This document shows positions 1 to 64,000 of a stretch of 64,000 nucleotides of DNA, in pieces. Source of the DNA: an uncultured Verrucomicrobiales bacterium. Its GTDB lineage: Bacteria; Verrucomicrobiota; Verrucomicrobiia; Verrucomicrobiales; DEV007. Location of the stretch: positions 32,001 through 96,000 of the forward strand of contig CALKOM010000023.1 in NCBI GenBank assembly GCA_938091905.1, given 5' to 3'. The notes below the pieces were generated by a model that was not told the origin of the DNA, did not search any database, and saw nothing but the letters and a program-made list of their open reading frames with translations. Each line of letters begins with the position of its first letter. Positions within the stretch are counted from its first letter, which is position 1. The position numbers were made by a program, and so were the translations under genes.

Positions 1-458
1 CACGGCTGCATCTGAACATCTTGCGACCCCGCATTGGACGTGATCGTTAGGATAAACAGGCCGCGTCCTTCGTAGGCCAAGAATGGCTCGAGAGAATCAT
101 AGCCCAAGAATGGATTCAGTGTGACCGCTTCCACGTCGAGATGTTCGAAACACGCCTTGGCATAATATTTCTGCGTCTCGCCGATATCACTACGCTTGGC
201 GTCCAAGATGATCGGGATCTCACGAGGGCGATCAGCAAGCACGCGCTCAAGAATGGCCAATCCTTTGGATCCCAGGGCTTCGAAATAAGCCATGTTCGGC
301 TTAAAGGCCGCTGCATAAGGCGCGGTTTCCTCCATGACTTTACGAACAAAGCTTTCGATATCTCCACCCGCGATCAGATCGGGGCGAGGATCGAGCCCGA
401 CACAAAGGTTCGACTGAACTGCGGCAATTCGTTTGAGTTGGAGATCGGCGTAAGTCAT
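1..458 (-). CDS. pyrF: Orotidine-5'-phosphate decarboxylase (3' end runs off the window)
   Basis: Not in the ORF track. Manual translation from ATG 458: MTYADLQLKRIAAVQSNLCVGLDPRP...AAAFKPNMAYFEALG...IILDAKRSDIGETQKYYA...VTLNPFLGYDS. Has the CVGLDP, FKPN and DxKxxDI motifs and directly follows pyrC. Confidence 0.93.
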   Translation of the reverse strand, partial: MTYADLQLKRIAAVQSNLCVGLDPRPDLIAGGDIESFVRKVMEETAPYAAAFKPNMAYFEALGSKGLAILERVLADRPREIPIILDAKRSDIGETQKYYAKACFEHLDVEAVTLNPFLGYDSLEPFLAYEGRGLFILTITSNAGSQDVQMQP

Positions 459-461
459 AAA

Positions 462-1757
462 CTATTTTTGTAAGCGGTCTAACAAGACATTTTCACCAAG
501 GATGACCATTTCCACATGGCCTTGAACCGTCTGATCGAGGAAAGGCGTGTTGCGGCTCTTTGAGCGCATGAATTCTTTGGTGAACACAGTCTCACGCTCT
601 GGATTGAAGACCGTCAGATCCACCTTAGCCCCCTCTTTGAACTCCACAGGCTCCATGCGAAGCAGGCGTCTCGGCTCGGCCGAGTAACGTTTGACCAAGA
701 GGTCCCACCCAAACGTTCCCGTCCTTATGAAATTTTGATAAAGCGTCGGCAAGGCGGTTTCTAGCCCCGTGATCCCAAAGGGTGCGCTCCCGAAATCGAG
801 CTGCTTCTCAAAGTCCGTGTGGGGAGCATGATCGGTGGCAATGATATCAAAGATGCCACGCTTCAATCCATCCAACAAGATCGCGTTATCTTCAGCAAGG
901 CGCAACGGAGGGTTCATCTTGTAGTGGGTATCGTAATCTCCAATATGCGTTTCATTGAAAAAGAGGTGATGAGGTGAAACCTCACAGGTCACGTCCACAC
1001 CATCGTCCTTGAAGCGCTCGATAGTCCGCATCCCTTCTCCAGACGTTACGTGCTGGATGTGCACATGCGCTCCTGTCAGGTTAGCCAATCGAATATCACG
1101 GCTGATGCAGATCTCTTCGCTCGCCGCTGGAATACCCGGCACCCCAAGCCGGTAGGAAACTTCACCTTCGTTCATCGCGCCGACACCCGAGAGCTCTTTC
1201 ACTTCGCAGTGACTCGCGACAATGAGATCGAACTCGCGCGCATATTCCATTGCACGTCGTAACACTTGGTGATTGCCCACTGGATCACCATCATCAGTGA
1301 TCATGACGGCACCACGTGCATGCATGCCGCCAATATCAGCCAGCTCTTTCCCGACCCGACCTTTGGTAATACAGCCCGTGGTATAGACAGGAATGCGGGC
1401 CTCACGAGAGGCGATATCGAGCACCGATTGTACCATACCCGCACTATCAATCGCCGGCGTACAGTTCGGCATCGCCACAATGCCAGTCACACCGCCATTG
1501 ATGGCCGCCTCGGATCCCGTAGAAATGCTCTCTTTGTCTTCGCGACCAGGCTCGCGGAGATGCACATGGGCATCGAAGAGACCAGGCAAGATCACACGAC
1601 CAGCACAATCAACTTCAGCCACCCCATCCACGGCGGGCAATGCAGATCCTACCGCTGTGACATGGCCTTTCTCGATGAAGAGATCGGCCTCAACCAAGTC
1701 AGGCGTGTTCTCTTGAGCTAGCTGCCCGTTGCGAAGAATGTAAGCGTCGTTGCTCAT
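462..1757 (-). CDS. pyrC: Dihydroorotase
   Basis: DAHVHLREPG, KMNPPLR and ATDHAPH motifs; pyr operon context. Confidence 0.95.
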   Translation of the reverse strand: MSNDAYILRNGQLAQENTPDLVEADLFIEKGHVTAVGSALPAVDGVAEVDCAGRVILPGLFDAHVHLREPGREDKESISTGSEAAINGGVTGIVAMPNCTPAIDSAGMVQSVLDIASREARIPVYTTGCITKGRVGKELADIGGMHARGAVMITDDGDPVGNHQVLRRAMEYAREFDLIVASHCEVKELSGVGAMNEGEVSYRLGVPGIPAASEEICISRDIRLANLTGAHVHIQHVTSGEGMRTIERFKDDGVDVTCEVSPHHLFFNETHIGDYDTHYKMNPPLRLAEDNAILLDGLKRGIFDIIATDHAPHTDFEKQLDFGSAPFGITGLETALPTLYQNFIRTGTFGWDLLVKRYSAEPRRLLRMEPVEFKEGAKVDLTVFNPERETVFTKEFMRSKSRNTPFLDQTVQGHVEMVILGENVLLDRLQK

Positions 1758-1769
1758 GAAGAAGATTAG

Positions 1770-2693
1770 TCAGTTTGTTTCTGGTTGAAGCCAATAAAGA
1801 ACAGCCATGCGCACAGCGATGCCGTTCTCCACCTGCTGATTGATCAAGGTGCGTTCGTAGGTCATGACATCATCGCCAAGCTCGACTCCACGATTGACGG
1901 GGCCAGGATGAAGGACCCAGGTGCCCTCGCCTTCTACCTGTCGAAAGCGTTCCTCGGTAAGACCGTAGATCTTGTGATACTCATTGAGACTGGGAAAGAA
2001 CTGGTCATTCTGTCGCTCGAGCTGCACTCGCAGAAGGTAGATCGCATCCGGTTTCCACCCCAACGCCTCATCATAAGTGTAGAACTTCCGCATGAATTTC
2101 GGACGGGCCTGCGGAATAAGCGACCCAGGTCCAAGCACGCCAATTTCCATTCCGAGCTTCTCACAGATTTGTCCGACTGACCGCGCAACCCGCGAATGGA
2201 GGATATCTCCCACGATCAGGATCTTCTTTCCGGCGAGGTCTCCAAACGTTTCACGCAGCGTGAACGCATCAAGCAGGGCCTGCGTAGGATGGGCGTGAAA
2301 CCCGTCACCGGCATTAACCACGGAGGCCTTCGTGTGCTTCGAAATCATGTTCGGAACCCCAGCAGCCGCATGACGTACCACCACGTAGTCACATTTCATA
2401 GCCTGCAGGGTGTCAATCGTATCCAGGACCGACTCTCCTTTGACCACGGACGAACTGCCCACCGTAAAGTTGGTCACGTCTGCCGAGACGCGTTTGGCCG
2501 CAATTTCAAACGAGGAGCGAGTGCGGGTTGATGGTTCATAGAACAGTGTAAGAACAGTCTTGCCACGCAGTGGCGGGACTTTTTTAATAGACTTCGTAAA
2601 CAGCTCCTTGAAAGGCCCCGCGGTCTTCAAGACAAACTCAATCTCTTCCAAGGATAAGGAGGCGATATCGAGAAGATCTTTGCGTGGTTCCAT
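1770..2693 (-). CDS. pyrB: Aspartate carbamoyltransferase catalytic subunit
   Basis: FYEPSTRTRSSFE, HPTQALLD and HPGPVNRG motifs. Confidence 0.97.
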   Translation of the reverse strand: MEPRKDLLDIASLSLEEIEFVLKTAGPFKELFTKSIKKVPPLRGKTVLTLFYEPSTRTRSSFEIAAKRVSADVTNFTVGSSSVVKGESVLDTIDTLQAMKCDYVVVRHAAAGVPNMISKHTKASVVNAGDGFHAHPTQALLDAFTLRETFGDLAGKKILIVGDILHSRVARSVGQICEKLGMEIGVLGPGSLIPQARPKFMRKFYTYDEALGWKPDAIYLLRVQLERQNDQFFPSLNEYHKIYGLTEERFRQVEGEGTWVLHPGPVNRGVELGDDVMTYERTLINQQVENGIAVRMAVLYWLQPETN

Positions 2694-2701
2694 GGCACTA
2701 A

Positions 2702-3244
2702 TTACGGGTTCTTTGTCAGGTAGATGCCGTCCTCGTCGTCATGTTCTCGGAGACGGACGCGGACGTAGTCTTGTTTGGAGGTGGTCACATCAAGACCAAC
2801 ATAGTCAGGCGCAATCGGGAGTTCGCGGTTGCCTCGGTCAATGAGAACCGCAAGTTCGACCGATCTGGGACGTCCGTAGTCGGTCAGGGCATCGATCGCC
2901 GCCTTGATCGTGCGTCCGGTGAAGAGGACATCATCAAACAGGATGATATGAGCATCGTCGATGGAGAATGGGATGTCCGTGCTCTTCAGCGTTGGCATGT
3001 TCCCCATATCATCGAGGTCATCCCTGTAGAGAGAGATATCGAGCGTGCCATAGGGGATGTCCCCAAGGTCATCCTTGAGAAGCTCGCGCACCCTTTCCCC
3101 GACGATTACACCGCGGCTGTGAATCCCCACGAACTGGAGGCCCCCCTTGGGATGCTGCTCCAAGATTTGGAGGGCCAGGCGTCGCATCTTGTTTGCGATA
3201 TCACCAGCCTGCAGGAGCACCTGAGAATCGGGCTCAGAACCCAT
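2702..3244 (-). CDS. pyrR: Bifunctional pyr regulator / uracil phosphoribosyltransferase
   Basis: LDISLYRDDL, DDVLFTGRTI and LIDRGNRELPIAPDYVG motifs. Start reassigned to ATG 3244 (MGSEPDS). Confidence 0.93.
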   Translation of the reverse strand: MGSEPDSQVLLQAGDIANKMRRLALQILEQHPKGGLQFVGIHSRGVIVGERVRELLKDDLGDIPYGTLDISLYRDDLDDMGNMPTLKSTDIPFSIDDAHIILFDDVLFTGRTIKAAIDALTDYGRPRSVELAVLIDRGNRELPIAPDYVGLDVTTSKQDYVRVRLREHDDEDGIYLTKNP

Positions 3245-3457
3245 GAAATCGAGGGGGCTCGCTGTTCGTCTTGTCCGACATTGACGAGAGATAGCCACGA
3301 AGTCGCCTCTGTCGAGCAGGAATTCGCCAAAGTCTCGATTCACCTCGTCACCACGAAACAGTGATCATGGCTTTTCTCAAATGTATGCAATCTAACAAAC
3401 AAGTTAAGTGTCATTATCAGACTCATTGACTCGGCTCTCCTCTCTGGGAATGCTCTC

Positions 3458-4236
3458 ATGTTGAAGACCATCAAACAGCACCCAGACACAATGACCGCGC
3501 ACATCGCACGCGCCATTCTTGAGAGTGAGGGCATCAACAGCTTTATCGCCGACGAGAATCTGGCCAACGGCCGACCCACCGGTAACCTTTGCCAACGGAG
3601 GCATTTACCTGATGGTCAGTAATGACGATCACGAGCGCACCCATGAGATTCTCAACCGCGCCACAAAGGGATCCGCCCTACCCGATGATTTCGTCCCCGG
3701 TCCTCCGATCCAGGAAGATAATATACCACCCTCACAGCCATCCAGTAGCTCGACGCTTGGCAAGTTGATCTCAGCTTGCCTCTTTATGGTTTTGGGTGCC
3801 GTGCTCTACCATTTCTAGCAGAGATCTCAGCTCCCGCTGCTGACAGAAACCATCAAAGTCGAGGAAGACATGGACGAAGACGGCAAGATAGATCGAGAAA
3901 TAAGCTGGTTAAAAAACAGGCCTGTTTACAAAGCACTAGATCTAAATAGAGACGGCAATCTCGATACTACGATCGATAATCATGAGCGCGGCAAAGCCAC
4001 CCAGACGACTGATTTTGACCTTGATGGTGAAGTTGACCTCATCGCCTTTTACGAAGGCGTACGCTACATGCGTCAGGATTGACTTGCGAGTGGACGCGTC
4101 TCCGAACGTGTCTGCTTTGATGGAATCCGTAGACTACGCGAAGAGTTGGCTTTCGATGGCGACGGCAATTTCTACTTCATCCGAAAAAACGACCCGAAAG
4201 GCGAACGGATACCCTAGCGGAATTCAAAGTTTTTGA
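3458..4236 (+). pseudogene. Decayed DUF2007-like signal-transducing membrane protein with DxDxDG repeats
   Basis: MLKTIKQHPDTMTAHIARAILESEGINSFIADEN (DUF2007-like) shifts frame near 3565-3585 into ...GGIYLMVSNDDHERTHEIL...TM helix. In-frame TAG at 3816-3818 reads straight on into DMDEDGKID/DLNRDG/DFDLDG; further stop at 4080. Confidence 0.65.
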
Positions 4237-4850
4237 ATCTTGATATTCCGGAATTTCACCCATCCCGCATGCCCCTCCGCACCGTAGGTCTGAAAGGCAA
4301 GCGTCCCGTCCTGGAGCAGTTCGAGGGTTGGCTTGGGATCGGTGTAGTCCACGATCTTCTCTCCATTCAGCCAGGCCTCAATATGCGGCCCGCGGGCTCT
4401 AATACGAAGAGCGTTCCACTCTCTCGGCTTCCGGATCTTGTCCTCCGCATCGCCTTTGTCTAACCAATCATTGAGGTAGAGGCCGACCGGCTCATCTGCA
4501 GCACCTCGCCCCAGATTGATCTGGTAGCCCGTCCTTCTCCTCTCTCCAGGGGTGTTTCGCAAATAGACGCCACTGTTATACTTCCCGTGCTCATCGATCA
4601 TGAACTCGAGATGAAGATCGAAGTCTTTAAACGTGTCTTTGGTGTGAATAAGACCACTCCGCTTGGGATCTCCATCTTGACCGCCGACAAGAACGCCATC
4701 CTCGGCACGCCACTCGGCCGAGCCTACAGAAGTCCAACCTTCCAAGGTCGTGCCATCAAATAAGGACTCAACCTTCGTCTCTCCTGCGACAAGCATTTTA
4801 GCAGCAGCGACCAAGGTGGTTAGAAAAATCAAGCAGCAGGGAATATTCAT
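4224..4850 (-). CDS. Secreted DUF1080 (3-keto-disaccharide hydrolase-like) protein
   Basis: Signal peptide, SLFDGTTLEGW, NSGVYLR, WNALRI and FRNIKIQKL motifs. Confidence 0.88.
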   Translation of the reverse strand: MNIPCCLIFLTTLVAAAKMLVAGETKVESLFDGTTLEGWTSVGSAEWRAEDGVLVGGQDGDPKRSGLIHTKDTFKDFDLHLEFMIDEHGKYNSGVYLRNTPGERRRTGYQINLGRGAADEPVGLYLNDWLDKGDAEDKIRKPREWNALRIRARGPHIEAWLNGEKIVDYTDPKPTLELLQDGTLAFQTYGAEGHAGWVKFRNIKIQKL

Positions 4851-5162
4851 GGAAAAGCCAAGCTAGCGAATCAAAGCATCGCTGCCAAGTCCCGAGCTAC
4901 CACCTAATACGCTAACGCCCATTCTTTCCGCAAGGTTCACCCTTAGGAAAAGAACCTCTCTTCTCGAGCTCAGCTGCCCCATCCCATTCTTAGTCCCCCA
5001 GGTGGATACCTCAGGCGTTATATTCACAAACCTCTAACGCCACAAGTATGGACTGGTATAGGCCTGACAAGCCCATAGCTTTATGGTCATAGAAAACTTG
5101 TCGGCTCAGGCCATCATTGATAAGCTCGACCTTGGAAATCATCGCCTTTTGTCGTTCCACGC

Positions 5163-5522
5163 ATGGCGTTCATCGCCGAGATCTTCTTCCAGTTCCTTTT
5201 TGAAGGGCTGGCAAACTTAGGCTTCCACAAACTTTCGGGAAAGAGGAGGCCTCATCCGTTCGTCTCAGCGATTGGCTATGCCCTCCTAGGGGTAGCGTTT
5301 GGCGCCATTAGCCTATCACTACTCGATAAACCGTTCCTCAATGAACAAGCCTGGCGTATCGCCAACGTGGTCATCACACCAGTCATCCTGGGCTTCGCGA
5401 TGGCCCACATGGAGAAACATCGAACCAAGAAGAGAAAGAAGACGGTCCGTCTGGAGACATTCTTCAACGCCTACCTCTTTGCCCTTGGCTTCGCACTGAT
5501 CCGATTCTTCTTTGCGAAGTGA
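5163..5522 (+). CDS. Small integral membrane hypothetical protein
   Basis: 119-aa ORF with about three hydrophobic segments separated by basic linkers. Confidence 0.65.
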   Translation: MAFIAEIFFQFLFEGLANLGFHKLSGKRRPHPFVSAIGYALLGVAFGAISLSLLDKPFLNEQAWRIANVVITPVILGFAMAHMEKHRTKKRKKTVRLETFFNAYLFALGFALIRFFFAK

Positions 5523-5668
5523 TCGAGCATCAGCCACGGAATTATCGCAGTGGGCCCTCACCACAATCCGGAACCACCACTCTTGCGCTTCAGCACTGAA
5601 CGCTTAGGAAACGTGGCGTTGAAAAGAAAACCTCTCGCAGCTGATTTCTTCGAAGGATAGAGTAAGGG

Positions 5669-7177
5669 ATGAATCGGAGAGTCTGCCTCGTCACCGTTGT
5701 GGTAGCCTTGGTTCTACCAATCGGCGTGGGGCTTTTCCTACAGGGAGGTCCTCTTGTGAGTAGGCCGGATACCATTCGGCAGACTTACTATGATACACCG
5801 CCGTTCAACGATTGGGAGGCTACGTTTTACCCAACTGCGGGGAAACCATGGGTGGGAAGGGTGATCAAGCCGTCCGATTTGAAAATCGATTCAACAGATC
5901 GTCACGTGAGAGTCACCGCATTGTCAGCATTATTCGTCACCAACTATGCCTATGCGACTTTCGAGGACTCCTGGAAACCTAGGCCGCCAGTAGTGATTCA
6001 TGCTTTCAAGGGAACGCAGCAGGTGACTCTACCAGGTGGTGAAACTCTTGGGATCGACGAGGTGTTCACAGCCTACCCAACAGGTCCAGGCGCGACTGAA
6101 TGGGTGAGCGACTCCTTCGATCCCCTGACATTGAAGCCCTTCCAACCGATGCCTGGCAAAGAAAGCCCAGCGATCAAGCCAGACCGAGGAGGATGTCACT
6201 TCTTCCCTCAGCAGGAATACCCAGAAATGGCGTTCGCTGTAAGCGGAGATCTCACACATGAACTGGCCTTCAGGCTGTTCGACACCAAAACACACCATCC
6301 GATGAAAGAACTGATGGGCGCAGGTGGAAATCTATTCACGATGCCACTGCAACAATGGCACTCATCAACGTTCCGCTGTGTGATTGATCTTGTGACTGGT
6401 CCGGCCGAAGAAAGAAAGTGTATCTTTCGGATGGGCGCTTCAGCTTCCTTTCCAGAATTTGATCTTGAGGTGATCTTAATTGAGAAACTGGAACATCCTA
6501 TCGTTGATCAACAATGGCTAGAAATTAACAGGCAAACGATCATTCCTGTTTTCTCACGCTCTGCATCTGTCGTCTCTAGCCCTCCTCAAAGCCCGCACCA
6601 GAGGTGTTACACATGGACTCTAGATCCTGCAGAAACAATTGAGGAATCTTTGGTAGCACTTTCTCTTTCTAACATTCAGTGGCTACCACCCTCAATCGAG
6701 TTGGAAGCGCTGACCAAGAGCGGCACTCTGATAAAGGAAACAGTATGGTGCGACGGGAATCTTGTGTTTGCTAGTCTGCCTGCGCCTCCCGAGGAGCTGC
6801 GGTCTCTGCGGGTTCGATATCCGTCGACGTGGGTTCGAGTGGTCTTCGAGTTCGATCACATTCCTGGTCTGCCAAAGGACAACTATGGTCTGAGCAATCT
6901 ATTCGACGCCTACATTCCTTACTCCAAGAGCAACTATCGCCCAGAAAGATTCATTTCCAATTGTACCAAGTTGAAGCTCCGGAATCTGCATAAAACAATA
7001 GCTGGGCCAACGTCATTCGAGTATGAGAACACCACCGTCCATGAGATCACTCAAACCTACCAAGCCGAGGCAGGAATCTTTGGAATGAAAGTTGCCTATG
7101 GTCAACGACTTGAAGGCATCCCAAGCCCCAAAAGATGGCTGAAGGGCATCTGGAGCATCTTGCGAAAAAAGTTCTAA
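5669..7177 (+). CDS. Hypothetical protein with N-terminal membrane anchor
   Basis: 502-aa ORF with an N-terminal hydrophobic helix; no family recognised. Confidence 0.6.
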   Translation: MNRRVCLVTVVVALVLPIGVGLFLQGGPLVSRPDTIRQTYYDTPPFNDWEATFYPTAGKPWVGRVIKPSDLKIDSTDRHVRVTALSALFVTNYAYATFEDSWKPRPPVVIHAFKGTQQVTLPGGETLGIDEVFTAYPTGPGATEWVSDSFDPLTLKPFQPMPGKESPAIKPDRGGCHFFPQQEYPEMAFAVSGDLTHELAFRLFDTKTHHPMKELMGAGGNLFTMPLQQWHSSTFRCVIDLVTGPAEERKCIFRMGASASFPEFDLEVILIEKLEHPIVDQQWLEINRQTIIPVFSRSASVVSSPPQSPHQRCYTWTLDPAETIEESLVALSLSNIQWLPPSIELEALTKSGTLIKETVWCDGNLVFASLPAPPEELRSLRVRYPSTWVRVVFEFDHIPGLPKDNYGLSNLFDAYIPYSKSNYRPERFISNCTKLKLRNLHKTIAGPTSFEYENTTVHEITQTYQAEAGIFGMKVAYGQRLEGIPSPKRWLKGIWSILRKKF

Positions 7178-7261
7178 CCCGGACGTTTCGCAAGCCTCAG
7201 CGAACGTGATCAAAGATCCTACCAAATAGGAACATTTGCGAGCCCCACTACGAACATTTCT

Positions 7262-7666
7262 CTACCCCTTGCGCTTCTTCTTCAGGTTCAGCTGAGCCAT
7301 CATCTTGTAGATGGCGGCCTGGGTCGCGGCGTAGTCTTCGTCGTCGAGCTTCTCACTGAGTGACTTCTCGGCACGCTCTAAAGCTTCTTGGACGGCTGTT
7401 TCGTCGATCTCGTCATCGCTCATGGCCATGTCCGTGAGGACTGAGACTTTGGTCGCGGTGACTTCGACAAAGCCTTGGCCGATGGCCAGTTCTTCGTCTT
7501 TGTTTCCCTTGGTGTAACGCAGCTCACCGGGAGCGAGTGTCGTTACGAGGGGGGCGTGCTGTGGCAACACGCCCATTTCCCCTTCGATGCCAGGCACGAC
7601 CACAACATCTACTTCGTCGGAGAAGATTTTTCTCTCCGGCGTGACGATATCAAGTTGGATAGCCAT
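7262..7666 (-). CDS. atpC: F1 ATP synthase epsilon subunit
   Basis: LDIVTPE...GEMGVLPQHAPL; last gene of the atp operon. Confidence 0.96.
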   Translation of the reverse strand: MAIQLDIVTPERKIFSDEVDVVVVPGIEGEMGVLPQHAPLVTTLAPGELRYTKGNKDEELAIGQGFVEVTATKVSVLTDMAMSDDEIDETAVQEALERAEKSLSEKLDDEDYAATQAAIYKMMAQLNLKKKRKG

Positions 7667-7699
7667 CGGTTAGGGAAACGTAAATTTCAGTTAGTCGAA

Positions 7700-9154
<1,455 letters not shown>

Positions 9155-10042
9155 CTATTCGAGTGCCAAGCTGGCGGTGGTAATTTCGAGCAATTCGTTC
9201 GTAATAGCCGCTTGGCGCAGCTTGTTGTATTCAAGCGAAAGATCTTTGATGAGCTGCTCGGCATTGTCCGTAGCACTCTTCATCGCCACCATGCGGGCGC
9301 TGTGCTCAGAAGCGCGAGACTCAAGCACCATCTGGTAAATTTGGTAGTCTACGTATTGCGGGACAATACTATCTAAGACGGCACTGGCATTTGGCTCAAA
9401 CTCGTAGCCTGTGTCGGGCACATCCCCGGCATCCGCTTCGCTTTCAATGCCGACACCTTCGTAGTCTTTCGGCTTACCCAACGTCACGGGCGAGACCGGG
9501 AGCAAGGTCTCGACGCAAGGCACCTGGCTCAGCGTGTTGACGAAGTTGGTGAACGCCACAGTCACCTTAGCAAAATCACCTTCGAGGAACTTCTCTCTAA
9601 CGAAATGCGAGACCGTTTTCACCTGCCCGAAATCGACAGGATCAGTGACATGAAAGTCTGCCAGGAGATCCCCCTTCATCCGAGCCACCGCTTGGCGCCC
9701 CTTAGAACCCACCGTCACGTAAGACGCGTTGGGATGCTCTTTGAACACCGCCTTGAGGAGGTTCGTATTTAAGCCACCGCAAAGCCCCTTGTCGGTTGAG
9801 ACCAGGATAACGAGCTCTTTCCCCTCGCCTCGCTCTTCAAGCAGCGCATGACTATCGTCGTCAGCTTGCTCTTGCAGGTTCACCAGAACCTTGTTCATGA
9901 GCTCCGCATAGTGACGCCCTGACAACGCTTGATCCTGCGCCTTCTTCATCTTAGAAGCCGCCACCAATTGCATGGCTTTGGTGATCTGAGCGGTGCTTTT
10001 AACCGACTTGATGCGTCGGCGGATGTCGCGGGTAGTGGCCAT
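9155..10042 (-). CDS. atpG: F1 ATP synthase gamma subunit
   Basis: ITKAMQLVAASK, DKGLCGGLN and RQAAITNEL motifs. Confidence 0.98.
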   Translation of the reverse strand: MATTRDIRRRIKSVKSTAQITKAMQLVAASKMKKAQDQALSGRHYAELMNKVLVNLQEQADDDSHALLEERGEGKELVILVSTDKGLCGGLNTNLLKAVFKEHPNASYVTVGSKGRQAVARMKGDLLADFHVTDPVDFGQVKTVSHFVREKFLEGDFAKVTVAFTNFVNTLSQVPCVETLLPVSPVTLGKPKDYEGVGIESEADAGDVPDTGYEFEPNASAVLDSIVPQYVDYQIYQMVLESRASEHSARMVAMKSATDNAEQLIKDLSLEYNKLRQAAITNELLEITTASLALE

Positions 10043-10071
10043 TGGAAAGTCGTTAGGCTAGGGAAGCTACG

Positions 10072-11604
<1,533 letters not shown>

Positions 11605-11640
11605 TTCCGGTTGTGTTCAGTTGTTCTAACTAAAGTGTAA

Positions 11641-12036
11641 TTATGAAAAGGCTTGGCTGAGCTGGTCGAGACGCGTCTTCACGCTCCCGTCCCAAATATC
11701 ACTACCAACACGCACACGCATCCCGCCTAACAAGTCAGGCACGACTTTAAACTCGCTCGTCACGTCATCGCCGTAACGGGCTTTCAAATCTTTCAACACA
11801 CCGTCTTTTAAATCATCCGAAAGCTTCTCAGCGCTCTCGACGATAGCGTGTCGTTTCTCGAGATCCAAACGGATCAAACGCTGGAAAGCAGTGAGGATGC
11901 CGAGGTAACCCCGAGGCTTCTCTTCGCCAACGCGCTTCACGATCATCTTCACACGATCGATATCCAGCTTACCCTCGCTCGCGCAGGACTGAAACAGTGC
12001 CCGAGCGTGGCGTAGCGCGTCTTTTGAAACTTTCAT
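11641..12036 (-). CDS. atpH: F1 ATP synthase delta subunit (short form)
   Basis: LLGGMRVRVGSDIWDGSV C-terminal motif; lies between atpF and atpA. Confidence 0.9.
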   Translation of the reverse strand: MKVSKDALRHARALFQSCASEGKLDIDRVKMIVKRVGEEKPRGYLGILTAFQRLIRLDLEKRHAIVESAEKLSDDLKDGVLKDLKARYGDDVTSEFKVVPDLLGGMRVRVGSDIWDGSVKTRLDQLSQAFS

Positions 12037-12063
12037 GGAAACGTAATAAAGCGAACAGAGACC

Positions 12064-12564
12064 TTAATTGGCCAATTGGGTCGCAGTCTCCTTGTTGATC
12101 TTGTCCTGGTCCTCGCTGTTGAGAACCTTGCCAGTCACCTTGCCCGTGGCACTGATGACGAGCTTTCCGAAATCCTTCTTCAAGCCCGCTAGCTGTTGCT
12201 CACGCTCAAGCTTCGTCGCCTCACGAGCCTTCGCGACGATGTCCTGAGCTTCTTGTGACGCTTTCGCGCGCTCTTTGTCGCCAAGCGCTGATGCGCTCTC
12301 TTTCGCCTCGGCAATCAAACGAGCAGCCGTCTCATTGGCCTCGTCAATCTTGGCAGCTGCAGCGGCCTCGGTATCCGCAAGCTGCGCCTTCACCTTCTCA
12401 CGATCAGCCTCGGTGTCTTCAATGCGCTTCCGACGCTCTTCCAGAATCTCTTGGATAGGCCCGAAGGCGAATTTCTTCAGGATAGCATAAACGATCAGGA
12501 AGATGAGAATCTGAGCGATGAAATTCGTCCAGTAGATACCTAGATCAGAAAGAATCTTACCCAT
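12064..12564 (-). CDS. atpF: F0 ATP synthase b subunit
   Basis: N-terminal TM helix, GPIQEILEERRKRI, long coiled coil. Confidence 0.93.
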   Translation of the reverse strand: MGKILSDLGIYWTNFIAQILIFLIVYAILKKFAFGPIQEILEERRKRIEDTEADREKVKAQLADTEAAAAAKIDEANETAARLIAEAKESASALGDKERAKASQEAQDIVAKAREATKLEREQQLAGLKKDFGKLVISATGKVTGKVLNSEDQDKINKETATQLAN

Positions 12565-12609
12565 TGAGCCAGAAGCGCTTGAAGTTAAAGAGAGGGAGAG
12601 AGGAGAAGC

Positions 12610-12643
12610 GGTCGTTGGCGGAGGTTATTCTCCGCCAACGACC
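12610..12643 (-). terminator. 14-bp stem-loop between atpE and atpF (mRNA stabiliser or partial terminator)
   Basis: GGTCGTTGGCGGAG-gttatt-CTCCGCCAACGACC perfect inverted repeat 14 nt after the atpE stop, followed on the minus strand by a pyrimidine-rich tract. Confidence 0.7.
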
Positions 12644-12657
12644 AAGGATTGTTCAGC

Positions 12658-12918
12658 CTAGTTGCCTTGGAGGGCCATGATCAGACCATAAATAGCGACA
12701 GCCTCAGCCAGTGCCATTCCGATAATTCCGATGGTCAAGATCTTACCAAAGGCACCAGGGTTACGGCCAACGGCCTGCGTGGCACCCAGTCCAACTAGTC
12801 CCACACCGACACCGGCGCCGAGACCTGCAAGACCCAAGGAAAGTGAACCACCGAGACCACCGGCAGCAGCTGCTGCTTCGGCCACGATTGGCGTGATGCT
12901 TGAGAGTAAGTTTGTCAT
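12658..12918 (-). CDS. atpE: F0 ATP synthase c subunit (probably H+-coupled)
   Basis: GxGxGxG helix, GRNP loop and ALAEAVAIY. Lacks the Q...ES/T Na+ signature. Confidence 0.95.
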   Translation of the reverse strand: MTNLLSSITPIVAEAAAAAGGLGGSLSLGLAGLGAGVGVGLVGLGATQAVGRNPGAFGKILTIGIIGMALAEAVAIYGLIMALQGN

Positions 12919-13008
12919 GTTCGTGTTAAGTTATTCTAACGTTATTCTTGCTTGTTCTATTGATTCTGACACCCACTGACTTCGCATGGTCACGCCAGAA
13001 AAATGTTT

Positions 13009-13896
13009 CTAGTGATCTTCTTCCTCGTGGGCGGTAGAGAGCTGAATGTAAACGGCGCAAAGGAGAGCAAAGACAGTGGCTTGCAGCACACCGACGAGAA
13101 TCTCAAGGAAGTAGAAGGGAAGCGTGAAACCAATCTTCGAGATGAACGACAGTGTCGGGCCTAGCCCAAACGTGTCTCCCAAGGTCGTCATCGCGTGAAG
13201 AAGATTCTCACCAGCGAAGACATTACCGAAGAGTCGGAGCGACAGCGTTACCGGGCGGAAGATAATGGAGACCACTTCAATCACGCCCACAAAGAGGAAA
13301 ATGGGAATGAGAACGAGCTTCATGACCCCAGTCAAACCACCCTTTGGGGCGAAGATGTGCTTCACAAACTCAACAGGGCCGGTCTCCACCATGGTAATGT
13401 AGAACCAGACTACCATCGAACACATCGCAATTGCCAAGGTGAGGTTCATGTCTGCCGTAGCAGGACGCAGCAGTGGAATCTTAGGCTCCGCTGACAACCC
13501 TAAGAAGCCCATCTGAGTGCCTTCATGGCCGATGCCGATCGTTCCAACCCCTGGAAGCAAGCCAAACCAGTTTGCCACGAGGATGTAGACAAAGATCGTG
13601 CATAGCAAAGGGAAGGCTCTTGGAGCTACCTTAGGTCCCACAACCTGCTCGACCTGATTGTATAGAAATTCGAATACGAACTCGACGCCATTCTGTACCG
13701 GCCCGGGGATTAGCGTTGGACTCTTCGTCCCGGCGCGTACCAAGAAGTAGATGATCGCCATGACGATCATCGCCACAAAGACTGAGTTCGTCAAAGCAGC
13801 CAGCAAGCCCGTTGGCCCGACGAGGGGCTGTGCCGTAATCGGCACGCTCGCGAGTTGGAAAGCGGTGACTGGAAGGTCTCCTAAGGAAGAGAACAT
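13009..13896 (-). CDS. atpB: F0 ATP synthase a subunit
   Basis: RPVTLSLRLFGNVFAG and LQATVFALL motifs. Confidence 0.96.
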   Translation of the reverse strand: MFSSLGDLPVTAFQLASVPITAQPLVGPTGLLAALTNSVFVAMIVMAIIYFLVRAGTKSPTLIPGPVQNGVEFVFEFLYNQVEQVVGPKVAPRAFPLLCTIFVYILVANWFGLLPGVGTIGIGHEGTQMGFLGLSAEPKIPLLRPATADMNLTLAIAMCSMVVWFYITMVETGPVEFVKHIFAPKGGLTGVMKLVLIPIFLFVGVIEVVSIIFRPVTLSLRLFGNVFAGENLLHAMTTLGDTFGLGPTLSFISKIGFTLPFYFLEILVGVLQATVFALLCAVYIQLSTAHEEEDH

Positions 13897-14339
13897 GCGT
13901 TAAAAAGCTCTGGTCGGTTCGGCGTTTGACAGCGTTTCCTAAGCGGATGCGCAATCGAGTTTTCCCGTTTAAAACAAGGCTGATTCCTTAGCAAGATCAA
14001 TTTGTGAAATATTTCACAAAGTCCGGATTCCGTTCGCCAAAACCAACTAATTCTTCGCCCTCCACCCACCGTCTCTGATCAGATCTTTCGAGCGGGATCT
14101 CTCCGTACGGCTTTTTCGGCCCAGACAAGGATCCAAGCATACGATGAATCGATAGGCAAAACTCCGCAGTCCAAAGCTGCGGCCTTAAGTCGCCGAGCCA
14201 CCAAGGGGCGCCTGAAAAGCACCTGCCCTTGAGGCTCCTAACTCTGATTGCCTATCTGGAACTCCGATCGTGACGCCACCGGCGCGGTACCATTGTTCGT
14301 CAGCCGGAACGTACAGGGCTCACTCCTACAAAGAGTTAT

Positions 14340-14630
14340 CAAGTCGTCGCTTGTTCCATTTTATCACTAGGTTCCATGAACTGGACTTCATGGGCCTCCC
14401 AGATTTCCGGCCATTAGAATCGCTCTATCTGAGACGCCAAAACCTTGGTTGGAATGGCATCCTTTCGCTGACGATAGCGACTTCTCACCTGGCCTAGCGG
14501 AGTCGCGAATACGACCAACTTCGTGTACGCATGATAGTCCCGCGCCAACTGTACGATCATCGATCGGCCTTCCGCACGGATGTTTGTCCCGTCCCAAACG
14601 ACATCCCGCTGATCCCGCAAACATGCCCAC
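14340..14630 (-). pseudogene. C-terminal remnant of an AAA_33/polynucleotide-kinase-like P-loop protein
   Basis: ACLRDQRDVVWDGTNIRAEGR...RYRQRKDAIPTKVL...ERF*WPEIWEAHEV resembles the VVxDxTN motif and the end of such kinases. The Walker A half is missing; in-frame TAA at 14414-14416. Confidence 0.6.
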
Positions 14631-15190
14631 GCCGAACCCACTTCACGAGAGAATCTGTAAACGCATCGAAGGTAAATCGCTCTGCTAGCCTAACCACATA
14701 GCCCTCTTACACCGTCTTATCGACACGCAACGCTTGCGTCTCTTTCGCATCCCAGGCGCCCTCATAAAACGCGGGCAACAACGATAATCCCAACATCGCG
14801 GCCCACTCGTCAGTCTCCTCCCAAGACAACGCTTCAATTCATCCAGATCGAGAACACAGAGCAGTAGCTCTCCAATGCCTCATAGCTTACGAAATGCCGC
14901 GCATACCCATTCTCCCCACAAACGCGCCATCCGCTCGGAATCTCATGAGCCAGTCCTCCATGCAATTGCTTCACCCAATCCCGCGACACATGATGCCGAC
15001 TATCCACCGACCGCGCATGCAACCCATCGCGATAAAGGATCGTGTTCTCGCCATCCATCTTCTCCGTCACCACCACCTGCCCGCCTTCAAAGTGCGAGGT
15101 ATCAAACAAATAAGTATCGTCACTACTACTGCCAAGCGACCAAGGCAGATGCGGTGTACAAGGGTACTTAATGTAATGTTCACGTGACAT
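14625..15190 (-). pseudogene. ATP-dependent RNA ligase family protein, disrupted
   Basis: KYPCTPHLPWS, VVTEKMDGEN (motif I), HARS and CGEN. Frameshift near 14840, then LSWEETDEWAAMLG...V*EGYVVRL...KWVRRGHV with TAA at 14707-14709. Confidence 0.82.
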
Positions 15191-15378
15191 AATGGACTCC
15201 TAACCATCGCTCGAGCGACCAAACCGAGACAGCATCCAACAATCTCGAGCGATGGGCGGGGGCGCAACCTCACACAACCCCATGCAAAGTCAACAAGAGC
15301 GGCCTGCTCCCCATGCAAATCTGAAAGCCAGGGCGCAGTTCATGCCCCGTTGACCCTGAGACGAATTGCGTCGAAATT

Positions 15379-18300
15379 GTGGGCATGCCCCTGACCTTCT
15401 CAGCCCCACGCTGCCTAGCACTCTTGTCCATGGCTCTGCCAGCCAGTCTTCTTCAGGCTGGTATCACGGAAGTCAATGAATCTGGACTAGGAGGCGATAC
15501 TGCGGCAATCATCGCACCAAGCTTTGGAGAGGATACGTTGTCCTTCTCGGATCGCACGCACCAACACAATGGCGCGGCCTTTAACGAAACTAGTCTCGCC
15601 ACAGGTGGCGATACGATCGTGGCCTTGCCAGAATATTTGTTAGGACATGACTATGTCCGCTTCGCCAACAACGCGAGGGACCAGGATACCTACAGCACAG
15701 AGGTGGTGTCCGATGTGACTTCGCACTTCTACCTCTTGGTCGACAATCGTATCAATGGACCGAGCGGAAACACATCGAGCTCGAATGGGACAGACCCTTC
15801 GTTAGGCGGCACTCTGCAATGGGTGATCGATGGCGGTTGGGAGCGCGTAAACACTGGCATTTCGCCTGGCGGAGCTGCTGATTACACGGGAGTCGATGAG
15901 GGCGGGGATTCCGTCGGTGCCGGACAAGGCTTGAACCAGTTCTATTCGGTGTTTCTGCTAGCAAATCGCACTAGTGTGACCGTGCGCAACAATGGTGTGG
16001 GTGGCTCTAACATGGTTTCTTTGGTCGTGGCACCGAGTTTGGGCGTGGGGCCGACTGGGCCAGACAGCGACGACGATGGCCTACCGGATGACTGGGAAGA
16101 GACTCAATTTGGCAACTTGAGCCAGTCCGCCAGCGACGATCCAGACAGTGATGGTCTAGCCAATGATGAGGAGTATGGTCAGGAAACGAATCCAAACCTA
16201 TCAGACACAGACAGCGATGGCCTGAGCGATGGCGAGGAAGTGAATCAGTATGAGACGGATCCTTTGCTGGTCGATACCGATGAAGATGGACTGACAGATG
16301 GCGCCGAAATAAACTCGCACGGGTCGAACCCCTTGGCCCGCGACACGGATCAGGATGTGCTCGATGACTTCGCCGAGGTGATGACCCATGGCACCAGTCC
16401 CAGCAAGCCGGATACGGATAGCGACGGCTTCAGTGATGGCGTCGAAGTCAGCGCAGGATCCGATCCTAACAATGCGGAAAGTCAGCCCGAATTCAAGCCC
16501 TCACAAGAAGTGGTCATCAACGAATTCATGGCGTCCAATGCAACCACCCGCACAGATGAGAACGGCGACTCGTCGGATTGGATCGAATTGTGGAATCCTA
16601 ACGAAGCACCGGTTGACGTTTCGGGATGGTTTCTTTCTAATGATGCCAACCAACTCACCAAATGGTCGTTGCCAGGCTTCACCATGGCTCCAAGATCTTT
16701 CTTCGTTATCTCTGCCTCAGGCAAAGACCGCACAGTGAGCGCGGATTGGCATACGAACTTCCGGCTCGATCGTGCCGCCGGTGGGTTTATTGCTCTCAGC
16801 AAGCCGATAGCCGCGGGAGGAGCGGAAGTCGTGCATGCCTATGAGAACCTCGATCGCCAGCGCGAGGATGTTTCCTTTGGGCTAACAGGCACAGAACCTC
16901 CATTCACCAACGGCTATTTCCGCATGCCAACCCCGGGCACACCGAACAGCGCCAACTCTGTCGCGGGGTTTGTACGCGACACTAAGTTCTCGGTCGATCG
17001 TGGATTTTACGACGCGCCATTCACACTCACCATCGCCTGCGCCACGCCAGGAGCGACGATCATTTATACCACTGATGGGAGCCCACCTTCGAACTCACCA
17101 CGTCGCGGCACCCGTGTACCGGCCGCTAATCCCAACACGCCACCCATTGCAAACATTGACATTGCCACCACGACCAACGTGCGCGCGATGGCTGTGCAAA
17201 TAGGTTTCGAATCTAGCAATATCGACACGCACACCTACCTCTTCCGCGACGCCATCTTGCAGCAGAGTAACGCAACCGTGCCCGCCCATGCAAACTGGGG
17301 ACATGCCGGACCAGATTTCGAAATGGACCCTAGCATTGTGAATCACAGCAACCCGGAGATTCGGCCAGAGACCGCGGATTTCCTTCGCGTGCCCACCGTA
17401 TCCTTGACCATGGATTGGGACAGCATGTTCGGAAATGGAGGCATCTACATCGCCGGTGAAGGCGTCGACCGACCAACCTCGATAGAGTATCTCAATCCTA
17501 ACAGTGACTTAGACCACCCTAATGAAGCCGAAGGTTTTCAAATAGAAGGCACCGTACGGATTGTAGGAGGTTCCAGTACAGGCCGTTGGAAATCGGACAA
17601 GCTGTCTATGCGACTAAAGTTCACCAAGGACCTACGTTTCCCACTATTTGGCAATGAGCGCACCGATCGCTTTGACACCTTAATACTGGATCATCGGCTA
17701 AACAATGTCTGGCACTACAACAGACGCGCCGATCAACGGGATCGCGCGCAATACACGCACGACCAGTTTCCGGCCGACCTGCACACCTTGATGGGCGGCG
17801 TGTCTCCAGAAGGCCACCACTGCTTGCTCTACATCAATGGCGTTCTCTGGGGCATCACCGAACTGCATGAACGGCCCGATGACAACTTCGCCGCTGAGTA
17901 TCTGGGTGGCGACAACGGCAACTACGACGTCATGAAGCATCGGATCGGCACCGTGATCTCCGGCAGCAATGCAAACTACCGTGACATGCTGTCACGCACC
18001 CGGCGCTCAATGAGCAGCCCTGCCAACTACATCGCCGTGACCGAAGTGCTGGATATCGAGAACTTCATCGCCTACATGTTAGCCAACTACTACGTAGGCA
18101 ATACGGACTGGGCACATCAGAACTGGTATGCCTCTTACAACCGGGTGTCGGCCGATGGCAAATGGCATTACCACAGTTGGGATCCCGAGCATTGCATGGA
18201 GAGCACTAACCACGATGTCACTAGTCGTAATGATAGTAATGGGCCAACCGAAGTCTTCCACAATCTCATCGCTAATCCTGAATTCCGTCTACTCTTCGCC

Positions 18301-21030
18301 GATCGCGTGCATCAGCATTTCCACGGAGACGGTGTCCTCACACCAGCCAACGTGGTGACCGCCTACATGCGTCGCGCCAATGTCGTCGACTTATTGAGCC
18401 GTATCGAATCCGCGCGCTGGGGCGACAATGGCCGATCGAATCCCTACACACGGCTCGATTGGCTGCGCGTGCGCGATCAATTGCTCGGAACAGCCACGGG
18501 GAACAGTTTTTACAATTACTTTCCTCGCCGAACAGGCGTTGTGCTAGAACAATTTCGCAATCGCGGTTGGTATCCAGACACGGAGCCACCCATGCTATCG
18601 CCCAGCCCCGGAGTGGTGGATCAAAACACCGCGCTGCAGCTCGCCAGCAGCTCAGGAGGCGTCATCTACTACACACTCGATGGAAGCGACCCTCGCAAAC
18701 CGTTGTTAGAAGAAGCCGATCCCAGCACGACCACCCGATTAGTCACCGAGACGGCGACCAAGTTTGCCGCCGTGCCGCAAGATGATAGCCAGAGATCCAC
18801 CTGGATGACCCGCACCTTCAATCACGATGGCTGGGCCAGCGGCACTGAGGGAGCAGGTTATGAAGAAAGCAACAATGGCGCCTATGTAGATTTGATAGAC
18901 AACGCCTTGGATTTCGGAGACGAGGTCAATGATAACGGACAGGAAACTCTCTATCTACGCGTGCCGTTTAATGCGAGTGCCGTGGAAAGCTTCGGTTCGC
19001 TCGAGCTAGGCATCCGCTACGACGATGGCTTTGTCGCCTACTTGAATGGCACCGAGATTGCACGCGCCAATGCGCCAGGAAACGTGGGCACCCTCCTGGA
19101 TCATGATAGCAATGCCAGCACAAGTCACAGCGACAACAATGCCGTAGAATTCGCAAGCTTCAATGTCAGCGAGCATCTGGGTGCCTTGCGAAATGGCACC
19201 AATGTGCTAGCCATCCATGGCCTGAATCGTGGAACGAGCAGTAGCGACCTATTAATCTGGCCTACACTCATCGCCTCCGATGAGCCCGATGCCAGCGCCG
19301 GTGAGATTGCAGAAACAGCCCAACGCTATCAAACGCCGATCACCTTAACAGAATCGGCACAAATTCGGGCCAGGACATTACGCAACGGTGAATGGTCGCC
19401 GCTGAGTGAGGGTGCGTTTCTGGTCGGTAGCGTGGCTGCCAACTCGGCAAACTTGCGCATCACCGAAGTTCACTACCATCCAAGCGCGCCAACCGAAGCT
19501 GAAATGGCTGCGGGTCATGAACGGAAGAGTGATTTCGAGTTCATCGAAATCACCAATATCAGCGCCACGGAAAACGTGCATTTGCTAGGCACAAGTTTCG
19601 CGAGTGGTGTCGAGTTTGAAACCGATCGTCATGCGTATTTTTTCGAAATCGGGCCCAGGGAAAGTGTCGTCTTGGTCGAGGACCGCGCGGCCTTTGAAAA
19701 CCGCTACGGCTCGGAGATCCCCGTCGTCGGCACCTTCCAACTCGGCACCCAACTCTCCAACGCCGGCGAAACCGTCGAGCTGCGCGGCGGTAATGGTCAG
19801 ACCATCCAGAGCCTTGCCTACGTGGACGAAGCCCCGTGGCCCCTCGAAGCGGACGGCGCAGGCAAATCCCTCACTTTGATCGATCCCTTGGCCCCAGACG
19901 CCCCCACCAAAGCAAGACAATGGACGGCCAGCCAAGAGATCGGCGGCACACCCGGCCGCCTCGAAACCGAGGCTCCCATCGAGGACTTCTCACTCAACCT
20001 CAAAACCGTAGGCCAAGGCACCCTGACAGCCTCTCCACAATCCGATCGCTACACTGCTGGCCAAACGGTCACGTTGACTCCCCAGGCCGCCCCCGGCTGG
20101 ATGTTCGACCAGTGGAGCGGTGACGCCAGTGGCACGGAAGCCCCACTCATCGTCACGATGAACACTGACACAGGTGTCACCGCCACGTTCAAACCACAAC
20201 CGCGATTCACACTCACCACCGAGATCATCGGAAATGGCAGCGTAAACGCAAGCCCGCAGCAAGCCGACTACGCCCTCGGAGAAACCATCACGCTAACCGC
20301 CACGCCATCCACTGGCGCCATCTTCCAAAGTTGGAGCGGCGCCGCGAGCGGAACCGAATCCCCTATCACCCTGACACTAGGTGCCAACCAACAAGTCACC
20401 GCGACCTTCGTCAACGTCTGGCCCCTAATCCTAGAACCAACCACGGGTGGCACTGTGACTCTGTCACCAAACCTAAGCCAACACATCGACGGCACCAGCG
20501 TGGCGCTCACAGCCCTTCCGGAAGACGGCTTTCAGTTCACCGGCTGGACCGGAGCACTATCAGGCACCAGCAATCCCGCCAACCTCGTCATGACCGGCAA
20601 CTTCACAGTGCGACCAGCGTTCACTCGCAATCTCACCCCACTCGAGACTTGGCAACACACCCACTTCTCAGAAGCAGAACGCACAAACGCCAGCATCTCC
20701 GGCAGCACCGCCGATCCCGACGGCGATGGCATGGTAAATATCCTAGAGTTTCTCTCAGGAACAGATCCACAAGACCCACACGCCCGGCCGCGCCTCAACG
20801 CTGTCGTGAGCGACGACAGCGTCATTGAAATCCGGTGGATACGTCCAAGCACGCTGAGCCAGCGCACGGCTGCGTGGTCCATGGAGCTAAGCCAAGACCT
20901 CACGGCCTGGCAAATCAGCGACAGTGCCTCTGAAAGCGAGATTGCCAACGGAGAAGAAACGCTCATCTTTCGCAGCAATGGCAGCGAAGCCAACGTGCGC
21001 TACGCCCGATTGCGAGTCGATCTTGAGTAA
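15379..21030 (+). CDS. Large secreted CotH-kinase / lamin-tail-domain protein with Ca-binding DxDxDG repeats, chitobiase/FN3-like linkers and three InlB-B-like repeats
   Basis: Signal peptide; about six DxDxDG(L) repeats; LTD (VINEFMASN..DWIELWN, ITEVHYHP); IYTTDGSPP; CotH motifs LYINGVLWG..ERPD, NTDW..NWY and WDPE; three G..VTLT..P..G..F..WSG repeats. Confidence 0.85.
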   Translation: MGMPLTFSAPRCLALLSMALPASLLQAGITEVNESGLGGDTAAIIAPSFGEDTLSFSDRTHQHNGAAFNETSLATGGDTIVALPEYLLGHDYVRFANNARDQDTYSTEVVSDVTSHFYLLVDNRINGPSGNTSSSNGTDPSLGGTLQWVIDGGWERVNTGISPGGAADYTGVDEGGDSVGAGQGLNQFYSVFLLANRTSVTVRNNGVGGSNMVSLVVAPSLGVGPTGPDSDDDGLPDDWEETQFGNLSQSASDDPDSDGLANDEEYGQETNPNLSDTDSDGLSDGEEVNQYETDPLLVDTDEDGLTDGAEINSHGSNPLARDTDQDVLDDFAEVMTHGTSPSKPDTDSDGFSDGVEVSAGSDPNNAESQPEFKPSQEVVINEFMASNATTRTDENGDSSDWIELWNPNEAPVDVSGWFLSNDANQLTKWSLPGFTMAPRSFFVISASGKDRTVSADWHTNFRLDRAAGGFIALSKPIAAGGAEVVHAYENLDRQREDVSFGLTGTEPPFTNGYFRMPTPGTPNSANSVAGFVRDTKFSVDRGFYDAPFTLTIACATPGATIIYTTDGSPPSNSPRRGTRVPAANPNTPPIANIDIATTTNVRAMAVQIGFESSNIDTHTYLFRDAILQQSNATVPAHANWGHAGPDFEMDPSIVNHSNPEIRPETADFLRVPTVSLTMDWDSMFGNGGIYIAGEGVDRPTSIEYLNPNSDLDHPNEAEGFQIEGTVRIVGGSSTGRWKSDKLSMRLKFTKDLRFPLFGNERTDRFDTLILDHRLNNVWHYNRRADQRDRAQYTHDQFPADLHTLMGGVSPEGHHCLLYINGVLWGITELHERPDDNFAAEYLGGDNGNYDVMKHRIGTVISGSNANYRDMLSRTRRSMSSPANYIAVTEVLDIENFIAYMLANYYVGNTDWAHQNWYASYNRVSADGKWHYHSWDPEHCMESTNHDVTSRNDSNGPTEVFHNLIANPEFRLLFADRVHQHFHGDGVLTPANVVTAYMRRANVVDLLSRIESARWGDNGRSNPYTRLDWLRVRDQLLGTATGNSFYNYFPRRTGVVLEQFRNRGWYPDTEPPMLSPSPGVVDQNTALQLASSSGGVIYYTLDGSDPRKPLLEEADPSTTTRLVTETATKFAAVPQDDSQRSTWMTRTFNHDGWASGTEGAGYEESNNGAYVDLIDNALDFGDEVNDNGQETLYLRVPFNASAVESFGSLELGIRYDDGFVAYLNGTEIARANAPGNVGTLLDHDSNASTSHSDNNAVEFASFNVSEHLGALRNGTNVLAIHGLNRGTSSSDLLIWPTLIASDEPDASAGEIAETAQRYQTPITLTESAQIRARTLRNGEWSPLSEGAFLVGSVAANSANLRITEVHYHPSAPTEAEMAAGHERKSDFEFIEITNISATENVHLLGTSFASGVEFETDRHAYFFEIGPRESVVLVEDRAAFENRYGSEIPVVGTFQLGTQLSNAGETVELRGGNGQTIQSLAYVDEAPWPLEADGAGKSLTLIDPLAPDAPTKARQWTASQEIGGTPGRLETEAPIEDFSLNLKTVGQGTLTASPQSDRYTAGQTVTLTPQAAPGWMFDQWSGDASGTEAPLIVTMNTDTGVTATFKPQPRFTLTTEIIGNGSVNASPQQADYALGETITLTATPSTGAIFQSWSGAASGTESPITLTLGANQQVTATFVNVWPLILEPTTGGTVTLSPNLSQHIDGTSVALTALPEDGFQFTGWTGALSGTSNPANLVMTGNFTVRPAFTRNLTPLETWQHTHFSEAERTNASISGSTADPDGDGMVNILEFLSGTDPQDPHARPRLNAVVSDDSVIEIRWIRPSTLSQRTAAWSMELSQDLTAWQISDSASESEIANGEETLIFRSNGSEANVRYARLRVDLE

Positions 21031-21282
21031 CGCTTAGCGGACACGCACGCGAGAAATACCTGTTCCAACTTGCGCCCGGATGGCGTCCTCATCCGTTAGG
21101 ATGCGGAGCCTGTCGTCATCACCGTGCCGTAAGATTGCCATTCGGCATCTAAGGAAAGCTCCAACCCGACCTCTGGAGTTCCATCTCGTTGCATTCGTAG
21201 CAGTGTCCTTGATAGCCCGTTGAATCTTCTTGAGTTACGCTCGCAAAATCTTCAGACTCCCTCTCAAATTCACCCCATTCCG

Positions 21283-24200
21283 ATGATGAAATCCCAATCG
21301 ACATTCCACTGTTTTAGCGTACTGTTTGTCCTGCTCGTCTTCGGGTCTAGCGTTCAAGCTCGCAACTTCCGCTCTCGCATGTCTCCCAACGGCACCGTCT
21401 TCCGTTGCACTGCCTGCCATGTAAGTCCCAGCGGTGGCGGACAACGCACAACCTTTGGTGAAGCGGTAAACAGTTTGGTTAGTCCAAACGGACGGGAAGA
21501 ATTCTGGACTCCAGCGTTTGCCGCCTTGGACTCAGATGGCGATGGCGCGACCAATGGAGAAGAAGTCGGCGATCCTGACGGAGATGGCGAGGCCTCGGCG
21601 GGTGCAGAGGTCACCAATCCAGGTGATCCTGATAGCACTCCTTCATTGGCAACTGGTGCCACTCCCATTGGCTTCTATTCTTTCGATGATGCAGCGGCTC
21701 CAATGACCGACGACAGCGCCTCTGGGAATGATCTTGTCAGTGCGACGGCAGATCCAACCTATGTTGACGACGGTGGAGTGGAAGGTGGCGCCTATGATTT
21801 CGATGCCACTCATTTGGAAATCCCCATTGATGTGAATCCTGGCACCATCCCAGAACTTACGATGGGCGCTTGGGTCAAGACTTCGGATCTCAGCGAAGGC
21901 CAGCGCAAGATCATGGGCCATGACAATGGCGGCTGGGACCGGACCATCGGATTGGATGCCCGCGCTGCCGGGGACGGCTTTCGTTACACTTCGTTTATTG
22001 GCAATGGACGCCCTGCGGTGGGAACCCCAGGACCGGAAAGCGAGGACGACTGGACTTTCATCGCGGCCGTCTATGATCACCCTAACAATCGGGTCACCGT
22101 CTATGTCGACGTCGATTCGAGTACGACAGAAGACACGCTCGTTGGTGTGACCGAGCCGACAGGATTTGGCGACGGCTTTCCAACCATGTCCCTGGGCAGT
22201 CTTCGCCCGGACAATACGGCAGAAGGTTGGATTGGCTTGATTGACAACGCCTTTCTCTTCGATGCAGCGCTTGATCCAGGGCAGATTCGGCGTCTTCGAG
22301 ATGGTGGGAAAACCGCCGCACTCGGAGGGCTGCTTCCCAGCGATCCGCGCATTTCGCTAGCAGGAGACGAGGTCTTCGGCAACGTGGGGGAAAGTCCCGG
22401 TCGCGTGGAAGGGATGGTCGCGATCAGCAATGAAGGGGCGACCATGCCTCTCAATCTGGCTTCCGTGACCTTGAGTGGGGATCAAATGAGCTTCTACGAG
22501 GTCGTCTCGGCACCGGAGAGCATCGCAGCCGGGGCCACTGACAATGTCGTTGTAGCCTTTGATCCTGGCGACGTCTTTGGGGATTTTGCCGCTTCTCTGG
22601 TGATTGAATCAGATGACTTTGGAGCACCGCTCACGATGATCGACCTGTCTGCTAGAGTCACTCGCCCCTCAATGAATGACTGGCTTCCGCCGCGCGAAGA
22701 TCTGATCGCCTATTGGACGTTTGATGATGCAGCAGCGCCGCTCACCGATAGCAGCGGTCAAGAGACGATGCTCGCCAATGACGTGGCTGAGGCGACCTAC
22801 AACGGCGAGAACGGGTTCCAAGGGGGAGCCTTTCACTTTGACGGCACAGAACGTTTGATTGCCGATTTGGATGTGAATCCTAGCGAGCTTCCGCAAATGA
22901 GCTGGGGTGCCTGGGTAAAGACTGACAATGTCGCCCCAGGATTGCGCAAAGTCATGGGACACGACGATGGCGGTTGGGATCGCACCATCGGCTTGGACAA
23001 TCGCAGCGGAGAATTCCGCTACACATCGTTCATCGGTACGGGACGTCCGGTGGTGGATTTGCCAGGGCCGGTCAATGTCGATGACTGGACATTCCTTGCC
23101 GCTGTCTATGATCAGGATGCGGAAGAGGTCACCGTCTACGTCGACCTTGAGGCCCGTTCGACTTCGGACGAGCTGGTCGTCGTGACCGAGCCTGCCGTGT
23201 TTGGAGCTGGACAGAGCCAATTCTCCATCGGGAATATTCGGCCCGACAACGCGAATGAGGGATGGGTCGGGTTGATCGACAACCCCTTTGTGTATAAGAG
23301 CGCCCTGACGGCCAGAGAAATCACCTCCATCCGTGACATGGTTGGAGATGCCATTCTCGGTCCTGATGATCCCAACATACTCGTATCGTCGCAGACCATC
23401 TTTGGGCCACTGGAAACGCGCGATCCGGTGACGCGGCCACTTACTATTTCCAATAACGGCGCTAGCAATCCTCTCAACGTGACGAATCTGACCGTGACCG
23501 GAGAGGATGCGAGCTACTTCACCCCGGCAGCAACTCCCGGAATGATCGCCCCCGGTGTAAATGCGGCGGTGGACATTACTTTCGATCCTGGTGGTGAAGC
23601 GGGCGCGTTTTCTGCGAAACTATTAGTGGAAAGCAACGATGCCGGGCAGCCCGTCCAGACGATTGATCTTTCGGCCACGACGCCGTCTTCTGAGAGTGGT
23701 GATCCCTTGCTCAATGGCCCTCTTATTTCGCCCTTTGGCACGGTGGGCTCCGGAGAAACCTCTCGCATGGTGACGATCGAGAATGGGGGAGCGACGCAAT
23801 CTCTTTCCGTCAACAGAGTGACCTTGATTGGCAGTGACGCTAGCAGGTTCACCCTAGGCGATGTGCCCACCTCGATTGCCGCCGGTGCCAATGCAAACAT
23901 TCCGGTCACGTTTGACTCAGAAGGCGAGTTTGGCAGCTTCCGAGCCTCGCTTCTGGTCGTGAGCAATGATGCGACGAGCCGTTTCGCAGAGATTGATATC
24001 TCTGCCGTAGTGCCCATTCAAAACCCGGAGGACGCCTTGATCGGCTATTACTCCTTCGACGACCCGTCCACTCCCTTCAACGATGATTCCGAATCCGGTA
24101 ACACCTTGGAAAGCGCCGATGTCGATCCGACCTACGCGAGTGAAACCGGTTTTCAAGAGACCGGAGCTTTTCAGTTCGATGGCACGCAGCGCTTGATTGC

Positions 24201-25938
24201 CCCCATTGACATCAATGTGAGTAAAATTCCTGAGTTGACCATGGGAGCGTGGGTCAAAACGGAGAACCTAGATCCCGGACTGCGCAAGATCATGGGACAC
24301 GACAATGGCGGTTGGGATCGGACAATCGGATTGGATCATCGACTGGATGGCGGCGCGGTGGATCCAGAGAGTTTCCGATACACCTCTTTCATCGGAAATG
24401 GCCGTCCCGTGATTGATCTGCCCGCACCGGAAAATACGGTTGATTGGACGTTCATTGCCACCGTCTACAACCAGCCAAAGAACGAAGTCACCGTCTATGT
24501 CGATCTCAATGCCGACACGACTGAAGACGAACTCGTTTCCATGACGGAACCCACGGTCTTCAATGTTGGCCAGGATACGTTATCGATCGGTAGTCTCCGG
24601 CCGGACAACGACACCGAAGGCTGGGTCGGGTTGATTGATCGCGCCTTTATCTTCGAGACCGCACTCGATCCTGCAACGGTGAAAGAGCTTCGCAACGGCG
24701 GGATTCTGCCAGGATCTGAAGATCCCAATGTTCGTCTGCGGGGTGCCTTTGGCGACCTTGGAAGAAGCCCAGGTGTCGTCACGCGAGAGATCACGGTTGA
24801 GAACCGCGGTCGCGAGAACACCCTCACTCTAACAGGCTCCCGCATCACTGGACCAAATCTCGATAATTATGCACTCAGTGGAGAGTTACCCGCCAGTTTG
24901 GAGCCAGGAGAATCCGTGACGCTAATGGTGACCTTTGATCCTCAGGGACGATCGGGTGGCTTTGTCGCCTTCTTGGAAGTAGACACGAACGACGAGGGTG
25001 ATCCTATCGAAACACTAGACCTCTCCGCCTTGATTCCGAATTCCAATGCGTTGTTAGCGCACTATAAACTCGACGAAACAGAGGGAACAACGATGTTAGA
25101 CGCCTCGGGCAATGGCGTGCAAGGCGTCTTCCGAACAGCCAATGACGGTGAGGTTCTTTTGAATGAAGCGGCCCTAGCATCGGGCACGGCAGTGAGCCTG
25201 AACAGCGCAGAAGGCGCTGGGGCAGGCTTTGGGGAGATTCCCACCAGTGCGGGATTGCCTGCGCTTGAAGCCTTTAGCATTTCCATGTGGGTGAATCAGT
25301 CCGCCGAAGCGGCCACGACGTCGGTCCTCGTAGCCAAGGGATCTGAGAGCATCGGCTCCCCCTTTGCCGTGGCAGTCTCCGGGGGAAGCTTGGCTTGGTT
25401 CTCAAGTGGGGACCAAACCCTCACCACGGGTAGCGTCCTCACCCCTGGAGAACCTGCCCACGTGGTGGCCACTTACGCAGTCGTCGACGGCGATCCGACG
25501 GCAGCTTTCTTCGTTAATGGCGAGGAAGCTGGTCGAGACAATGCAGTGACTGCAATCGATGACTCCACACCTTCGGTGCTCCAAATCGGTGCTGCGAATG
25601 GAAGCTTCGGGTTCGATGGAATCATTGATGATGTCCAGATCTATGGAGAAGCGTTAGATCTTGAGAAGATCACGTTCCTCCTCAACAACCCAGGTGAGGT
25701 CATTCCTGGCGATGGTGGTGAGATGACTGGACGCCCTGCAGATCTCTTCGAGGTGGTTCGTGCAGCTGACGGTCTTCAGTTCGCCATCCCTGCGGGCGTC
25801 ACAGCCAACGTCGAATACTCGGAAGACCTCGTTACTTGGAACGTGATCGCATCTGGCGTGACTGAATCCTTCAGCGACACTGATGCTGACCGTGCAGGGC
25901 GGACAGCAGGTTACTACCGCGCCCGCGTTGCTCCCTAA
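21283..25938 (+). CDS. Secreted multi-LamG (concanavalin-like) / ASH-type Ig-like protein with N-terminal temptin-like CxxCH domain
   Basis: Signal peptide, CTACH, three similar LamG units (MGHDxGGWDRTIGLD..FRYTSFIG) plus a fourth LamG, interleaved with xxNxG...FDP...L.VESND Ig-like units. Start set at ATG 21283. Confidence 0.8.
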   Translation: MMKSQSTFHCFSVLFVLLVFGSSVQARNFRSRMSPNGTVFRCTACHVSPSGGGQRTTFGEAVNSLVSPNGREEFWTPAFAALDSDGDGATNGEEVGDPDGDGEASAGAEVTNPGDPDSTPSLATGATPIGFYSFDDAAAPMTDDSASGNDLVSATADPTYVDDGGVEGGAYDFDATHLEIPIDVNPGTIPELTMGAWVKTSDLSEGQRKIMGHDNGGWDRTIGLDARAAGDGFRYTSFIGNGRPAVGTPGPESEDDWTFIAAVYDHPNNRVTVYVDVDSSTTEDTLVGVTEPTGFGDGFPTMSLGSLRPDNTAEGWIGLIDNAFLFDAALDPGQIRRLRDGGKTAALGGLLPSDPRISLAGDEVFGNVGESPGRVEGMVAISNEGATMPLNLASVTLSGDQMSFYEVVSAPESIAAGATDNVVVAFDPGDVFGDFAASLVIESDDFGAPLTMIDLSARVTRPSMNDWLPPREDLIAYWTFDDAAAPLTDSSGQETMLANDVAEATYNGENGFQGGAFHFDGTERLIADLDVNPSELPQMSWGAWVKTDNVAPGLRKVMGHDDGGWDRTIGLDNRSGEFRYTSFIGTGRPVVDLPGPVNVDDWTFLAAVYDQDAEEVTVYVDLEARSTSDELVVVTEPAVFGAGQSQFSIGNIRPDNANEGWVGLIDNPFVYKSALTAREITSIRDMVGDAILGPDDPNILVSSQTIFGPLETRDPVTRPLTISNNGASNPLNVTNLTVTGEDASYFTPAATPGMIAPGVNAAVDITFDPGGEAGAFSAKLLVESNDAGQPVQTIDLSATTPSSESGDPLLNGPLISPFGTVGSGETSRMVTIENGGATQSLSVNRVTLIGSDASRFTLGDVPTSIAAGANANIPVTFDSEGEFGSFRASLLVVSNDATSRFAEIDISAVVPIQNPEDALIGYYSFDDPSTPFNDDSESGNTLESADVDPTYASETGFQETGAFQFDGTQRLIAPIDINVSKIPELTMGAWVKTENLDPGLRKIMGHDNGGWDRTIGLDHRLDGGAVDPESFRYTSFIGNGRPVIDLPAPENTVDWTFIATVYNQPKNEVTVYVDLNADTTEDELVSMTEPTVFNVGQDTLSIGSLRPDNDTEGWVGLIDRAFIFETALDPATVKELRNGGILPGSEDPNVRLRGAFGDLGRSPGVVTREITVENRGRENTLTLTGSRITGPNLDNYALSGELPASLEPGESVTLMVTFDPQGRSGGFVAFLEVDTNDEGDPIETLDLSALIPNSNALLAHYKLDETEGTTMLDASGNGVQGVFRTANDGEVLLNEAALASGTAVSLNSAEGAGAGFGEIPTSAGLPALEAFSISMWVNQSAEAATTSVLVAKGSESIGSPFAVAVSGGSLAWFSSGDQTLTTGSVLTPGEPAHVVATYAVVDGDPTAAFFVNGEEAGRDNAVTAIDDSTPSVLQIGAANGSFGFDGIIDDVQIYGEALDLEKITFLLNNPGEVIPGDGGEMTGRPADLFEVVRAADGLQFAIPAGVTANVEYSEDLVTWNVIASGVTESFSDTDADRAGRTAGYYRARVAP

Positions 25939-25948
25939 CAAATAGGAT

Positions 25949-26476
25949 CTAGTGAACCATAATCCATCGGGTAAGCCGCTGCCGTAAGGTCTCACGAAAT
26001 TTCGAATCCTCGCTCAAATCGATGAGTTCCTCAATTGCTTCCCTCTCAACAAGCTTTAGATGCAATGCTTCTCTAACATACAGCCGATCCTTGTCCCGCC
26101 CTGCGGCGAGTTTCGCTAGCATGACATCTGGAACTGAGAGACAGAGGCCTCGATTTCCAAGCGTACCTTCCGTTTTGACGGGGACCAGTCGCCCTTGCCA
26201 ACCATCCGCTAGGGTGAGGGTTTCTAAATCGATGCCATGAGCATAGTAACCAAACGTTTCGTGGAACATCGACAGTTCACCGATCGATCCATCAATGAGT
26301 TCCGCATGGCTTGGATCTTTCAGACTGAGCATATCCGCTTCCATCGATTGGAGGAGGATCCGCGAATCTGGCACGTCTCCGGCCAATATAGCCTGACTGC
26401 CCGCAACGAGGATTTCCCTCTCGTCGATGATCGTACAGGCTGCGCGAATCAGGTGTTCGAGTTGGGCTCGTTGCAT
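25949..26476 (-). CDS. DUF6036-like nucleotidyltransferase (putative toxin)
   Basis: LEHLIRAA...VAGSQAIL...SMEAD (GS..ExD NTase motif), IDGSIGELSMFHETFGYYA, KLAAGRDKD. Confidence 0.72.
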   Translation of the reverse strand: MQRAQLEHLIRAACTIIDEREILVAGSQAILAGDVPDSRILLQSMEADMLSLKDPSHAELIDGSIGELSMFHETFGYYAHGIDLETLTLADGWQGRLVPVKTEGTLGNRGLCLSVPDVMLAKLAAGRDKDRLYVREALHLKLVEREAIEELIDLSEDSKFRETLRQRLTRWIMVH

Positions 26477-26805
26477 GGTGAGAAAGCGCGTTTAAAGGCC
26501 CAGACTTCTTTGTTAGAGAGAACGCCGACGAAAGGCGAGTTCTGGCGAAGCTGTTGTCCGCGGTCGTCTTCGGCACAGAGTGCATCGATGACCGCGTCTA
26601 CACCCTCGTCGATCAGTGAAAGCCATTCCTTCCAGGATTGGATTCCGGGAGCCTTGGGACCATTCCGAGTTTCCCACCGCCGCAAGCGTTCGCGAGCCTC
26701 CTCCAAAAACGCGGGACGGTTCCGTAAACGCAAAGCAATCTCCCGCGCCATGGCAAGTGAGCGCGCATCAATGTGCGCGTGTGCGTGGGGCCAACGGGTG
26801 CTCAT
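26449..26805 (-). CDS. Small helical protein, putative antitoxin partner
   Basis: H..IDARSLAM...WKEW...LRQNSPFVGVL; overlaps the NTase gene by 28 nt. Confidence 0.65.
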   Translation of the reverse strand: MSTRWPHAHAHIDARSLAMAREIALRLRNRPAFLEEARERLRRWETRNGPKAPGIQSWKEWLSLIDEGVDAVIDALCAEDDRGQQLRQNSPFVGVLSNKEVWAFKRAFSPCNEPNSNT

Positions 26806-26898
26806 GACAACCTGAAGCTGTCCTCCGCCGGGTCTTCTGTCAATCTCATGGCAGCTCGACCTGTCTCACCTCCTGACTTATACTTTCTTTCACTGATC

Positions 26899-29800
26899 AT
26901 GCGCGCTCCTATTCTCATGCTATTCCTCTTCGCTACGTCGGCGATAGCGCAAGAGCCGGTCATCACGGAATTCATGGCGAGCAATCAAAACTCGATCGCC
27001 GATGGGCGTGGCGAGCATCCAGATTGGATTGAGATCCACAATCCTACGGGCAGCTCGGTGGAACTGCATGGCTACGTGTTGCGAGACGGGGACACGAATT
27101 GGCCTCTCTTACCGCGTAGTCTGGCTCCTGACGAGCGCATGGTGGTCTTTGCTTCGGGGTTAGGTGAAGTCGATCCCGATGGCTGGCCCCACGCCACCTT
27201 CACCTTGTCCAAGGAGGGGGAACCGTTAGAACTTTTGAACCCTGCAGGCGACATCGTGTCCAGCTTCGGCGACAGATTCCCTGCACAACGGACCGATATT
27301 TCTTATGGGCTTGATGACGCTGGTGACCTGGCCTTCTTCACCGAACCCACGCCGGGCGAACCTAACCAATCGGGGGTGCTCGGCTTTGTCTCAGACACGA
27401 AGTTCTCCGTCAATCGTGGGCACTACTCGGAAGCCTTCCAGCTAGAGATCACGACCGAAACGGAAGGCGTGACTATCAATTACACCACCAATGGAAGAGA
27501 CCCACGTCAGAATGGACTCTTCACACCGGTCAATGTTTATGACGGTCCGATCGCCATCGACAAGACGACAACCATTCGGGCGGTTGCTAGGAAAGCGGGC
27601 TTTGTCTCAACCAACGTGGACACGCAGACCTACATCTTCACCAAAGATGTGATCCGCCAATCGAATGAACCTGAGGGCTTTCCGAGTACATGGGGGGTAT
27701 TCACAGGGACGAACGGCAGTGCTCGAGGCCGACCAGTTCCCGCAGACTACGAGATGAATCCCAGCATCGTTGATGAAGATCCAGAGGCGATGGAAACGGC
27801 ACTCAAATCTCTTCCCACCCTCTCGATTGTCATGCATCCGAACGATCTCTTTGGCAAGAATGGCATCTTGGCCAATCCCTTTGGCGGTGTGGACGGAAGC
27901 GGGGTGCATACCATGGATCCCTTTGTCAAGGATCGGCAGGCCTCGGTCGAGTGGATCGGTCCTAACGGAGGCCCAGTAATGCAGATAGACTGTGGTATTC
28001 GATTGAGCGGCGGATGGAGTCGTCACTACATTGCCACGCCGAAGAAGTCGTTCTCGCTAGTCTTCAAAGAAGCTTTCGGCCCAAGCAAGCTCCGCTTTCC
28101 CATGTTTCAGGAGTCGCCCGTCGACGAATTTGATCGGGTGGTGCTCAAGGCGATCTTTAGCAATGCTTGGCCCGATGCTGCGCGGCCTCCTGATTATTTG
28201 AGAGATCATTTCACCCGGCAGACCCGGCTCGACATGGGTGAGCCCGCCTCCTATGGCACCTGGGTGCATCTCTATCTCAATGGCCTTTATTGGGGGCTCT
28301 ACAATCCTACCGAACGGCCTGATGCGTCCTATGCAGCGAGTCACTTTGGTGGAGAGAAAGACGAATATGATGCCGTCAAACACGCAGGCCTCGTTGGCCC
28401 AGGACAAGCGACCAATGATCGCCATGAGTTGATCGATGGTACAGAGGATAAGTGGCTCGAAGCCCTCACGCTTGCTCGATCAGGATTGGAGGGCGGGGAG
28501 AGCTATGAGGCTTTCAAAAAACTGGTCGATGTGCAGAACCTAGCTGACTACGCGATTCTTAACATATATGCGGCCAACGTCGACTGGCCACACAAGAACT
28601 GGTATGCGAACAGTAAACGCGAAGGGGGCGCGGGCTTTCAATTCTATTCCTGGGACTCAGAATATGCCTGGCACGATCTGGGTGCGAACCGTACGAATGT
28701 TAGCAATCGGAACACGCCAGCCGAACTCTACTCTCGTGTGAGACGGAACAAAGCATTTCAGCGTCTCTTCGGAGATCGTGTTCAGAAACACCTCTTCGGT
28801 GATGGGGCGCTGACCGAAGATGCTAATGTGGCTCGCTTTAATCGTCTTGCGACGGTCATCGAACCCGCGATTGCCGCTGAAGCGGCGCGGTGGGGAGATC
28901 ATTCTAACACGCGTCAGGGCAACACGAACTACACCAAAGCCCGTTGGGAAAGTGCAAAGAATGGGATCATCAATAACTTTCTGGCAAAGCGTCATGACAG
29001 CGCCTTGAAACAATTTGCCGATGCAGATCTCTACCCAGAACTGGTGGCACCCACCTTTGAGCCCCATGGTGGTGAGGTAGAGGTAGACCACAGCCTCGTT
29101 CTTCGATCAAAGGACGCCAAGAACCTGCTTCAGCCAAATGGAGGCGACATCGTGTTCACTCTAGATGGAACGGACCCGCGCATGCCGGATAACACAATGA
29201 ATCCAGATGCCATCACCTACACCCGTGGTTACCAGCTGACGGAATCCGTGATCATTAAGACGCGCCTCTTTAAAAGGAACCTGTTCACGGGCGGCAACTG
29301 GTCTGCACTCAGCGAGGCGCGATTCATCGTGGGAACCGTGGCTGCGAACAGGAGGAATGTGCTGATCTCGAAAGTTCACTATCGCCCGAGTGCACCTACA
29401 GCCGTGGAAATGAGTGGTGGTCACGACAGTCGTAGCGACTTCGAATACATCGAATTCATCAATCCATCGAGCGAAGCCATCCATCTGAGTGGTGTTCGAT
29501 TGACGCGAGGCGTTGACTATCAGTTTCCCTATGGTTACGAGATCGGCGCTGGTCAACGTCTCTTGGTCGTTGGCAATCTGGCAGCCTTTGAAAGCCGACA
29601 TGGCTCCGGCCTTCCCATCGCGGGCGAATATGAGGGCAAACTGAGTGATCGTGGCGAAACGATTCGCCTAACGGATCAGGAAGGGCAAGTGCTATGGGAG
29701 CTACCCTATGACGACGACGCTCCTTGGCCAGAAGAAGCAGATGGAGCAGGGGCCGCGTTGGTATTGAGGATGCCAATAGGTGAAGCGGATCCCGTCGATC

Positions 29801-30198
29801 CCGCTCAGTGGACGACCGCTGCAAGCGGAGGGCAGCCAGGACGCGATCTTGGGGAGGTTGGCGATCCTCTCGAAGAGTGGATGCAGGCCCGTAAGCTAAC
29901 AGAACTGCAGAGCGATGATTTGCTCACCTTTGCCTTGGCCAGAGATCTCCTCGGTCCCAATCGAGGGCTGGCGATTAAGTTCACAGCATCTACTGATATC
30001 GTGCTTTCCTATCGTCGTCGCTCGGAGGCTGGTCCAATTCGGTATGCTATAGAAGCCTCTCAAGATCTCACGAACTGGAAGCCTGTGAACCTGGCATCCA
30101 CGGAAACGAAAGGGACCAACAGAACGCTCGTGGTTAACGTCGCTGTCTCCCGTGATCTTGGAAACTACTTTCGGCTCGTGGTCGAGGTCCCTCAGTGA
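26899..30198 (+). CDS. Secreted CotH-kinase / lamin-tail-domain protein
   Basis: Start reassigned to MRAPILMLFLFATSAIAQ (signal peptide). LTD ITEFMASN..DWIEIHN; CotH motifs VHLYLNGLYWGLYNPTERPD, NVDWPHKNWY and WDSE; second LTD. Confidence 0.85.
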   Translation: MRAPILMLFLFATSAIAQEPVITEFMASNQNSIADGRGEHPDWIEIHNPTGSSVELHGYVLRDGDTNWPLLPRSLAPDERMVVFASGLGEVDPDGWPHATFTLSKEGEPLELLNPAGDIVSSFGDRFPAQRTDISYGLDDAGDLAFFTEPTPGEPNQSGVLGFVSDTKFSVNRGHYSEAFQLEITTETEGVTINYTTNGRDPRQNGLFTPVNVYDGPIAIDKTTTIRAVARKAGFVSTNVDTQTYIFTKDVIRQSNEPEGFPSTWGVFTGTNGSARGRPVPADYEMNPSIVDEDPEAMETALKSLPTLSIVMHPNDLFGKNGILANPFGGVDGSGVHTMDPFVKDRQASVEWIGPNGGPVMQIDCGIRLSGGWSRHYIATPKKSFSLVFKEAFGPSKLRFPMFQESPVDEFDRVVLKAIFSNAWPDAARPPDYLRDHFTRQTRLDMGEPASYGTWVHLYLNGLYWGLYNPTERPDASYAASHFGGEKDEYDAVKHAGLVGPGQATNDRHELIDGTEDKWLEALTLARSGLEGGESYEAFKKLVDVQNLADYAILNIYAANVDWPHKNWYANSKREGGAGFQFYSWDSEYAWHDLGANRTNVSNRNTPAELYSRVRRNKAFQRLFGDRVQKHLFGDGALTEDANVARFNRLATVIEPAIAAEAARWGDHSNTRQGNTNYTKARWESAKNGIINNFLAKRHDSALKQFADADLYPELVAPTFEPHGGEVEVDHSLVLRSKDAKNLLQPNGGDIVFTLDGTDPRMPDNTMNPDAITYTRGYQLTESVIIKTRLFKRNLFTGGNWSALSEARFIVGTVAANRRNVLISKVHYRPSAPTAVEMSGGHDSRSDFEYIEFINPSSEAIHLSGVRLTRGVDYQFPYGYEIGAGQRLLVVGNLAAFESRHGSGLPIAGEYEGKLSDRGETIRLTDQEGQVLWELPYDDDAPWPEEADGAGAALVLRMPIGEADPVDPAQWTTAASGGQPGRDLGEVGDPLEEWMQARKLTELQSDDLLTFALARDLLGPNRGLAIKFTASTDIVLSYRRRSEAGPIRYAIEASQDLTNWKPVNLASTETKGTNRTLVVNVAVSRDLGNYFRLVVEVPQ

Positions 30199-30211
30199 TA
30201 GGACGCTTGTC

Positions 30212-33200
30212 ATGCGACGTTTCTTAACCGCTTCTGTTGCGATCTTGATCCTCGTAGGGTCCAGGAACAGCTGGGCTCAGATTGAGAGCCTCCCAGCAGT
30301 ACCTGGGGTCGATCCTGAAGTGTATGTGCGTTCGCTTTCACCGATCTTGGAGAAAGTGGATCCTAGCAAAGACGCGGGTTGGGACACCGAAGTCTTTAGC
30401 GTGGAAGCCAAGGCTCAGCTGGATCTTCTCGCAGAAGGCATCGCTCGGGGTGCGGCCAATTCACCCGTCTTCACGGAAAACGTCACCACCAGCGAATGGC
30501 GACCCGCGAAACGCCAGACCGTGTTGGAAGGCATGCTCAAGGTGGAGCGAGGGATTCCGAGTACCGGAAAGAGTCTTTCGAGTGCTCTCCAATCGGTTAG
30601 GGCCGCGCCGGGGGAAATGCACGTGCAGTTCAAACCGTTTCATGTCGAGTCGGCGAAAGACACCGTTCTCGTCACGGCTTATTACCACGCTGAGACTGGG
30701 CTTGAGCCGGGTGGGAAGCTAGAGCAAAGTGCCACCTGGAAGATCTCTTTTACGAAAGAATCGCCTCCAAGAATTAGAAATGTTCTTGTGAGTGATTACG
30801 AAGAGATCGTGCCTAGGAACTCTCAACTTCTCTTCATAGACGAAACGGCGAAGCTACTTGGTGGAAATGATTCCTACCATCAGCAGTTATCTTTAGGCAT
30901 CGATCACTGGCGGAGCCGATTGCAAGGGGACTTCGGAGTGGATGTGAATGGCCTGCAAGGCATCGCCATTGGCGATGCGAACGGAGACGGTCGTGAGGAT
31001 CTCTATGTGTGCCAACAGGGAGGCTTACCGAACCGCTTGTACTTACGCCAGAAAGATGGCGGTCTAGCAGATCGCTCATCCTATTCGCGCACAGATTGGA
31101 TGGAACTGACGCGCGCGGCTCTCTTCATCGATCTCGACAATGATGGCGACCAAGACATGGCGTTAGCTCAAGGCTGGTATCTCATGCTACTGGAGAATGA
31201 TGGCCAAGCGCAATTCACCAAGCGAGTCGAACAGCGTGCGGAGGGGCAGCTTCATTCGCTGGCGGCTGCAGACTTCGACAATGATGGCGATTTAGACATC
31301 TACTTCTGTGGAAGAAACCCTTCGCGGGAGCAGTCCAGTGCGGAAGGAATTCTTGGGATGCCATTGCCCTATCATGACGCGAACAATGGTGGCCCCAACA
31401 TCCTGTTGCGAAATCAAGGCCAGTGGGCGTTTCAAGATGCCACGGCAGATACGGGTTTGGATGTGAACAACCGTCGCTACAGTTATGCTTGTTCCTGGGA
31501 AGACTACGACAATGACGGAGACCAAGATCTCTATGTCGCCAACGACTTCGGGCGAAACAACTTCTATCAGAACAACGGCGGAAAGTTTACGGACATCGCC
31601 GGAAACTTGGGCGTGGAAGACCTTTCAGCGGGGATGTCGATCACTTGGGGAGATCCCAATCGCGATGGCCGCATGGACCCGTACATCAGCAACATGTTCT
31701 CTTCCGCCGGTAACCGGATTGCTTATCAGCGTCAGTTCCGAAGCGGCGATACCAATCAGTTAGCCAGCTTCAAGCGGCATGCTCGTGGAAACACTCTGTT
31801 TCTCAATCATGGCGATGGCTTCGAAGACGCCAGTGTCGCGGCCAAGGTGACGATGGGACGCTGGGCGTGGGGGGCCAAGTTTGCCGACCTGAACAACGAC
31901 GGGTGGGAGGATCTCTACGTGGCGAACGGTTTCATCACGACAGAGGACACAGGCGACTTGTGAAGTTTCTACTGGCGACAGGTCGTGTCGCGTTCTCCCA
32001 TCGAAGCCGCTGCTCCCAGTGACGTGGTCGCAAACTACCGTCAGGGTTGGTCGGCATTGAGCGAACTCATCGGTCAGGGACGATCCTTTAGTGGTTATGA
32101 GAGGAACTGCACCTTCCTTAATATCAAAGGCAAACGCTTTGCCACTGCCTCCGCTGCTACTGGTCTAGACCTGATCGATGATAGCCGCGCAATCGCCACC
32201 TGTGATTGGGATGACGATGGCCACTTGGACCTGTGGGTGATGAACCGCACGGCACCCCGCGTACGCTTTCTTCGCAATCAGGGCGGACAATGGTTTTCGC
32301 TCGGCACTTCTCTTCAGTTAGAATTGCGTGGCACGACGTCGAACCGAGATGCTATCGGGGCGCGAGTTGTCGTGAAGCTGAAGGGCGATCCCAAACCCAT
32401 GGTCCGTACGGTGAGGGCGGGGGATGGTTTCCTTTCCCAGTCTAGCAAACGTCTCCATTTCGGATTCGATTCTACATCCGAACTTGAGCGCCTCACGGTT
32501 CATTGGCCCAGCGGCAAGGCCGAGGACTTCGATGTCTCTAAGATCGAGATTGGCGCAAAGTCGTACTTACCCCGCAGAGGAAGGGCGTCGCGAGCCGAAC
32601 GTGACGGAACCTTTCTCCTAACACAAGGTGGAGCGATCGACTGGCCCAATTGGACGGAACGTTTGCCTGAGAAAGCTCCGGCAGCCGCTGTCTCTAATCG
32701 AGAGGCAGCGACTCGCACCTGGATCATCGGACGCGTGCCAATGCCTGGAACTGAGAAAAATCTTGGGAAACCGACGCTACTTAACCTTTGGTCTAGCACG
32801 TGCAGCGACTGTGTTTCGGAGCTAACAGAATGGACAAAGGCAGAGAAACGCATCCGTACAGCGGGTTTGGATATCGTCGCTCTGTCTGTCGATCATCTCA
32901 GCGGAGATCCGGTCACCAGAGGCGAAGCCTTTCTCAAGAAGATCAATTTCCCCTTCAAGCATGACAAAGCCACACAGGCGCAGGTCAATGCAATGGAAGT
33001 CGTTCATCGCACCTTCGTGGAACGGCAACAGCCTCTCCCAGTGCCAACAAGTTTCCTCCTAGATGCACAGGGACGCGTGGCTGCTATTTACAAAGGACGT
33101 GTCACTGTGGAGACCTTGCTATCGGATGTCGCCTTGCTCAACGCTAGGCTTATCGTCCAGCGAGATTCCGCCGTCCCCTATCCCGGTCGGTGGTCTTCGA

Positions 33201-33805
33201 GACCCTTTTCGGCTAATCCAAACCGTGTCGCGGCGACCTTTGAGAAGGCGGGGCAAATCAACGAGGCTGCCGCCTACTTGGAGCAATTTCTTAGCGGTGC
33301 ACGGGATTACCTACAGGGTGAATTTGGCAGCACAGAGCAGCAACTGATCACCGTGATCACTGCTCACACCTTGTTAGGCGACTTCTTGCTCAAGCTACAG
33401 CGTTCTCCCAAGGCATCGCTCGTTTACGCCAACTTACTCAAGCTTGCGCCCAAGGATGGAGATCTTCACCAGTCGATTGGCGAACACCTCCTCCGCCAGA
33501 ATCTCGCCAAACCTGCCCTAGCCCACCTCAAGCTGGCCAACAGCTTGCTGCCTCAGAACGCGAACCTTGCGTTCAATACAGGCTTGGCCTCGCTGGGATC
33601 GGGGCAGGCGAAACAAGCGCTGTCATTCTTTCAGAACGCTCTTAAGTTGCAGCCGAACGATCCCGTCACGCTCTATCAGATGGCAGCTGCGTTAGAATTA
33701 CTTAACCGACGGGAGGAGGCGATTACGCACTGCCGTGCTGCGCTGAAAGCGCGACCTAACTGGGACCTCGCTGAGCAGAAACTCGCAACATTGTTACGGC
33801 CCTAG
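30212..33805 (+). CDS. FG-GAP/VCBS + ASPIC/UnbV (CRTAC1-like) + thioredoxin-like + TPR protein with in-frame TGA at 31961-31963 (candidate selenoprotein)
   Basis: Signal peptide; DxDNDGDxD repeats continue across ...TGDL*SFYWRQVVSRSP in one frame. Then NRDAIGARV...AGDGFLSQSS.RLHFG, NLWSSTCSDCVSEL and C-terminal TPRs. Confidence 0.75.
31975..31991 (+). promoter_or_regulatory. Candidate bacterial SECIS hairpin
   Basis: GCGACA-GGTCG-TGTCGC stem-loop starting 11 nt after the TGA, containing CAGGUC at its apex as in the E. coli fdhF SECIS. Confidence 0.6.
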
Positions 33806-33929
33806 GCTTCTACCTCGACGCCACCCCGCTGATTTAAGTAATCAATGCCCACCAACACGGTAATCTGCAAGAAATACTACGTTTTATCGAACTCCCACTC
33901 TATCTTCTCGGCCAGCGACGAGCTATTCA

Positions 33930-35050
33930 GCGTGTTTGTGAGAGTTCTTGGTCACTCGTGATCGGCGCGTTGCTCATTGCGACTGCGGTCATCGCACGGA
34001 ACTAAGACAACGCCGCGATCCTTCTCCGCCCCGGGCGCATCATCGCACCCTACGCTTTCTCGCTCGTCTCATCACTGTGGATCTACGGGTACGATACAGG
34101 GCCTATCGTTTGCATCAGGTTGAAGTGAAGGCTACCTACTGGCAGTAGTACCGTGCCTTCCTCGGTGCGTTCTGGATGACCGCACCGATTGCTTGGCTCT
34201 ACGCGCTTCCCTTGGAGCAATGGATGGATCCTGTCGCTGCCGCCCGGGGAAATGTCTGGCTGCTAGTAATCGTTTCTCTTCGGGGAGTGCTCCTGATCAG
34301 CCGCGTGGCTAGCGTCCTATCTGGAGCTTCTTTCTTTGCGACCGGTGTTTTTGTCACCGCCGCTGCCAGTTTCGAATTCATCGTGGCAGGCGTCGTCCAG
34401 CAGTTCACTAACTTTGAACGAGGCATCGCTTCCAGCATGGCTGGCACTCGGATCGAGCAGTCGCCAGCCGAGCGCGCTGCTGAAACTCTTATCGGCCAAC
34501 TAGCTATTCTTCCCTTTGGAATCGTGATTGTGTCATCGATCACCACTCTAGCACTCACCAAGTACCGGAAACGACCATTTCCCAAGGTCTCGTTTGGCCC
34601 GGTGCCGATCACCTAGCTCCTGTTTGGCATCGCCATCCCGATCATCGCGGGACGGCTCGCCAAACCCATGCAGCAAGCCGAAATCCATTGGAGCCGCTTG
34701 GAGTCACAACTCATGAAGAGCCAGTATGTCGCCGCGTTGGACTACTTCGAATCGGTCGGACCAGACGCCTTCCCCAAGGGCATGGCCATTCCCATCGGCC
34801 CTGATCAATATCAAGCTATCTGGCTTCTTCCCAAGCTTCTCCCTCACCTAAACGAGACACGCCCGGAATGGATGCGGACTCTCTACCCGAATCACACCAA
34901 AAACTTGGTCGGTATGCTCCATACCCTACGGTGGCGGAGGACCAGCGCTGCTCAAGAAACTCACCCAGGGGGTCTTGAAGCTCCCTGACAGGGAGGCCTT
35001 CATCAAAGAGTACCTAGAGACTTGGCTCAGTGCTCCCGGTGAACCGCTTA
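33930..35050 (+). pseudogene. Decayed multi-pass membrane protein
   Basis: Colinear hydrophobic fragments (SWSLVIGALLIATAVIARN*DN..., YWQ*YRAFLGAFWMTAPIAWLYALP..., PIT*LLFGIAIP...) broken by several stops and frameshifts. Boundaries approximate. Confidence 0.6.
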
Positions 35051-35058
35051 TTCTGGGT

Positions 35059-35080
35059 GAATTGGGTATTCACCCAATTC
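35059..35080. terminator. Possible terminator hairpin between convergent genes
   Basis: GAATTGGGT-attc-ACCCAATTC 9-bp stem about 20 nt past the stop of the minus-strand CotH gene; no clear U-tract. Confidence 0.3.
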
Positions 35081-35101
35081 TCGACTAACAATCTCCACAA
35101 T

Positions 35102-38100
35102 TCAACGGACGCGCACGCGATAATACCCGTTGCCAACCTGGGCCCGAGTCGTATCGTCATCCGTTAGAGTCGATTCAGCGCTTGTCGCCGTCACGGTGCC
35201 GATGGATTGCCAATCAGCATTCAAGGCAGACGCGTATTCCACTTCATAGGTCTTACCCACGACACTCGACCAATAAAGCTCGATCGGAGTCGCAGAACGC
35301 TGCACAGATGTTAGACGGAAGTAATCCGCAGGGTTGTTAGGATCGGTCCCAGCAAACGCTTCGCTCTCATCAGAAACGCCATCGCCATCCGAATCCATGG
35401 TCGGTGCCGTCGGCCCCTCTGACACACTCCCCGGAGAACCCTCGAACTCGCCCACCAACCACGCGTCCGCCATCGAAAGATCGCCGTGTCCAATCACATC
35501 GCGTAAACGCAACGATCGCCCATCGCCATCCGCTTCCGTCGGCCAGCCATCGCTGTCATCATAGCTAAACTCGGCAATCGGCGAACCTGCCCCAAAGGAA
35601 AGCTTCACCCGCTCCCCACCATTAGCAAATCTGCCAGAATAAACACCCGCCACCAAAGGATCAGCACCATAACGCGCCGTAAAGGCCTCCGCATTACCCA
35701 CCACCAACACCGTCGCCTCAGGTGCCAGTGTCACTACATCCCCCGACACAAAGTCAAAGTCCACCCCCTTGGTGAAACGGACAGGCTCAAGATCCAGCGG
35801 CACACTCCCCGCATTATAGAGCTCCACGAACTCAAAGTCTTCCCGACGGAATCCCGCAGCCAGCTCCGCCTCGCTTGGCGCTCCCGGATGATACATCAAC
35901 TCCGTGATCACCAGAGAATCATACACACTCAGATCCGGTGTCCCGGCCACAAACTCCACCGCCTCCGACCAGCGACTCCAACCACCCCGCTGATTCAAAT
36001 GGCGCACCCGGGCACGATATGTATAGCCCGGACGCACCATATTGGTAGGAATCGTCATTTCTTCCGTGATCTTGTCCACAAGATCACTCTCCCAAACACC
36101 CTCGATCTCGTAGCGCCAAGGAGTCCCTACTTCATAATTCGGCGTTGAGGGATTGTAGATCTCCCCAAGTCGCCACTGCATACTCACAAACTCCTGACTC
36201 TGAAAAATCGTCCCACCAGAAAACTCGCCTGAGATGAATGTCAGACCATCCACCGGAAACCCATCCGCCCCCGTGTAGCTGATCGTCGGCCGATCAGGCG
36301 CATTGCCATCATCCCCCTCTTTTCTAACATGATTATAGCCATAGCCACGCTGATCTCCATCTCCCACGCTGAAATCATCGGGATCGGTATTTGTCGTGAA
36401 CGCCTTAAGATACTCAGCAAATCCTGACACATCCGCTGTCAGTAAGGTTCGCGTCAAGTCACCTCCCCGAAAGCTCTGAGTCGTCGGGTTCGCGTAGAAG
36501 TTGCCCGTGTGACCGCCTGTCGTCCGTGGATGATTGTTCCACATCGCCAGATCGATCTCCGCCCACACAGAACCACCACCTGCAGACGTGCCCACCTGCA
36601 CGCCATCAACCGAACTCGGCGCTGAAGAGAATATCGATACCTTGATCGTAAACATCGTCGGATCCACCACCGTGATCTCATGATCGCCATTGTAGCCACT
36701 AGCGGCCACACCCATAATCGACACCAGATCCCCCGTCGCATAATCATGCGCACTTGCAGTGACAACCGTTGCCTTACTTCCAGCCTTCGTGATCGCCGCC
36801 ACATCGATCCAATCCTTTCGGCTTCCCACCCACTGCAAATTCTCCTCAACCACCGATCCCACTTGGCCACCACCCGCCGTGCCATCTTCTAACAGAAGAT
36901 CCAGCAGCTCCCGACAGAAGTTCGCATACTCGATCGCGATCTCATCCTGATTCAGACAAGCCTTCGCATCGATCGTCCCACTCCAATGCGTCTCCGGCAT
37001 GAACGTCATGTCCAAATCCCAAGGCACCGGCGACCACACTCCGTTGGGATTCTGATAGAAGAAATGATTCCACCCCTCACGAATATCAATATTTCCCACC
37101 GCACGATTGATTGCACGGAAACCATAGTAATGTGATAGATTCATGTTCTCCCGCCACCACTCGACAGGCTGGCTGCGCCGCGCTTGGGAAATGAACGCAC
37201 TGTAGCTACTATCGATCGGCCCCTGGTGTTTCTGATCACCATTCCCGCCCTCGATCTTGTAAGTATTTCCCTCAGGCAACCCCAAGCGATTCAGCATCCG
37301 CCCATCGGGCGTCTCCTGACTCAAATACAATCCCCACAAATCGCCCCCATACTGATCACTGCTAGGAGTCTCCTCAGCCTCATCGATCACCCGGAAATGC
37401 AAATGATGCATCTTAGGCGAAGGCACACCCGCCAGCGCCTGCAAGCGAAACGCCGTCGTCTCGTCCAGACCAGACATCCCACGATTCGCCGGCACCCAAG
37501 GAGACGCACACGCCGTGAAATTCATCACCCGAAAACCACCCGGATACGCAATCCCATAGTTGTCACGCGCCCGAAAGTTGTTCCCGCGATTGAAGAAGAA
37601 TTTCCACTTATTCTTACCACTTTGATAGGTCGAGAACTCGCCCCGCACCCGAAACTCCACATGATCATACACCCACCCCTCATAGACCATGGTCCCCAGA
37701 AAGCGGACCTCTTCACTTCCTCGATTGTACTGGGAACGCTCCACATCCGCATTGTCCGCAATCAAATGGTAGACTGGTAGAACGGACATCTCCTCCGAAG
37801 TAAACGTACGCTTCGGTGCCTTGCCAGGCTCGGGTGAACCGCTCCAAGCGGGCACGCCATCATAGACAAAGAAGGCGCGATTGGCCGAAGGATCATCCTC
37901 ATAAGGCAACCTCACCACGTTCCCCACCGCATCTTCGGCAACCACGCGATAACGCACCAAACTTCGATGCGCCACGATGGCGACAGGTACGGTGGCTGAA
38001 TAGATGTCATCCATAGCCACGGCATCGCCACCCGTGCCGTCATCATTCATAGGAACGGATTCCCATGAAGACGCATACGCATCATCCGACAGACGCAGGT

Positions 38101-38800
38101 ATTCACCCGGCTTTAACTCTTGCAATTCTAACATCACTCGAGCCACACCATCAACATCAGTCGCCTTCGCACTGATGACCACCGTCTCACCCGACTTAGG
38201 TTGATCTGGAAGATGCTCCACTTGGCGCACTGCAGGCGGAGGATTCTCGGTAAGCACGCTATTCACTTTGCCAGGCGTCGGTTCCACACTCGTTCGCCAA
38301 TGGCCAGAAAGGCCATTGGCCAAACCTGGATGCATCAACTCCATGCTCAGATCATTGTCATCGTCTGACCCGCCGTCGGCTCCCACCGGCCAAGGAAAGT
38401 TATCCTGATAGTTCACCTTATCGACCACCACATTCTCGGCATTGCGGAGGGTCAGGGTCTCTCCGCTATTCGAAAGCGTTCCGCTCTCCCACGCTCCCTT
38501 CGCCTTCACCCCACCGGTAAAGATCGATCCAAATTTGCGATTGTAAGCACCCTCGTCCTGCGCAAGGACCCAATAACCATCCGCGTCGATCGCAGAGCCT
38601 TCAGGAAAGACGTGCTCAATCCCTTCCGTAAACGACCAACCCGACAGATCAATCGCTCCATCGGTTGGATTGTGTAGCTCCACGAACTCAACGAATTCGG
38701 TAGGATCAGCCGGATGATAGTGAATCTCATTGATCACCACCGTTTGAGACCAGGCGCAGGGGGCGAACGCCAAGACTAGAAAGGTGAATAGCTTCTTCAT
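35102..38800 (-). CDS. Secreted lamin-tail-domain / CotH-kinase protein
   Basis: Signal peptide; LTD VINEIHYHP..EFVELHN; CotH motifs FRVRG..S...KNKWKF, WGLYLSQE, NIDI...NHFFY and PWDLD; second LTD; DSDGDG..GTDP. Confidence 0.85.
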   Translation of the reverse strand: MKKLFTFLVLAFAPCAWSQTVVINEIHYHPADPTEFVEFVELHNPTDGAIDLSGWSFTEGIEHVFPEGSAIDADGYWVLAQDEGAYNRKFGSIFTGGVKAKGAWESGTLSNSGETLTLRNAENVVVDKVNYQDNFPWPVGADGGSDDDNDLSMELMHPGLANGLSGHWRTSVEPTPGKVNSVLTENPPPAVRQVEHLPDQPKSGETVVISAKATDVDGVARVMLELQELKPGEYLRLSDDAYASSWESVPMNDDGTGGDAVAMDDIYSATVPVAIVAHRSLVRYRVVAEDAVGNVVRLPYEDDPSANRAFFVYDGVPAWSGSPEPGKAPKRTFTSEEMSVLPVYHLIADNADVERSQYNRGSEEVRFLGTMVYEGWVYDHVEFRVRGEFSTYQSGKNKWKFFFNRGNNFRARDNYGIAYPGGFRVMNFTACASPWVPANRGMSGLDETTAFRLQALAGVPSPKMHHLHFRVIDEAEETPSSDQYGGDLWGLYLSQETPDGRMLNRLGLPEGNTYKIEGGNGDQKHQGPIDSSYSAFISQARRSQPVEWWRENMNLSHYYGFRAINRAVGNIDIREGWNHFFYQNPNGVWSPVPWDLDMTFMPETHWSGTIDAKACLNQDEIAIEYANFCRELLDLLLEDGTAGGGQVGSVVEENLQWVGSRKDWIDVAAITKAGSKATVVTASAHDYATGDLVSIMGVAASGYNGDHEITVVDPTMFTIKVSIFSSAPSSVDGVQVGTSAGGGSVWAEIDLAMWNNHPRTTGGHTGNFYANPTTQSFRGGDLTRTLLTADVSGFAEYLKAFTTNTDPDDFSVGDGDQRGYGYNHVRKEGDDGNAPDRPTISYTGADGFPVDGLTFISGEFSGGTIFQSQEFVSMQWRLGEIYNPSTPNYEVGTPWRYEIEGVWESDLVDKITEEMTIPTNMVRPGYTYRARVRHLNQRGGWSRWSEAVEFVAGTPDLSVYDSLVITELMYHPGAPSEAELAAGFRREDFEFVELYNAGSVPLDLEPVRFTKGVDFDFVSGDVVTLAPEATVLVVGNAEAFTARYGADPLVAGVYSGRFANGGERVKLSFGAGSPIAEFSYDDSDGWPTEADGDGRSLRLRDVIGHGDLSMADAWLVGEFEGSPGSVSEGPTAPTMDSDGDGVSDESEAFAGTDPNNPADYFRLTSVQRSATPIELYWSSVVGKTYEVEYASALNADWQSIGTVTATSAESTLTDDDTTRAQVGNGYYRVRVR

Positions 38801-38996
38801 AGGGATGACCTCTTATCCCAGCGAGATCCTTCCCGGATGTCGAGCGAATCCTCCGGCACCTCCCCTGAAGCCAGTTCTCAAGGTACCGCATCGTTGCGAG
38901 ACTCCACGATAGGGTCCAACAGCCACTCCTTTGGCGAAGACTGTATACGGAATACTCGCTCCGTAGTCAAATAGATCACACTTGCACATCGAGCGA

Positions 38997-40351
38997 CTAA
39001 GCCAACGTGACTGGTCGCGACGATGTGGTCGAGGATGGCCTTGTGCCCAGTTCTAGCAGTACCGCAACAGCCGTCAACGCGGCAGAGAAGATGAGCCCGC
39101 TCACGGGAAAATGCATAAAGGGCTCAAACGGCACCCAAGGTAACACCAGGAACGCAAACAAGGGTAGCAAAACTTCATTCTCCAGTGACGATCCATGACC
39201 AAGCCCCTTAAAGCCCATCACCAAGCTGACAGGCAGGAGCGCGTAGTGAATAAAGGTCCATGAGGTCATCACCAGGTAAGGTCTCCGAGGCAGAGAAGTT
39301 AAGAACCTTCTCAACGTAGGAAACCCTCGCCCAGAAATCGCCAAGACGAATGCACCCGCGACCACGGACAAAGAGAACACGTAGACAGCAGGAGCCAAAG
39401 GCGCTCCCTGGTTGAACCCCGTTTCTGCTAGTTCGATGTTGACCATAATCAGGCTGTTCAGAAAGGACGTCATTCTCACAAGAACAGAACCTATCAGAAA
39501 ACCGCAGATTGCGGTGGGCAGCACATCATATCTCCCAGAGATCTGCGGCTTCCGGTAAGCCTGGAAGGCAAACCAAGCGATCAAACAATAGGCCAATGGC
39601 TGAATCCAAATCGTCACGGGTGAAATCGCCGCCTCTCCGTTCATCCTCATCTCCATGCCGAACTTAGAGCTGCCGTTACCGTTTGAAAGAAACTGGACCA
39701 AACAAAAGTACCAAGCACGACCAACGACCACCTGGGAAAACAGAGTTCCCAACACGATTAGCGAGAACGCTCGGGTGCTGAACGGCAGCGCGCAAGAAGT
39801 TTGCTGAGCCAGCCCACACGCCCATGTAAACAGCGATAGATCAAATACACCATCACCCCAAGGGCCACAGCACGAACACCTGCCGTGAGTAGCGTTGCCA
39901 AACTCACCTCATCCCATCTAATGATATCGGCAGAAGCTTCCGTGCTCGTGGCACGAAAAGCACTGTTTTCCACATACACAGACCACGGCAACGAACAAAC
40001 CACCTTGCCCAAACCGAAGTGCCAAAGCACGCGTTCAAACAGAGAGGTAATCATACCAGCCGCACTCAACAAGACGCCCACTGACATGTAACCAACGAGC
40101 ATCGCAAGCATTCGGCGCTTCCACGACACGTCCGGATGCACTTTGGCATACTCCGCATTCAGCGTCGACTCTTGCCCTAACTGAGCGCACGCTTCTTCAT
40201 ACGCCTCTTGAGAAGAGAGCCCCTGGGCCATGAGGGCATCAATCTCGTCACGCAGGTGGTTCTCGAGTTCTGTCAGGCTATCGAGATCAATCGAATCGTT
40301 CCGTGCTTACGTCTCGCGCCAAGAAGCGAGGGCTTTGTCTAAGTCGAACAT
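38997..40351 (-). pseudogene. Permease-prefix-domain membrane protein, disrupted
   Basis: MFDLDKALASWRET*ARN...ELENHLRDEIDALMAQGLSSQEAY...LG (permease prefix motif). In-frame TAA at 40307-40309 and a frameshift near 39757. Coupled to PadR. Confidence 0.75.
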
Positions 40352-40686
40352 GCCACACCTCCTTCCCAGAGGCCTTCCAACGCCCCGTTCACCGCACGCC
40401 ACTCCCTCTTGCGCTTCTCCGTGGCCTTTCGTCCCGCTCGCTCGATGCGGTAGTACTTTCGGTCTCGGCCCGTCTCCGCTTTCTTCCAGAACGACCGGAT
40501 CAGTCCTTCCTGTTCCAACCGGTGAAGCACGGGATACAACATCCCATCGGTCCATTCTAGCTGCCCGGCCGAACGCTTCTTCACCTCCTGAATGATCGCG
40601 TAGCCGTAACTATCGCCCTGCGCAAGAACGGCCAGCACCAGCGGCTTCGAAGACGCCGCCACAAGTTCCCTAGGTGGCTTATCCAT
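40339..40686 (-). CDS. PadR family transcriptional regulator
   Basis: SYGYAIIQEV, GMLYPVLHRLE and RKYYRI motifs. Confidence 0.92.
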   Translation of the reverse strand: MDKPPRELVAASSKPLVLAVLAQGDSYGYAIIQEVKKRSAGQLEWTDGMLYPVLHRLEQEGLIRSFWKKAETGRDRKYYRIERAGRKATEKRKREWRAVNGALEGLWEGGVACST

Positions 40687-40856
40687 GAGCCAATGATGCA
40701 TTGCTCAATAATGTATTCAGGAATTATCTACGAATCGCTAGAAAAAACGGAATTCCGGCCGCCCCAGTTCGACAATCTCGACCCACCCGCGCCAAAACGT
40801 TCCGCATTGCCACGTCGGCATGGAAGCCTTCAAGATACACCCAAAGCGTACTCACC

Positions 40857-41450
40857 ATGGGACAACGTCGCCAACATCGCCAGGAATACTCATTGGACTC
40901 GGGAGACCTCGAGCAACTCTCGCAGAAAGACATCGCTGCGGTTATTCGCGCCGTGGATGACCTCGTAGGCCGTGGCGGACGAACTATGGTCGGGAAGATT
41001 CTCAAGGGCTCGGCTTCAAAGGATGTGCTAGGACTCTGGTACGATAAGAATCCCGCCTACGGCCACTTCCGCGATCTCACGCTCGCCAAGATCGGTCAGC
41101 GGGTTGATTGAATGATCGAGCAGGGCTATTTGGAGATTCACCATTTAGGACGCTTACCCTGTCTATCCTTCTCTGAGAAGGGCTTGGCAAGGGCCTGCCG
41201 GATTCGCAGCGAGGAGTGGCCCCAACAGTGCTCGGCGAGGGTGCAGAGCGGTGGCCCCTACCTGATGACTTTCCTCAAAGACTGCAATCGCCGAACGATC
41301 TTTCAGTTGCTTGACGGCATCTCTCAAGAGCAAGACCCGAATTATCTCTTCGTTAGAGTCGTGGACCGAGATTGACTACTAGAAGGTCGCAGCTCGCATT
41401 CGGAGAGTCATCCGTGAGTGCCGAGGCGGATTCTCTGGGAGATCCGTTAG
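40857..41450 (+). pseudogene. RQC (winged-helix) domain DNA-binding protein, disrupted
   Basis: IRAVDDLVGRGGRTMVGKILKGS...NPAYG...RVD*MIEQGYL (TGA at 41109), then a frameshift near 41350 and TAG in IDY*KV. Confidence 0.7.
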
Positions 41451-41802
41451 GTTGGTGCACTAGCCGAGAATCGGTAATGGATTGTGCCCGTGGTCACCCG
41501 CTTATCTGGAAGGAAGCGCCCAACTGCGTCTCGGCAACCTGATTTCGGAAAAATCTCGCGACAATGACAGACGCTCGTTAAGAACTCACCTGCAGGGTGA
41601 GCCTATTCATCGCCCTCTTTGCGTTTCCACTCCCTCTCCGACAAAGGCTCATCTCCCTCTTCCTGAATTCTCATTTCCGTTACTCGGCTTAGTAGACAGG
41701 GATATCAACACACCACCCATTGCCGCTAGCCCAAAGGTGTGACTCCGATTAAGTTTCAGATAGAAAAGCACCGGAAGGAGTAGTATCGCGGAGAACAGTT
41801 CC

Positions 41803-42810
41803 TCAAGACTGAGGAACTGTATTCTCGATAAAACGATAGAACAGCCGTTCGCGTGGCGAAGGTGCTGATTGGTCTTGGTAGGCGGTGGCACCGGTCCGCC
41901 CTGGATAGAAGGTCTCGATGGTCGTCCAGTTGCCATCGCCTAACAGCGTGGAACGCTCAATGTCATAGCTGACACCAAGTTCCGTTGCCCAGATAACCGT
42001 GATTTGCGTGGGGCTGTCACGAATGGCCATCGGCTCGAGGGGATCAGGAGCATCGACCGTGAGCACCAGTTCGGCTCCGCCTGGATTGTAAGTGCCTTGG
42101 GCGAACCGAAAGACGACATAGTGACCGTTCAGATACTTGTTTAAGGGATAGTAGCGAAGAATCGGGGATGTATCCGTTGTGATGAAATCTGTCTTTGCGT
42201 CCGGCGTCTCTGACAGGATAGCCATACTGAGGGAAGCCGATCCTGGATCAGTGTCCGTGACCCAAATTTCGATGGATGGCACCTTGTCTGCTGTGGCGAT
42301 GCCACCCAAACGTTGGGCATAGCCGAGGCCGTCAAAGACGATGCGTTCGTTGAACTGATAGACGACGACATGAGGCCCCGCGCCTAATCCGCCCCATTGC
42401 GCTCCGTAGTTGAAGCTGTTGTCGAGATCCGCTGGAGTGGGATTGGCATCGTAGAGGAACTCGGGAAGAAAGGTAGCACCTGTCGCGTTGGAACTACTAG
42501 TGGAGGCAATTGGGTCCTCAAGAATAAAGAGGTTCTCCTTGGGGCCGTAAGTGTTTGAAGCAGACGTTAGGGTTGCTTGCTCAGCGCCAACCTGAGATGG
42601 GTCATCGGTAAGGTGCTCTGTCCCGGCCCCTGTGGTCGCTGTGCCTTGGTTGGAAATGGCTGAATCTCCGAGTGGCAATGTGGATTCGACGGTGGTGCGA
42701 TAGATAACTTTCACCGTCTTGTCCGGAGGGAGGTCTCCTAGTGAGACAGAAACGTCTTGTGCCTGGGCGAGGCTGGCGCATGCCAACGCGAGGATGATGA
42801 GGCATTTCAT
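41803..42810 (-). CDS. Secreted protein: DUF11-like N-module, beta-sandwich domain, C-terminal FYR domain
   Basis: Signal peptide; LGDLPPDKTVKVIY...ISNQGT...TDDP; last gene of the collar operon. Confidence 0.65.
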   Translation of the reverse strand: MKCLIILALACASLAQAQDVSVSLGDLPPDKTVKVIYRTTVESTLPLGDSAISNQGTATTGAGTEHLTDDPSQVGAEQATLTSASNTYGPKENLFILEDPIASTSSSNATGATFLPEFLYDANPTPADLDNSFNYGAQWGGLGAGPHVVVYQFNERIVFDGLGYAQRLGGIATADKVPSIEIWVTDTDPGSASLSMAILSETPDAKTDFITTDTSPILRYYPLNKYLNGHYVVFRFAQGTYNPGGAELVLTVDAPDPLEPMAIRDSPTQITVIWATELGVSYDIERSTLLGDGNWTTIETFYPGRTGATAYQDQSAPSPRERLFYRFIENTVPQS

Positions 42811-42827
42811 AGGAATGAACGGTAATG

Positions 42828-43130
42828 TTAGGCGAAGACGGCTTCGAGTTCGAGTTTGCCCTCACGCAGATTGATGGGCACGAGAAAGATGGAAAGGGTG
42901 CCGAGTGTAGGGTGCGCTAACTCGTAAGTCCCTTGTTGGAATTCGGTGGTTTCCACCTGGATGATCAGAGAGAATGGCTTTCTTCCAGAAGTCATCGCGG
43001 TGGGAATATCGGAGACGGAAAGCAGCTTTCCCGGAATGCTCGCTTCGCTTGTCTTTAAAGTGAGCGAAGAATCAACATGAGGCTGAAAGAAGCCACTATC
43101 GACAGAAGCTAGATCAATGGAGGTGCTCAT
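42828..43130 (-). CDS. DUF6916-like protein
   Basis: RKPFSLI...QGTYELAHPTLGTLSIFLVPI...EAVF motif. Confidence 0.78.
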   Translation of the reverse strand: MSTSIDLASVDSGFFQPHVDSSLTLKTSEASIPGKLLSVSDIPTAMTSGRKPFSLIIQVETTEFQQGTYELAHPTLGTLSIFLVPINLREGKLELEAVFA

Positions 43131-43139
43131 GGGTGTGCG

Positions 43140-43634
43140 TTAGTTCAAGATAGCCTCCAGATAACACTTTCCTTCGCCGATATCGATCGGTACCAGGAAG
43201 AGCGAATGTGATTGGAGTGAGGCACTGGCCACCGTGTAGGATCCTTGCTCGAGAGGGGCTGATGCCGAATGGCTTGCCTCAAAGATGAGCTGGAAGGGAG
43301 GGCGCCGAAGCGCGTGTTTGCCGTCAGGTCGCGGGTAAACTGGCAAGTCACGCACTTCATGTAACGTGATCGGCGTCGTCCGACCATTGTCGGTGACTAG
43401 TTCGAAGGACGTGCCTTTCAGGGGCTTGTAGGTCGCGCTACTCACGGTGTTTAGGTCAAAGGCTTCGGGCTCTTGATAGTCGTGGCGTGGCACGGGTTCC
43501 ACCTTGGGGCCGCCCAGAGGCACGTCGCGGCCTTCGATGACGAGTTCTTCATTGGAAGAGTACTCTGCGGGTTTGTCACAACTCGCGAGGGCAACTGCAG
43601 GTGCAGCGATTCGAATGAAATGTCGGCGTTGCAT
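43140..43634 (-). CDS. DUF6916-like protein with Tat/lipoprotein signal
   Basis: MQRRHFI...ALASC N-terminus; PFQLIF...LEQGSY...LFLVPI...EAILN. Confidence 0.72.
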   Translation of the reverse strand: MQRRHFIRIAAPAVALASCDKPAEYSSNEELVIEGRDVPLGGPKVEPVPRHDYQEPEAFDLNTVSSATYKPLKGTSFELVTDNGRTTPITLHEVRDLPVYPRPDGKHALRRPPFQLIFEASHSASAPLEQGSYTVASASLQSHSLFLVPIDIGEGKCYLEAILN

Positions 43635-43638
43635 GAGA

Positions 43639-44148
43639 TTAAGAGGTTGCTGGGATTGGCTGAGGCGATCGCTCTAACAGTTCGTAAACGCCTTGATCTT
43701 CTACAGGGAAGAAGCCCAGTCGACGGTAGAGTCGCATGGCAGGGTTGTTCTTCTCAACGTGAATGCGGACCGGTTTGTGAGACTTCAGTGCTTGCGCTAG
43801 GATGTCCTCGAGAATGCGGCCCCCGATACCGTTGCCGCGATTGGCAGGAAGCAAGGCGATGTCGATGATGCGGATTTCATCCTGACGTTCATCCAAGTAG
43901 AGGCGGCCAATAGGTTGGCCACGGGTATTGAGAATGAGGTCAAACTTGGCCTTGGCGAAGTGTTTCATGTAATGGACATGCTGCGCTTCGAACTGTTGCT
44001 GTAAGAAAGAATCGATCTGGGCCTGTGGCCATCCTGTCTGGGCGAGTTCTTCCTGTCGGGTACTCGCATAGAGGCGACACAGAAAGGCAAGGTCTGCGCT
44101 GCCTGCGTTCAGATCGGCCGAGCGAAAGCTGGTGGAGGGAACGGACAT
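43639..44148 (-). CDS. GNAT family N-acetyltransferase
   Basis: LYASTRQEEL, QFEAQH, IDIALLPANRGNGIG and NPAMRLYRRLGF motifs. ATG 44148 lies 1 nt after the upstream stop. Confidence 0.9.
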   Translation of the reverse strand: MSVPSTSFRSADLNAGSADLAFLCRLYASTRQEELAQTGWPQAQIDSFLQQQFEAQHVHYMKHFAKAKFDLILNTRGQPIGRLYLDERQDEIRIIDIALLPANRGNGIGGRILEDILAQALKSHKPVRIHVEKNNPAMRLYRRLGFFPVEDQGVYELLERSPQPIPATS

Positions 44149-44149
44149 G

Positions 44150-44773
44150 TCAGACGGCATACGATTCTTGAGTCCAGGTTCCTTGCCAGTCACTGCAACG
44201 GGCAAACTTGCTCTCTAACACTGCGACCTCATGGCGATAGGCGGCGTCGGGTTTCGGCCAAATGTCATGCCAGGTGACGCTGTAGTGGGCGGCGGCCGGT
44301 GGCGCCCATTCGAAGACGCTTGTGTGAAGGATCTCTAAGCGTTCACCATAACGCGCTTGCAGATGCGGCGCCACGAGCGTGATCACATCGGCGGATTGTT
44401 CGAGCACCGTGATGCGTTCGACGGGCGATGTTTCCGGCCGCAACAGGCATTCGATGATCATTCCCAGCCCAAGACCACTGATCAAGATGTGGCCGCCCCG
44501 TTGGAGTCCTTCGGTGATCGCTTCGCGTTGGGACCACCATTCTTCGTAGAGGTCGGTCATCATATCGATACCGCCCACTTTCAATCTGGTGTATCTGCCA
44601 GGGCGATGGAGCATCCAATGGGGCACCTCAGGGGAGGCCTCCGAGATCTGACCAGCGGGAACGACGGGCAGAGTGAAGCGTTTCACCTCCCATTCACCAG
44701 AAACGCCTTCGGGTACGTCTGACTTGTAGTAGTCAGTCGGCTCGTAAAGCTGTGATGAAAGGGAAACGGCCAT
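44150..44773 (-). CDS. Class I SAM-dependent methyltransferase (spermidine-synthase-like)
   Basis: ILISGLGLGM (motif I), ITVLEQS (motif II), WHDIWP. Confidence 0.72.
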   Translation of the reverse strand: MAVSLSSQLYEPTDYYKSDVPEGVSGEWEVKRFTLPVVPAGQISEASPEVPHWMLHRPGRYTRLKVGGIDMMTDLYEEWWSQREAITEGLQRGGHILISGLGLGMIIECLLRPETSPVERITVLEQSADVITLVAPHLQARYGERLEILHTSVFEWAPPAAAHYSVTWHDIWPKPDAAYRHEVAVLESKFARCSDWQGTWTQESYAV

Positions 44774-44788
44774 GGGGTGTGGTGAGAC

Positions 44789-45316
44789 CTAGCTGCGGGA
44801 AGGGTAGAGACCTTGAAGGGCGATGATGAAGTTCATGACCAAGTAAGGCTGCATGTTGTTGTGCGCCTGGCCGCCACCTGTGTTGTCGAGCTGATTGATT
44901 GCCATGGTGGCATTGCGAGTGCCGCCATAGAGATTGGTGCCACCTCCTCGACCGGCAATCTGGGCAGGGAGACCGCCTTCTGGATTGGCGTTGTTCGGAT
45001 CCTCCGCTGCACCCATGAGCCCATGGGTGTGAGAGGGCATCTGCGCTTCCGTGAGGGTCGTCGTCTCGCTTCCACCAGATTCTCCGAGTCGTCGTGTGGT
45101 CAGTCCAGGACCGCGGCCAGGGTGCATGGGGGCGCGCCCTTGGAGATTGGGCAAGGCTGTGGTGGTTCTACCGTCGCCTCCATAGGTGGTGCCAATGAGG
45201 GAGAAGAGAGCGGTATTCTGGGCGATCGGGAGCAACTGCCCATAACAGAACGCCCAGCTTCTAGGAGCAAATTTGCCAGCGAAGATGCGGATCTCAGCGA
45301 TGAAAGGTTCTGACAT
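44789..45316 (-). CDS. Phage tail-collar domain protein (microcystin-dependent-protein-like) 3
   Basis: MSEPFIAEIRIFAG.FAPR.WAFC.GQ, LFSLIGTTYGGDG, HNNMQPY..NFIIALQGLYPSR. Confidence 0.9.
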   Translation of the reverse strand: MSEPFIAEIRIFAGKFAPRSWAFCYGQLLPIAQNTALFSLIGTTYGGDGRTTTALPNLQGRAPMHPGRGPGLTTRRLGESGGSETTTLTEAQMPSHTHGLMGAAEDPNNANPEGGLPAQIAGRGGGTNLYGGTRNATMAINQLDNTGGGQAHNNMQPYLVMNFIIALQGLYPSRS

Positions 45317-45899
45317 GAAGATAGAAGCTTGAGTTAGTTTCGGGATGGGAAGAGGCCGAAGAGCGCCACGATGAAATTCACGCAGACGAAAGGTTGGACA
45401 TTGTCATGCGCTTGGCTGCCTCCCGTGTGTCCGATCGCATCTGCGTTCATGGCAGCGCGTTGTGTGGCACCGGCCTTGTAGGTGAGAATGGTGCCTCCGG
45501 GATTGGCAAAGATGGCACCATCGGGAGAGTTGGCCGTGCCTGTACCCGTGGTCCCTCGCGAGGTATGCGTGTGGGAGCCGATCTGTGAGGCTGAGAGAAT
45601 CTCACCCTCCTGCCCCGACTTGCTTCCGAGGGGGCGGTTGGACAGTCCTGGGCCCCAGCCTTGGTGAATGGGAATGCGCCCACGCATGTCTGGTAGGCCA
45701 AAGGTGGTGCGGCCGTCGCCACCGTAGGTTGTGCGTAACAAACTGAAGAGCACGTCATTCTGAGCGACGCCTATCAATTGCCCGTCACAGAACGCCCAGC
45801 CTCTGGGAGCGAATCTCCCAGCAAACATTCTGATTTCGCCTACAAACGGTTCTGACATGAAAATAGAAGCTTGAGTTAGTTTCGGGATGGGAAGAGGCC
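45306..45899. repeat. 52-nt direct repeat at collar-gene junctions (45306-45357 and 45848-45899)
   Basis: GGTTCTGACATGAA(G/A)ATAGAAGCTTGAGTTAGTTTCGGGATGGGAAGAGGCC, one mismatch, including the 17-nt intergenic spacer. Confidence 0.9.
45334..45858 (-). CDS. Phage tail-collar domain protein 2
   Basis: MSEPFVGEIRMFAG.FAPRGWAFCDGQ...TTYGGDG.TTFGLPDMRGR...HTH...GLFPSRN. Confidence 0.9.
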   Translation of the reverse strand: MSEPFVGEIRMFAGRFAPRGWAFCDGQLIGVAQNDVLFSLLRTTYGGDGRTTFGLPDMRGRIPIHQGWGPGLSNRPLGSKSGQEGEILSASQIGSHTHTSRGTTGTGTANSPDGAIFANPGGTILTYKAGATQRAAMNADAIGHTGGSQAHDNVQPFVCVNFIVALFGLFPSRN

Positions 45900-46382
45900 T
45901 CGCATGGCGATGCAGAAGGCGAGGGTCGTGTAAGGCTGCATGTTGTTGTGCGCCTGCCCACCGGCATTGGCGAGCATGCCAGGGTCCATGCTGGCGTTAG
46001 GTGTACCGCCAATGTTGAACAAATTTAGGCTTGCAGTGTTGGAAGCGAAGTAGTTTCCCCCAACTGTGGAGGCGGCTGCCGTCGTATTGGAAACCCGCAC
46101 GGTGTGCCGATGCGGTGGAATCTCTGAGGCGTCGAGCAAGTGCGTTTCATAGCCGCCCTTATGGCCCAGGGAGTGACCATTGCCCTCTTGGATGGGCGTG
46201 CGCCCCCGCAAATCAGGAAGCCCAAAGGACGTGCGACCGTCGCCACCGTAGGTTGTGCCTAACAAACTGAAGAGGGACTGGTTCTGATTGATTGGCAAGA
46301 TCTGCCCATCGCAGAAGGCCCAACCCCGAGGGGCAAAGTTGAATCCCACGATACGAATTTCTGCAAGAAAGGGTTCTGACAT
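45876..46382 (-). CDS. Phage tail-collar domain protein 1
   Basis: MSEPFLAEIRIVGFNFAPRGWAFCDGQ...GTTYGGDG...LPDLRGR...HRH...HNNMQPY. Confidence 0.9.
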   Translation of the reverse strand: MSEPFLAEIRIVGFNFAPRGWAFCDGQILPINQNQSLFSLLGTTYGGDGRTSFGLPDLRGRTPIQEGNGHSLGHKGGYETHLLDASEIPPHRHTVRVSNTTAAASTVGGNYFASNTASLNLFNIGGTPNASMDPGMLANAGGQAHNNMQPYTTLAFCIAMRGLFPSRN

Positions 46383-46406
46383 AGGTGTGAAGTCTGAAAT
46401 CTCAAA

Positions 46407-49304
46407 TTAAGGGACGACGACGGATGGGTCTGTTGGATCCGTGCTCGACAGGTTGACTGTGCCATTCACGATCGATGCCTGGCCGTTCAAGTTGGTGCCT
46501 TGGTCGGCAATGACGCCATCGACTGTCCCCGCGCTTGAGCCATCGATGAACAAGTGGACATTGGCAGAAGTGGCGACGTCGAATTCAAAGGCGTTGTGGG
46601 CAAAGCCAGCATCGAAATCGACAAAGATCTGGTCGCTCGAAGAAGCCGTTTGGAACTCAACGCTCTTGTCGCTGCGGAAGTTAAACATCGTGTCGTGATC
46701 CGGAATGATTTGGTTCTGTTTCTCGATGTGCACTTCGCCGCCGTTGCGCGTGTTGTGGACGATCGACTCGTAGGGAAACTCTTGGGTTGCTGACACGCCG
46801 AGGTCCGTGTTGTCGGCATTGCCACTGGTGACGTCGTGGATGATCTCATTACTCACGAAATGATGGTAGTGCTCGGCATTGTCCGTATCCGTGCGGGCAA
46901 TGTGTCCCCAGACTTCACGGTGCGTGTTGTTCTGAACGATGCTTTCCCCGGTGGTTCCATCTTTCGCGGTGATGTTTAGGCTCGCGCCAAATTGGGCTGC
47001 ATTGTCGCCTTGCAGGCCTTCGAGCGTGTTGTTCGTGAAGATCGCTTCAAAGGTGCTTCCAGTTCCGCCGATGATCATTTCGACTTCACCCTGGGGGAAG
47101 CCTTTGAAGGCGAAGCTACTTCCGGCATCGGTAAGATGATCGGTGACTTGGAAGGTGTTGCGCGAGACGTGCACATCGAGATCTCCAGAGAAGGCAGGCG
47201 CATTCGGCGCCGTTCGGATATTCATGGAACCGTAGTCACCTTTGCCACAATTTAGAAACGTATTGCCTAACAAATCCTCTAAGTCGGCAAGATCACCGAT
47301 GATGATGTCTGCTGTGACTGAACCGGCCACATAAACTTCCAAGCCAGCAGCGCCGACACTCACATCAGCACTGGTGAACTCTTTCAAGGATCGCTCAAAG
47401 TGATTGCGCGTCAGGTCGAATCGAACACTACCACTATCCGCAGTGATGAACTGAGCTAAACCAGATCCATGCTGGAAGGTGTTGTTATCCAAGGTCACCT
47501 GACCGCTGATGCCGTGAACTCGGATCATGGATTCACGGAAGACCGAGCGGGTGTCGTCACCGATATTTCCAGGCAGATGGAAACGATTTGTATCCGTGAT
47601 AGATGAGTTGGTGATCTCAAGGCCGACCAAGGTTGTCCGTTCGGTGTAGGTGACGGGCACATCGAATGGCGTGGCATTGATGGCGCAATCACTGACGTTA
47701 TCGATCCGCACGCGGTCGAGACTCAAACCACCTGCGAGTGCCGCCGCATGAATGGCATCGGCACCGCTTTGATAAGTGGTCGTGAGCATGGCGTCATCCG
47801 TGCCGTTGATGTCATTGATATCGAGATTTCTCAGGGTCATCAAGCCGGCGTTGGCAGCCAGGCGAACAGCATCAACGTCAGTCTTGTTCGTGATAAAGCC
47901 TGCGCTCCCCAAGGTCGTGCCTGTGCCTGTGAGCGTGAATGGCCCAACAGTGCCGAGAACTTGAAGGCCAGGCTCAGTGCCGCCAGTCGATTCGATGCGT
48001 TCCAAACTCACACCAGCCCCCGCCACCCCAAGTGTCGTGCTTTGCAGATTGACAGCTCCGCCACTCTCACAAATGACCTTGGATCCCGAAGCGAAATTCA
48101 CTGTTGTCTGGTTGGCGCCGAGACCCGCAAAGAGGATCCCTTGGCCACCGCCCGTGCACTGCAGATCCACCATTCCAAAGTTCGCGTTGCCCGATACATT
48201 TAGAGCCCGAATCCCGTTCTGACTTCCTCCATTCTTCACGATGGAATCGAAGCTGACGTTCAAGTTGCCTCCATTGAGAGCGAGGCTTCCCCCTGATCCA
48301 GAGATGGCCATTTCGCGAATCACTAGACTGCCAAACGTGGTCCCAGCGATCGCAGCGAGATCCGTGTCGGCGATGTTTAGACCGCGCAGCACGTTCGCCG
48401 CGGCCAAGTTGATAGCATTTCCGCTAGAAGTATTCAAAACCGGGCGGGCACCTTGACTCGGCAAAGCAAGCGAATGGGGAGGAAGCGTGAGCCCGCAGAA
48501 GTCGTGGAGGCTTTGGCTAGATCCCTGGCCCATGACGCGTTGATTGTTCGCTAGATTGAGACTGTCATTGTAACTACCCGAGTAGATAAACAAACAATCG
48601 CCATCGGCATCCATGGCGTTGCTGTTGTGCTGCGCGAGGGTCTGGAATGGACTGCCCAGACGTCCATCGCCCGCCGAGGGATTTGAATCGTCAAAGAACC
48701 AGATCATCCCAGTGACGTTGATGCTCACCTCGACGACGCCATTGCCTGTGCTGGCATCATTGAGAGCATCTTCATCTGTGATCACGTAGGTGAACGTATC
48801 CGCGCCCTGAAACCCGACAGCAGGCATGTAAGTGAATGCGCCATTCAGGCTCATGCTGACCTGCCCGCCACCTGATGTGGCGATGCTTGGGGGACCGGCT
48901 TGAAGATCGCTGATACCGTTCCCGTTTGTTCCGTCCGGATCACGGTCATTAGCCAACACCCCTGCTGCTGCTGCCACCTGTATGCCGACATTCCCCATGC
49001 AGTCATAGCTGTCGTCCAAGGCAATGGGCGTCACCATGACGGAATCGCCTATTAACGTAGTGTTCGCATCGACCGCGGTTTCATAAACGAGATCCGTACC
49101 GCTGAAGCCGCTGGTATTGGTGATCTCGGCTTCCAGAGTGATGCTCTCACCAGGATTGGCTTTGCCGTCCGTCTTCACTTCCTCCCCCAGAGTATCGTCC
49201 AGGGTGATGTCCAGGTTCGGGGTGGGAACGCCAGCGATCGCCAGCCACGTGCCAATGCCAATCACGGGTAGGCAGACGATTCCGAGTAGAGTTTGATGTT
49301 TCAT
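46407..49304 (-). CDS. Secreted adhesin-like protein (Ig/cadherin-like domain + parallel beta-helix)
   Basis: Signal anchor; PIALDDSY...GVLANDRDPDG...GAFTYMP..GFQGADTFTY Ig-like unit; GDGRLGSPFQT followed by a long N/G/T-rich beta-helix-like region. Confidence 0.75.
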   Translation of the reverse strand: MKHQTLLGIVCLPVIGIGTWLAIAGVPTPNLDITLDDTLGEEVKTDGKANPGESITLEAEITNTSGFSGTDLVYETAVDANTTLIGDSVMVTPIALDDSYDCMGNVGIQVAAAAGVLANDRDPDGTNGNGISDLQAGPPSIATSGGGQVSMSLNGAFTYMPAVGFQGADTFTYVITDEDALNDASTGNGVVEVSINVTGMIWFFDDSNPSAGDGRLGSPFQTLAQHNSNAMDADGDCLFIYSGSYNDSLNLANNQRVMGQGSSQSLHDFCGLTLPPHSLALPSQGARPVLNTSSGNAINLAAANVLRGLNIADTDLAAIAGTTFGSLVIREMAISGSGGSLALNGGNLNVSFDSIVKNGGSQNGIRALNVSGNANFGMVDLQCTGGGQGILFAGLGANQTTVNFASGSKVICESGGAVNLQSTTLGVAGAGVSLERIESTGGTEPGLQVLGTVGPFTLTGTGTTLGSAGFITNKTDVDAVRLAANAGLMTLRNLDINDINGTDDAMLTTTYQSGADAIHAAALAGGLSLDRVRIDNVSDCAINATPFDVPVTYTERTTLVGLEITNSSITDTNRFHLPGNIGDDTRSVFRESMIRVHGISGQVTLDNNTFQHGSGLAQFITADSGSVRFDLTRNHFERSLKEFTSADVSVGAAGLEVYVAGSVTADIIIGDLADLEDLLGNTFLNCGKGDYGSMNIRTAPNAPAFSGDLDVHVSRNTFQVTDHLTDAGSSFAFKGFPQGEVEMIIGGTGSTFEAIFTNNTLEGLQGDNAAQFGASLNITAKDGTTGESIVQNNTHREVWGHIARTDTDNAEHYHHFVSNEIIHDVTSGNADNTDLGVSATQEFPYESIVHNTRNGGEVHIEKQNQIIPDHDTMFNFRSDKSVEFQTASSSDQIFVDFDAGFAHNAFEFDVATSANVHLFIDGSSAGTVDGVIADQGTNLNGQASIVNGTVNLSSTDPTDPSVVVP

Positions 49305-49611
49305 ATGAAGCAAACAAGCGGTTTCGGAGGGTAACGGCCCCCGTAGAGTATCCCTACGGGAAAAGCGACCAGGTGTTTCAGCTGGCCAGAAAAGAAGAGC
49401 GACATTCTAAGCACGGGGGGACGAACTACCAGGTCGGCCCGACGTTTGGCAAGCCTCTTACCAGGCAAATGGACGAATCTCCCGTTTCAGATAGCGCGCA
49501 GACTCGTCACAGCGCTTCCCCCCAGACCTGGACCATGATACTCCCGCGAAACGTGCAAGCACCACGAGCAAGTGGCTTCAGGATGCACGGCTACACAAAA
49601 CCCATCTGAGT

Positions 49612-52600
49612 TCAGTCGGGCGCGTTCGGGGGTAGTCTTGCTTCATCCCCCTGCTCCGTTTCGGCATCGATCGCTACGGGCATCTCGGATGGGCTAGATT
49701 CTTGCACCGGTTGGACATTGATATCCACATCCACGGGCACGGCACGGAGCTTGTTAATGATGTCTTCTAACTTCGCTATTGTCGCATCTGCTAGAGTCGC
49801 GGGCTGCTGCTGATGAGCCAAGGAAGCTGCAAGAACCTCCTGGATGCGATCCGTACTGGCATTGAAGGCGGCCAGTTGGCCAACCACGCGTGAAACAGGA
49901 TCGTTGTCGCGCGCACCTCCCGTGAGGAGGTTGCGCGCGAAGGTCTTCTTGATCTCTTCCCAGCGCACGGAGTCTTCTTCTGTTAGGAATCCTTCAAGGT
50001 CTTGGAACTTCAACAGGTTGGCTTCGGCACCGGTCGTCAGCGTTTGAGATTCATTCTCGTAGTGATCCTTGATAACGTTGATCACTTCTTCCTCCGTCAT
50101 GATGGGCAGGATCTTTTCCGCCATGCGATTCATGTTTCTGTAAGAACCCTGAAGCTTAAATGGCGGCTCGGTGCGGTACTCGTCCGACTGCGCAGCGGAG
50201 CGAATGTATTCCAAGTTTACCCGCAGGACGGTGTCACGCACGCGCATGAGCTTGGTCATGACATCGACCATCTCACTGACCTCCTCCGGCGTGTAGTTGC
50301 CTTCGAAATCGACGCCATCAGCCGTGCCATTGCGAGCGATTTGAATGATCGCATGCACGTCTTTCTGGCTGCGCGATCCCAGGGGTGCGAGAATGGCGTT
50401 ACTCGTCAGACAGTTCTCCAAATAGGAATCCTCAAACGCCTGCTGATGGGTACCGACGATATCACCGAGGTTGTAGGTATCGGCCCGGTTGGCCAGCATG
50501 TCAGGAATCTGAAACTTGCCTCCGCTTTCCGTGTAAGGATTGCCCGCCATCACGACAGCGACCTTGCGGCCACGCAAATCGTAGGTCCGGGCCACGCCAT
50601 CGTAGACGCCCTCAATGCGTCGCTGGCCGTCGCAAAGTGAGATGAACTTCTGCAAGAACTCGGGATCACAGTGCTGAATGTCATCGAGGTAGATCATGAC
50701 ATTGTCTCCCATCTCAAGAGAGAGATTGAGCTTCTTGACCTCTTCTCGGGCACTTGCGTTAGGCGCTTCTACCGGATCGAGCGAGCGCACTTGGTGACCA
50801 AGAGCCGGCCCATTGACCTTCACAAAGGTCAATCCTAACCGATCCGCCATGTATTCCATCAAGGTCGTTTTACCGTAACCCGGCGGCGAGATAAGTAAAA
50901 GCAAGCCCATCCGGTCGGTGCGCGTGTCGGCCCCTGCCACACCAATCTGCTTGGCCAAGTTATCGCCAATCATCGGCAAGTAAACTTCGTCCAGCAACCG
51001 GTTCCGTACAAAGGAACTCATGATCCGTGGCTTGAACTCGTCCAATCGCAATAACTCACGTTTGTCCACCGTCAGCGTGTGTTTGATCTCTGTGTAGCGC
51101 TGAAAGAGAGGCAGCGTCTGGCGCTCAAATCTGGCGAGCTTGCTTAGAAACTTGGTGTAGTGGAGGTGATAGTTTCCCTGCGCGATCACAGCATGATTGC
51201 CTAACATGCCATCGATATCAGATTCCAACGGCACCTCAACAACCTCGGCACTTTGCACACCGCCTCGCAAGAGATGGGCAGCCGCCTCATCAAGATACGC
51301 ATGACTGGAATCGAAAGCCCGTAGCCAATCGCGGATGACCTCAAACTCATCTTGAGGGAACTTGGCCAACTTCTTGCGCGCTGCTTCGAAGGCCGATTGC
51401 TGGCGTTTCGTTGCGAGCCCTTTCTGAAAAGCACTCACCAGGGACGCGGCTTCGGCGCTCACGGTGAAACTCGCGCCATCCACCATCTCGTGAAAGAGAT
51501 AGGCTGCGGTCTCCTCAGCGCCGTCGCCTAACCATTGCTGCAATCTCTCGATGTAGGTCGTTTGCAAGGCAGGCGCCTCGTCGAAAGCGCTGCGAACGGC
51601 ACCGAAAGATTCTAGCTGATGAAAGAGACGCTGTTTCTCATGATCTTCTTTCCAAGCTCTCCACGCCACAATACCTTGAGCACGCACTGCTGGATCATAG
51701 CGTAAGAGTCCCGCTTTGGCCTGCAACGGAAGGAGCCGTTTTAAAATACAGAAAGCGTCATGGTCATGGACCCCCTTGGTGTAGCCTTCGGCATAACGAG
51801 GTGCCATGAACTTTCGTAAGACTTCCAGCTCGACTTCCAGGTCACCCACATGCTCTTGGAAATAGCGATAGGCTAGGTACTCACCCCGGTAAACCTCTGA
51901 GCTTTCCGATAGGACTTCTTGGCTCCACGCAGGCTGCGTTTCCAAAAACACCGGATCCTTAATCGGCTCAAAGAAATTCGTGCCCGTGAGGTGGAAGCAC
52001 ATCGCCTCGTCGCGAGGCACGACGGTGAGCTCCAGCGTCTGTTGATTCACGGAGAATCGATGCTTTCCTAGTTGAATAATCGCCTTGCCATCGACGAACA
52101 GTTCCTTGCGATCCTTGAGCTGACGAACAGCATCCTCACGTTGACTCTTCAGCTTTGCCTGAATGGCATCCGCTTTGACCGAGTCACCGAGATCTTGCAA
52201 CTGCGTGACGATGTCACGCACCTTCTCAATCATCAGATCAGATGCCAAGTAGGCGTTGATCTCGTGGAGTTCTTGAAAGCCGTCGAGCCGATTGTGAATA
52301 CTCTGGAAGATGCGTTCGGCAGACTTTTCCAGGTTGGCAGCGCGCTTGTTGCGCGATTCTAACAAGCTGACTTTGCGAGCCTCAAACGCATCGTATATTT
52401 CGGTGCGTTTCTCGCCAAGCTCAGCCACATAATCATCGAACTCGGCATACTTGCCTTCGAGTTCCTCCAGCTGGACCATCGTCTTGCTCAAGTAAGACTC
52501 ACACTTCTCTGGCGAATCACACAGTTCGAGGTAGTTGACCACGGCCTGATTGAGCAACTTAAGCTGCGCCTGAAACTGAGCAGCGCCTTCCTCACGCCCA

Positions 52601-54621
52601 AGCTCACGCAAGGTATTCTTCAAGGTCACACGGACTTGATTCAGCGTGCCGTAGATATCGGAAATGCCATCGATAATCTGAGTGGTCTGCGTCGCGTCCT
52701 CGATCTTGAGGTTGCTCACGATGTCGATGAGCATCTCCAGCTCTTCTCCCGTCTTTCCTAGCTCTTCGTCAATGACCTTGCCTTCGGCAGCCTTGGAAAT
52801 CTTCTCGATCGCGACCTGCTGTTGTTCAACCTGATCTCGGTAAGGTCTTAGCGAATCGTCCTTGAGCAGAAACTCCACACAATGTCCCGAGACCCGTTCC
52901 GCCACCTCCTGGACTTCTGATTCCAAGGCCTCAAGCTGCTCGATATTGACATACCGGACATCGCGCAAGGAGATGACTTCACCACGCACGCCTCGCAAGT
53001 CTGCTAGATGATGCACATAGCCCATGATATCATCCGGGCGACTGTGTTCCGCTTTAGAAATAAGCTTTCGCGCACGCTCAGTGAGCGCCGTGGTCTGGGC
53101 CGTAGCGGATTTGCGCAGGCGGGTGACCTTCTCAAATTCCGCAATGGCAGATTCCGCAGCCGTCTGTATCGCCCCTAACGGTTCACTTAGAACATAGGCT
53201 TCCTTCTGACCTACCCAGAAATACGAGTTGCTGACATCCGAGGCTTTCTTGGCCAAGTCATGATAGAGATTTGCATACGCATCGTCCTTGCCCAGGAGAT
53301 TGAGCACTTCGTGGCACTCTGCCATGCAACGCACAATGTCCGCATTGCCCAATTTGTAGAGATAGTGATCCCTCTGCGCCGAAGGAGCTTGGGCATCAGC
53401 ATCGATGTAGGGCGTTTGCCATACCTGGAGAGCGTGATGCTTCTGTGGCTGATCTTCGGTTCGGAAATAGATCAGTTCACCATCCTCGAACACGCTGTAG
53501 CCTGAACAACTGATCGGCGTGTCAACTTGCTGATCAATGATGTTGTAAGACATTAGCACGTAGTCGCCAGAAGCGCGATTGTAGAAGACGTAAAGGTGGT
53601 CCTCGCCATTCGGCGCTGCGAGACGACGCTCAAAGATCATGTCCTTGGGCCCACTTTCAAACAGCTTCGTTTCGCCACTTTGCAGGTGAAAGCCATTCGA
53701 GAAGATGATGCCATGCTCGTCGGGCAAGAGCACACAAGCATTCTCAATCGCATCAAAGCGCTGCACCGTCTTGAGCTTCTCATTGAAGACGAGGTAACGA
53801 AAATCGTTTTCTTGATAGGGTCGTATCTTCAGAACAATAAGACTGCCGATGATCGTGTAGAAGATCTCAGCATCATCGAGCGTCTGATCTGCCTCCGTCA
53901 CCGGCTCAGCATAGATGCCTTCGCCACTGCTGGTGTTGTCTTCAACCTTAACAGTGAGATCTCCACCGACGGTTTCAACAAAGACTCGGTCTTCGATCGA
54001 GACATGAGGATGCTCGCCGCCACGCTGCATGTCACGGTGCGCACGGGTCCATTCAAAGTCTTGCTGCCTCGGGAAACTATACTCGTGATCCGATCGATTC
54101 CCCTGGTAGACTAACGTTCCGTCATCTCGCAGAAGCCATTTGAACGTCTTGACGTCCGTGACATCCCGCCCGGCGCGAAAGGCCATGTAGAGGTGGGGCC
54201 CAATGACGAGGAACTTCGCAAAGACCGTGTCGCGGTAGTACTTGTAGAGATGGCCGAAGTCATGGAGGAAACTGTCGTCGCCCAAGATATCATCTAGCGG
54301 GACTGCGGTGAACGCATGCGTGGCGTTTTCATAGTGGTAAGCCGCAAAGACATCCGAAGGCGCGGTGGTCGACTTTAGACCAATGTGTACATTGAACCCA
54401 AAGAGAAAACGCCCCTGACCGATCGCTACCATATCGCGCGGCACACAGTTGTGCTGCGTGGTGACACGTTCTGTGGCAATGAGGCTGGGCTCGATCGCGC
54501 CAAAGACATCTTGGCGTTCTCGATTCAGCGACTCAAGCCGTCCGCGCAAGTCATCGCCTTGTGCTTGCAAGCGCTGGCGGATGACCTCGTAGGCACCTGA
54601 TTCTAACGTTTCTTCCGGCAT
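49612..54621 (-). CDS. Giant coiled-coil AAA+ ATPase (DUF3686-like, 'DNA repair ATPase' family)
   Basis: GAYEVIRQRL N-terminus, beta-rich region, long coiled coil, Walker A SPPGYGKTT, Walker B YLDDIQH, AGNPY. Start set at MPEETL. Confidence 0.85.
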   Translation of the reverse strand: MPEETLESGAYEVIRQRLQAQGDDLRGRLESLNRERQDVFGAIEPSLIATERVTTQHNCVPRDMVAIGQGRFLFGFNVHIGLKSTTAPSDVFAAYHYENATHAFTAVPLDDILGDDSFLHDFGHLYKYYRDTVFAKFLVIGPHLYMAFRAGRDVTDVKTFKWLLRDDGTLVYQGNRSDHEYSFPRQQDFEWTRAHRDMQRGGEHPHVSIEDRVFVETVGGDLTVKVEDNTSSGEGIYAEPVTEADQTLDDAEIFYTIIGSLIVLKIRPYQENDFRYLVFNEKLKTVQRFDAIENACVLLPDEHGIIFSNGFHLQSGETKLFESGPKDMIFERRLAAPNGEDHLYVFYNRASGDYVLMSYNIIDQQVDTPISCSGYSVFEDGELIYFRTEDQPQKHHALQVWQTPYIDADAQAPSAQRDHYLYKLGNADIVRCMAECHEVLNLLGKDDAYANLYHDLAKKASDVSNSYFWVGQKEAYVLSEPLGAIQTAAESAIAEFEKVTRLRKSATAQTTALTERARKLISKAEHSRPDDIMGYVHHLADLRGVRGEVISLRDVRYVNIEQLEALESEVQEVAERVSGHCVEFLLKDDSLRPYRDQVEQQQVAIEKISKAAEGKVIDEELGKTGEELEMLIDIVSNLKIEDATQTTQIIDGISDIYGTLNQVRVTLKNTLRELGREEGAAQFQAQLKLLNQAVVNYLELCDSPEKCESYLSKTMVQLEELEGKYAEFDDYVAELGEKRTEIYDAFEARKVSLLESRNKRAANLEKSAERIFQSIHNRLDGFQELHEINAYLASDLMIEKVRDIVTQLQDLGDSVKADAIQAKLKSQREDAVRQLKDRKELFVDGKAIIQLGKHRFSVNQQTLELTVVPRDEAMCFHLTGTNFFEPIKDPVFLETQPAWSQEVLSESSEVYRGEYLAYRYFQEHVGDLEVELEVLRKFMAPRYAEGYTKGVHDHDAFCILKRLLPLQAKAGLLRYDPAVRAQGIVAWRAWKEDHEKQRLFHQLESFGAVRSAFDEAPALQTTYIERLQQWLGDGAEETAAYLFHEMVDGASFTVSAEAASLVSAFQKGLATKRQQSAFEAARKKLAKFPQDEFEVIRDWLRAFDSSHAYLDEAAAHLLRGGVQSAEVVEVPLESDIDGMLGNHAVIAQGNYHLHYTKFLSKLARFERQTLPLFQRYTEIKHTLTVDKRELLRLDEFKPRIMSSFVRNRLLDEVYLPMIGDNLAKQIGVAGADTRTDRMGLLLLISPPGYGKTTLMEYMADRLGLTFVKVNGPALGHQVRSLDPVEAPNASAREEVKKLNLSLEMGDNVMIYLDDIQHCDPEFLQKFISLCDGQRRIEGVYDGVARTYDLRGRKVAVVMAGNPYTESGGKFQIPDMLANRADTYNLGDIVGTHQQAFEDSYLENCLTSNAILAPLGSRSQKDVHAIIQIARNGTADGVDFEGNYTPEEVSEMVDVMTKLMRVRDTVLRVNLEYIRSAAQSDEYRTEPPFKLQGSYRNMNRMAEKILPIMTEEEVINVIKDHYENESQTLTTGAEANLLKFQDLEGFLTEEDSVRWEEIKKTFARNLLTGGARDNDPVSRVVGQLAAFNASTDRIQEVLAASLAHQQQPATLADATIAKLEDIINKLRAVPVDVDINVQPVQESSPSEMPVAIDAETEQGDEARLPPNAPD

Positions 54622-54628
54622 GATAAAG

Positions 54629-54678
54629 GTAGCGGGGGGCATCCAGCCCCCGTGTCACGGGCTGGATGCCCGTGCTAC
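54629..54678 (-). terminator. Stem-loop between the flotillin and ATPase genes
   Basis: GGGCATCCAGCCC (54637-54649) / GGGCTGGATGCCC (54659-54671) 13-bp stem, extendable by GTAGC/GCTAC. No U-tract, so more likely a stabiliser or processing site. Confidence 0.55.
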
Positions 54679-54685
54679 ATTACGA

Positions 54686-56788
54686 TTACTTGGTGATCTG
54701 CTTGATAGCACTACCTGCATTGAGGTTCGCCATGCCATAACGCTTGGCCGCTTCCAAGAGACCTTCCATCTTGCTACGCGAGCCAGAGTCATCCGCAGCG
54801 GTGATCATCTGACCGAGAGCCGCGCTCACCGTCAGATTCTTCAAGTCCTCGGTGGAGAATCCGTAGTCGTCTAACCAACGCCTTAGCTGGCCTTGGAAAT
54901 ACTCCGGATCGCCGTTGAAGAAAGTTTCCTTCACATCGGTGAGGGCCTGACTATTGCTCAGGGCACGATCGACCGCCTTACCCGTCGTGACGGCTCCGGC
55001 AATCTTGTCGAAGAACACCGTGTCTCCGCCAATGATATCCACATTCGCATTCTCCAACGCCGTGCCGACAACTTCTGAGTGGCGGGAGGCGATGTCCTTC
55101 TGCGCATCTAGGTCAGCCAATTCGATGACTTTGGCTTTCTCCAAGCCCAAGCGGAACTCCTCGTGTTCGCGACCTTCGCCATCAAACTTCTTCATCGCAT
55201 CTGCTTTCTCCGTGATTCCCTTGGCCTCGGCCAGGGCTTTCAACTCGATGACTTTGGCTTCTGCAGTGCCTTGCTTCTGCAAAGCGGTAGCTTTCGCCTC
55301 GATAACCTGCGCTTCACCCAACCCGGTAGCTGCCGATTCGGCAGCAGTGGCTTCTGCTAGTGTCTTCTTGGCAACGGCCGTCTTATCAGCAGCTGCTTGA
55401 TCCGCCTCGGCTGCGATGATGATCTCATCGGCGTGTAATTCCGCCGCCTGCTTCTGGGCTTCGGCTGCTTTCACTGTGCTGTAAAGTTCCTCGTCAGCCT
55501 TGAGCTGGGCGGACTCTTTCGCGGCTTCCGCATCTTTGATCTGTTTGACCAATGCTTCCTCGGCTTCCATCTCGGCGAGCGTAATCTTGACCTGTTTCTC
55601 GCGATCCGCGCCTGCAAAGGCCTCAGTGTCTTTTATCTTCTCTTGCTCTTCCACCACGGTCTTCTCAACAGCGACGCGTTCCTTAATCACATCTTGAATA
55701 TTCTTCTTCTCAATCTCGACAGCCTTATCGCGCTCGATGCCCTTCAGCGCCGTCATGCGATCACGTTCGATCTCTTCTAACATACGGTCGCGTTCCACAC
55801 GTTCGGCTTCGACTACATCCGTTCGCTCCTTGTTCCGTTCGGCCACGATCACTTGGCGATCTTTGTTCTGAGTAGCAATCTCCAGCTCTTCTTCTGTGGC
55901 GATGCGGGCCCGCTCCGACTTCAAACGCTCTTCCTCCCCCACCTTCAGCGCTTCCGCCTCTTCGCGTGCTTGCACCGAAGCGATTTCACGCTCTTGCTTC
56001 GCCCTGGATTCGGCCAGCTGACGATTTAGCTCAAGAATCGCCTCTTCGGCTTCGACGTCTTGCTGCCGAATAACACGTTCCTTGTCACGATCAATCTGAT
56101 TCGCCAACTTGGCCTGTTCAGCCGTGAGATCGGTGATCTTCTTAATGCCCTCAGAATCCAGAATATTGTCAGGATTCAACATATCAAGCGACGTCTGCTC
56201 CAGGTGATCGATGGCACAGTCATCCAAGACAAAGCCATTGAGGTCGGTGCCGATAATCTTGAGGATCTCTTCACGGAAGGTATCGCGCTCTTGATAGAGT
56301 TCAGCGAAGTCAAAGCGTTTGCCCACGGTCTTCAGGGCCTCTGAGAATTTGGCATCGAAGAGATCCTGGATCTCCCGCTGACTCGAGGCGCGCTCACAGC
56401 CAATGGCTGAGGCGACACGCTTCACGTCCTGCTCTTCGTTGTTTACCCTCACAAAGTAGACCACTTTGATATCAGCCCGGATGTTGTCCTTACAAATGAG
56501 GCCATCCTTCCCCTGGCGATTGATTTCGATGCGCTTCACGGAGATGTCCATGATCTCAGATTTGTGAATCACGGGCACGACTGGCGTTCCGGTAAAGCAC
56601 ACTTTCGTACCACCCATGCCATTGCGAACGAGCGCCTCCCCTTGGTTCACCTTGCGGTAGCACTTGATGATGAGCACCACGAGGCCCACGACGAAGAGGA
56701 TGCCTGCGGCCATGACGACCTTGCCAAGAGCTGGCAACGGACCTTCGGCGGCGAGTAGGATTGTATCTATTTCTGGTAACATAATCAA
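54686..56788 (-). CDS. Flotillin/SPFH family membrane protein (YqiK-like)
   Basis: TM helix, YRKVNQGEALVRNG, GLICKDNIRADI SPFH domain, long AE-rich coiled coil. Confidence 0.88.
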   Translation of the reverse strand: MIMLPEIDTILLAAEGPLPALGKVVMAAGILFVVGLVVLIIKCYRKVNQGEALVRNGMGGTKVCFTGTPVVPVIHKSEIMDISVKRIEINRQGKDGLICKDNIRADIKVVYFVRVNNEEQDVKRVASAIGCERASSQREIQDLFDAKFSEALKTVGKRFDFAELYQERDTFREEILKIIGTDLNGFVLDDCAIDHLEQTSLDMLNPDNILDSEGIKKITDLTAEQAKLANQIDRDKERVIRQQDVEAEEAILELNRQLAESRAKQEREIASVQAREEAEALKVGEEERLKSERARIATEEELEIATQNKDRQVIVAERNKERTDVVEAERVERDRMLEEIERDRMTALKGIERDKAVEIEKKNIQDVIKERVAVEKTVVEEQEKIKDTEAFAGADREKQVKITLAEMEAEEALVKQIKDAEAAKESAQLKADEELYSTVKAAEAQKQAAELHADEIIIAAEADQAAADKTAVAKKTLAEATAAESAATGLGEAQVIEAKATALQKQGTAEAKVIELKALAEAKGITEKADAMKKFDGEGREHEEFRLGLEKAKVIELADLDAQKDIASRHSEVVGTALENANVDIIGGDTVFFDKIAGAVTTGKAVDRALSNSQALTDVKETFFNGDPEYFQGQLRRWLDDYGFSTEDLKNLTVSAALGQMITAADDSGSRSKMEGLLEAAKRYGMANLNAGSAIKQITK

Positions 56789-56800
56789 CTTCAGTAAGAG

Positions 56801-57439
56801 TTAGGATTCGAGTTTGCGGACAACGTAGGTTTGGGCGTCGTCGAGCGTGTCGACGACCAAGGCACGATCACCCTTGGCCAGTGATTTCTGGCCTTGGGAC
56901 ACACGCACGTGAAGGAGCAAGGGGTTACCAGAGTCATCTTCGGCCTCGGCCTGGCCGAATGTCTCCGTGACTTCACTGGTCTTAATCACACAGGCTCTAC
57001 CAATGACAGGCCGGTGCTTCTCGCCCTCCTTCAGCTTCCGCATGAGCGGCTTGAGAGGCACGGTAAGGAACTTCGTCAAGAGGAGACTGACAACCCCATT
57101 CGCAAATAACCACCCACCAGCAATCAAGAAAGACTGCCCCGGATTGAAGTAGTAATTAAGGGCAACAGCGCCCGCCCAAACGAGCGTGATAAGGACGGAG
57201 AGCAGAATCATCAACGGCACTTCTCCAAGATTGAAGAAGCGCAACAAGCCAAGGCCGATCGAACCGCCATGAACCTGTGTATCGACATCGACGTCAGCAT
57301 CGAGATCAAGGTTAGGCTCTAAAGCATCAGAATCGACAATCCCAAAGACAGTGATCGTCCAGAAGAGCACCACGAGCACAAAACACACCGTGATCGGAAA
57401 ATTGTAGAAACGTAAGGATTCTTGTAGTAGTTCACTCAT
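56801..57439 (-). CDS. YqiJ/NfeD-like membrane protein with C-terminal OB fold
   Basis: TM, acidic DLDADVDVD linker, LGEVPLMI, then V...FGQAE OB-fold region; adjacent to flotillin. Confidence 0.8.
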   Translation of the reverse strand: MSELLQESLRFYNFPITVCFVLVVLFWTITVFGIVDSDALEPNLDLDADVDVDTQVHGGSIGLGLLRFFNLGEVPLMILLSVLITLVWAGAVALNYYFNPGQSFLIAGGWLFANGVVSLLLTKFLTVPLKPLMRKLKEGEKHRPVIGRACVIKTSEVTETFGQAEAEDDSGNPLLLHVRVSQGQKSLAKGDRALVVDTLDDAQTYVVRKLES

Positions 57440-57513
57440 TCAGCCAAGACACATCTTTTAGACGATGCGCTATCTTAGGCCGTGAGGTCAATCCCGCGAT
57501 TACAATGCCCGCG

Positions 57514-58605
57514 CTAGATTCCACCGCTCAGAGATTCCAAATTCTCCTCGAAGAGTGTCAGTTGCTCAAGCTCGGAAGCCTCTTCCTGGCTTCGAAACCG
57601 GACTCCAGCGCCTAAAAGCCGCACATGACGGGTGTTTGATCGTTGCCAGCCGTCTTGCAAGAGAGATTCGTAAAGCTTCCACTCAGGCGCACTCGTCTGG
57701 CGCTCGACGGTGGTATGACGAAAGTCGTTGAACTTCAGCTTCACGAAAGCGCTCTTGATGCTCCGATCTTTATGCTTCGCAAGATCATCGCACAATTCTT
57801 CCCACAACGCCTGTAGCTTGGGGACACTTTCTTCAAAGCAGGTGATATCTTCTGAATAGGTTCGCTCGTTGCTAACGGACTTCCGCTCACGAGAGGGTTG
57901 AACCGGACGGTCATCTCGGCCTCGGCTCAAGTGATAAAGTGCGGTCCCGAATCGCCCGAAGCGCCGATGTAACTCGGTAAGAGCATGATTCTGCACATCC
58001 CCACAAGTCTCGATGCCAGCCTTCAAGAGACGCTCAGCCGTCTTCGCTCCTACCCCCCAGAGCTTGCGCACTGGCAGGTCTGCCATGAAGCCTTCTACAC
58101 TATCAGACTTGACCTCGAATTGGCCATCCGGCTTGTTCCAATCACTAGCGATCTTCGCTAAGAGTTTGTTAGGAGCTATTCCAGCAGAAGCCGTAAGTCC
58201 TGTCGTCTCGCGAATTTCCGCACGGATCTCCTCGGCCACCGACTCTCCCGAAGAACGCCAGTGGGAGACATCCAAGTAGGCTTCATCCAATGATAGGGGC
58301 TCGATCAGCCCCGTATACTTAGCAAAGATGGCGCGAATCTGCTGGGACTCCGCACGATAGACGCCAAACCGAACTGGCATGATGATGAGACTGGGACACT
58401 GCCGTAGCGCTTTGAACGCGGGCATCGCGGACCGACAGCCAAACTTGCGGGCCTCGTAATTCGCGGTGGTAAGCACGCCTCTACCGGAAGAGCCGCCTAC
58501 AGCGACGGGCTTGCCGCGCAGTTCAGGGTGATCACGCACCTCGATCGCCGCATAGAAACAATCCATGTCGATATGGATGATCTTTCTCGGCGATTCTTCA
58601 GTCAT
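57514..58605 (-). CDS. dinB: DNA polymerase IV
   Basis: IIHIDMDCFYAAIE, ANYEARKFG, SLDEAYLD and KIASDWNKPDG motifs. Confidence 0.96.
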   Translation of the reverse strand: MTEESPRKIIHIDMDCFYAAIEVRDHPELRGKPVAVGGSSGRGVLTTANYEARKFGCRSAMPAFKALRQCPSLIIMPVRFGVYRAESQQIRAIFAKYTGLIEPLSLDEAYLDVSHWRSSGESVAEEIRAEIRETTGLTASAGIAPNKLLAKIASDWNKPDGQFEVKSDSVEGFMADLPVRKLWGVGAKTAERLLKAGIETCGDVQNHALTELHRRFGRFGTALYHLSRGRDDRPVQPSRERKSVSNERTYSEDITCFEESVPKLQALWEELCDDLAKHKDRSIKSAFVKLKFNDFRHTTVERQTSAPEWKLYESLLQDGWQRSNTRHVRLLGAGVRFRSQEEASELEQLTLFEENLESLSGGI

Positions 58606-59044
58606 CGTTCAAGAAAACCAAGCAATCCGCTAAGATTCGCTCCTGCATCGCCGCCATGCACTCAAAATCTTCAGGTGATTTGTCGAGATACCCCGCGAGA
58701 TGCAGCAAGCCATGCACCATGTAAAGAGCCACTTCATGCTGCCAAGAACGCCCGTACTCCTGTGCCTGGCGTTCTGCGGTATCGATGCTAATAAGAATCT
58801 CCCCATGATGAAAAGTGATCACATCCGTAGGGTCTGGAAGACTCATAAAGTCATCATGCACTCGAGCAATGGTGGGATCATTGACAAAGGTGATCTCAAT
58901 CTCTTCAAGTGCCCGCAGCACCCCCCTGTTACGCTGCACAGCTACGACGCGAGCTAGAGCGCTCTGCCCGAGCTGCTCCAACCAAGCCAAGTCTAACGGA
59001 TGCTCCCGCTCCGATTGATCACTGAGCAGAACCTTAGGCTGCAT
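58598..59044 (-). CDS. ybeY: rRNA maturation endoribonuclease YbeY
   Basis: PTDVITF, GEILIS and HGLLHLAGYLD (third His of the usual HGxLHLxGYDH motif is absent). Start set at MQPKV. Confidence 0.85.
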   Translation of the reverse strand: MQPKVLLSDQSEREHPLDLAWLEQLGQSALARVVAVQRNRGVLRALEEIEITFVNDPTIARVHDDFMSLPDPTDVITFHHGEILISIDTAERQAQEYGRSWQHEVALYMVHGLLHLAGYLDKSPEDFECMAAMQERILADCLVFLNDD

Positions 59045-60680
59045 CGATGACCCGAAGCCGCTTGCTAGAATTGCCATTCGTGGGCGAAGTTTCATCGGCA
59101 TCCGACTTCTTGGCCGCCTTTGGATAGGCGATACGGGTGTGTAACATGCTGATGAGCGTCTTCGTAAAGCTCTCTTTTATCTGCGCCAGTTCGCGCATCG
59201 TCAGGTCGCAATCATCCAGCTGCCCATCCTTCATTCGCATGGACACCATGGTCTCGACAAGTTGCTCGATCTTGGAATGCGTCGGTTTGTCCAACGACCG
59301 CGACGCGCTCTCCACCGAGTCCGCCAAACTGATAATGGCGCTCTCTTTGGTCTGTGGAATAGGCCCAGGATAACGGAAATCCTCTTCATTCACTTCAGGA
59401 ATATCTTCTTCCCGCGCTTTCCCCTCTTCTACCAGCTTTCGGACAGCTTCCTGTTTATCAAGTGCACGACGGTAAAAGTAATACACGAGCGAAGTCCCAT
59501 GATGCTCCTGAATAACATCAATGATAGGCATCTTTAACTTGTGTTTGAGTGCGAGATCCACGCCCTCTTTCACGTGTGAGTGAATGACGAGCACACTCAT
59601 ACTCGGAGAGAGATCATCGTGCGGGTTGTCCTCCGGATTGATGTTCTCAATGAAGTAGCCCGGTTTTATCAGCTTGCCGATGTCATGGAAATAACTGCAA
59701 ACCTGACACTGAATGGCACTGGCTCCGACCCGTTCAGCAGCACTCTCTGCCAGTCGAGCCACCACGAGGCTATGATGATAAGTACCTGGTGCCTCGATCG
59801 TCATCCTTTTAAGCAACTTGTGGTTGAGATCAGCGAGCTCAAGCCAAGTGATATTCGTTGTGATACCGAAGAGTGTCTCCAACATGGGCAAGAAGCCACC
59901 GACAATCCCCGCCGTAATGATACCCACGAGCAGCACCGTGAGAATCTGCACCCCGACCGTGCGTGGACTCATCGCTGAAATATCTGCCGCGAAAGGAATA
60001 TGTCCTAGCATCAGCGCTAAAACCAGCGAAACAAGTCCCACGTAGCAACCTGCGCGCATGAGGCAACCACGTTTGCGTAGATCATGGGTCGCATACACCG
60101 CAACCACGCCTGCCAACAAACTCCCGATGAGAAAATCAAAGAGAAGGGACTGCTCAATGATGAGACAGCCAAAGATGGCCGAGAAGATCGTGGCAAAGAT
60201 CGCCTGACGACGTCCTAACAAAACCGACAACGCCATTGGAGCGAGCGCATACGGGATCAATAAGAAAAGGAAATGACGGCTCGTATCCGGGGTTTGGCTA
60301 AGCGCCGGCAAGAGATCCACCACAATGCCACATAGCCTAACCAAACTTACCTGGAGCAACACGGCACCGTACATAAGCAAGCTACGACCATTATGCGCAA
60401 AACTAATTGGGTGATTTGCGTAAAACTGAACAAACGACGCGATGAAAATCAGTCCACCGACCACGGAAGCCTTGAGCGCGTCCTGCCCGTAAACATGACC
60501 CACATCCGTGGAATAGATCAGGCCGACCAGCCCCGCATAGAATCCTAGGAAAATGAGAGCCTTGAGAAACGGGTTCTGCTCTAGCAATTGCCGAAACTCG
60601 CTCTCTCCCTGCTTGCGTCTCCGACGACTGGTCGCCAAGCCGCGCCGCTGCAATTGAAGGCGTTTTAAAGAACGTAACAT
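59034..60680 (-). CDS. 7TM-HDIG membrane phosphohydrolase (PgpH-like)
   Basis: Multiple TM helices, EAPGTYHHS, FHDIGK, EHHGTS, FRYPGP.PQTKE and LADSVESA motifs. Confidence 0.9.
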   Translation of the reverse strand: MLRSLKRLQLQRRGLATSRRRRKQGESEFRQLLEQNPFLKALIFLGFYAGLVGLIYSTDVGHVYGQDALKASVVGGLIFIASFVQFYANHPISFAHNGRSLLMYGAVLLQVSLVRLCGIVVDLLPALSQTPDTSRHFLFLLIPYALAPMALSVLLGRRQAIFATIFSAIFGCLIIEQSLLFDFLIGSLLAGVVAVYATHDLRKRGCLMRAGCYVGLVSLVLALMLGHIPFAADISAMSPRTVGVQILTVLLVGIITAGIVGGFLPMLETLFGITTNITWLELADLNHKLLKRMTIEAPGTYHHSLVVARLAESAAERVGASAIQCQVCSYFHDIGKLIKPGYFIENINPEDNPHDDLSPSMSVLVIHSHVKEGVDLALKHKLKMPIIDVIQEHHGTSLVYYFYRRALDKQEAVRKLVEEGKAREEDIPEVNEEDFRYPGPIPQTKESAIISLADSVESASRSLDKPTHSKIEQLVETMVSMRMKDGQLDDCDLTMRELAQIKESFTKTLISMLHTRIAYPKAAKKSDADETSPTNGNSSKRLRVIDAA

Positions 60681-61203
60681 CGATGAAGAGGGAGGGACGC
60701 AAGGGCCAAACCAATCTACCGTTCAACCAGCACTCACACGTGCTAGATCAGATCGAAAGGAAAGGTTTCGGTTCATTGCGGCCCTGATCCTAAGCCTTGC
60801 AAAGTGTCTGCCAAGCGATTTCCACTCGTTCATTTAGGTCTACAAGCTATTGACAAAACCTAAATACTCGCTTTGCCCTAGAGCCATCTATAATCGGGCA
60901 CCTCTACCAGATTCAATATCGACTAATTACCTAGTGAAAGAGCCTCTCGAAGCCTGAATTTTCCAGAGATCGGTCGGCATTTCGTCGGGAATCCGGTCCT
61001 AAAGATGGAAGCCAAGGATCTGCTCTCTGCTACATTTAAAAGTGTCCGACAGACACGGATTCTCGTGTACGATGATGATTCCACTAGGTTCTCATCTTCG
61101 ATTGAACGTCCGTTAGAGCGCATTCCTATTGCCACCCTCTCAATTACCAAGAAGAGTGCTAGCAGTGAACGAGGAAGACGATAAGAATAAATTGAGGGAG
61201 AGC

Positions 61204-61929
61204 ATGCCTTCCGTTCCATTCAAGGCGAAAGACCGTATTCAGGACATGCGCGAATCAGATCGACCTCGCGAGAAGCTCGCCCGGAGCGGTGCTCGTCATC
61301 TTACAGATGCCGAACTTCTTGCCCTCTTCTTTCGTATTGGGATCCGAGGAAAGAACGCCATCACGATGAGTCGAGAACTCATTGAGAAATATGGTAGTCT
61401 CCAAGCACTATCCCGCCTCACCGTCGACCAATTATCGAAGACAAACAAAGGCATTGGCCCAGCAAAGGCAGCCGAACTGGTAGCCGTCTTTGAGATGGGA
61501 CGGCGCTTGGCAGCGGAGCAATTGGAGGACGTGCCCCTCAATCAACCAGACCGGGTTTATGCACTCCTTGCCTCCGAGATGCAGCAGTTGCAGGCGGAAT
61601 CACTCCGTGTGCTCTTGCTGAACACCCGATTGCGTTTGGTGAAAGCAGAAGAGATTTCCAGAGGGAGCATCAGCGAGACCGTCGCGCACCCTCGAGACAT
61701 TCTCCATCCCGTGCTGCTACATCGATGTCACGGGTTTGTCCTGGTCCACAATCACCCCTCAGGAGATCCCGAGCCCAGCTCTGCCGATCGGACGTTAACT
61801 CGGCGCGTGAGGGAGGCGGCTGATCTTATGCGCGTGGAAATGTTAGACCACATCATCATCGGTCATCCCTCAGTACACGGCGATGCTGGTCCGGGCTACT
61901 TCAGTTTTAAAGAGCACGGCATGCTTTGA
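61204..61929 (+). CDS. radC: RadC/JAB-domain protein
   Basis: RPREKL, LTDAELLA, GIGPAKA, VHNHPSGDPEPSSAD and LDHIIIG motifs. Confidence 0.93.
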   Translation: MPSVPFKAKDRIQDMRESDRPREKLARSGARHLTDAELLALFFRIGIRGKNAITMSRELIEKYGSLQALSRLTVDQLSKTNKGIGPAKAAELVAVFEMGRRLAAEQLEDVPLNQPDRVYALLASEMQQLQAESLRVLLLNTRLRLVKAEEISRGSISETVAHPRDILHPVLLHRCHGFVLVHNHPSGDPEPSSADRTLTRRVREAADLMRVEMLDHIIIGHPSVHGDAGPGYFSFKEHGML

Positions 61930-63400
61930 GCTTCTTCCGGCTCATCCAATATTGCAGGGCCAAGGATCCTACAATAAGAATCACGAAAGCGAGTGCCAGT
62001 GGCCGAGCGAAGAAAGGCATTGAGCTTCCTCCAGAATCGATGAGTGCGCGACGTAGATTCCCTCCCACCATGGGGCCAAGGATGAGGCCAATGACTAGCG
62101 GAGCTGCTGGATAGCCTTGTTCTTCCAGAAAGTAGGCGACCACACCAAAGCCGAGCATGAAGCCGACATCCCAGAGACTGTTAGAAAAAGCATAGGCTCC
62201 AATCACGGAGAAAAGCGCCACCATGGGCATGAGAAAAGCTGTCGGAATTCATAAGATATGAGTGGAGACTCGACTTAAAAGAAATCCTAACACCAGCATG
62301 ACAATCGACGCCCGTAACAGAATGGCAGCCATCTGCGGAATAAAGTGAGGCATCTTCTCGACAAGATTCGGTCCAGGAATGGCGTGATTGAGCGACAAGG
62401 CGCCCAACAACATCGTCGCAGGAGGTGATCCAGGAATCCCCAATGTCAGCAACGGAATCAGGGCACCGCCGATGCCGGCGTTGTTGGCCGACTCCGCAGC
62501 GACAAGGCCTTCCATCGAACCCTGACCAAACTTCTCAGGCTCCTTGCTCACCTTCTTTGCCGTGTCCTACGACAGCCACGCCGCGATGTCTTCGCCGACA
62601 CTAGGAATCGAGCCTACCCCCACCCCCAACATGCCAGAACGGATTGCATTGAGAATATTCCCTTTTAGAATTCTCCACTGGGGCAACAACCGAGTGATCT
62701 TGGGGGGGCTTGCCCGCTGATGTCGGACGCATCATCGCTAGAATGATCTAAGGAACCGCAAAGGCATCGAGAAATACTGGGATTGCATTGAAACCATTCG
62801 TCAACTCTGTCGTGCCGAAGGTAAACCGGTGATAGCCATGAATGGCACCGATGCCAATCGTCGCTAAAAGAATGCCCAACAAACCCGCGATCCATCCTTT
62901 GATCGGTGTATCTGCCGCCGTGAGAGAGCCACAGATGAGCCTTCCGAACAGCGCGAGCAGGAAATTCTCCGTCGACTGAAACTTCAAGGCCAACGCACTC
63001 AAGACAGGCACCAGCATTGCAAGCTCCCCAAACACCGTGCCGGCAAAGGACATGATCGTAGCGGTAGCGATGGCTTTTCCACCGCGCCCTTGTTTGCAGA
63101 GCGGGTGCCCTTCCAACGCCGTCGCCGCTCCGGCTGCGGTGCCAGGAACGTTAAGAAGCACGGCCGGGTGACACCCGCCGTAGATTGCTCCGACATACAC
63201 GCCCATCAACGCAACCATCGTCGTTTCCAACGGGAGCTCCAGGGTTGAAGTCGCCGTGGTCAGCAGCGCGATACCTAACGTTGCCGTCAATCCAGGCAAG
63301 GCCCCAAACACAATCCCCATGACAACGGCACCGACGAGCACCAACGCATGGGTAAGGCTTTAGATCTGGCCCAACTGTTGGCCAAAACGTTTCAATTATA
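61930..63400 (-). pseudogene. tctA: Tripartite tricarboxylate transporter permease, fragmented
   Basis: GALPGL, LLNVPGT and AAESANNA...IPLLTLGIPGS motifs spread over at least four frame pieces; in-frame TAG in AAWLS*DTAKK near 62567. Confidence 0.88.
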
Positions 63401-63402
63401 TG

Positions 63403-63640
63403 CTAGGGCAAAGGCACACGTAAGGGTCCACTGAAAAGCGCGGCAACACCCCAAGCAAGCAACACCGCTCCGACCAAGATGGCCACAATCACCCCACGAC
63501 TCGGAAACCGCTCACCAGGCCGATAGAAACCAAGTGCAAAGACACTGAGGAACAGCGCGCTAAATCCAACAAATGGCAGCACTTGCCATTTCAATCTGTG
63601 TCTTGCCCAGGGAGGTCAAGACAGCGCTTAGTATCGCAGA
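63403..63640 (-). pseudogene. TctB-like small membrane subunit remnant
   Basis: Hydrophobic fragment ending LFSGPLRVPLP (TctB-type C-terminus) just upstream of tctA; 5' part eroded. Confidence 0.6.
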
Positions 63641-63709
63641 TGAACCGGCGTATCAGCCACAGCAAAACTATCCTATTCACTTTGAAGGAATCCAATGCCC
63701 CCCCGCCCG

Positions 63710-64000
63710 CTAGCGTGGAACATGGCCCTTCTCGATATCCACGCAATCCCAATATGATTCTCCATAGTCAAAGAAGATCTCGTCACCTGGAAGGATCTCT
63801 TTCATGGCAGAAATCCTTGCCTTCTTCCAGCGAGACGACGTGATGAGCTCCGCGTTTGGCTTCGTTTCGTCGTGATTGACGAAGCGGGTGTAGTTTGCCC
63901 AAGCCCCTTCACCCCAGATCCAGCAATCCTTACAGACCCAAACAAGATACAGCGAGTTGACGTAGGGCTCTGAATTCGCCTCAGCGTCCGTGAGGAGCTT
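63710..64000 (-). CDS. SET-domain protein (5' end outside the window)
   Basis: Not in the ORF track. Manual translation: ...WANYTRFVNHDETKPNAEL...AMKEILPGDEIFFDYGESYW, showing the RFxNH and ExxFDY SET signatures. Confidence 0.85.
   Translation of the reverse strand, partial: KLLTDAEANSEPYVNSLYLVWVCKDCWIWGEGAWANYTRFVNHDETKPNAELITSSRWKKARISAMKEILPGDEIFFDYGESYWDCVDIEKGHVPR

Follow-up and report, generated by a model that had tools for sequence, protein, structure and literature searches.

What might three paralogous tail-collar proteins do in a bacterial chromosome, encoded in a row with an acetyltransferase of the GNAT type, two DUF6916 proteins and a large surface protein? The question arises from the window analyzed here, a 64,000-nt stretch of an uncultured Verrucomicrobiales bacterium, for which a first-pass annotation made from the sequence alone had proposed a non-phage operon displaying a modified heterotrimeric fibre tip on or with an adhesin. 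The answer that we favour, tentatively and as something possible rather than probable, is a non-prophage gene set in which a mixed collar trimer would form a tip, a GNAT/DUF6916 pair would cap its N-termini, Tat hitch-hiking would export it and a giant protein would act with it.

The nine co-oriented minus-strand ORFs occupy positions 41803-49313 (Table 1) and are separated, in gene order, by 24, 17, 17, 15, 1, 4, 9 and 17 nt, a spacing of 1-24 nt that bears out the tight operon first described. The choice of GNAT start decides whether the fifth junction, between the methyltransferase-like gene and the GNAT gene, is a 1-nt gap or overlaps by 11 nt; an ATG at 44160 or 44148 is likelier than the TTG (in the former case the ORF spans 43639-44160).

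Table 1. Genes of the collar locus in the 64-kb window, in order of transcription.
Feature	Coordinates	Strand	Matches and remarks
Giant-protein member, 968 aa	46407-49313	-	Pfam Big_9/cadherin-like; alternative ATG at 49304, where the first-pass annotation ended it
Collar protein 1 (class 1), 168 aa	45876-46382	-	Pfam Collar 7e-29
Collar protein 2 (class 2), 174 aa	45334-45858	-	Pfam Collar 5.2e-27
Collar protein 3 (class 3), 175 aa	44789-45316	-	Pfam Collar 3.6e-26, Gp10_C 9.9e-06
Methyltransferase-like protein, 207 aa	44150-44773	-	PHROG 15480 2.8e-26
GNAT, 188 aa from TTG	43639-44205	-	Pfam Acetyltransf_1 2.8e-10
DUF6916, exported form, 164 aa	43140-43634	-	Pfam DUF6916 1.2e-15, residues 66-162
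DUF6916, short cytoplasmic form, 100 aa	42828-43130	-	Pfam DUF6916 1.1e-17
Secreted protein, 335 aa	41803-42810	-	Signal-like N-terminus, without known family

A genome scan matched at least 607 stretches, 603 of which were confirmed as relatives, and the best 79 loci, belonging to at least 11 phylum-level groups, were analyzed. The collar order 1-2-3 was found in 66 of these loci and three more carry two or three complete 1-2-3 units (69/79), while a GNAT orthologue was present in 75 (E 1e-16 to 1e-52), DUF6916 in 70 according to profile searches and a giant cadherin-like/beta-helix protein in 52 according to iterated searches. The loci without a GNAT (4), DUF6916 (9) or giant protein (27) include some short contigs. 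These counts substantiate the earlier statement that collar-triplet/GNAT loci recur in many bacteria, with the GNAT as a core member. The core set consists of three collar paralogues, a dedicated GNAT and DUF6916, usually adjoining a giant secreted cadherin-like/beta-helix protein. The set is very common in bacterial chromosomes, and the locus described here represents one copy. Our full-text literature search found no description of the collar-triplet/GNAT/DUF6916 set.

The collar domain and the PHROG matches point to tail proteins, the methyltransferase-like gene comes from a phage-typical family, and tail and baseplate proteins appear among the weak, non-significant fold matches of DUF6916; all of this could be expected if the locus descended from a degraded prophage, tailocin or contractile injection system whose tail fibres survive as the collars. 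This explanation is very improbable and close to refuted. The Pfam scan of 50 window ORFs detected no capsid, sheath, baseplate or integrase family, nor did the 64 kb hold any structural, lysis or integration gene, and the flanks encode ATP synthase, pyr genes, ybeY and dinB; a tRNA search of the window found none. Moreover, the same set stands in 79 loci without recurrent phage neighbours: among their 469 unlabelled neighbour ORFs, none but the giant proteins recurs in more than 4 loci, and for none of 138 sampled neighbours was the top PHROG match a tail, baseplate, sheath, capsid or portal family. Collar 1 of the window is 52-67% identical to class-1 orthologues of other bacterial phyla, whereas identity to phage relatives stays below 60% in all 326 matching records (34-38% in the 25 matches listed). 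The collar proteins also start at the collar, without a shaft. The non-phage character claimed for the locus was therefore upheld by both the window and the neighbours of the 79 loci.

The likeness to phage fibres lies in the collar proteins themselves, which share with the receptor-binding tip of gp12, the T4 short tail fibre, and with related tips (8kec, from the fibre of cyanophage A-1(L); the C-terminal domain of gp10) the collar domain (PF07484, E down to 7e-29), an HxH directly after it, a long insert and a C-terminal strand. Unlike these tips, they have neither shaft nor virion, comprise 168-175 aa, occur as three fixed paralogues instead of one gene, are accompanied by a GNAT, DUF6916 and a giant surface protein, and are highly conserved across bacterial phyla. 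Direct PDB sequence matches are weak (8kec, 0.0021; 1ocy, 0.0064), and close relatives of the window protein carry the name 'microcystin-dependent protein'. As first noted, each of the three has conserved ends (mean top-residue frequency 0.77-0.83), a variable middle of about 50 residues (0.40-0.41) and an HxH, located at residues 91-93 in collar 1, 96-98 in collar 2 and 96-98 in collar 3; orthologue alignments were made for collar 2 (A4) and collar 3 (A5). Every one of the 243 collars has the HxH and a third conserved His; a conserved Cys occurs in 235 of them, and position 2 is small (Ser, Ala, Thr or Gly) in 231. In a tree of the 243 collar ORFs the three classes corresponded to three clades (Jaccard 0.975-0.987), with supports of 0.998, 0.953 and 0.507 for classes 1, 2 and 3, respectively. 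On these phylogenetic grounds, the collars form three orthologue groups that separated long ago, before they spread across phyla.

Tail-fibre tips known so far, such as T4 gp12, are homotrimers, and the three collars could likewise be alternative homotrimers serving as interchangeable tips of differing specificity. Each paralogue has retained an HxH and a variable insert of its own, and insert lengths did not co-vary between paralogues (28 of 49 sets parsed). We nevertheless regard this arrangement as rather unlikely, since the copy number of alternative tips would be expected to vary and complete 1-2-3 sets are the rule instead (69 of 79 loci), with extra copies arising as whole triplets. The age of the three classes, older than their spread across phyla, also counts against it, as do the single chains: exactly three collar cores were found in 102 of the best 120 longer relatives, and among the 39 chains resolved as three whole modules, 29 contain one of each class and 10 do not. 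Altogether, one-of-each gene sets, duplications of the whole unit and single-chain three-module relatives strongly suggest the heterotrimer originally proposed. The three collars most likely form a 1:1:1 metal-clamped heterotrimeric binding tip, in which the His motifs would clamp the complex and the variable inserts would provide its binding face. The AF2 model of one single-chain three-module relative was of low confidence (pLDDT 63.6, pTM 0.55) and did not show its modules packed together; the fold matches of this model were led by tail-fibre tips (8kec, 3.5e-4).

The GNAT gene lies a median of 12 nt from the nearest DUF6916 gene (100 nt or less in 53 of 73 cases) and a median of 350 nt from the nearest collar gene, and two natural GNAT-DUF6916 fusions were found, P0243 (hhalign 3e-30 to the GNAT profile and 3.2e-16 to DUF6916) and P0293. 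Judging from gene arrangement and fusions, DUF6916 pairs with the GNAT and not with the collars, and the two may act as one enzyme-plus-adaptor. The first description of two DUF6916-like proteins agrees with both Pfam assignments in Table 1, although it missed that they are of two forms, one cytoplasmic and one of Tat/lipoprotein type. The short form is modelled as a small beta-barrel (AF2, pLDDT 93.8, pTM 0.84) for which a fold search gave no significant match, and no Lys, Ser or Cys of DUF6916 is conserved; for these two reasons, to call it an adaptor is guesswork. Top PDB matches of the GNAT profile were N-terminal acetyltransferases (6wqb, 1.9e-13; Naa50; the RimI entry 9mto), and the putative substrates, with Ser or Ala after Met, are also in keeping with enzymes such as RimI, RimL and Naa50. 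The likeness is, however, confined to the acetyl-CoA-binding core (profile positions ~60-155) and the activity is putative; besides, we know of no beta-barrel partner such as DUF6916 for enzymes of this type. The GNAT/DUF6916 pair might acetylate the conserved Ser/Ala N-termini of the three collars, and so remove a charge that is absent from the linked or signal-cleaved single-chain forms. In the single chains that bear a signal, the first collar motif abuts the hydrophobic N-terminal segment, at the position where the stand-alone proteins start.

The 968-aa protein begins with a hydrophobic anchor or signal followed by a cadherin-like/Big_9 domain (Big_9 1.1e-10, Cadherin_5 4e-07; the only Pfam assignment, at residues 95-189), and is shorter than its counterparts of 1000-3000 aa that flank the collars at other loci. 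Its homologues share residues ~50-650 and lie mostly directly upstream of the collars on the same strand. A natural fusion (P0233) joins HYR and cadherin-like domains to three collar modules. The proposed link between the collars and an adhesin is supported by this fusion and by the 52 loci, while the beta-helix part of that label had to be softened: Pfam gave no beta-helix match in the 968-aa protein, and profile searches against the PDB gave an RTX protein (3e-09) and weak matches to beta-helix glycosidases, namely GH110 (7e-4) and a xylosidase (3.8e-3). A right-handed beta-helix C-terminal to Big_9 is probable.

Among the best 120 longer collar relatives, a signal-like N-terminus was seen in 81 and a PEP-CTERM-like end in 45. 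A collar protein has also been reported from the exoproteome of Ruegeria pomeroyi (PMC4949626). Because of these signals and anchors on single-chain relatives, the one fusion protein and the co-location of the genes, the trimer is most likely extracytoplasmic and would serve, jointly with the giant protein, in binding or adhesion. Signal peptides are missing from the collars, the GNAT and the short DUF6916, whereas the window DUF6916 gene at 43140-43634 encodes a twin-arginine signal and a lipobox (MQRRHFIRIAAPAVALASC). In Tat hitch-hiking, a signal-less partner is carried by a subunit with a Tat signal, as in the small and large subunits of hydrogenases, and the arrangement seen here is similar in that the gene of a small protein with a signal adjoins those of oligomeric partners that lack one and probably bind metal. 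Next to the collars, twin-arginine motifs are enriched as well: Tat-like signals were counted in 30 of the 238 small ORFs lying no more than 1.5 kb away, against 4 of 402 at greater distances (odds ratio 14.4, p = 3.6e-10). The lipobox-bearing DUF6916 may carry the folded trimer across the membrane and tether it there, presuming that DUF6916 binds the collars. Since twin-arginine signals occur on 27 of 99 DUF6916 ORFs, in just 26 of 79 loci, hitch-hiking can serve as a general route only if other loci have their carrier gene in another part of the genome.

The lack of a signal peptide on five core proteins is what makes a wholly cytoplasmic role conceivable, in which the set would be a decoy or poison of phage-fibre assembly, or a toxin-like GNAT checked by DUF6916, and the giant proteins would be coincidental island neighbours. 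A GNAT paired with a small protein is a familiar toxin-antitoxin layout, and positive selection has been reported for collar paralogues in Solibacter (PMC3174227). Yet none of the nine proteins matches PADLOC models. Close GNAT-DUF6916 pairs are often transcribed convergently (26 of 62), and some exist as fusions, which suits an antitoxin badly. The giant protein of the 52 loci mostly adjoins the collars, frequently in the same orientation, and among relatives the Tat signals, signal peptides, PEP-CTERM ends and fusions to cadherin-like domains point outward; we consider an intracellular function unlikely. The trimer might alternatively be released as a bacteriocin-like or lectin-like factor against other cells, from which DUF6916 and the GNAT protect the producer. 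Two DUF6916 copies, one for the cytoplasm and one for the periplasm, and a variable binding insert suited to targeting would fit this, as would the collar protein of the R. pomeroyi exoproteome (PMC4949626) and the interactions between cells to which the Rhi and Mrp relatives are tied (PMC13133039; PMC3328848). Against it, each collar protein is merely a tip of ~170 aa without a killing domain, no release or lysis gene recurs among the neighbours, and the GNAT-DUF6916 fusions favour one enzyme over two separate immunity factors, which makes a released weapon distinctly improbable.

The closest likeness for a surface tip of this kind outside phages may be sought in stand-alone bacterial collar proteins, namely RhiB of Rhizobium leguminosarum and MrpB/MrpC of Microcystis ('microcystin-dependent protein', COG4675), with which our collars were compared by description. 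These proteins are linked to cell-cell or plant interactions (PMC13133039; PMC3328848). The rhiABC(D) operon is reported to have one collar protein (RhiB), RhiA and RhiC without a Pfam domain, and rhiI and rhiR in its flanks, and in contrast to the set described here, that account mentions no collar triplet, GNAT or DUF6916 (PMC13133039).

Two genes of the operon are local additions. The methyltransferase-like protein matches a PHROG named 'methyltransferase' (Table 1), and its nearest protein-atlas clusters are 62-93% viral, one of them with Spermine_synth in 13% of members. Searches of Pfam, NCBIfam and PDB sequences gave no match, which weakens the original 'SAM methyltransferase' label. 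As had been suggested, what lies between collar 3 and the GNAT is variable, but the neighbourhood survey found this slot filled mostly by Tat-signal proteins and not by tailoring enzymes. A homologue of the methyltransferase-like gene occurs in only 4 of 79 loci, so methylation would have no general role in the set; from its family and distribution, the gene is a local accessory from a phage-typical family, outside the core. For the 335-aa protein, neither the 'anchor-like' label nor membership of the set was borne out, given that Pfam, NCBIfam and PHROG gave no match and that a homologue was found in 1 of 79 loci, away from the collars. At the present locus, its gene is probably co-transcribed with the others.

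The nine open reading frames (ORFs) at 41803-49313 run head to tail on the minus strand, separated, from the first gene to the last, by 24, 17, 17, 15, 1, 4, 9 and 17 nt, the 1-nt space turning into an 11-nt overlap depending on the ATG chosen for the GNAT gene. All three collar proteins exceeded the gathering cut-off of the Pfam family Collar (PF07484, 24 bits) with 100, 94 and 91.3 bits, both DUF6916 copies exceeded that of PF21880 (27 bits) with 57.8 and 64.3 bits, and the GNAT gene product matched Acetyltransf_1 (41 bits, cut-off 20.7) and Acetyltransf_7 (38.6 bits, cut-off 27), the acetyl-CoA motif region included; GNAT fold models were also matched by 46/46 aligned GNAT orthologues. No capsid, tail, sheath, baseplate or integrase family was found among the 50 ORFs scanned in the window. 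Given the ORF layout, the Pfam families and this absence of phage families, the first-pass annotation was correct in describing a packed, co-oriented nine-gene set without phage genes, even though its labels 'beta-helix', 'SAM methyltransferase' and 'anchor-like' proved weaker in PDB, NCBIfam and profile searches than they had been written. For the 207-aa protein, PHROG 15480 'methyltransferase' (2.8e-26) was the sole family match, no curated methyltransferase model or solved structure being matched in Pfam, NCBIfam or PDB, and its closest protein-atlas clusters were mostly viral, with Spermine_synth in 13% of the members of one of them. PADLOC defence models matched none of the nine locus proteins, the promoter and terminator scan gave nothing of use, and across the window neither an Rfam match nor a tRNA was found.

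Coordinates and family matches of the features discussed (window positions, except where prefixed by the handle of one of the 79 related loci)
Feature	Position	Strand	Length (aa)	Match or content
Giant protein (first gene)	46407-49313	minus	968	Pfam: Big_9/cadherin-like only, residues 95-189
Collar 1	45876-46382	minus	168	Pfam Collar, 7e-29
Collar 2	45334-45858	minus	174	Pfam Collar, 5.2e-27
Collar 3	44789-45316	minus	175	Pfam Collar, 3.6e-26
Methyltransferase-like protein	44150-44773	minus	207	Pfam: no match
GNAT	43639-44205 (likelier ATG start at 44160 or 44148)	minus	188	Pfam GNAT families
DUF6916, Tat form	43140-43634	minus	164	Pfam DUF6916, 1.2e-15
DUF6916, short form	42828-43130	minus	100	Pfam DUF6916, 1.1e-17
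Last gene	41803-42810	minus	335	Pfam: no match
Collar 1-collar 2 junction	45859-45905
Collar 2-collar 3 junction	45317-45363
Second-type Tat protein, collar 3-GNAT slot	L042:11590-12300
Second-type Tat protein, collar 3-GNAT slot	L051:1900-2640
Second-type Tat protein, collar 3-GNAT slot	L052:11549-12322
Second-type Tat protein, collar 3-GNAT slot	L061:11619-12374
Second-type Tat protein, collar 3-GNAT slot	L035:12485-13192
Second-type Tat protein, just after GNAT	L046:12402-13157
Probable operon	49612-57439	minus	1676; 700	DUF3686-DUF7902-AAA ATPase; SPFH/Band 7 protein; YqiJ/NfeD-like membrane protein
Three consecutive ORFs	61907-63344	minus	198; 100; 107	TctA model positions 3-198; 270-369; 377-423
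Giant protein	15379-21030			Lamin-tail, CotH kinase-like, TSP3, chitobiase-C domains
Giant protein	26773-30198			Lamin-tail, CotH kinase-like, TSP3, chitobiase-C domains
Giant protein	35102-38800			Lamin-tail, CotH kinase-like, TSP3, chitobiase-C domains
RNA ligase-like ORF	14834-15190	minus	118	First half of model only, positions 2-94 of 171

Relatives of collar 1 numbered at least 8000 (all 8000 of the 8000 scored candidates matched), with identities of about 65% in Acidobacteriota, Gammaproteobacteria, cyanobacteria, Chloroflexota and Bacteroidota, and carried names such as 'tail fiber protein', 'phage tail protein' and 'microcystin-dependent protein' (COG4675 'MdpB' type). A genome scan with one genome per species matched at least 607 stretches, 603 of them confirmed as relatives, and the best 79 loci were retained, which by their record titles belong to Acidobacteriota, Pseudomonadota, Chloroflexota, Bacteroidota, Gemmatimonadota, Planctomycetota, Verrucomicrobiota, Actinomycetota, Methylomirabilis, Eremiobacterota and Saccharimonadales; plasmid and chromid records added Deinococcus and Paenibacillus, and carriers of the set include a marine Ruegeria/Tritonibacter and a soil Flavobacterium. 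When the window proteins were mapped onto all ORFs of these 79 loci, the collars stood in the order 1-2-3 in 66, two or three full 1-2-3 units were present in 3, and other orders or cut-off sets were found in 10. An orthologue of the GNAT gene, which forms a specific group (E 1e-16 to 1e-52), was found in 75 loci, within 3 kb in 73 of them, and DUF6916 in 56 loci by single-sequence search and in 70 by iterated profile (one copy in 41, two in 29). In 52 loci a giant protein showed homology to residues ~50-650 of the first gene's product, its gene lying mostly directly upstream and on the same strand. In RefSeq, two such loci are annotated alike, each with a trio of 'tail fiber protein' genes, one 'GNAT family N-acetyltransferase' and a giant protein named 'choice-of-anchor D' or 'Ig-like'; in the Ruegeria one of the two, a 97-aa hypothetical protein also adjoins the GNAT gene. 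The collar genes belong to a fixed set of about six parts across more than 11 phyla, and natural fusions indicate which of the parts are partners, which provides a model, open to testing, for a large number of genes that lack an explanation. This set is real, common and unexplained. Searches of openly available full-text papers gave neither an account of the triplet-GNAT-DUF6916 combination nor the term 'DUF6916' itself.

Two genes that the first-pass annotation had counted among the set do not belong to it, since the methyltransferase-like gene has a homologue in just 4 of the 79 loci and the 335-aa protein in one, where it does not adjoin the collars. The neighbourhood survey that had been proposed for the methyltransferase position, as carried out here on the 79 loci, agrees with the idea of a slot whose content varies, although it is mostly Tat-signal proteins rather than tailoring enzymes that fill it. 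Besides, the Eremiobacterota and Saccharimonadales loci (L065 and L070) showed the collar orders 2-3-1 and 2-1-3, with no GNAT or DUF6916 in the DNA examined, and the set may here have a simpler or more ancient form.

Chromosomal collar 'tail fiber proteins', annotated by the thousand, are usually taken as prophage debris. The closest solved relatives of the window collars are phage tail-fibre tips, as found by sequence search and, as a family-level hint, by a fold search with the low-confidence AF2 model (pLDDT 63.6, pTM 0.55, 22-row alignment) of P0127, a single-chain three-module relative; this model is too uncertain to reveal the packing of the three modules. In 50,697 phage records, collar 1 matched 326, all below 60% identity, and the 25 matches listed showed 34-38% identity within larger 'minor tail proteins'. 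A prophage, a tailocin or a contractile injection system is ruled against by the lack of sheath, tube, baseplate, capsid and integrase genes among the 50 window ORFs scanned and as best PHROG matches of the sampled neighbours. When the unlabelled ORFs lying up to 6 kb from the collars (469) were clustered, the giant proteins were the sole family occurring in more than 4 loci, and among a random 138 of 357 candidate neighbour ORFs none had a tail, baseplate, sheath, capsid or portal PHROG as best match; one transposase was present, and the 'minor head protein' and 'terminase' PHROGs were no more than weak second-rank matches, the former of a peptidase and the latter of FtsK. The synteny expected of a phage or injection-system remnant was looked for in the window and among these neighbours in the 79 loci and not found, in line with the non-phage nature proposed earlier, and the set is almost certainly a conserved non-phage module.

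Like the phage gp12-type tip, which assembles as a trimer around a metal ion in a way that the window collars might share, the window collars carry an HxH motif behind the collar domain and then an insert, after which a C-terminal strand returns; however, they begin at the collar itself (Pfam match from residue 7-8), whereas the gp12-type tip sits on a long shaft within a virion or tail cluster, and tail genes are neither present in the window nor recurrent in the 79 loci. The closest named bacterial relatives, likened by description, are RhiB and MrpB; RhiB did not turn up among the listed plasmid matches. The rhiABC-type operon comprises one collar gene (rhiB) together with rhiA and rhiC and lies between genes of the luxI/luxR type (PMC13133039), whereas the window has three collar genes and no LuxI/LuxR family in the ORFs scanned.

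The HxH motif occupies residues 91-93 in collar 1 and 96-98 in collars 2 and 3, and together with a third His near the C-terminus it was present in 243/243 collars, a conserved Cys being found in 235 of them. Conservation in every collar class, as mean top-residue frequency, is high over the first ~95 and the last ~26 residues (0.77-0.83), whereas the middle of ~50 residues is variable (0.40-0.41). According to Pfam's family note on Collar, the last collar strand comes after a long loop; if so, the variable part would be the distal insert. A variable insert on a conserved scaffold would be of practical interest as a natural binding scaffold. In the tree of the 243 collar ORFs the three classes correspond to three clades (Jaccard 0.977, 0.975 and 0.987; support 0.998, 0.953 and 0.507), which indicates that the triplication arose before the set spread across these phyla. 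Longer relatives, when searched for, numbered 1576, and exactly three collar cores in one chain were observed in 102 of the best 120. One module per class was found in 29 of the 39 chains that resolved into three whole modules and not in the other 10, the orders in the 29 being 2-1-3 (22), 1-2-3 (4), 3-2-1 (2) and 3-1-2 (1); the remaining 81 of the best 120 have short-insert or permuted forms that the class profiles do not sort. Hetero-oligomers are usually recognized by fixed one-of-each gene sets, duplications of the whole set and fusions. Because one-of-each gene sets, whole-triplet duplications and single-chain fusions all occur here, the three collars probably form a 1:1:1 heterotrimer, which would make them a heterotrimer related to proteins so far known as homotrimers only. 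Correlations of insert length between paralogues were weak and of mixed sign in the 28/49 sets parsed by the motif rule, where insert length hardly varies (48-55 residues).

Some single-chain triple collars are circularly permuted (P0146, P0202 and P0180): in these, a signal peptide is followed by the C-terminal strand motif first and the chain ends with the third HxH and then a PEP-CTERM anchor, the inserts being of ~13 residues compared with the usual ~50. In the window, the junctions from collar 1 to 2 and from collar 2 to 3 are near-identical by eye (one mismatch in ~47 nt), spanning the last ~30 nt of the preceding collar gene, the 17-nt spacer and the first codons of the next, which is suggestive of gene conversion between the collar paralogues or of a conserved element that couples them.

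The window collars, the GNAT and the short DUF6916 have no signal peptide. In the best 120 single-chain relatives, the N-terminus is signal-like in 81 and the C-terminal end resembles PEP-CTERM in 45, and P0233 (1391 aa) has three collar modules flanked by HYR and cadherin-like domains, whose Pfam families are those of the window's first gene. Moreover, a collar protein was reported from the Ruegeria pomeroyi exoproteome (PMC4949626), and COG4675 proteins were listed in soil metaproteomes (PMC5579227). These outward signs on the relatives, along with the giant protein in 52 of the 79 loci, support the surface device proposed by the first-pass annotation, and on such sequence grounds the balance tips slightly toward a trimer acting outside the cytoplasm together with the giant protein. 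The first-pass reading, a domesticated fibre tip with an adhesin-like protein and an acyltransferase, was right in outline, with a heterotrimer probable, and wrong regarding the methyltransferase and the last gene.

The earlier assignment of gene roles was also incomplete in overlooking the pairing of GNAT with DUF6916. The distance from GNAT to the nearest DUF6916 has a median of 12 nt (100 nt or less in 53/73), that to the nearest collar a median of 350 nt; the duplicated GNATs of three loci (L038, L050 and L072) have their own DUF6916 beside each copy, and two natural GNAT-DUF6916 fusions exist, P0243 (GNAT profile 3e-30, DUF6916 profile 3.2e-16) and P0293. DUF6916 is a large family, with 9,553 representatives at E <= 0.001 in a 50%-identity library, and the short copy was modelled confidently as a small beta-barrel (pLDDT 93.8) whose fold search against PDB and BFVD gave no match at E <= 0.001; weak matches to tail and baseplate proteins and to protease barrels were set aside. 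The best PDB matches of the GNAT profile are named N-terminal acetyltransferases (6wqb, 1.9e-13; Naa50; RimI), enzymes defined by acetylation of a protein's alpha-amino group, and the likeness covers the cofactor core only. Position 2 of the collars is a small residue in 231/243 and the extreme N-terminus is unusually fixed; in signal-bearing single chains the first collar motif comes right after the hydrophobic N-terminal segment, at the start position of the stand-alone proteins, and the inner modules have no free N-terminus. From the adjacency, the fusions, the likeness to N-terminal acetyltransferases, the fixed collar N-termini and the single-chain geometry, we tentatively propose that the GNAT-DUF6916 pair might cap the three free collar N-termini, which would offer a function lead for DUF6916 as a GNAT partner and a possible dedicated N-terminal acetylation system.

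A further feature missed by the first-pass annotation is the Tat form of DUF6916. The window copy starts with MQRRHFIRIAAPAVALASC, a twin-arginine signal with a lipobox (RR at residues 3-4, a hydrophobic stretch and Cys 19), and is a predicted Tat-exported lipoprotein; DUF6916 with a Tat signal occurs in 26 of the 79 loci (27/99 DUF6916 ORFs), beside a short copy without signal. Tat-like signals mark 30 of the 238 small ORFs lying up to 1.5 kb from the collars, compared with 4 of the 402 lying farther away (odds ratio 14.4, p = 3.6e-10), and 10 of the 30 are ORFs of ~223-257 aa that are not DUF6916 and belong to no Pfam family. Tat transports folded proteins, and a signal-bearing partner carrying a signal-less, metal-holding oligomer is a known pattern. 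The Tat-signal DUF6916 might thus carry the folded, signal-less trimer out of the cytoplasm, possibly as a new class of Tat hitch-hiker cargo; judged from the sequences such export is rather doubtful, and it leaves the majority of loci, where no Tat-type copy was seen, unexplained. That bacteria of many phyla build an obligate 1:1:1 tip, capped by GNAT-DUF6916, exported folded on the Tat-signal DUF6916 and forming the variable binding head of the giant cadherin-like/beta-helix surface protein is, with all parts taken jointly, improbable; if true, it would amount to an entire adhesion organelle of phage origin that is matured and exported by a route of its own.

Proteins of a second Tat type (235-257 aa, no Pfam family, not DUF6916) fill the slot between collar 3 and GNAT in five loci and follow GNAT in another, the same slot holding the methyltransferase-like gene and GNAT in the window. 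That the non-DUF6916 Tat proteins are hidden DUF6916 was ruled out by hhalign probabilities of 0.4 and 0.2.

The remainder of the window carries ATP synthase, pyrimidine genes, YbeY, DinB and several giant surface proteins, three of which combine Lamin-tail, CotH kinase-like, TSP3 and chitobiase-C domains, and it is unusually rich in large secreted proteins. Directly upstream of the collar locus lies a probable operon whose ATPase has a weak PADLOC LmuB match (9e-07), and which may be a defence-like or membrane-stress system. Three consecutive ORFs matching successive parts of the TctA model have the look of a single tctA gene disrupted by frameshifts or stop codons, and an ORF matching half of an RNA ligase model may be a gene fragment.
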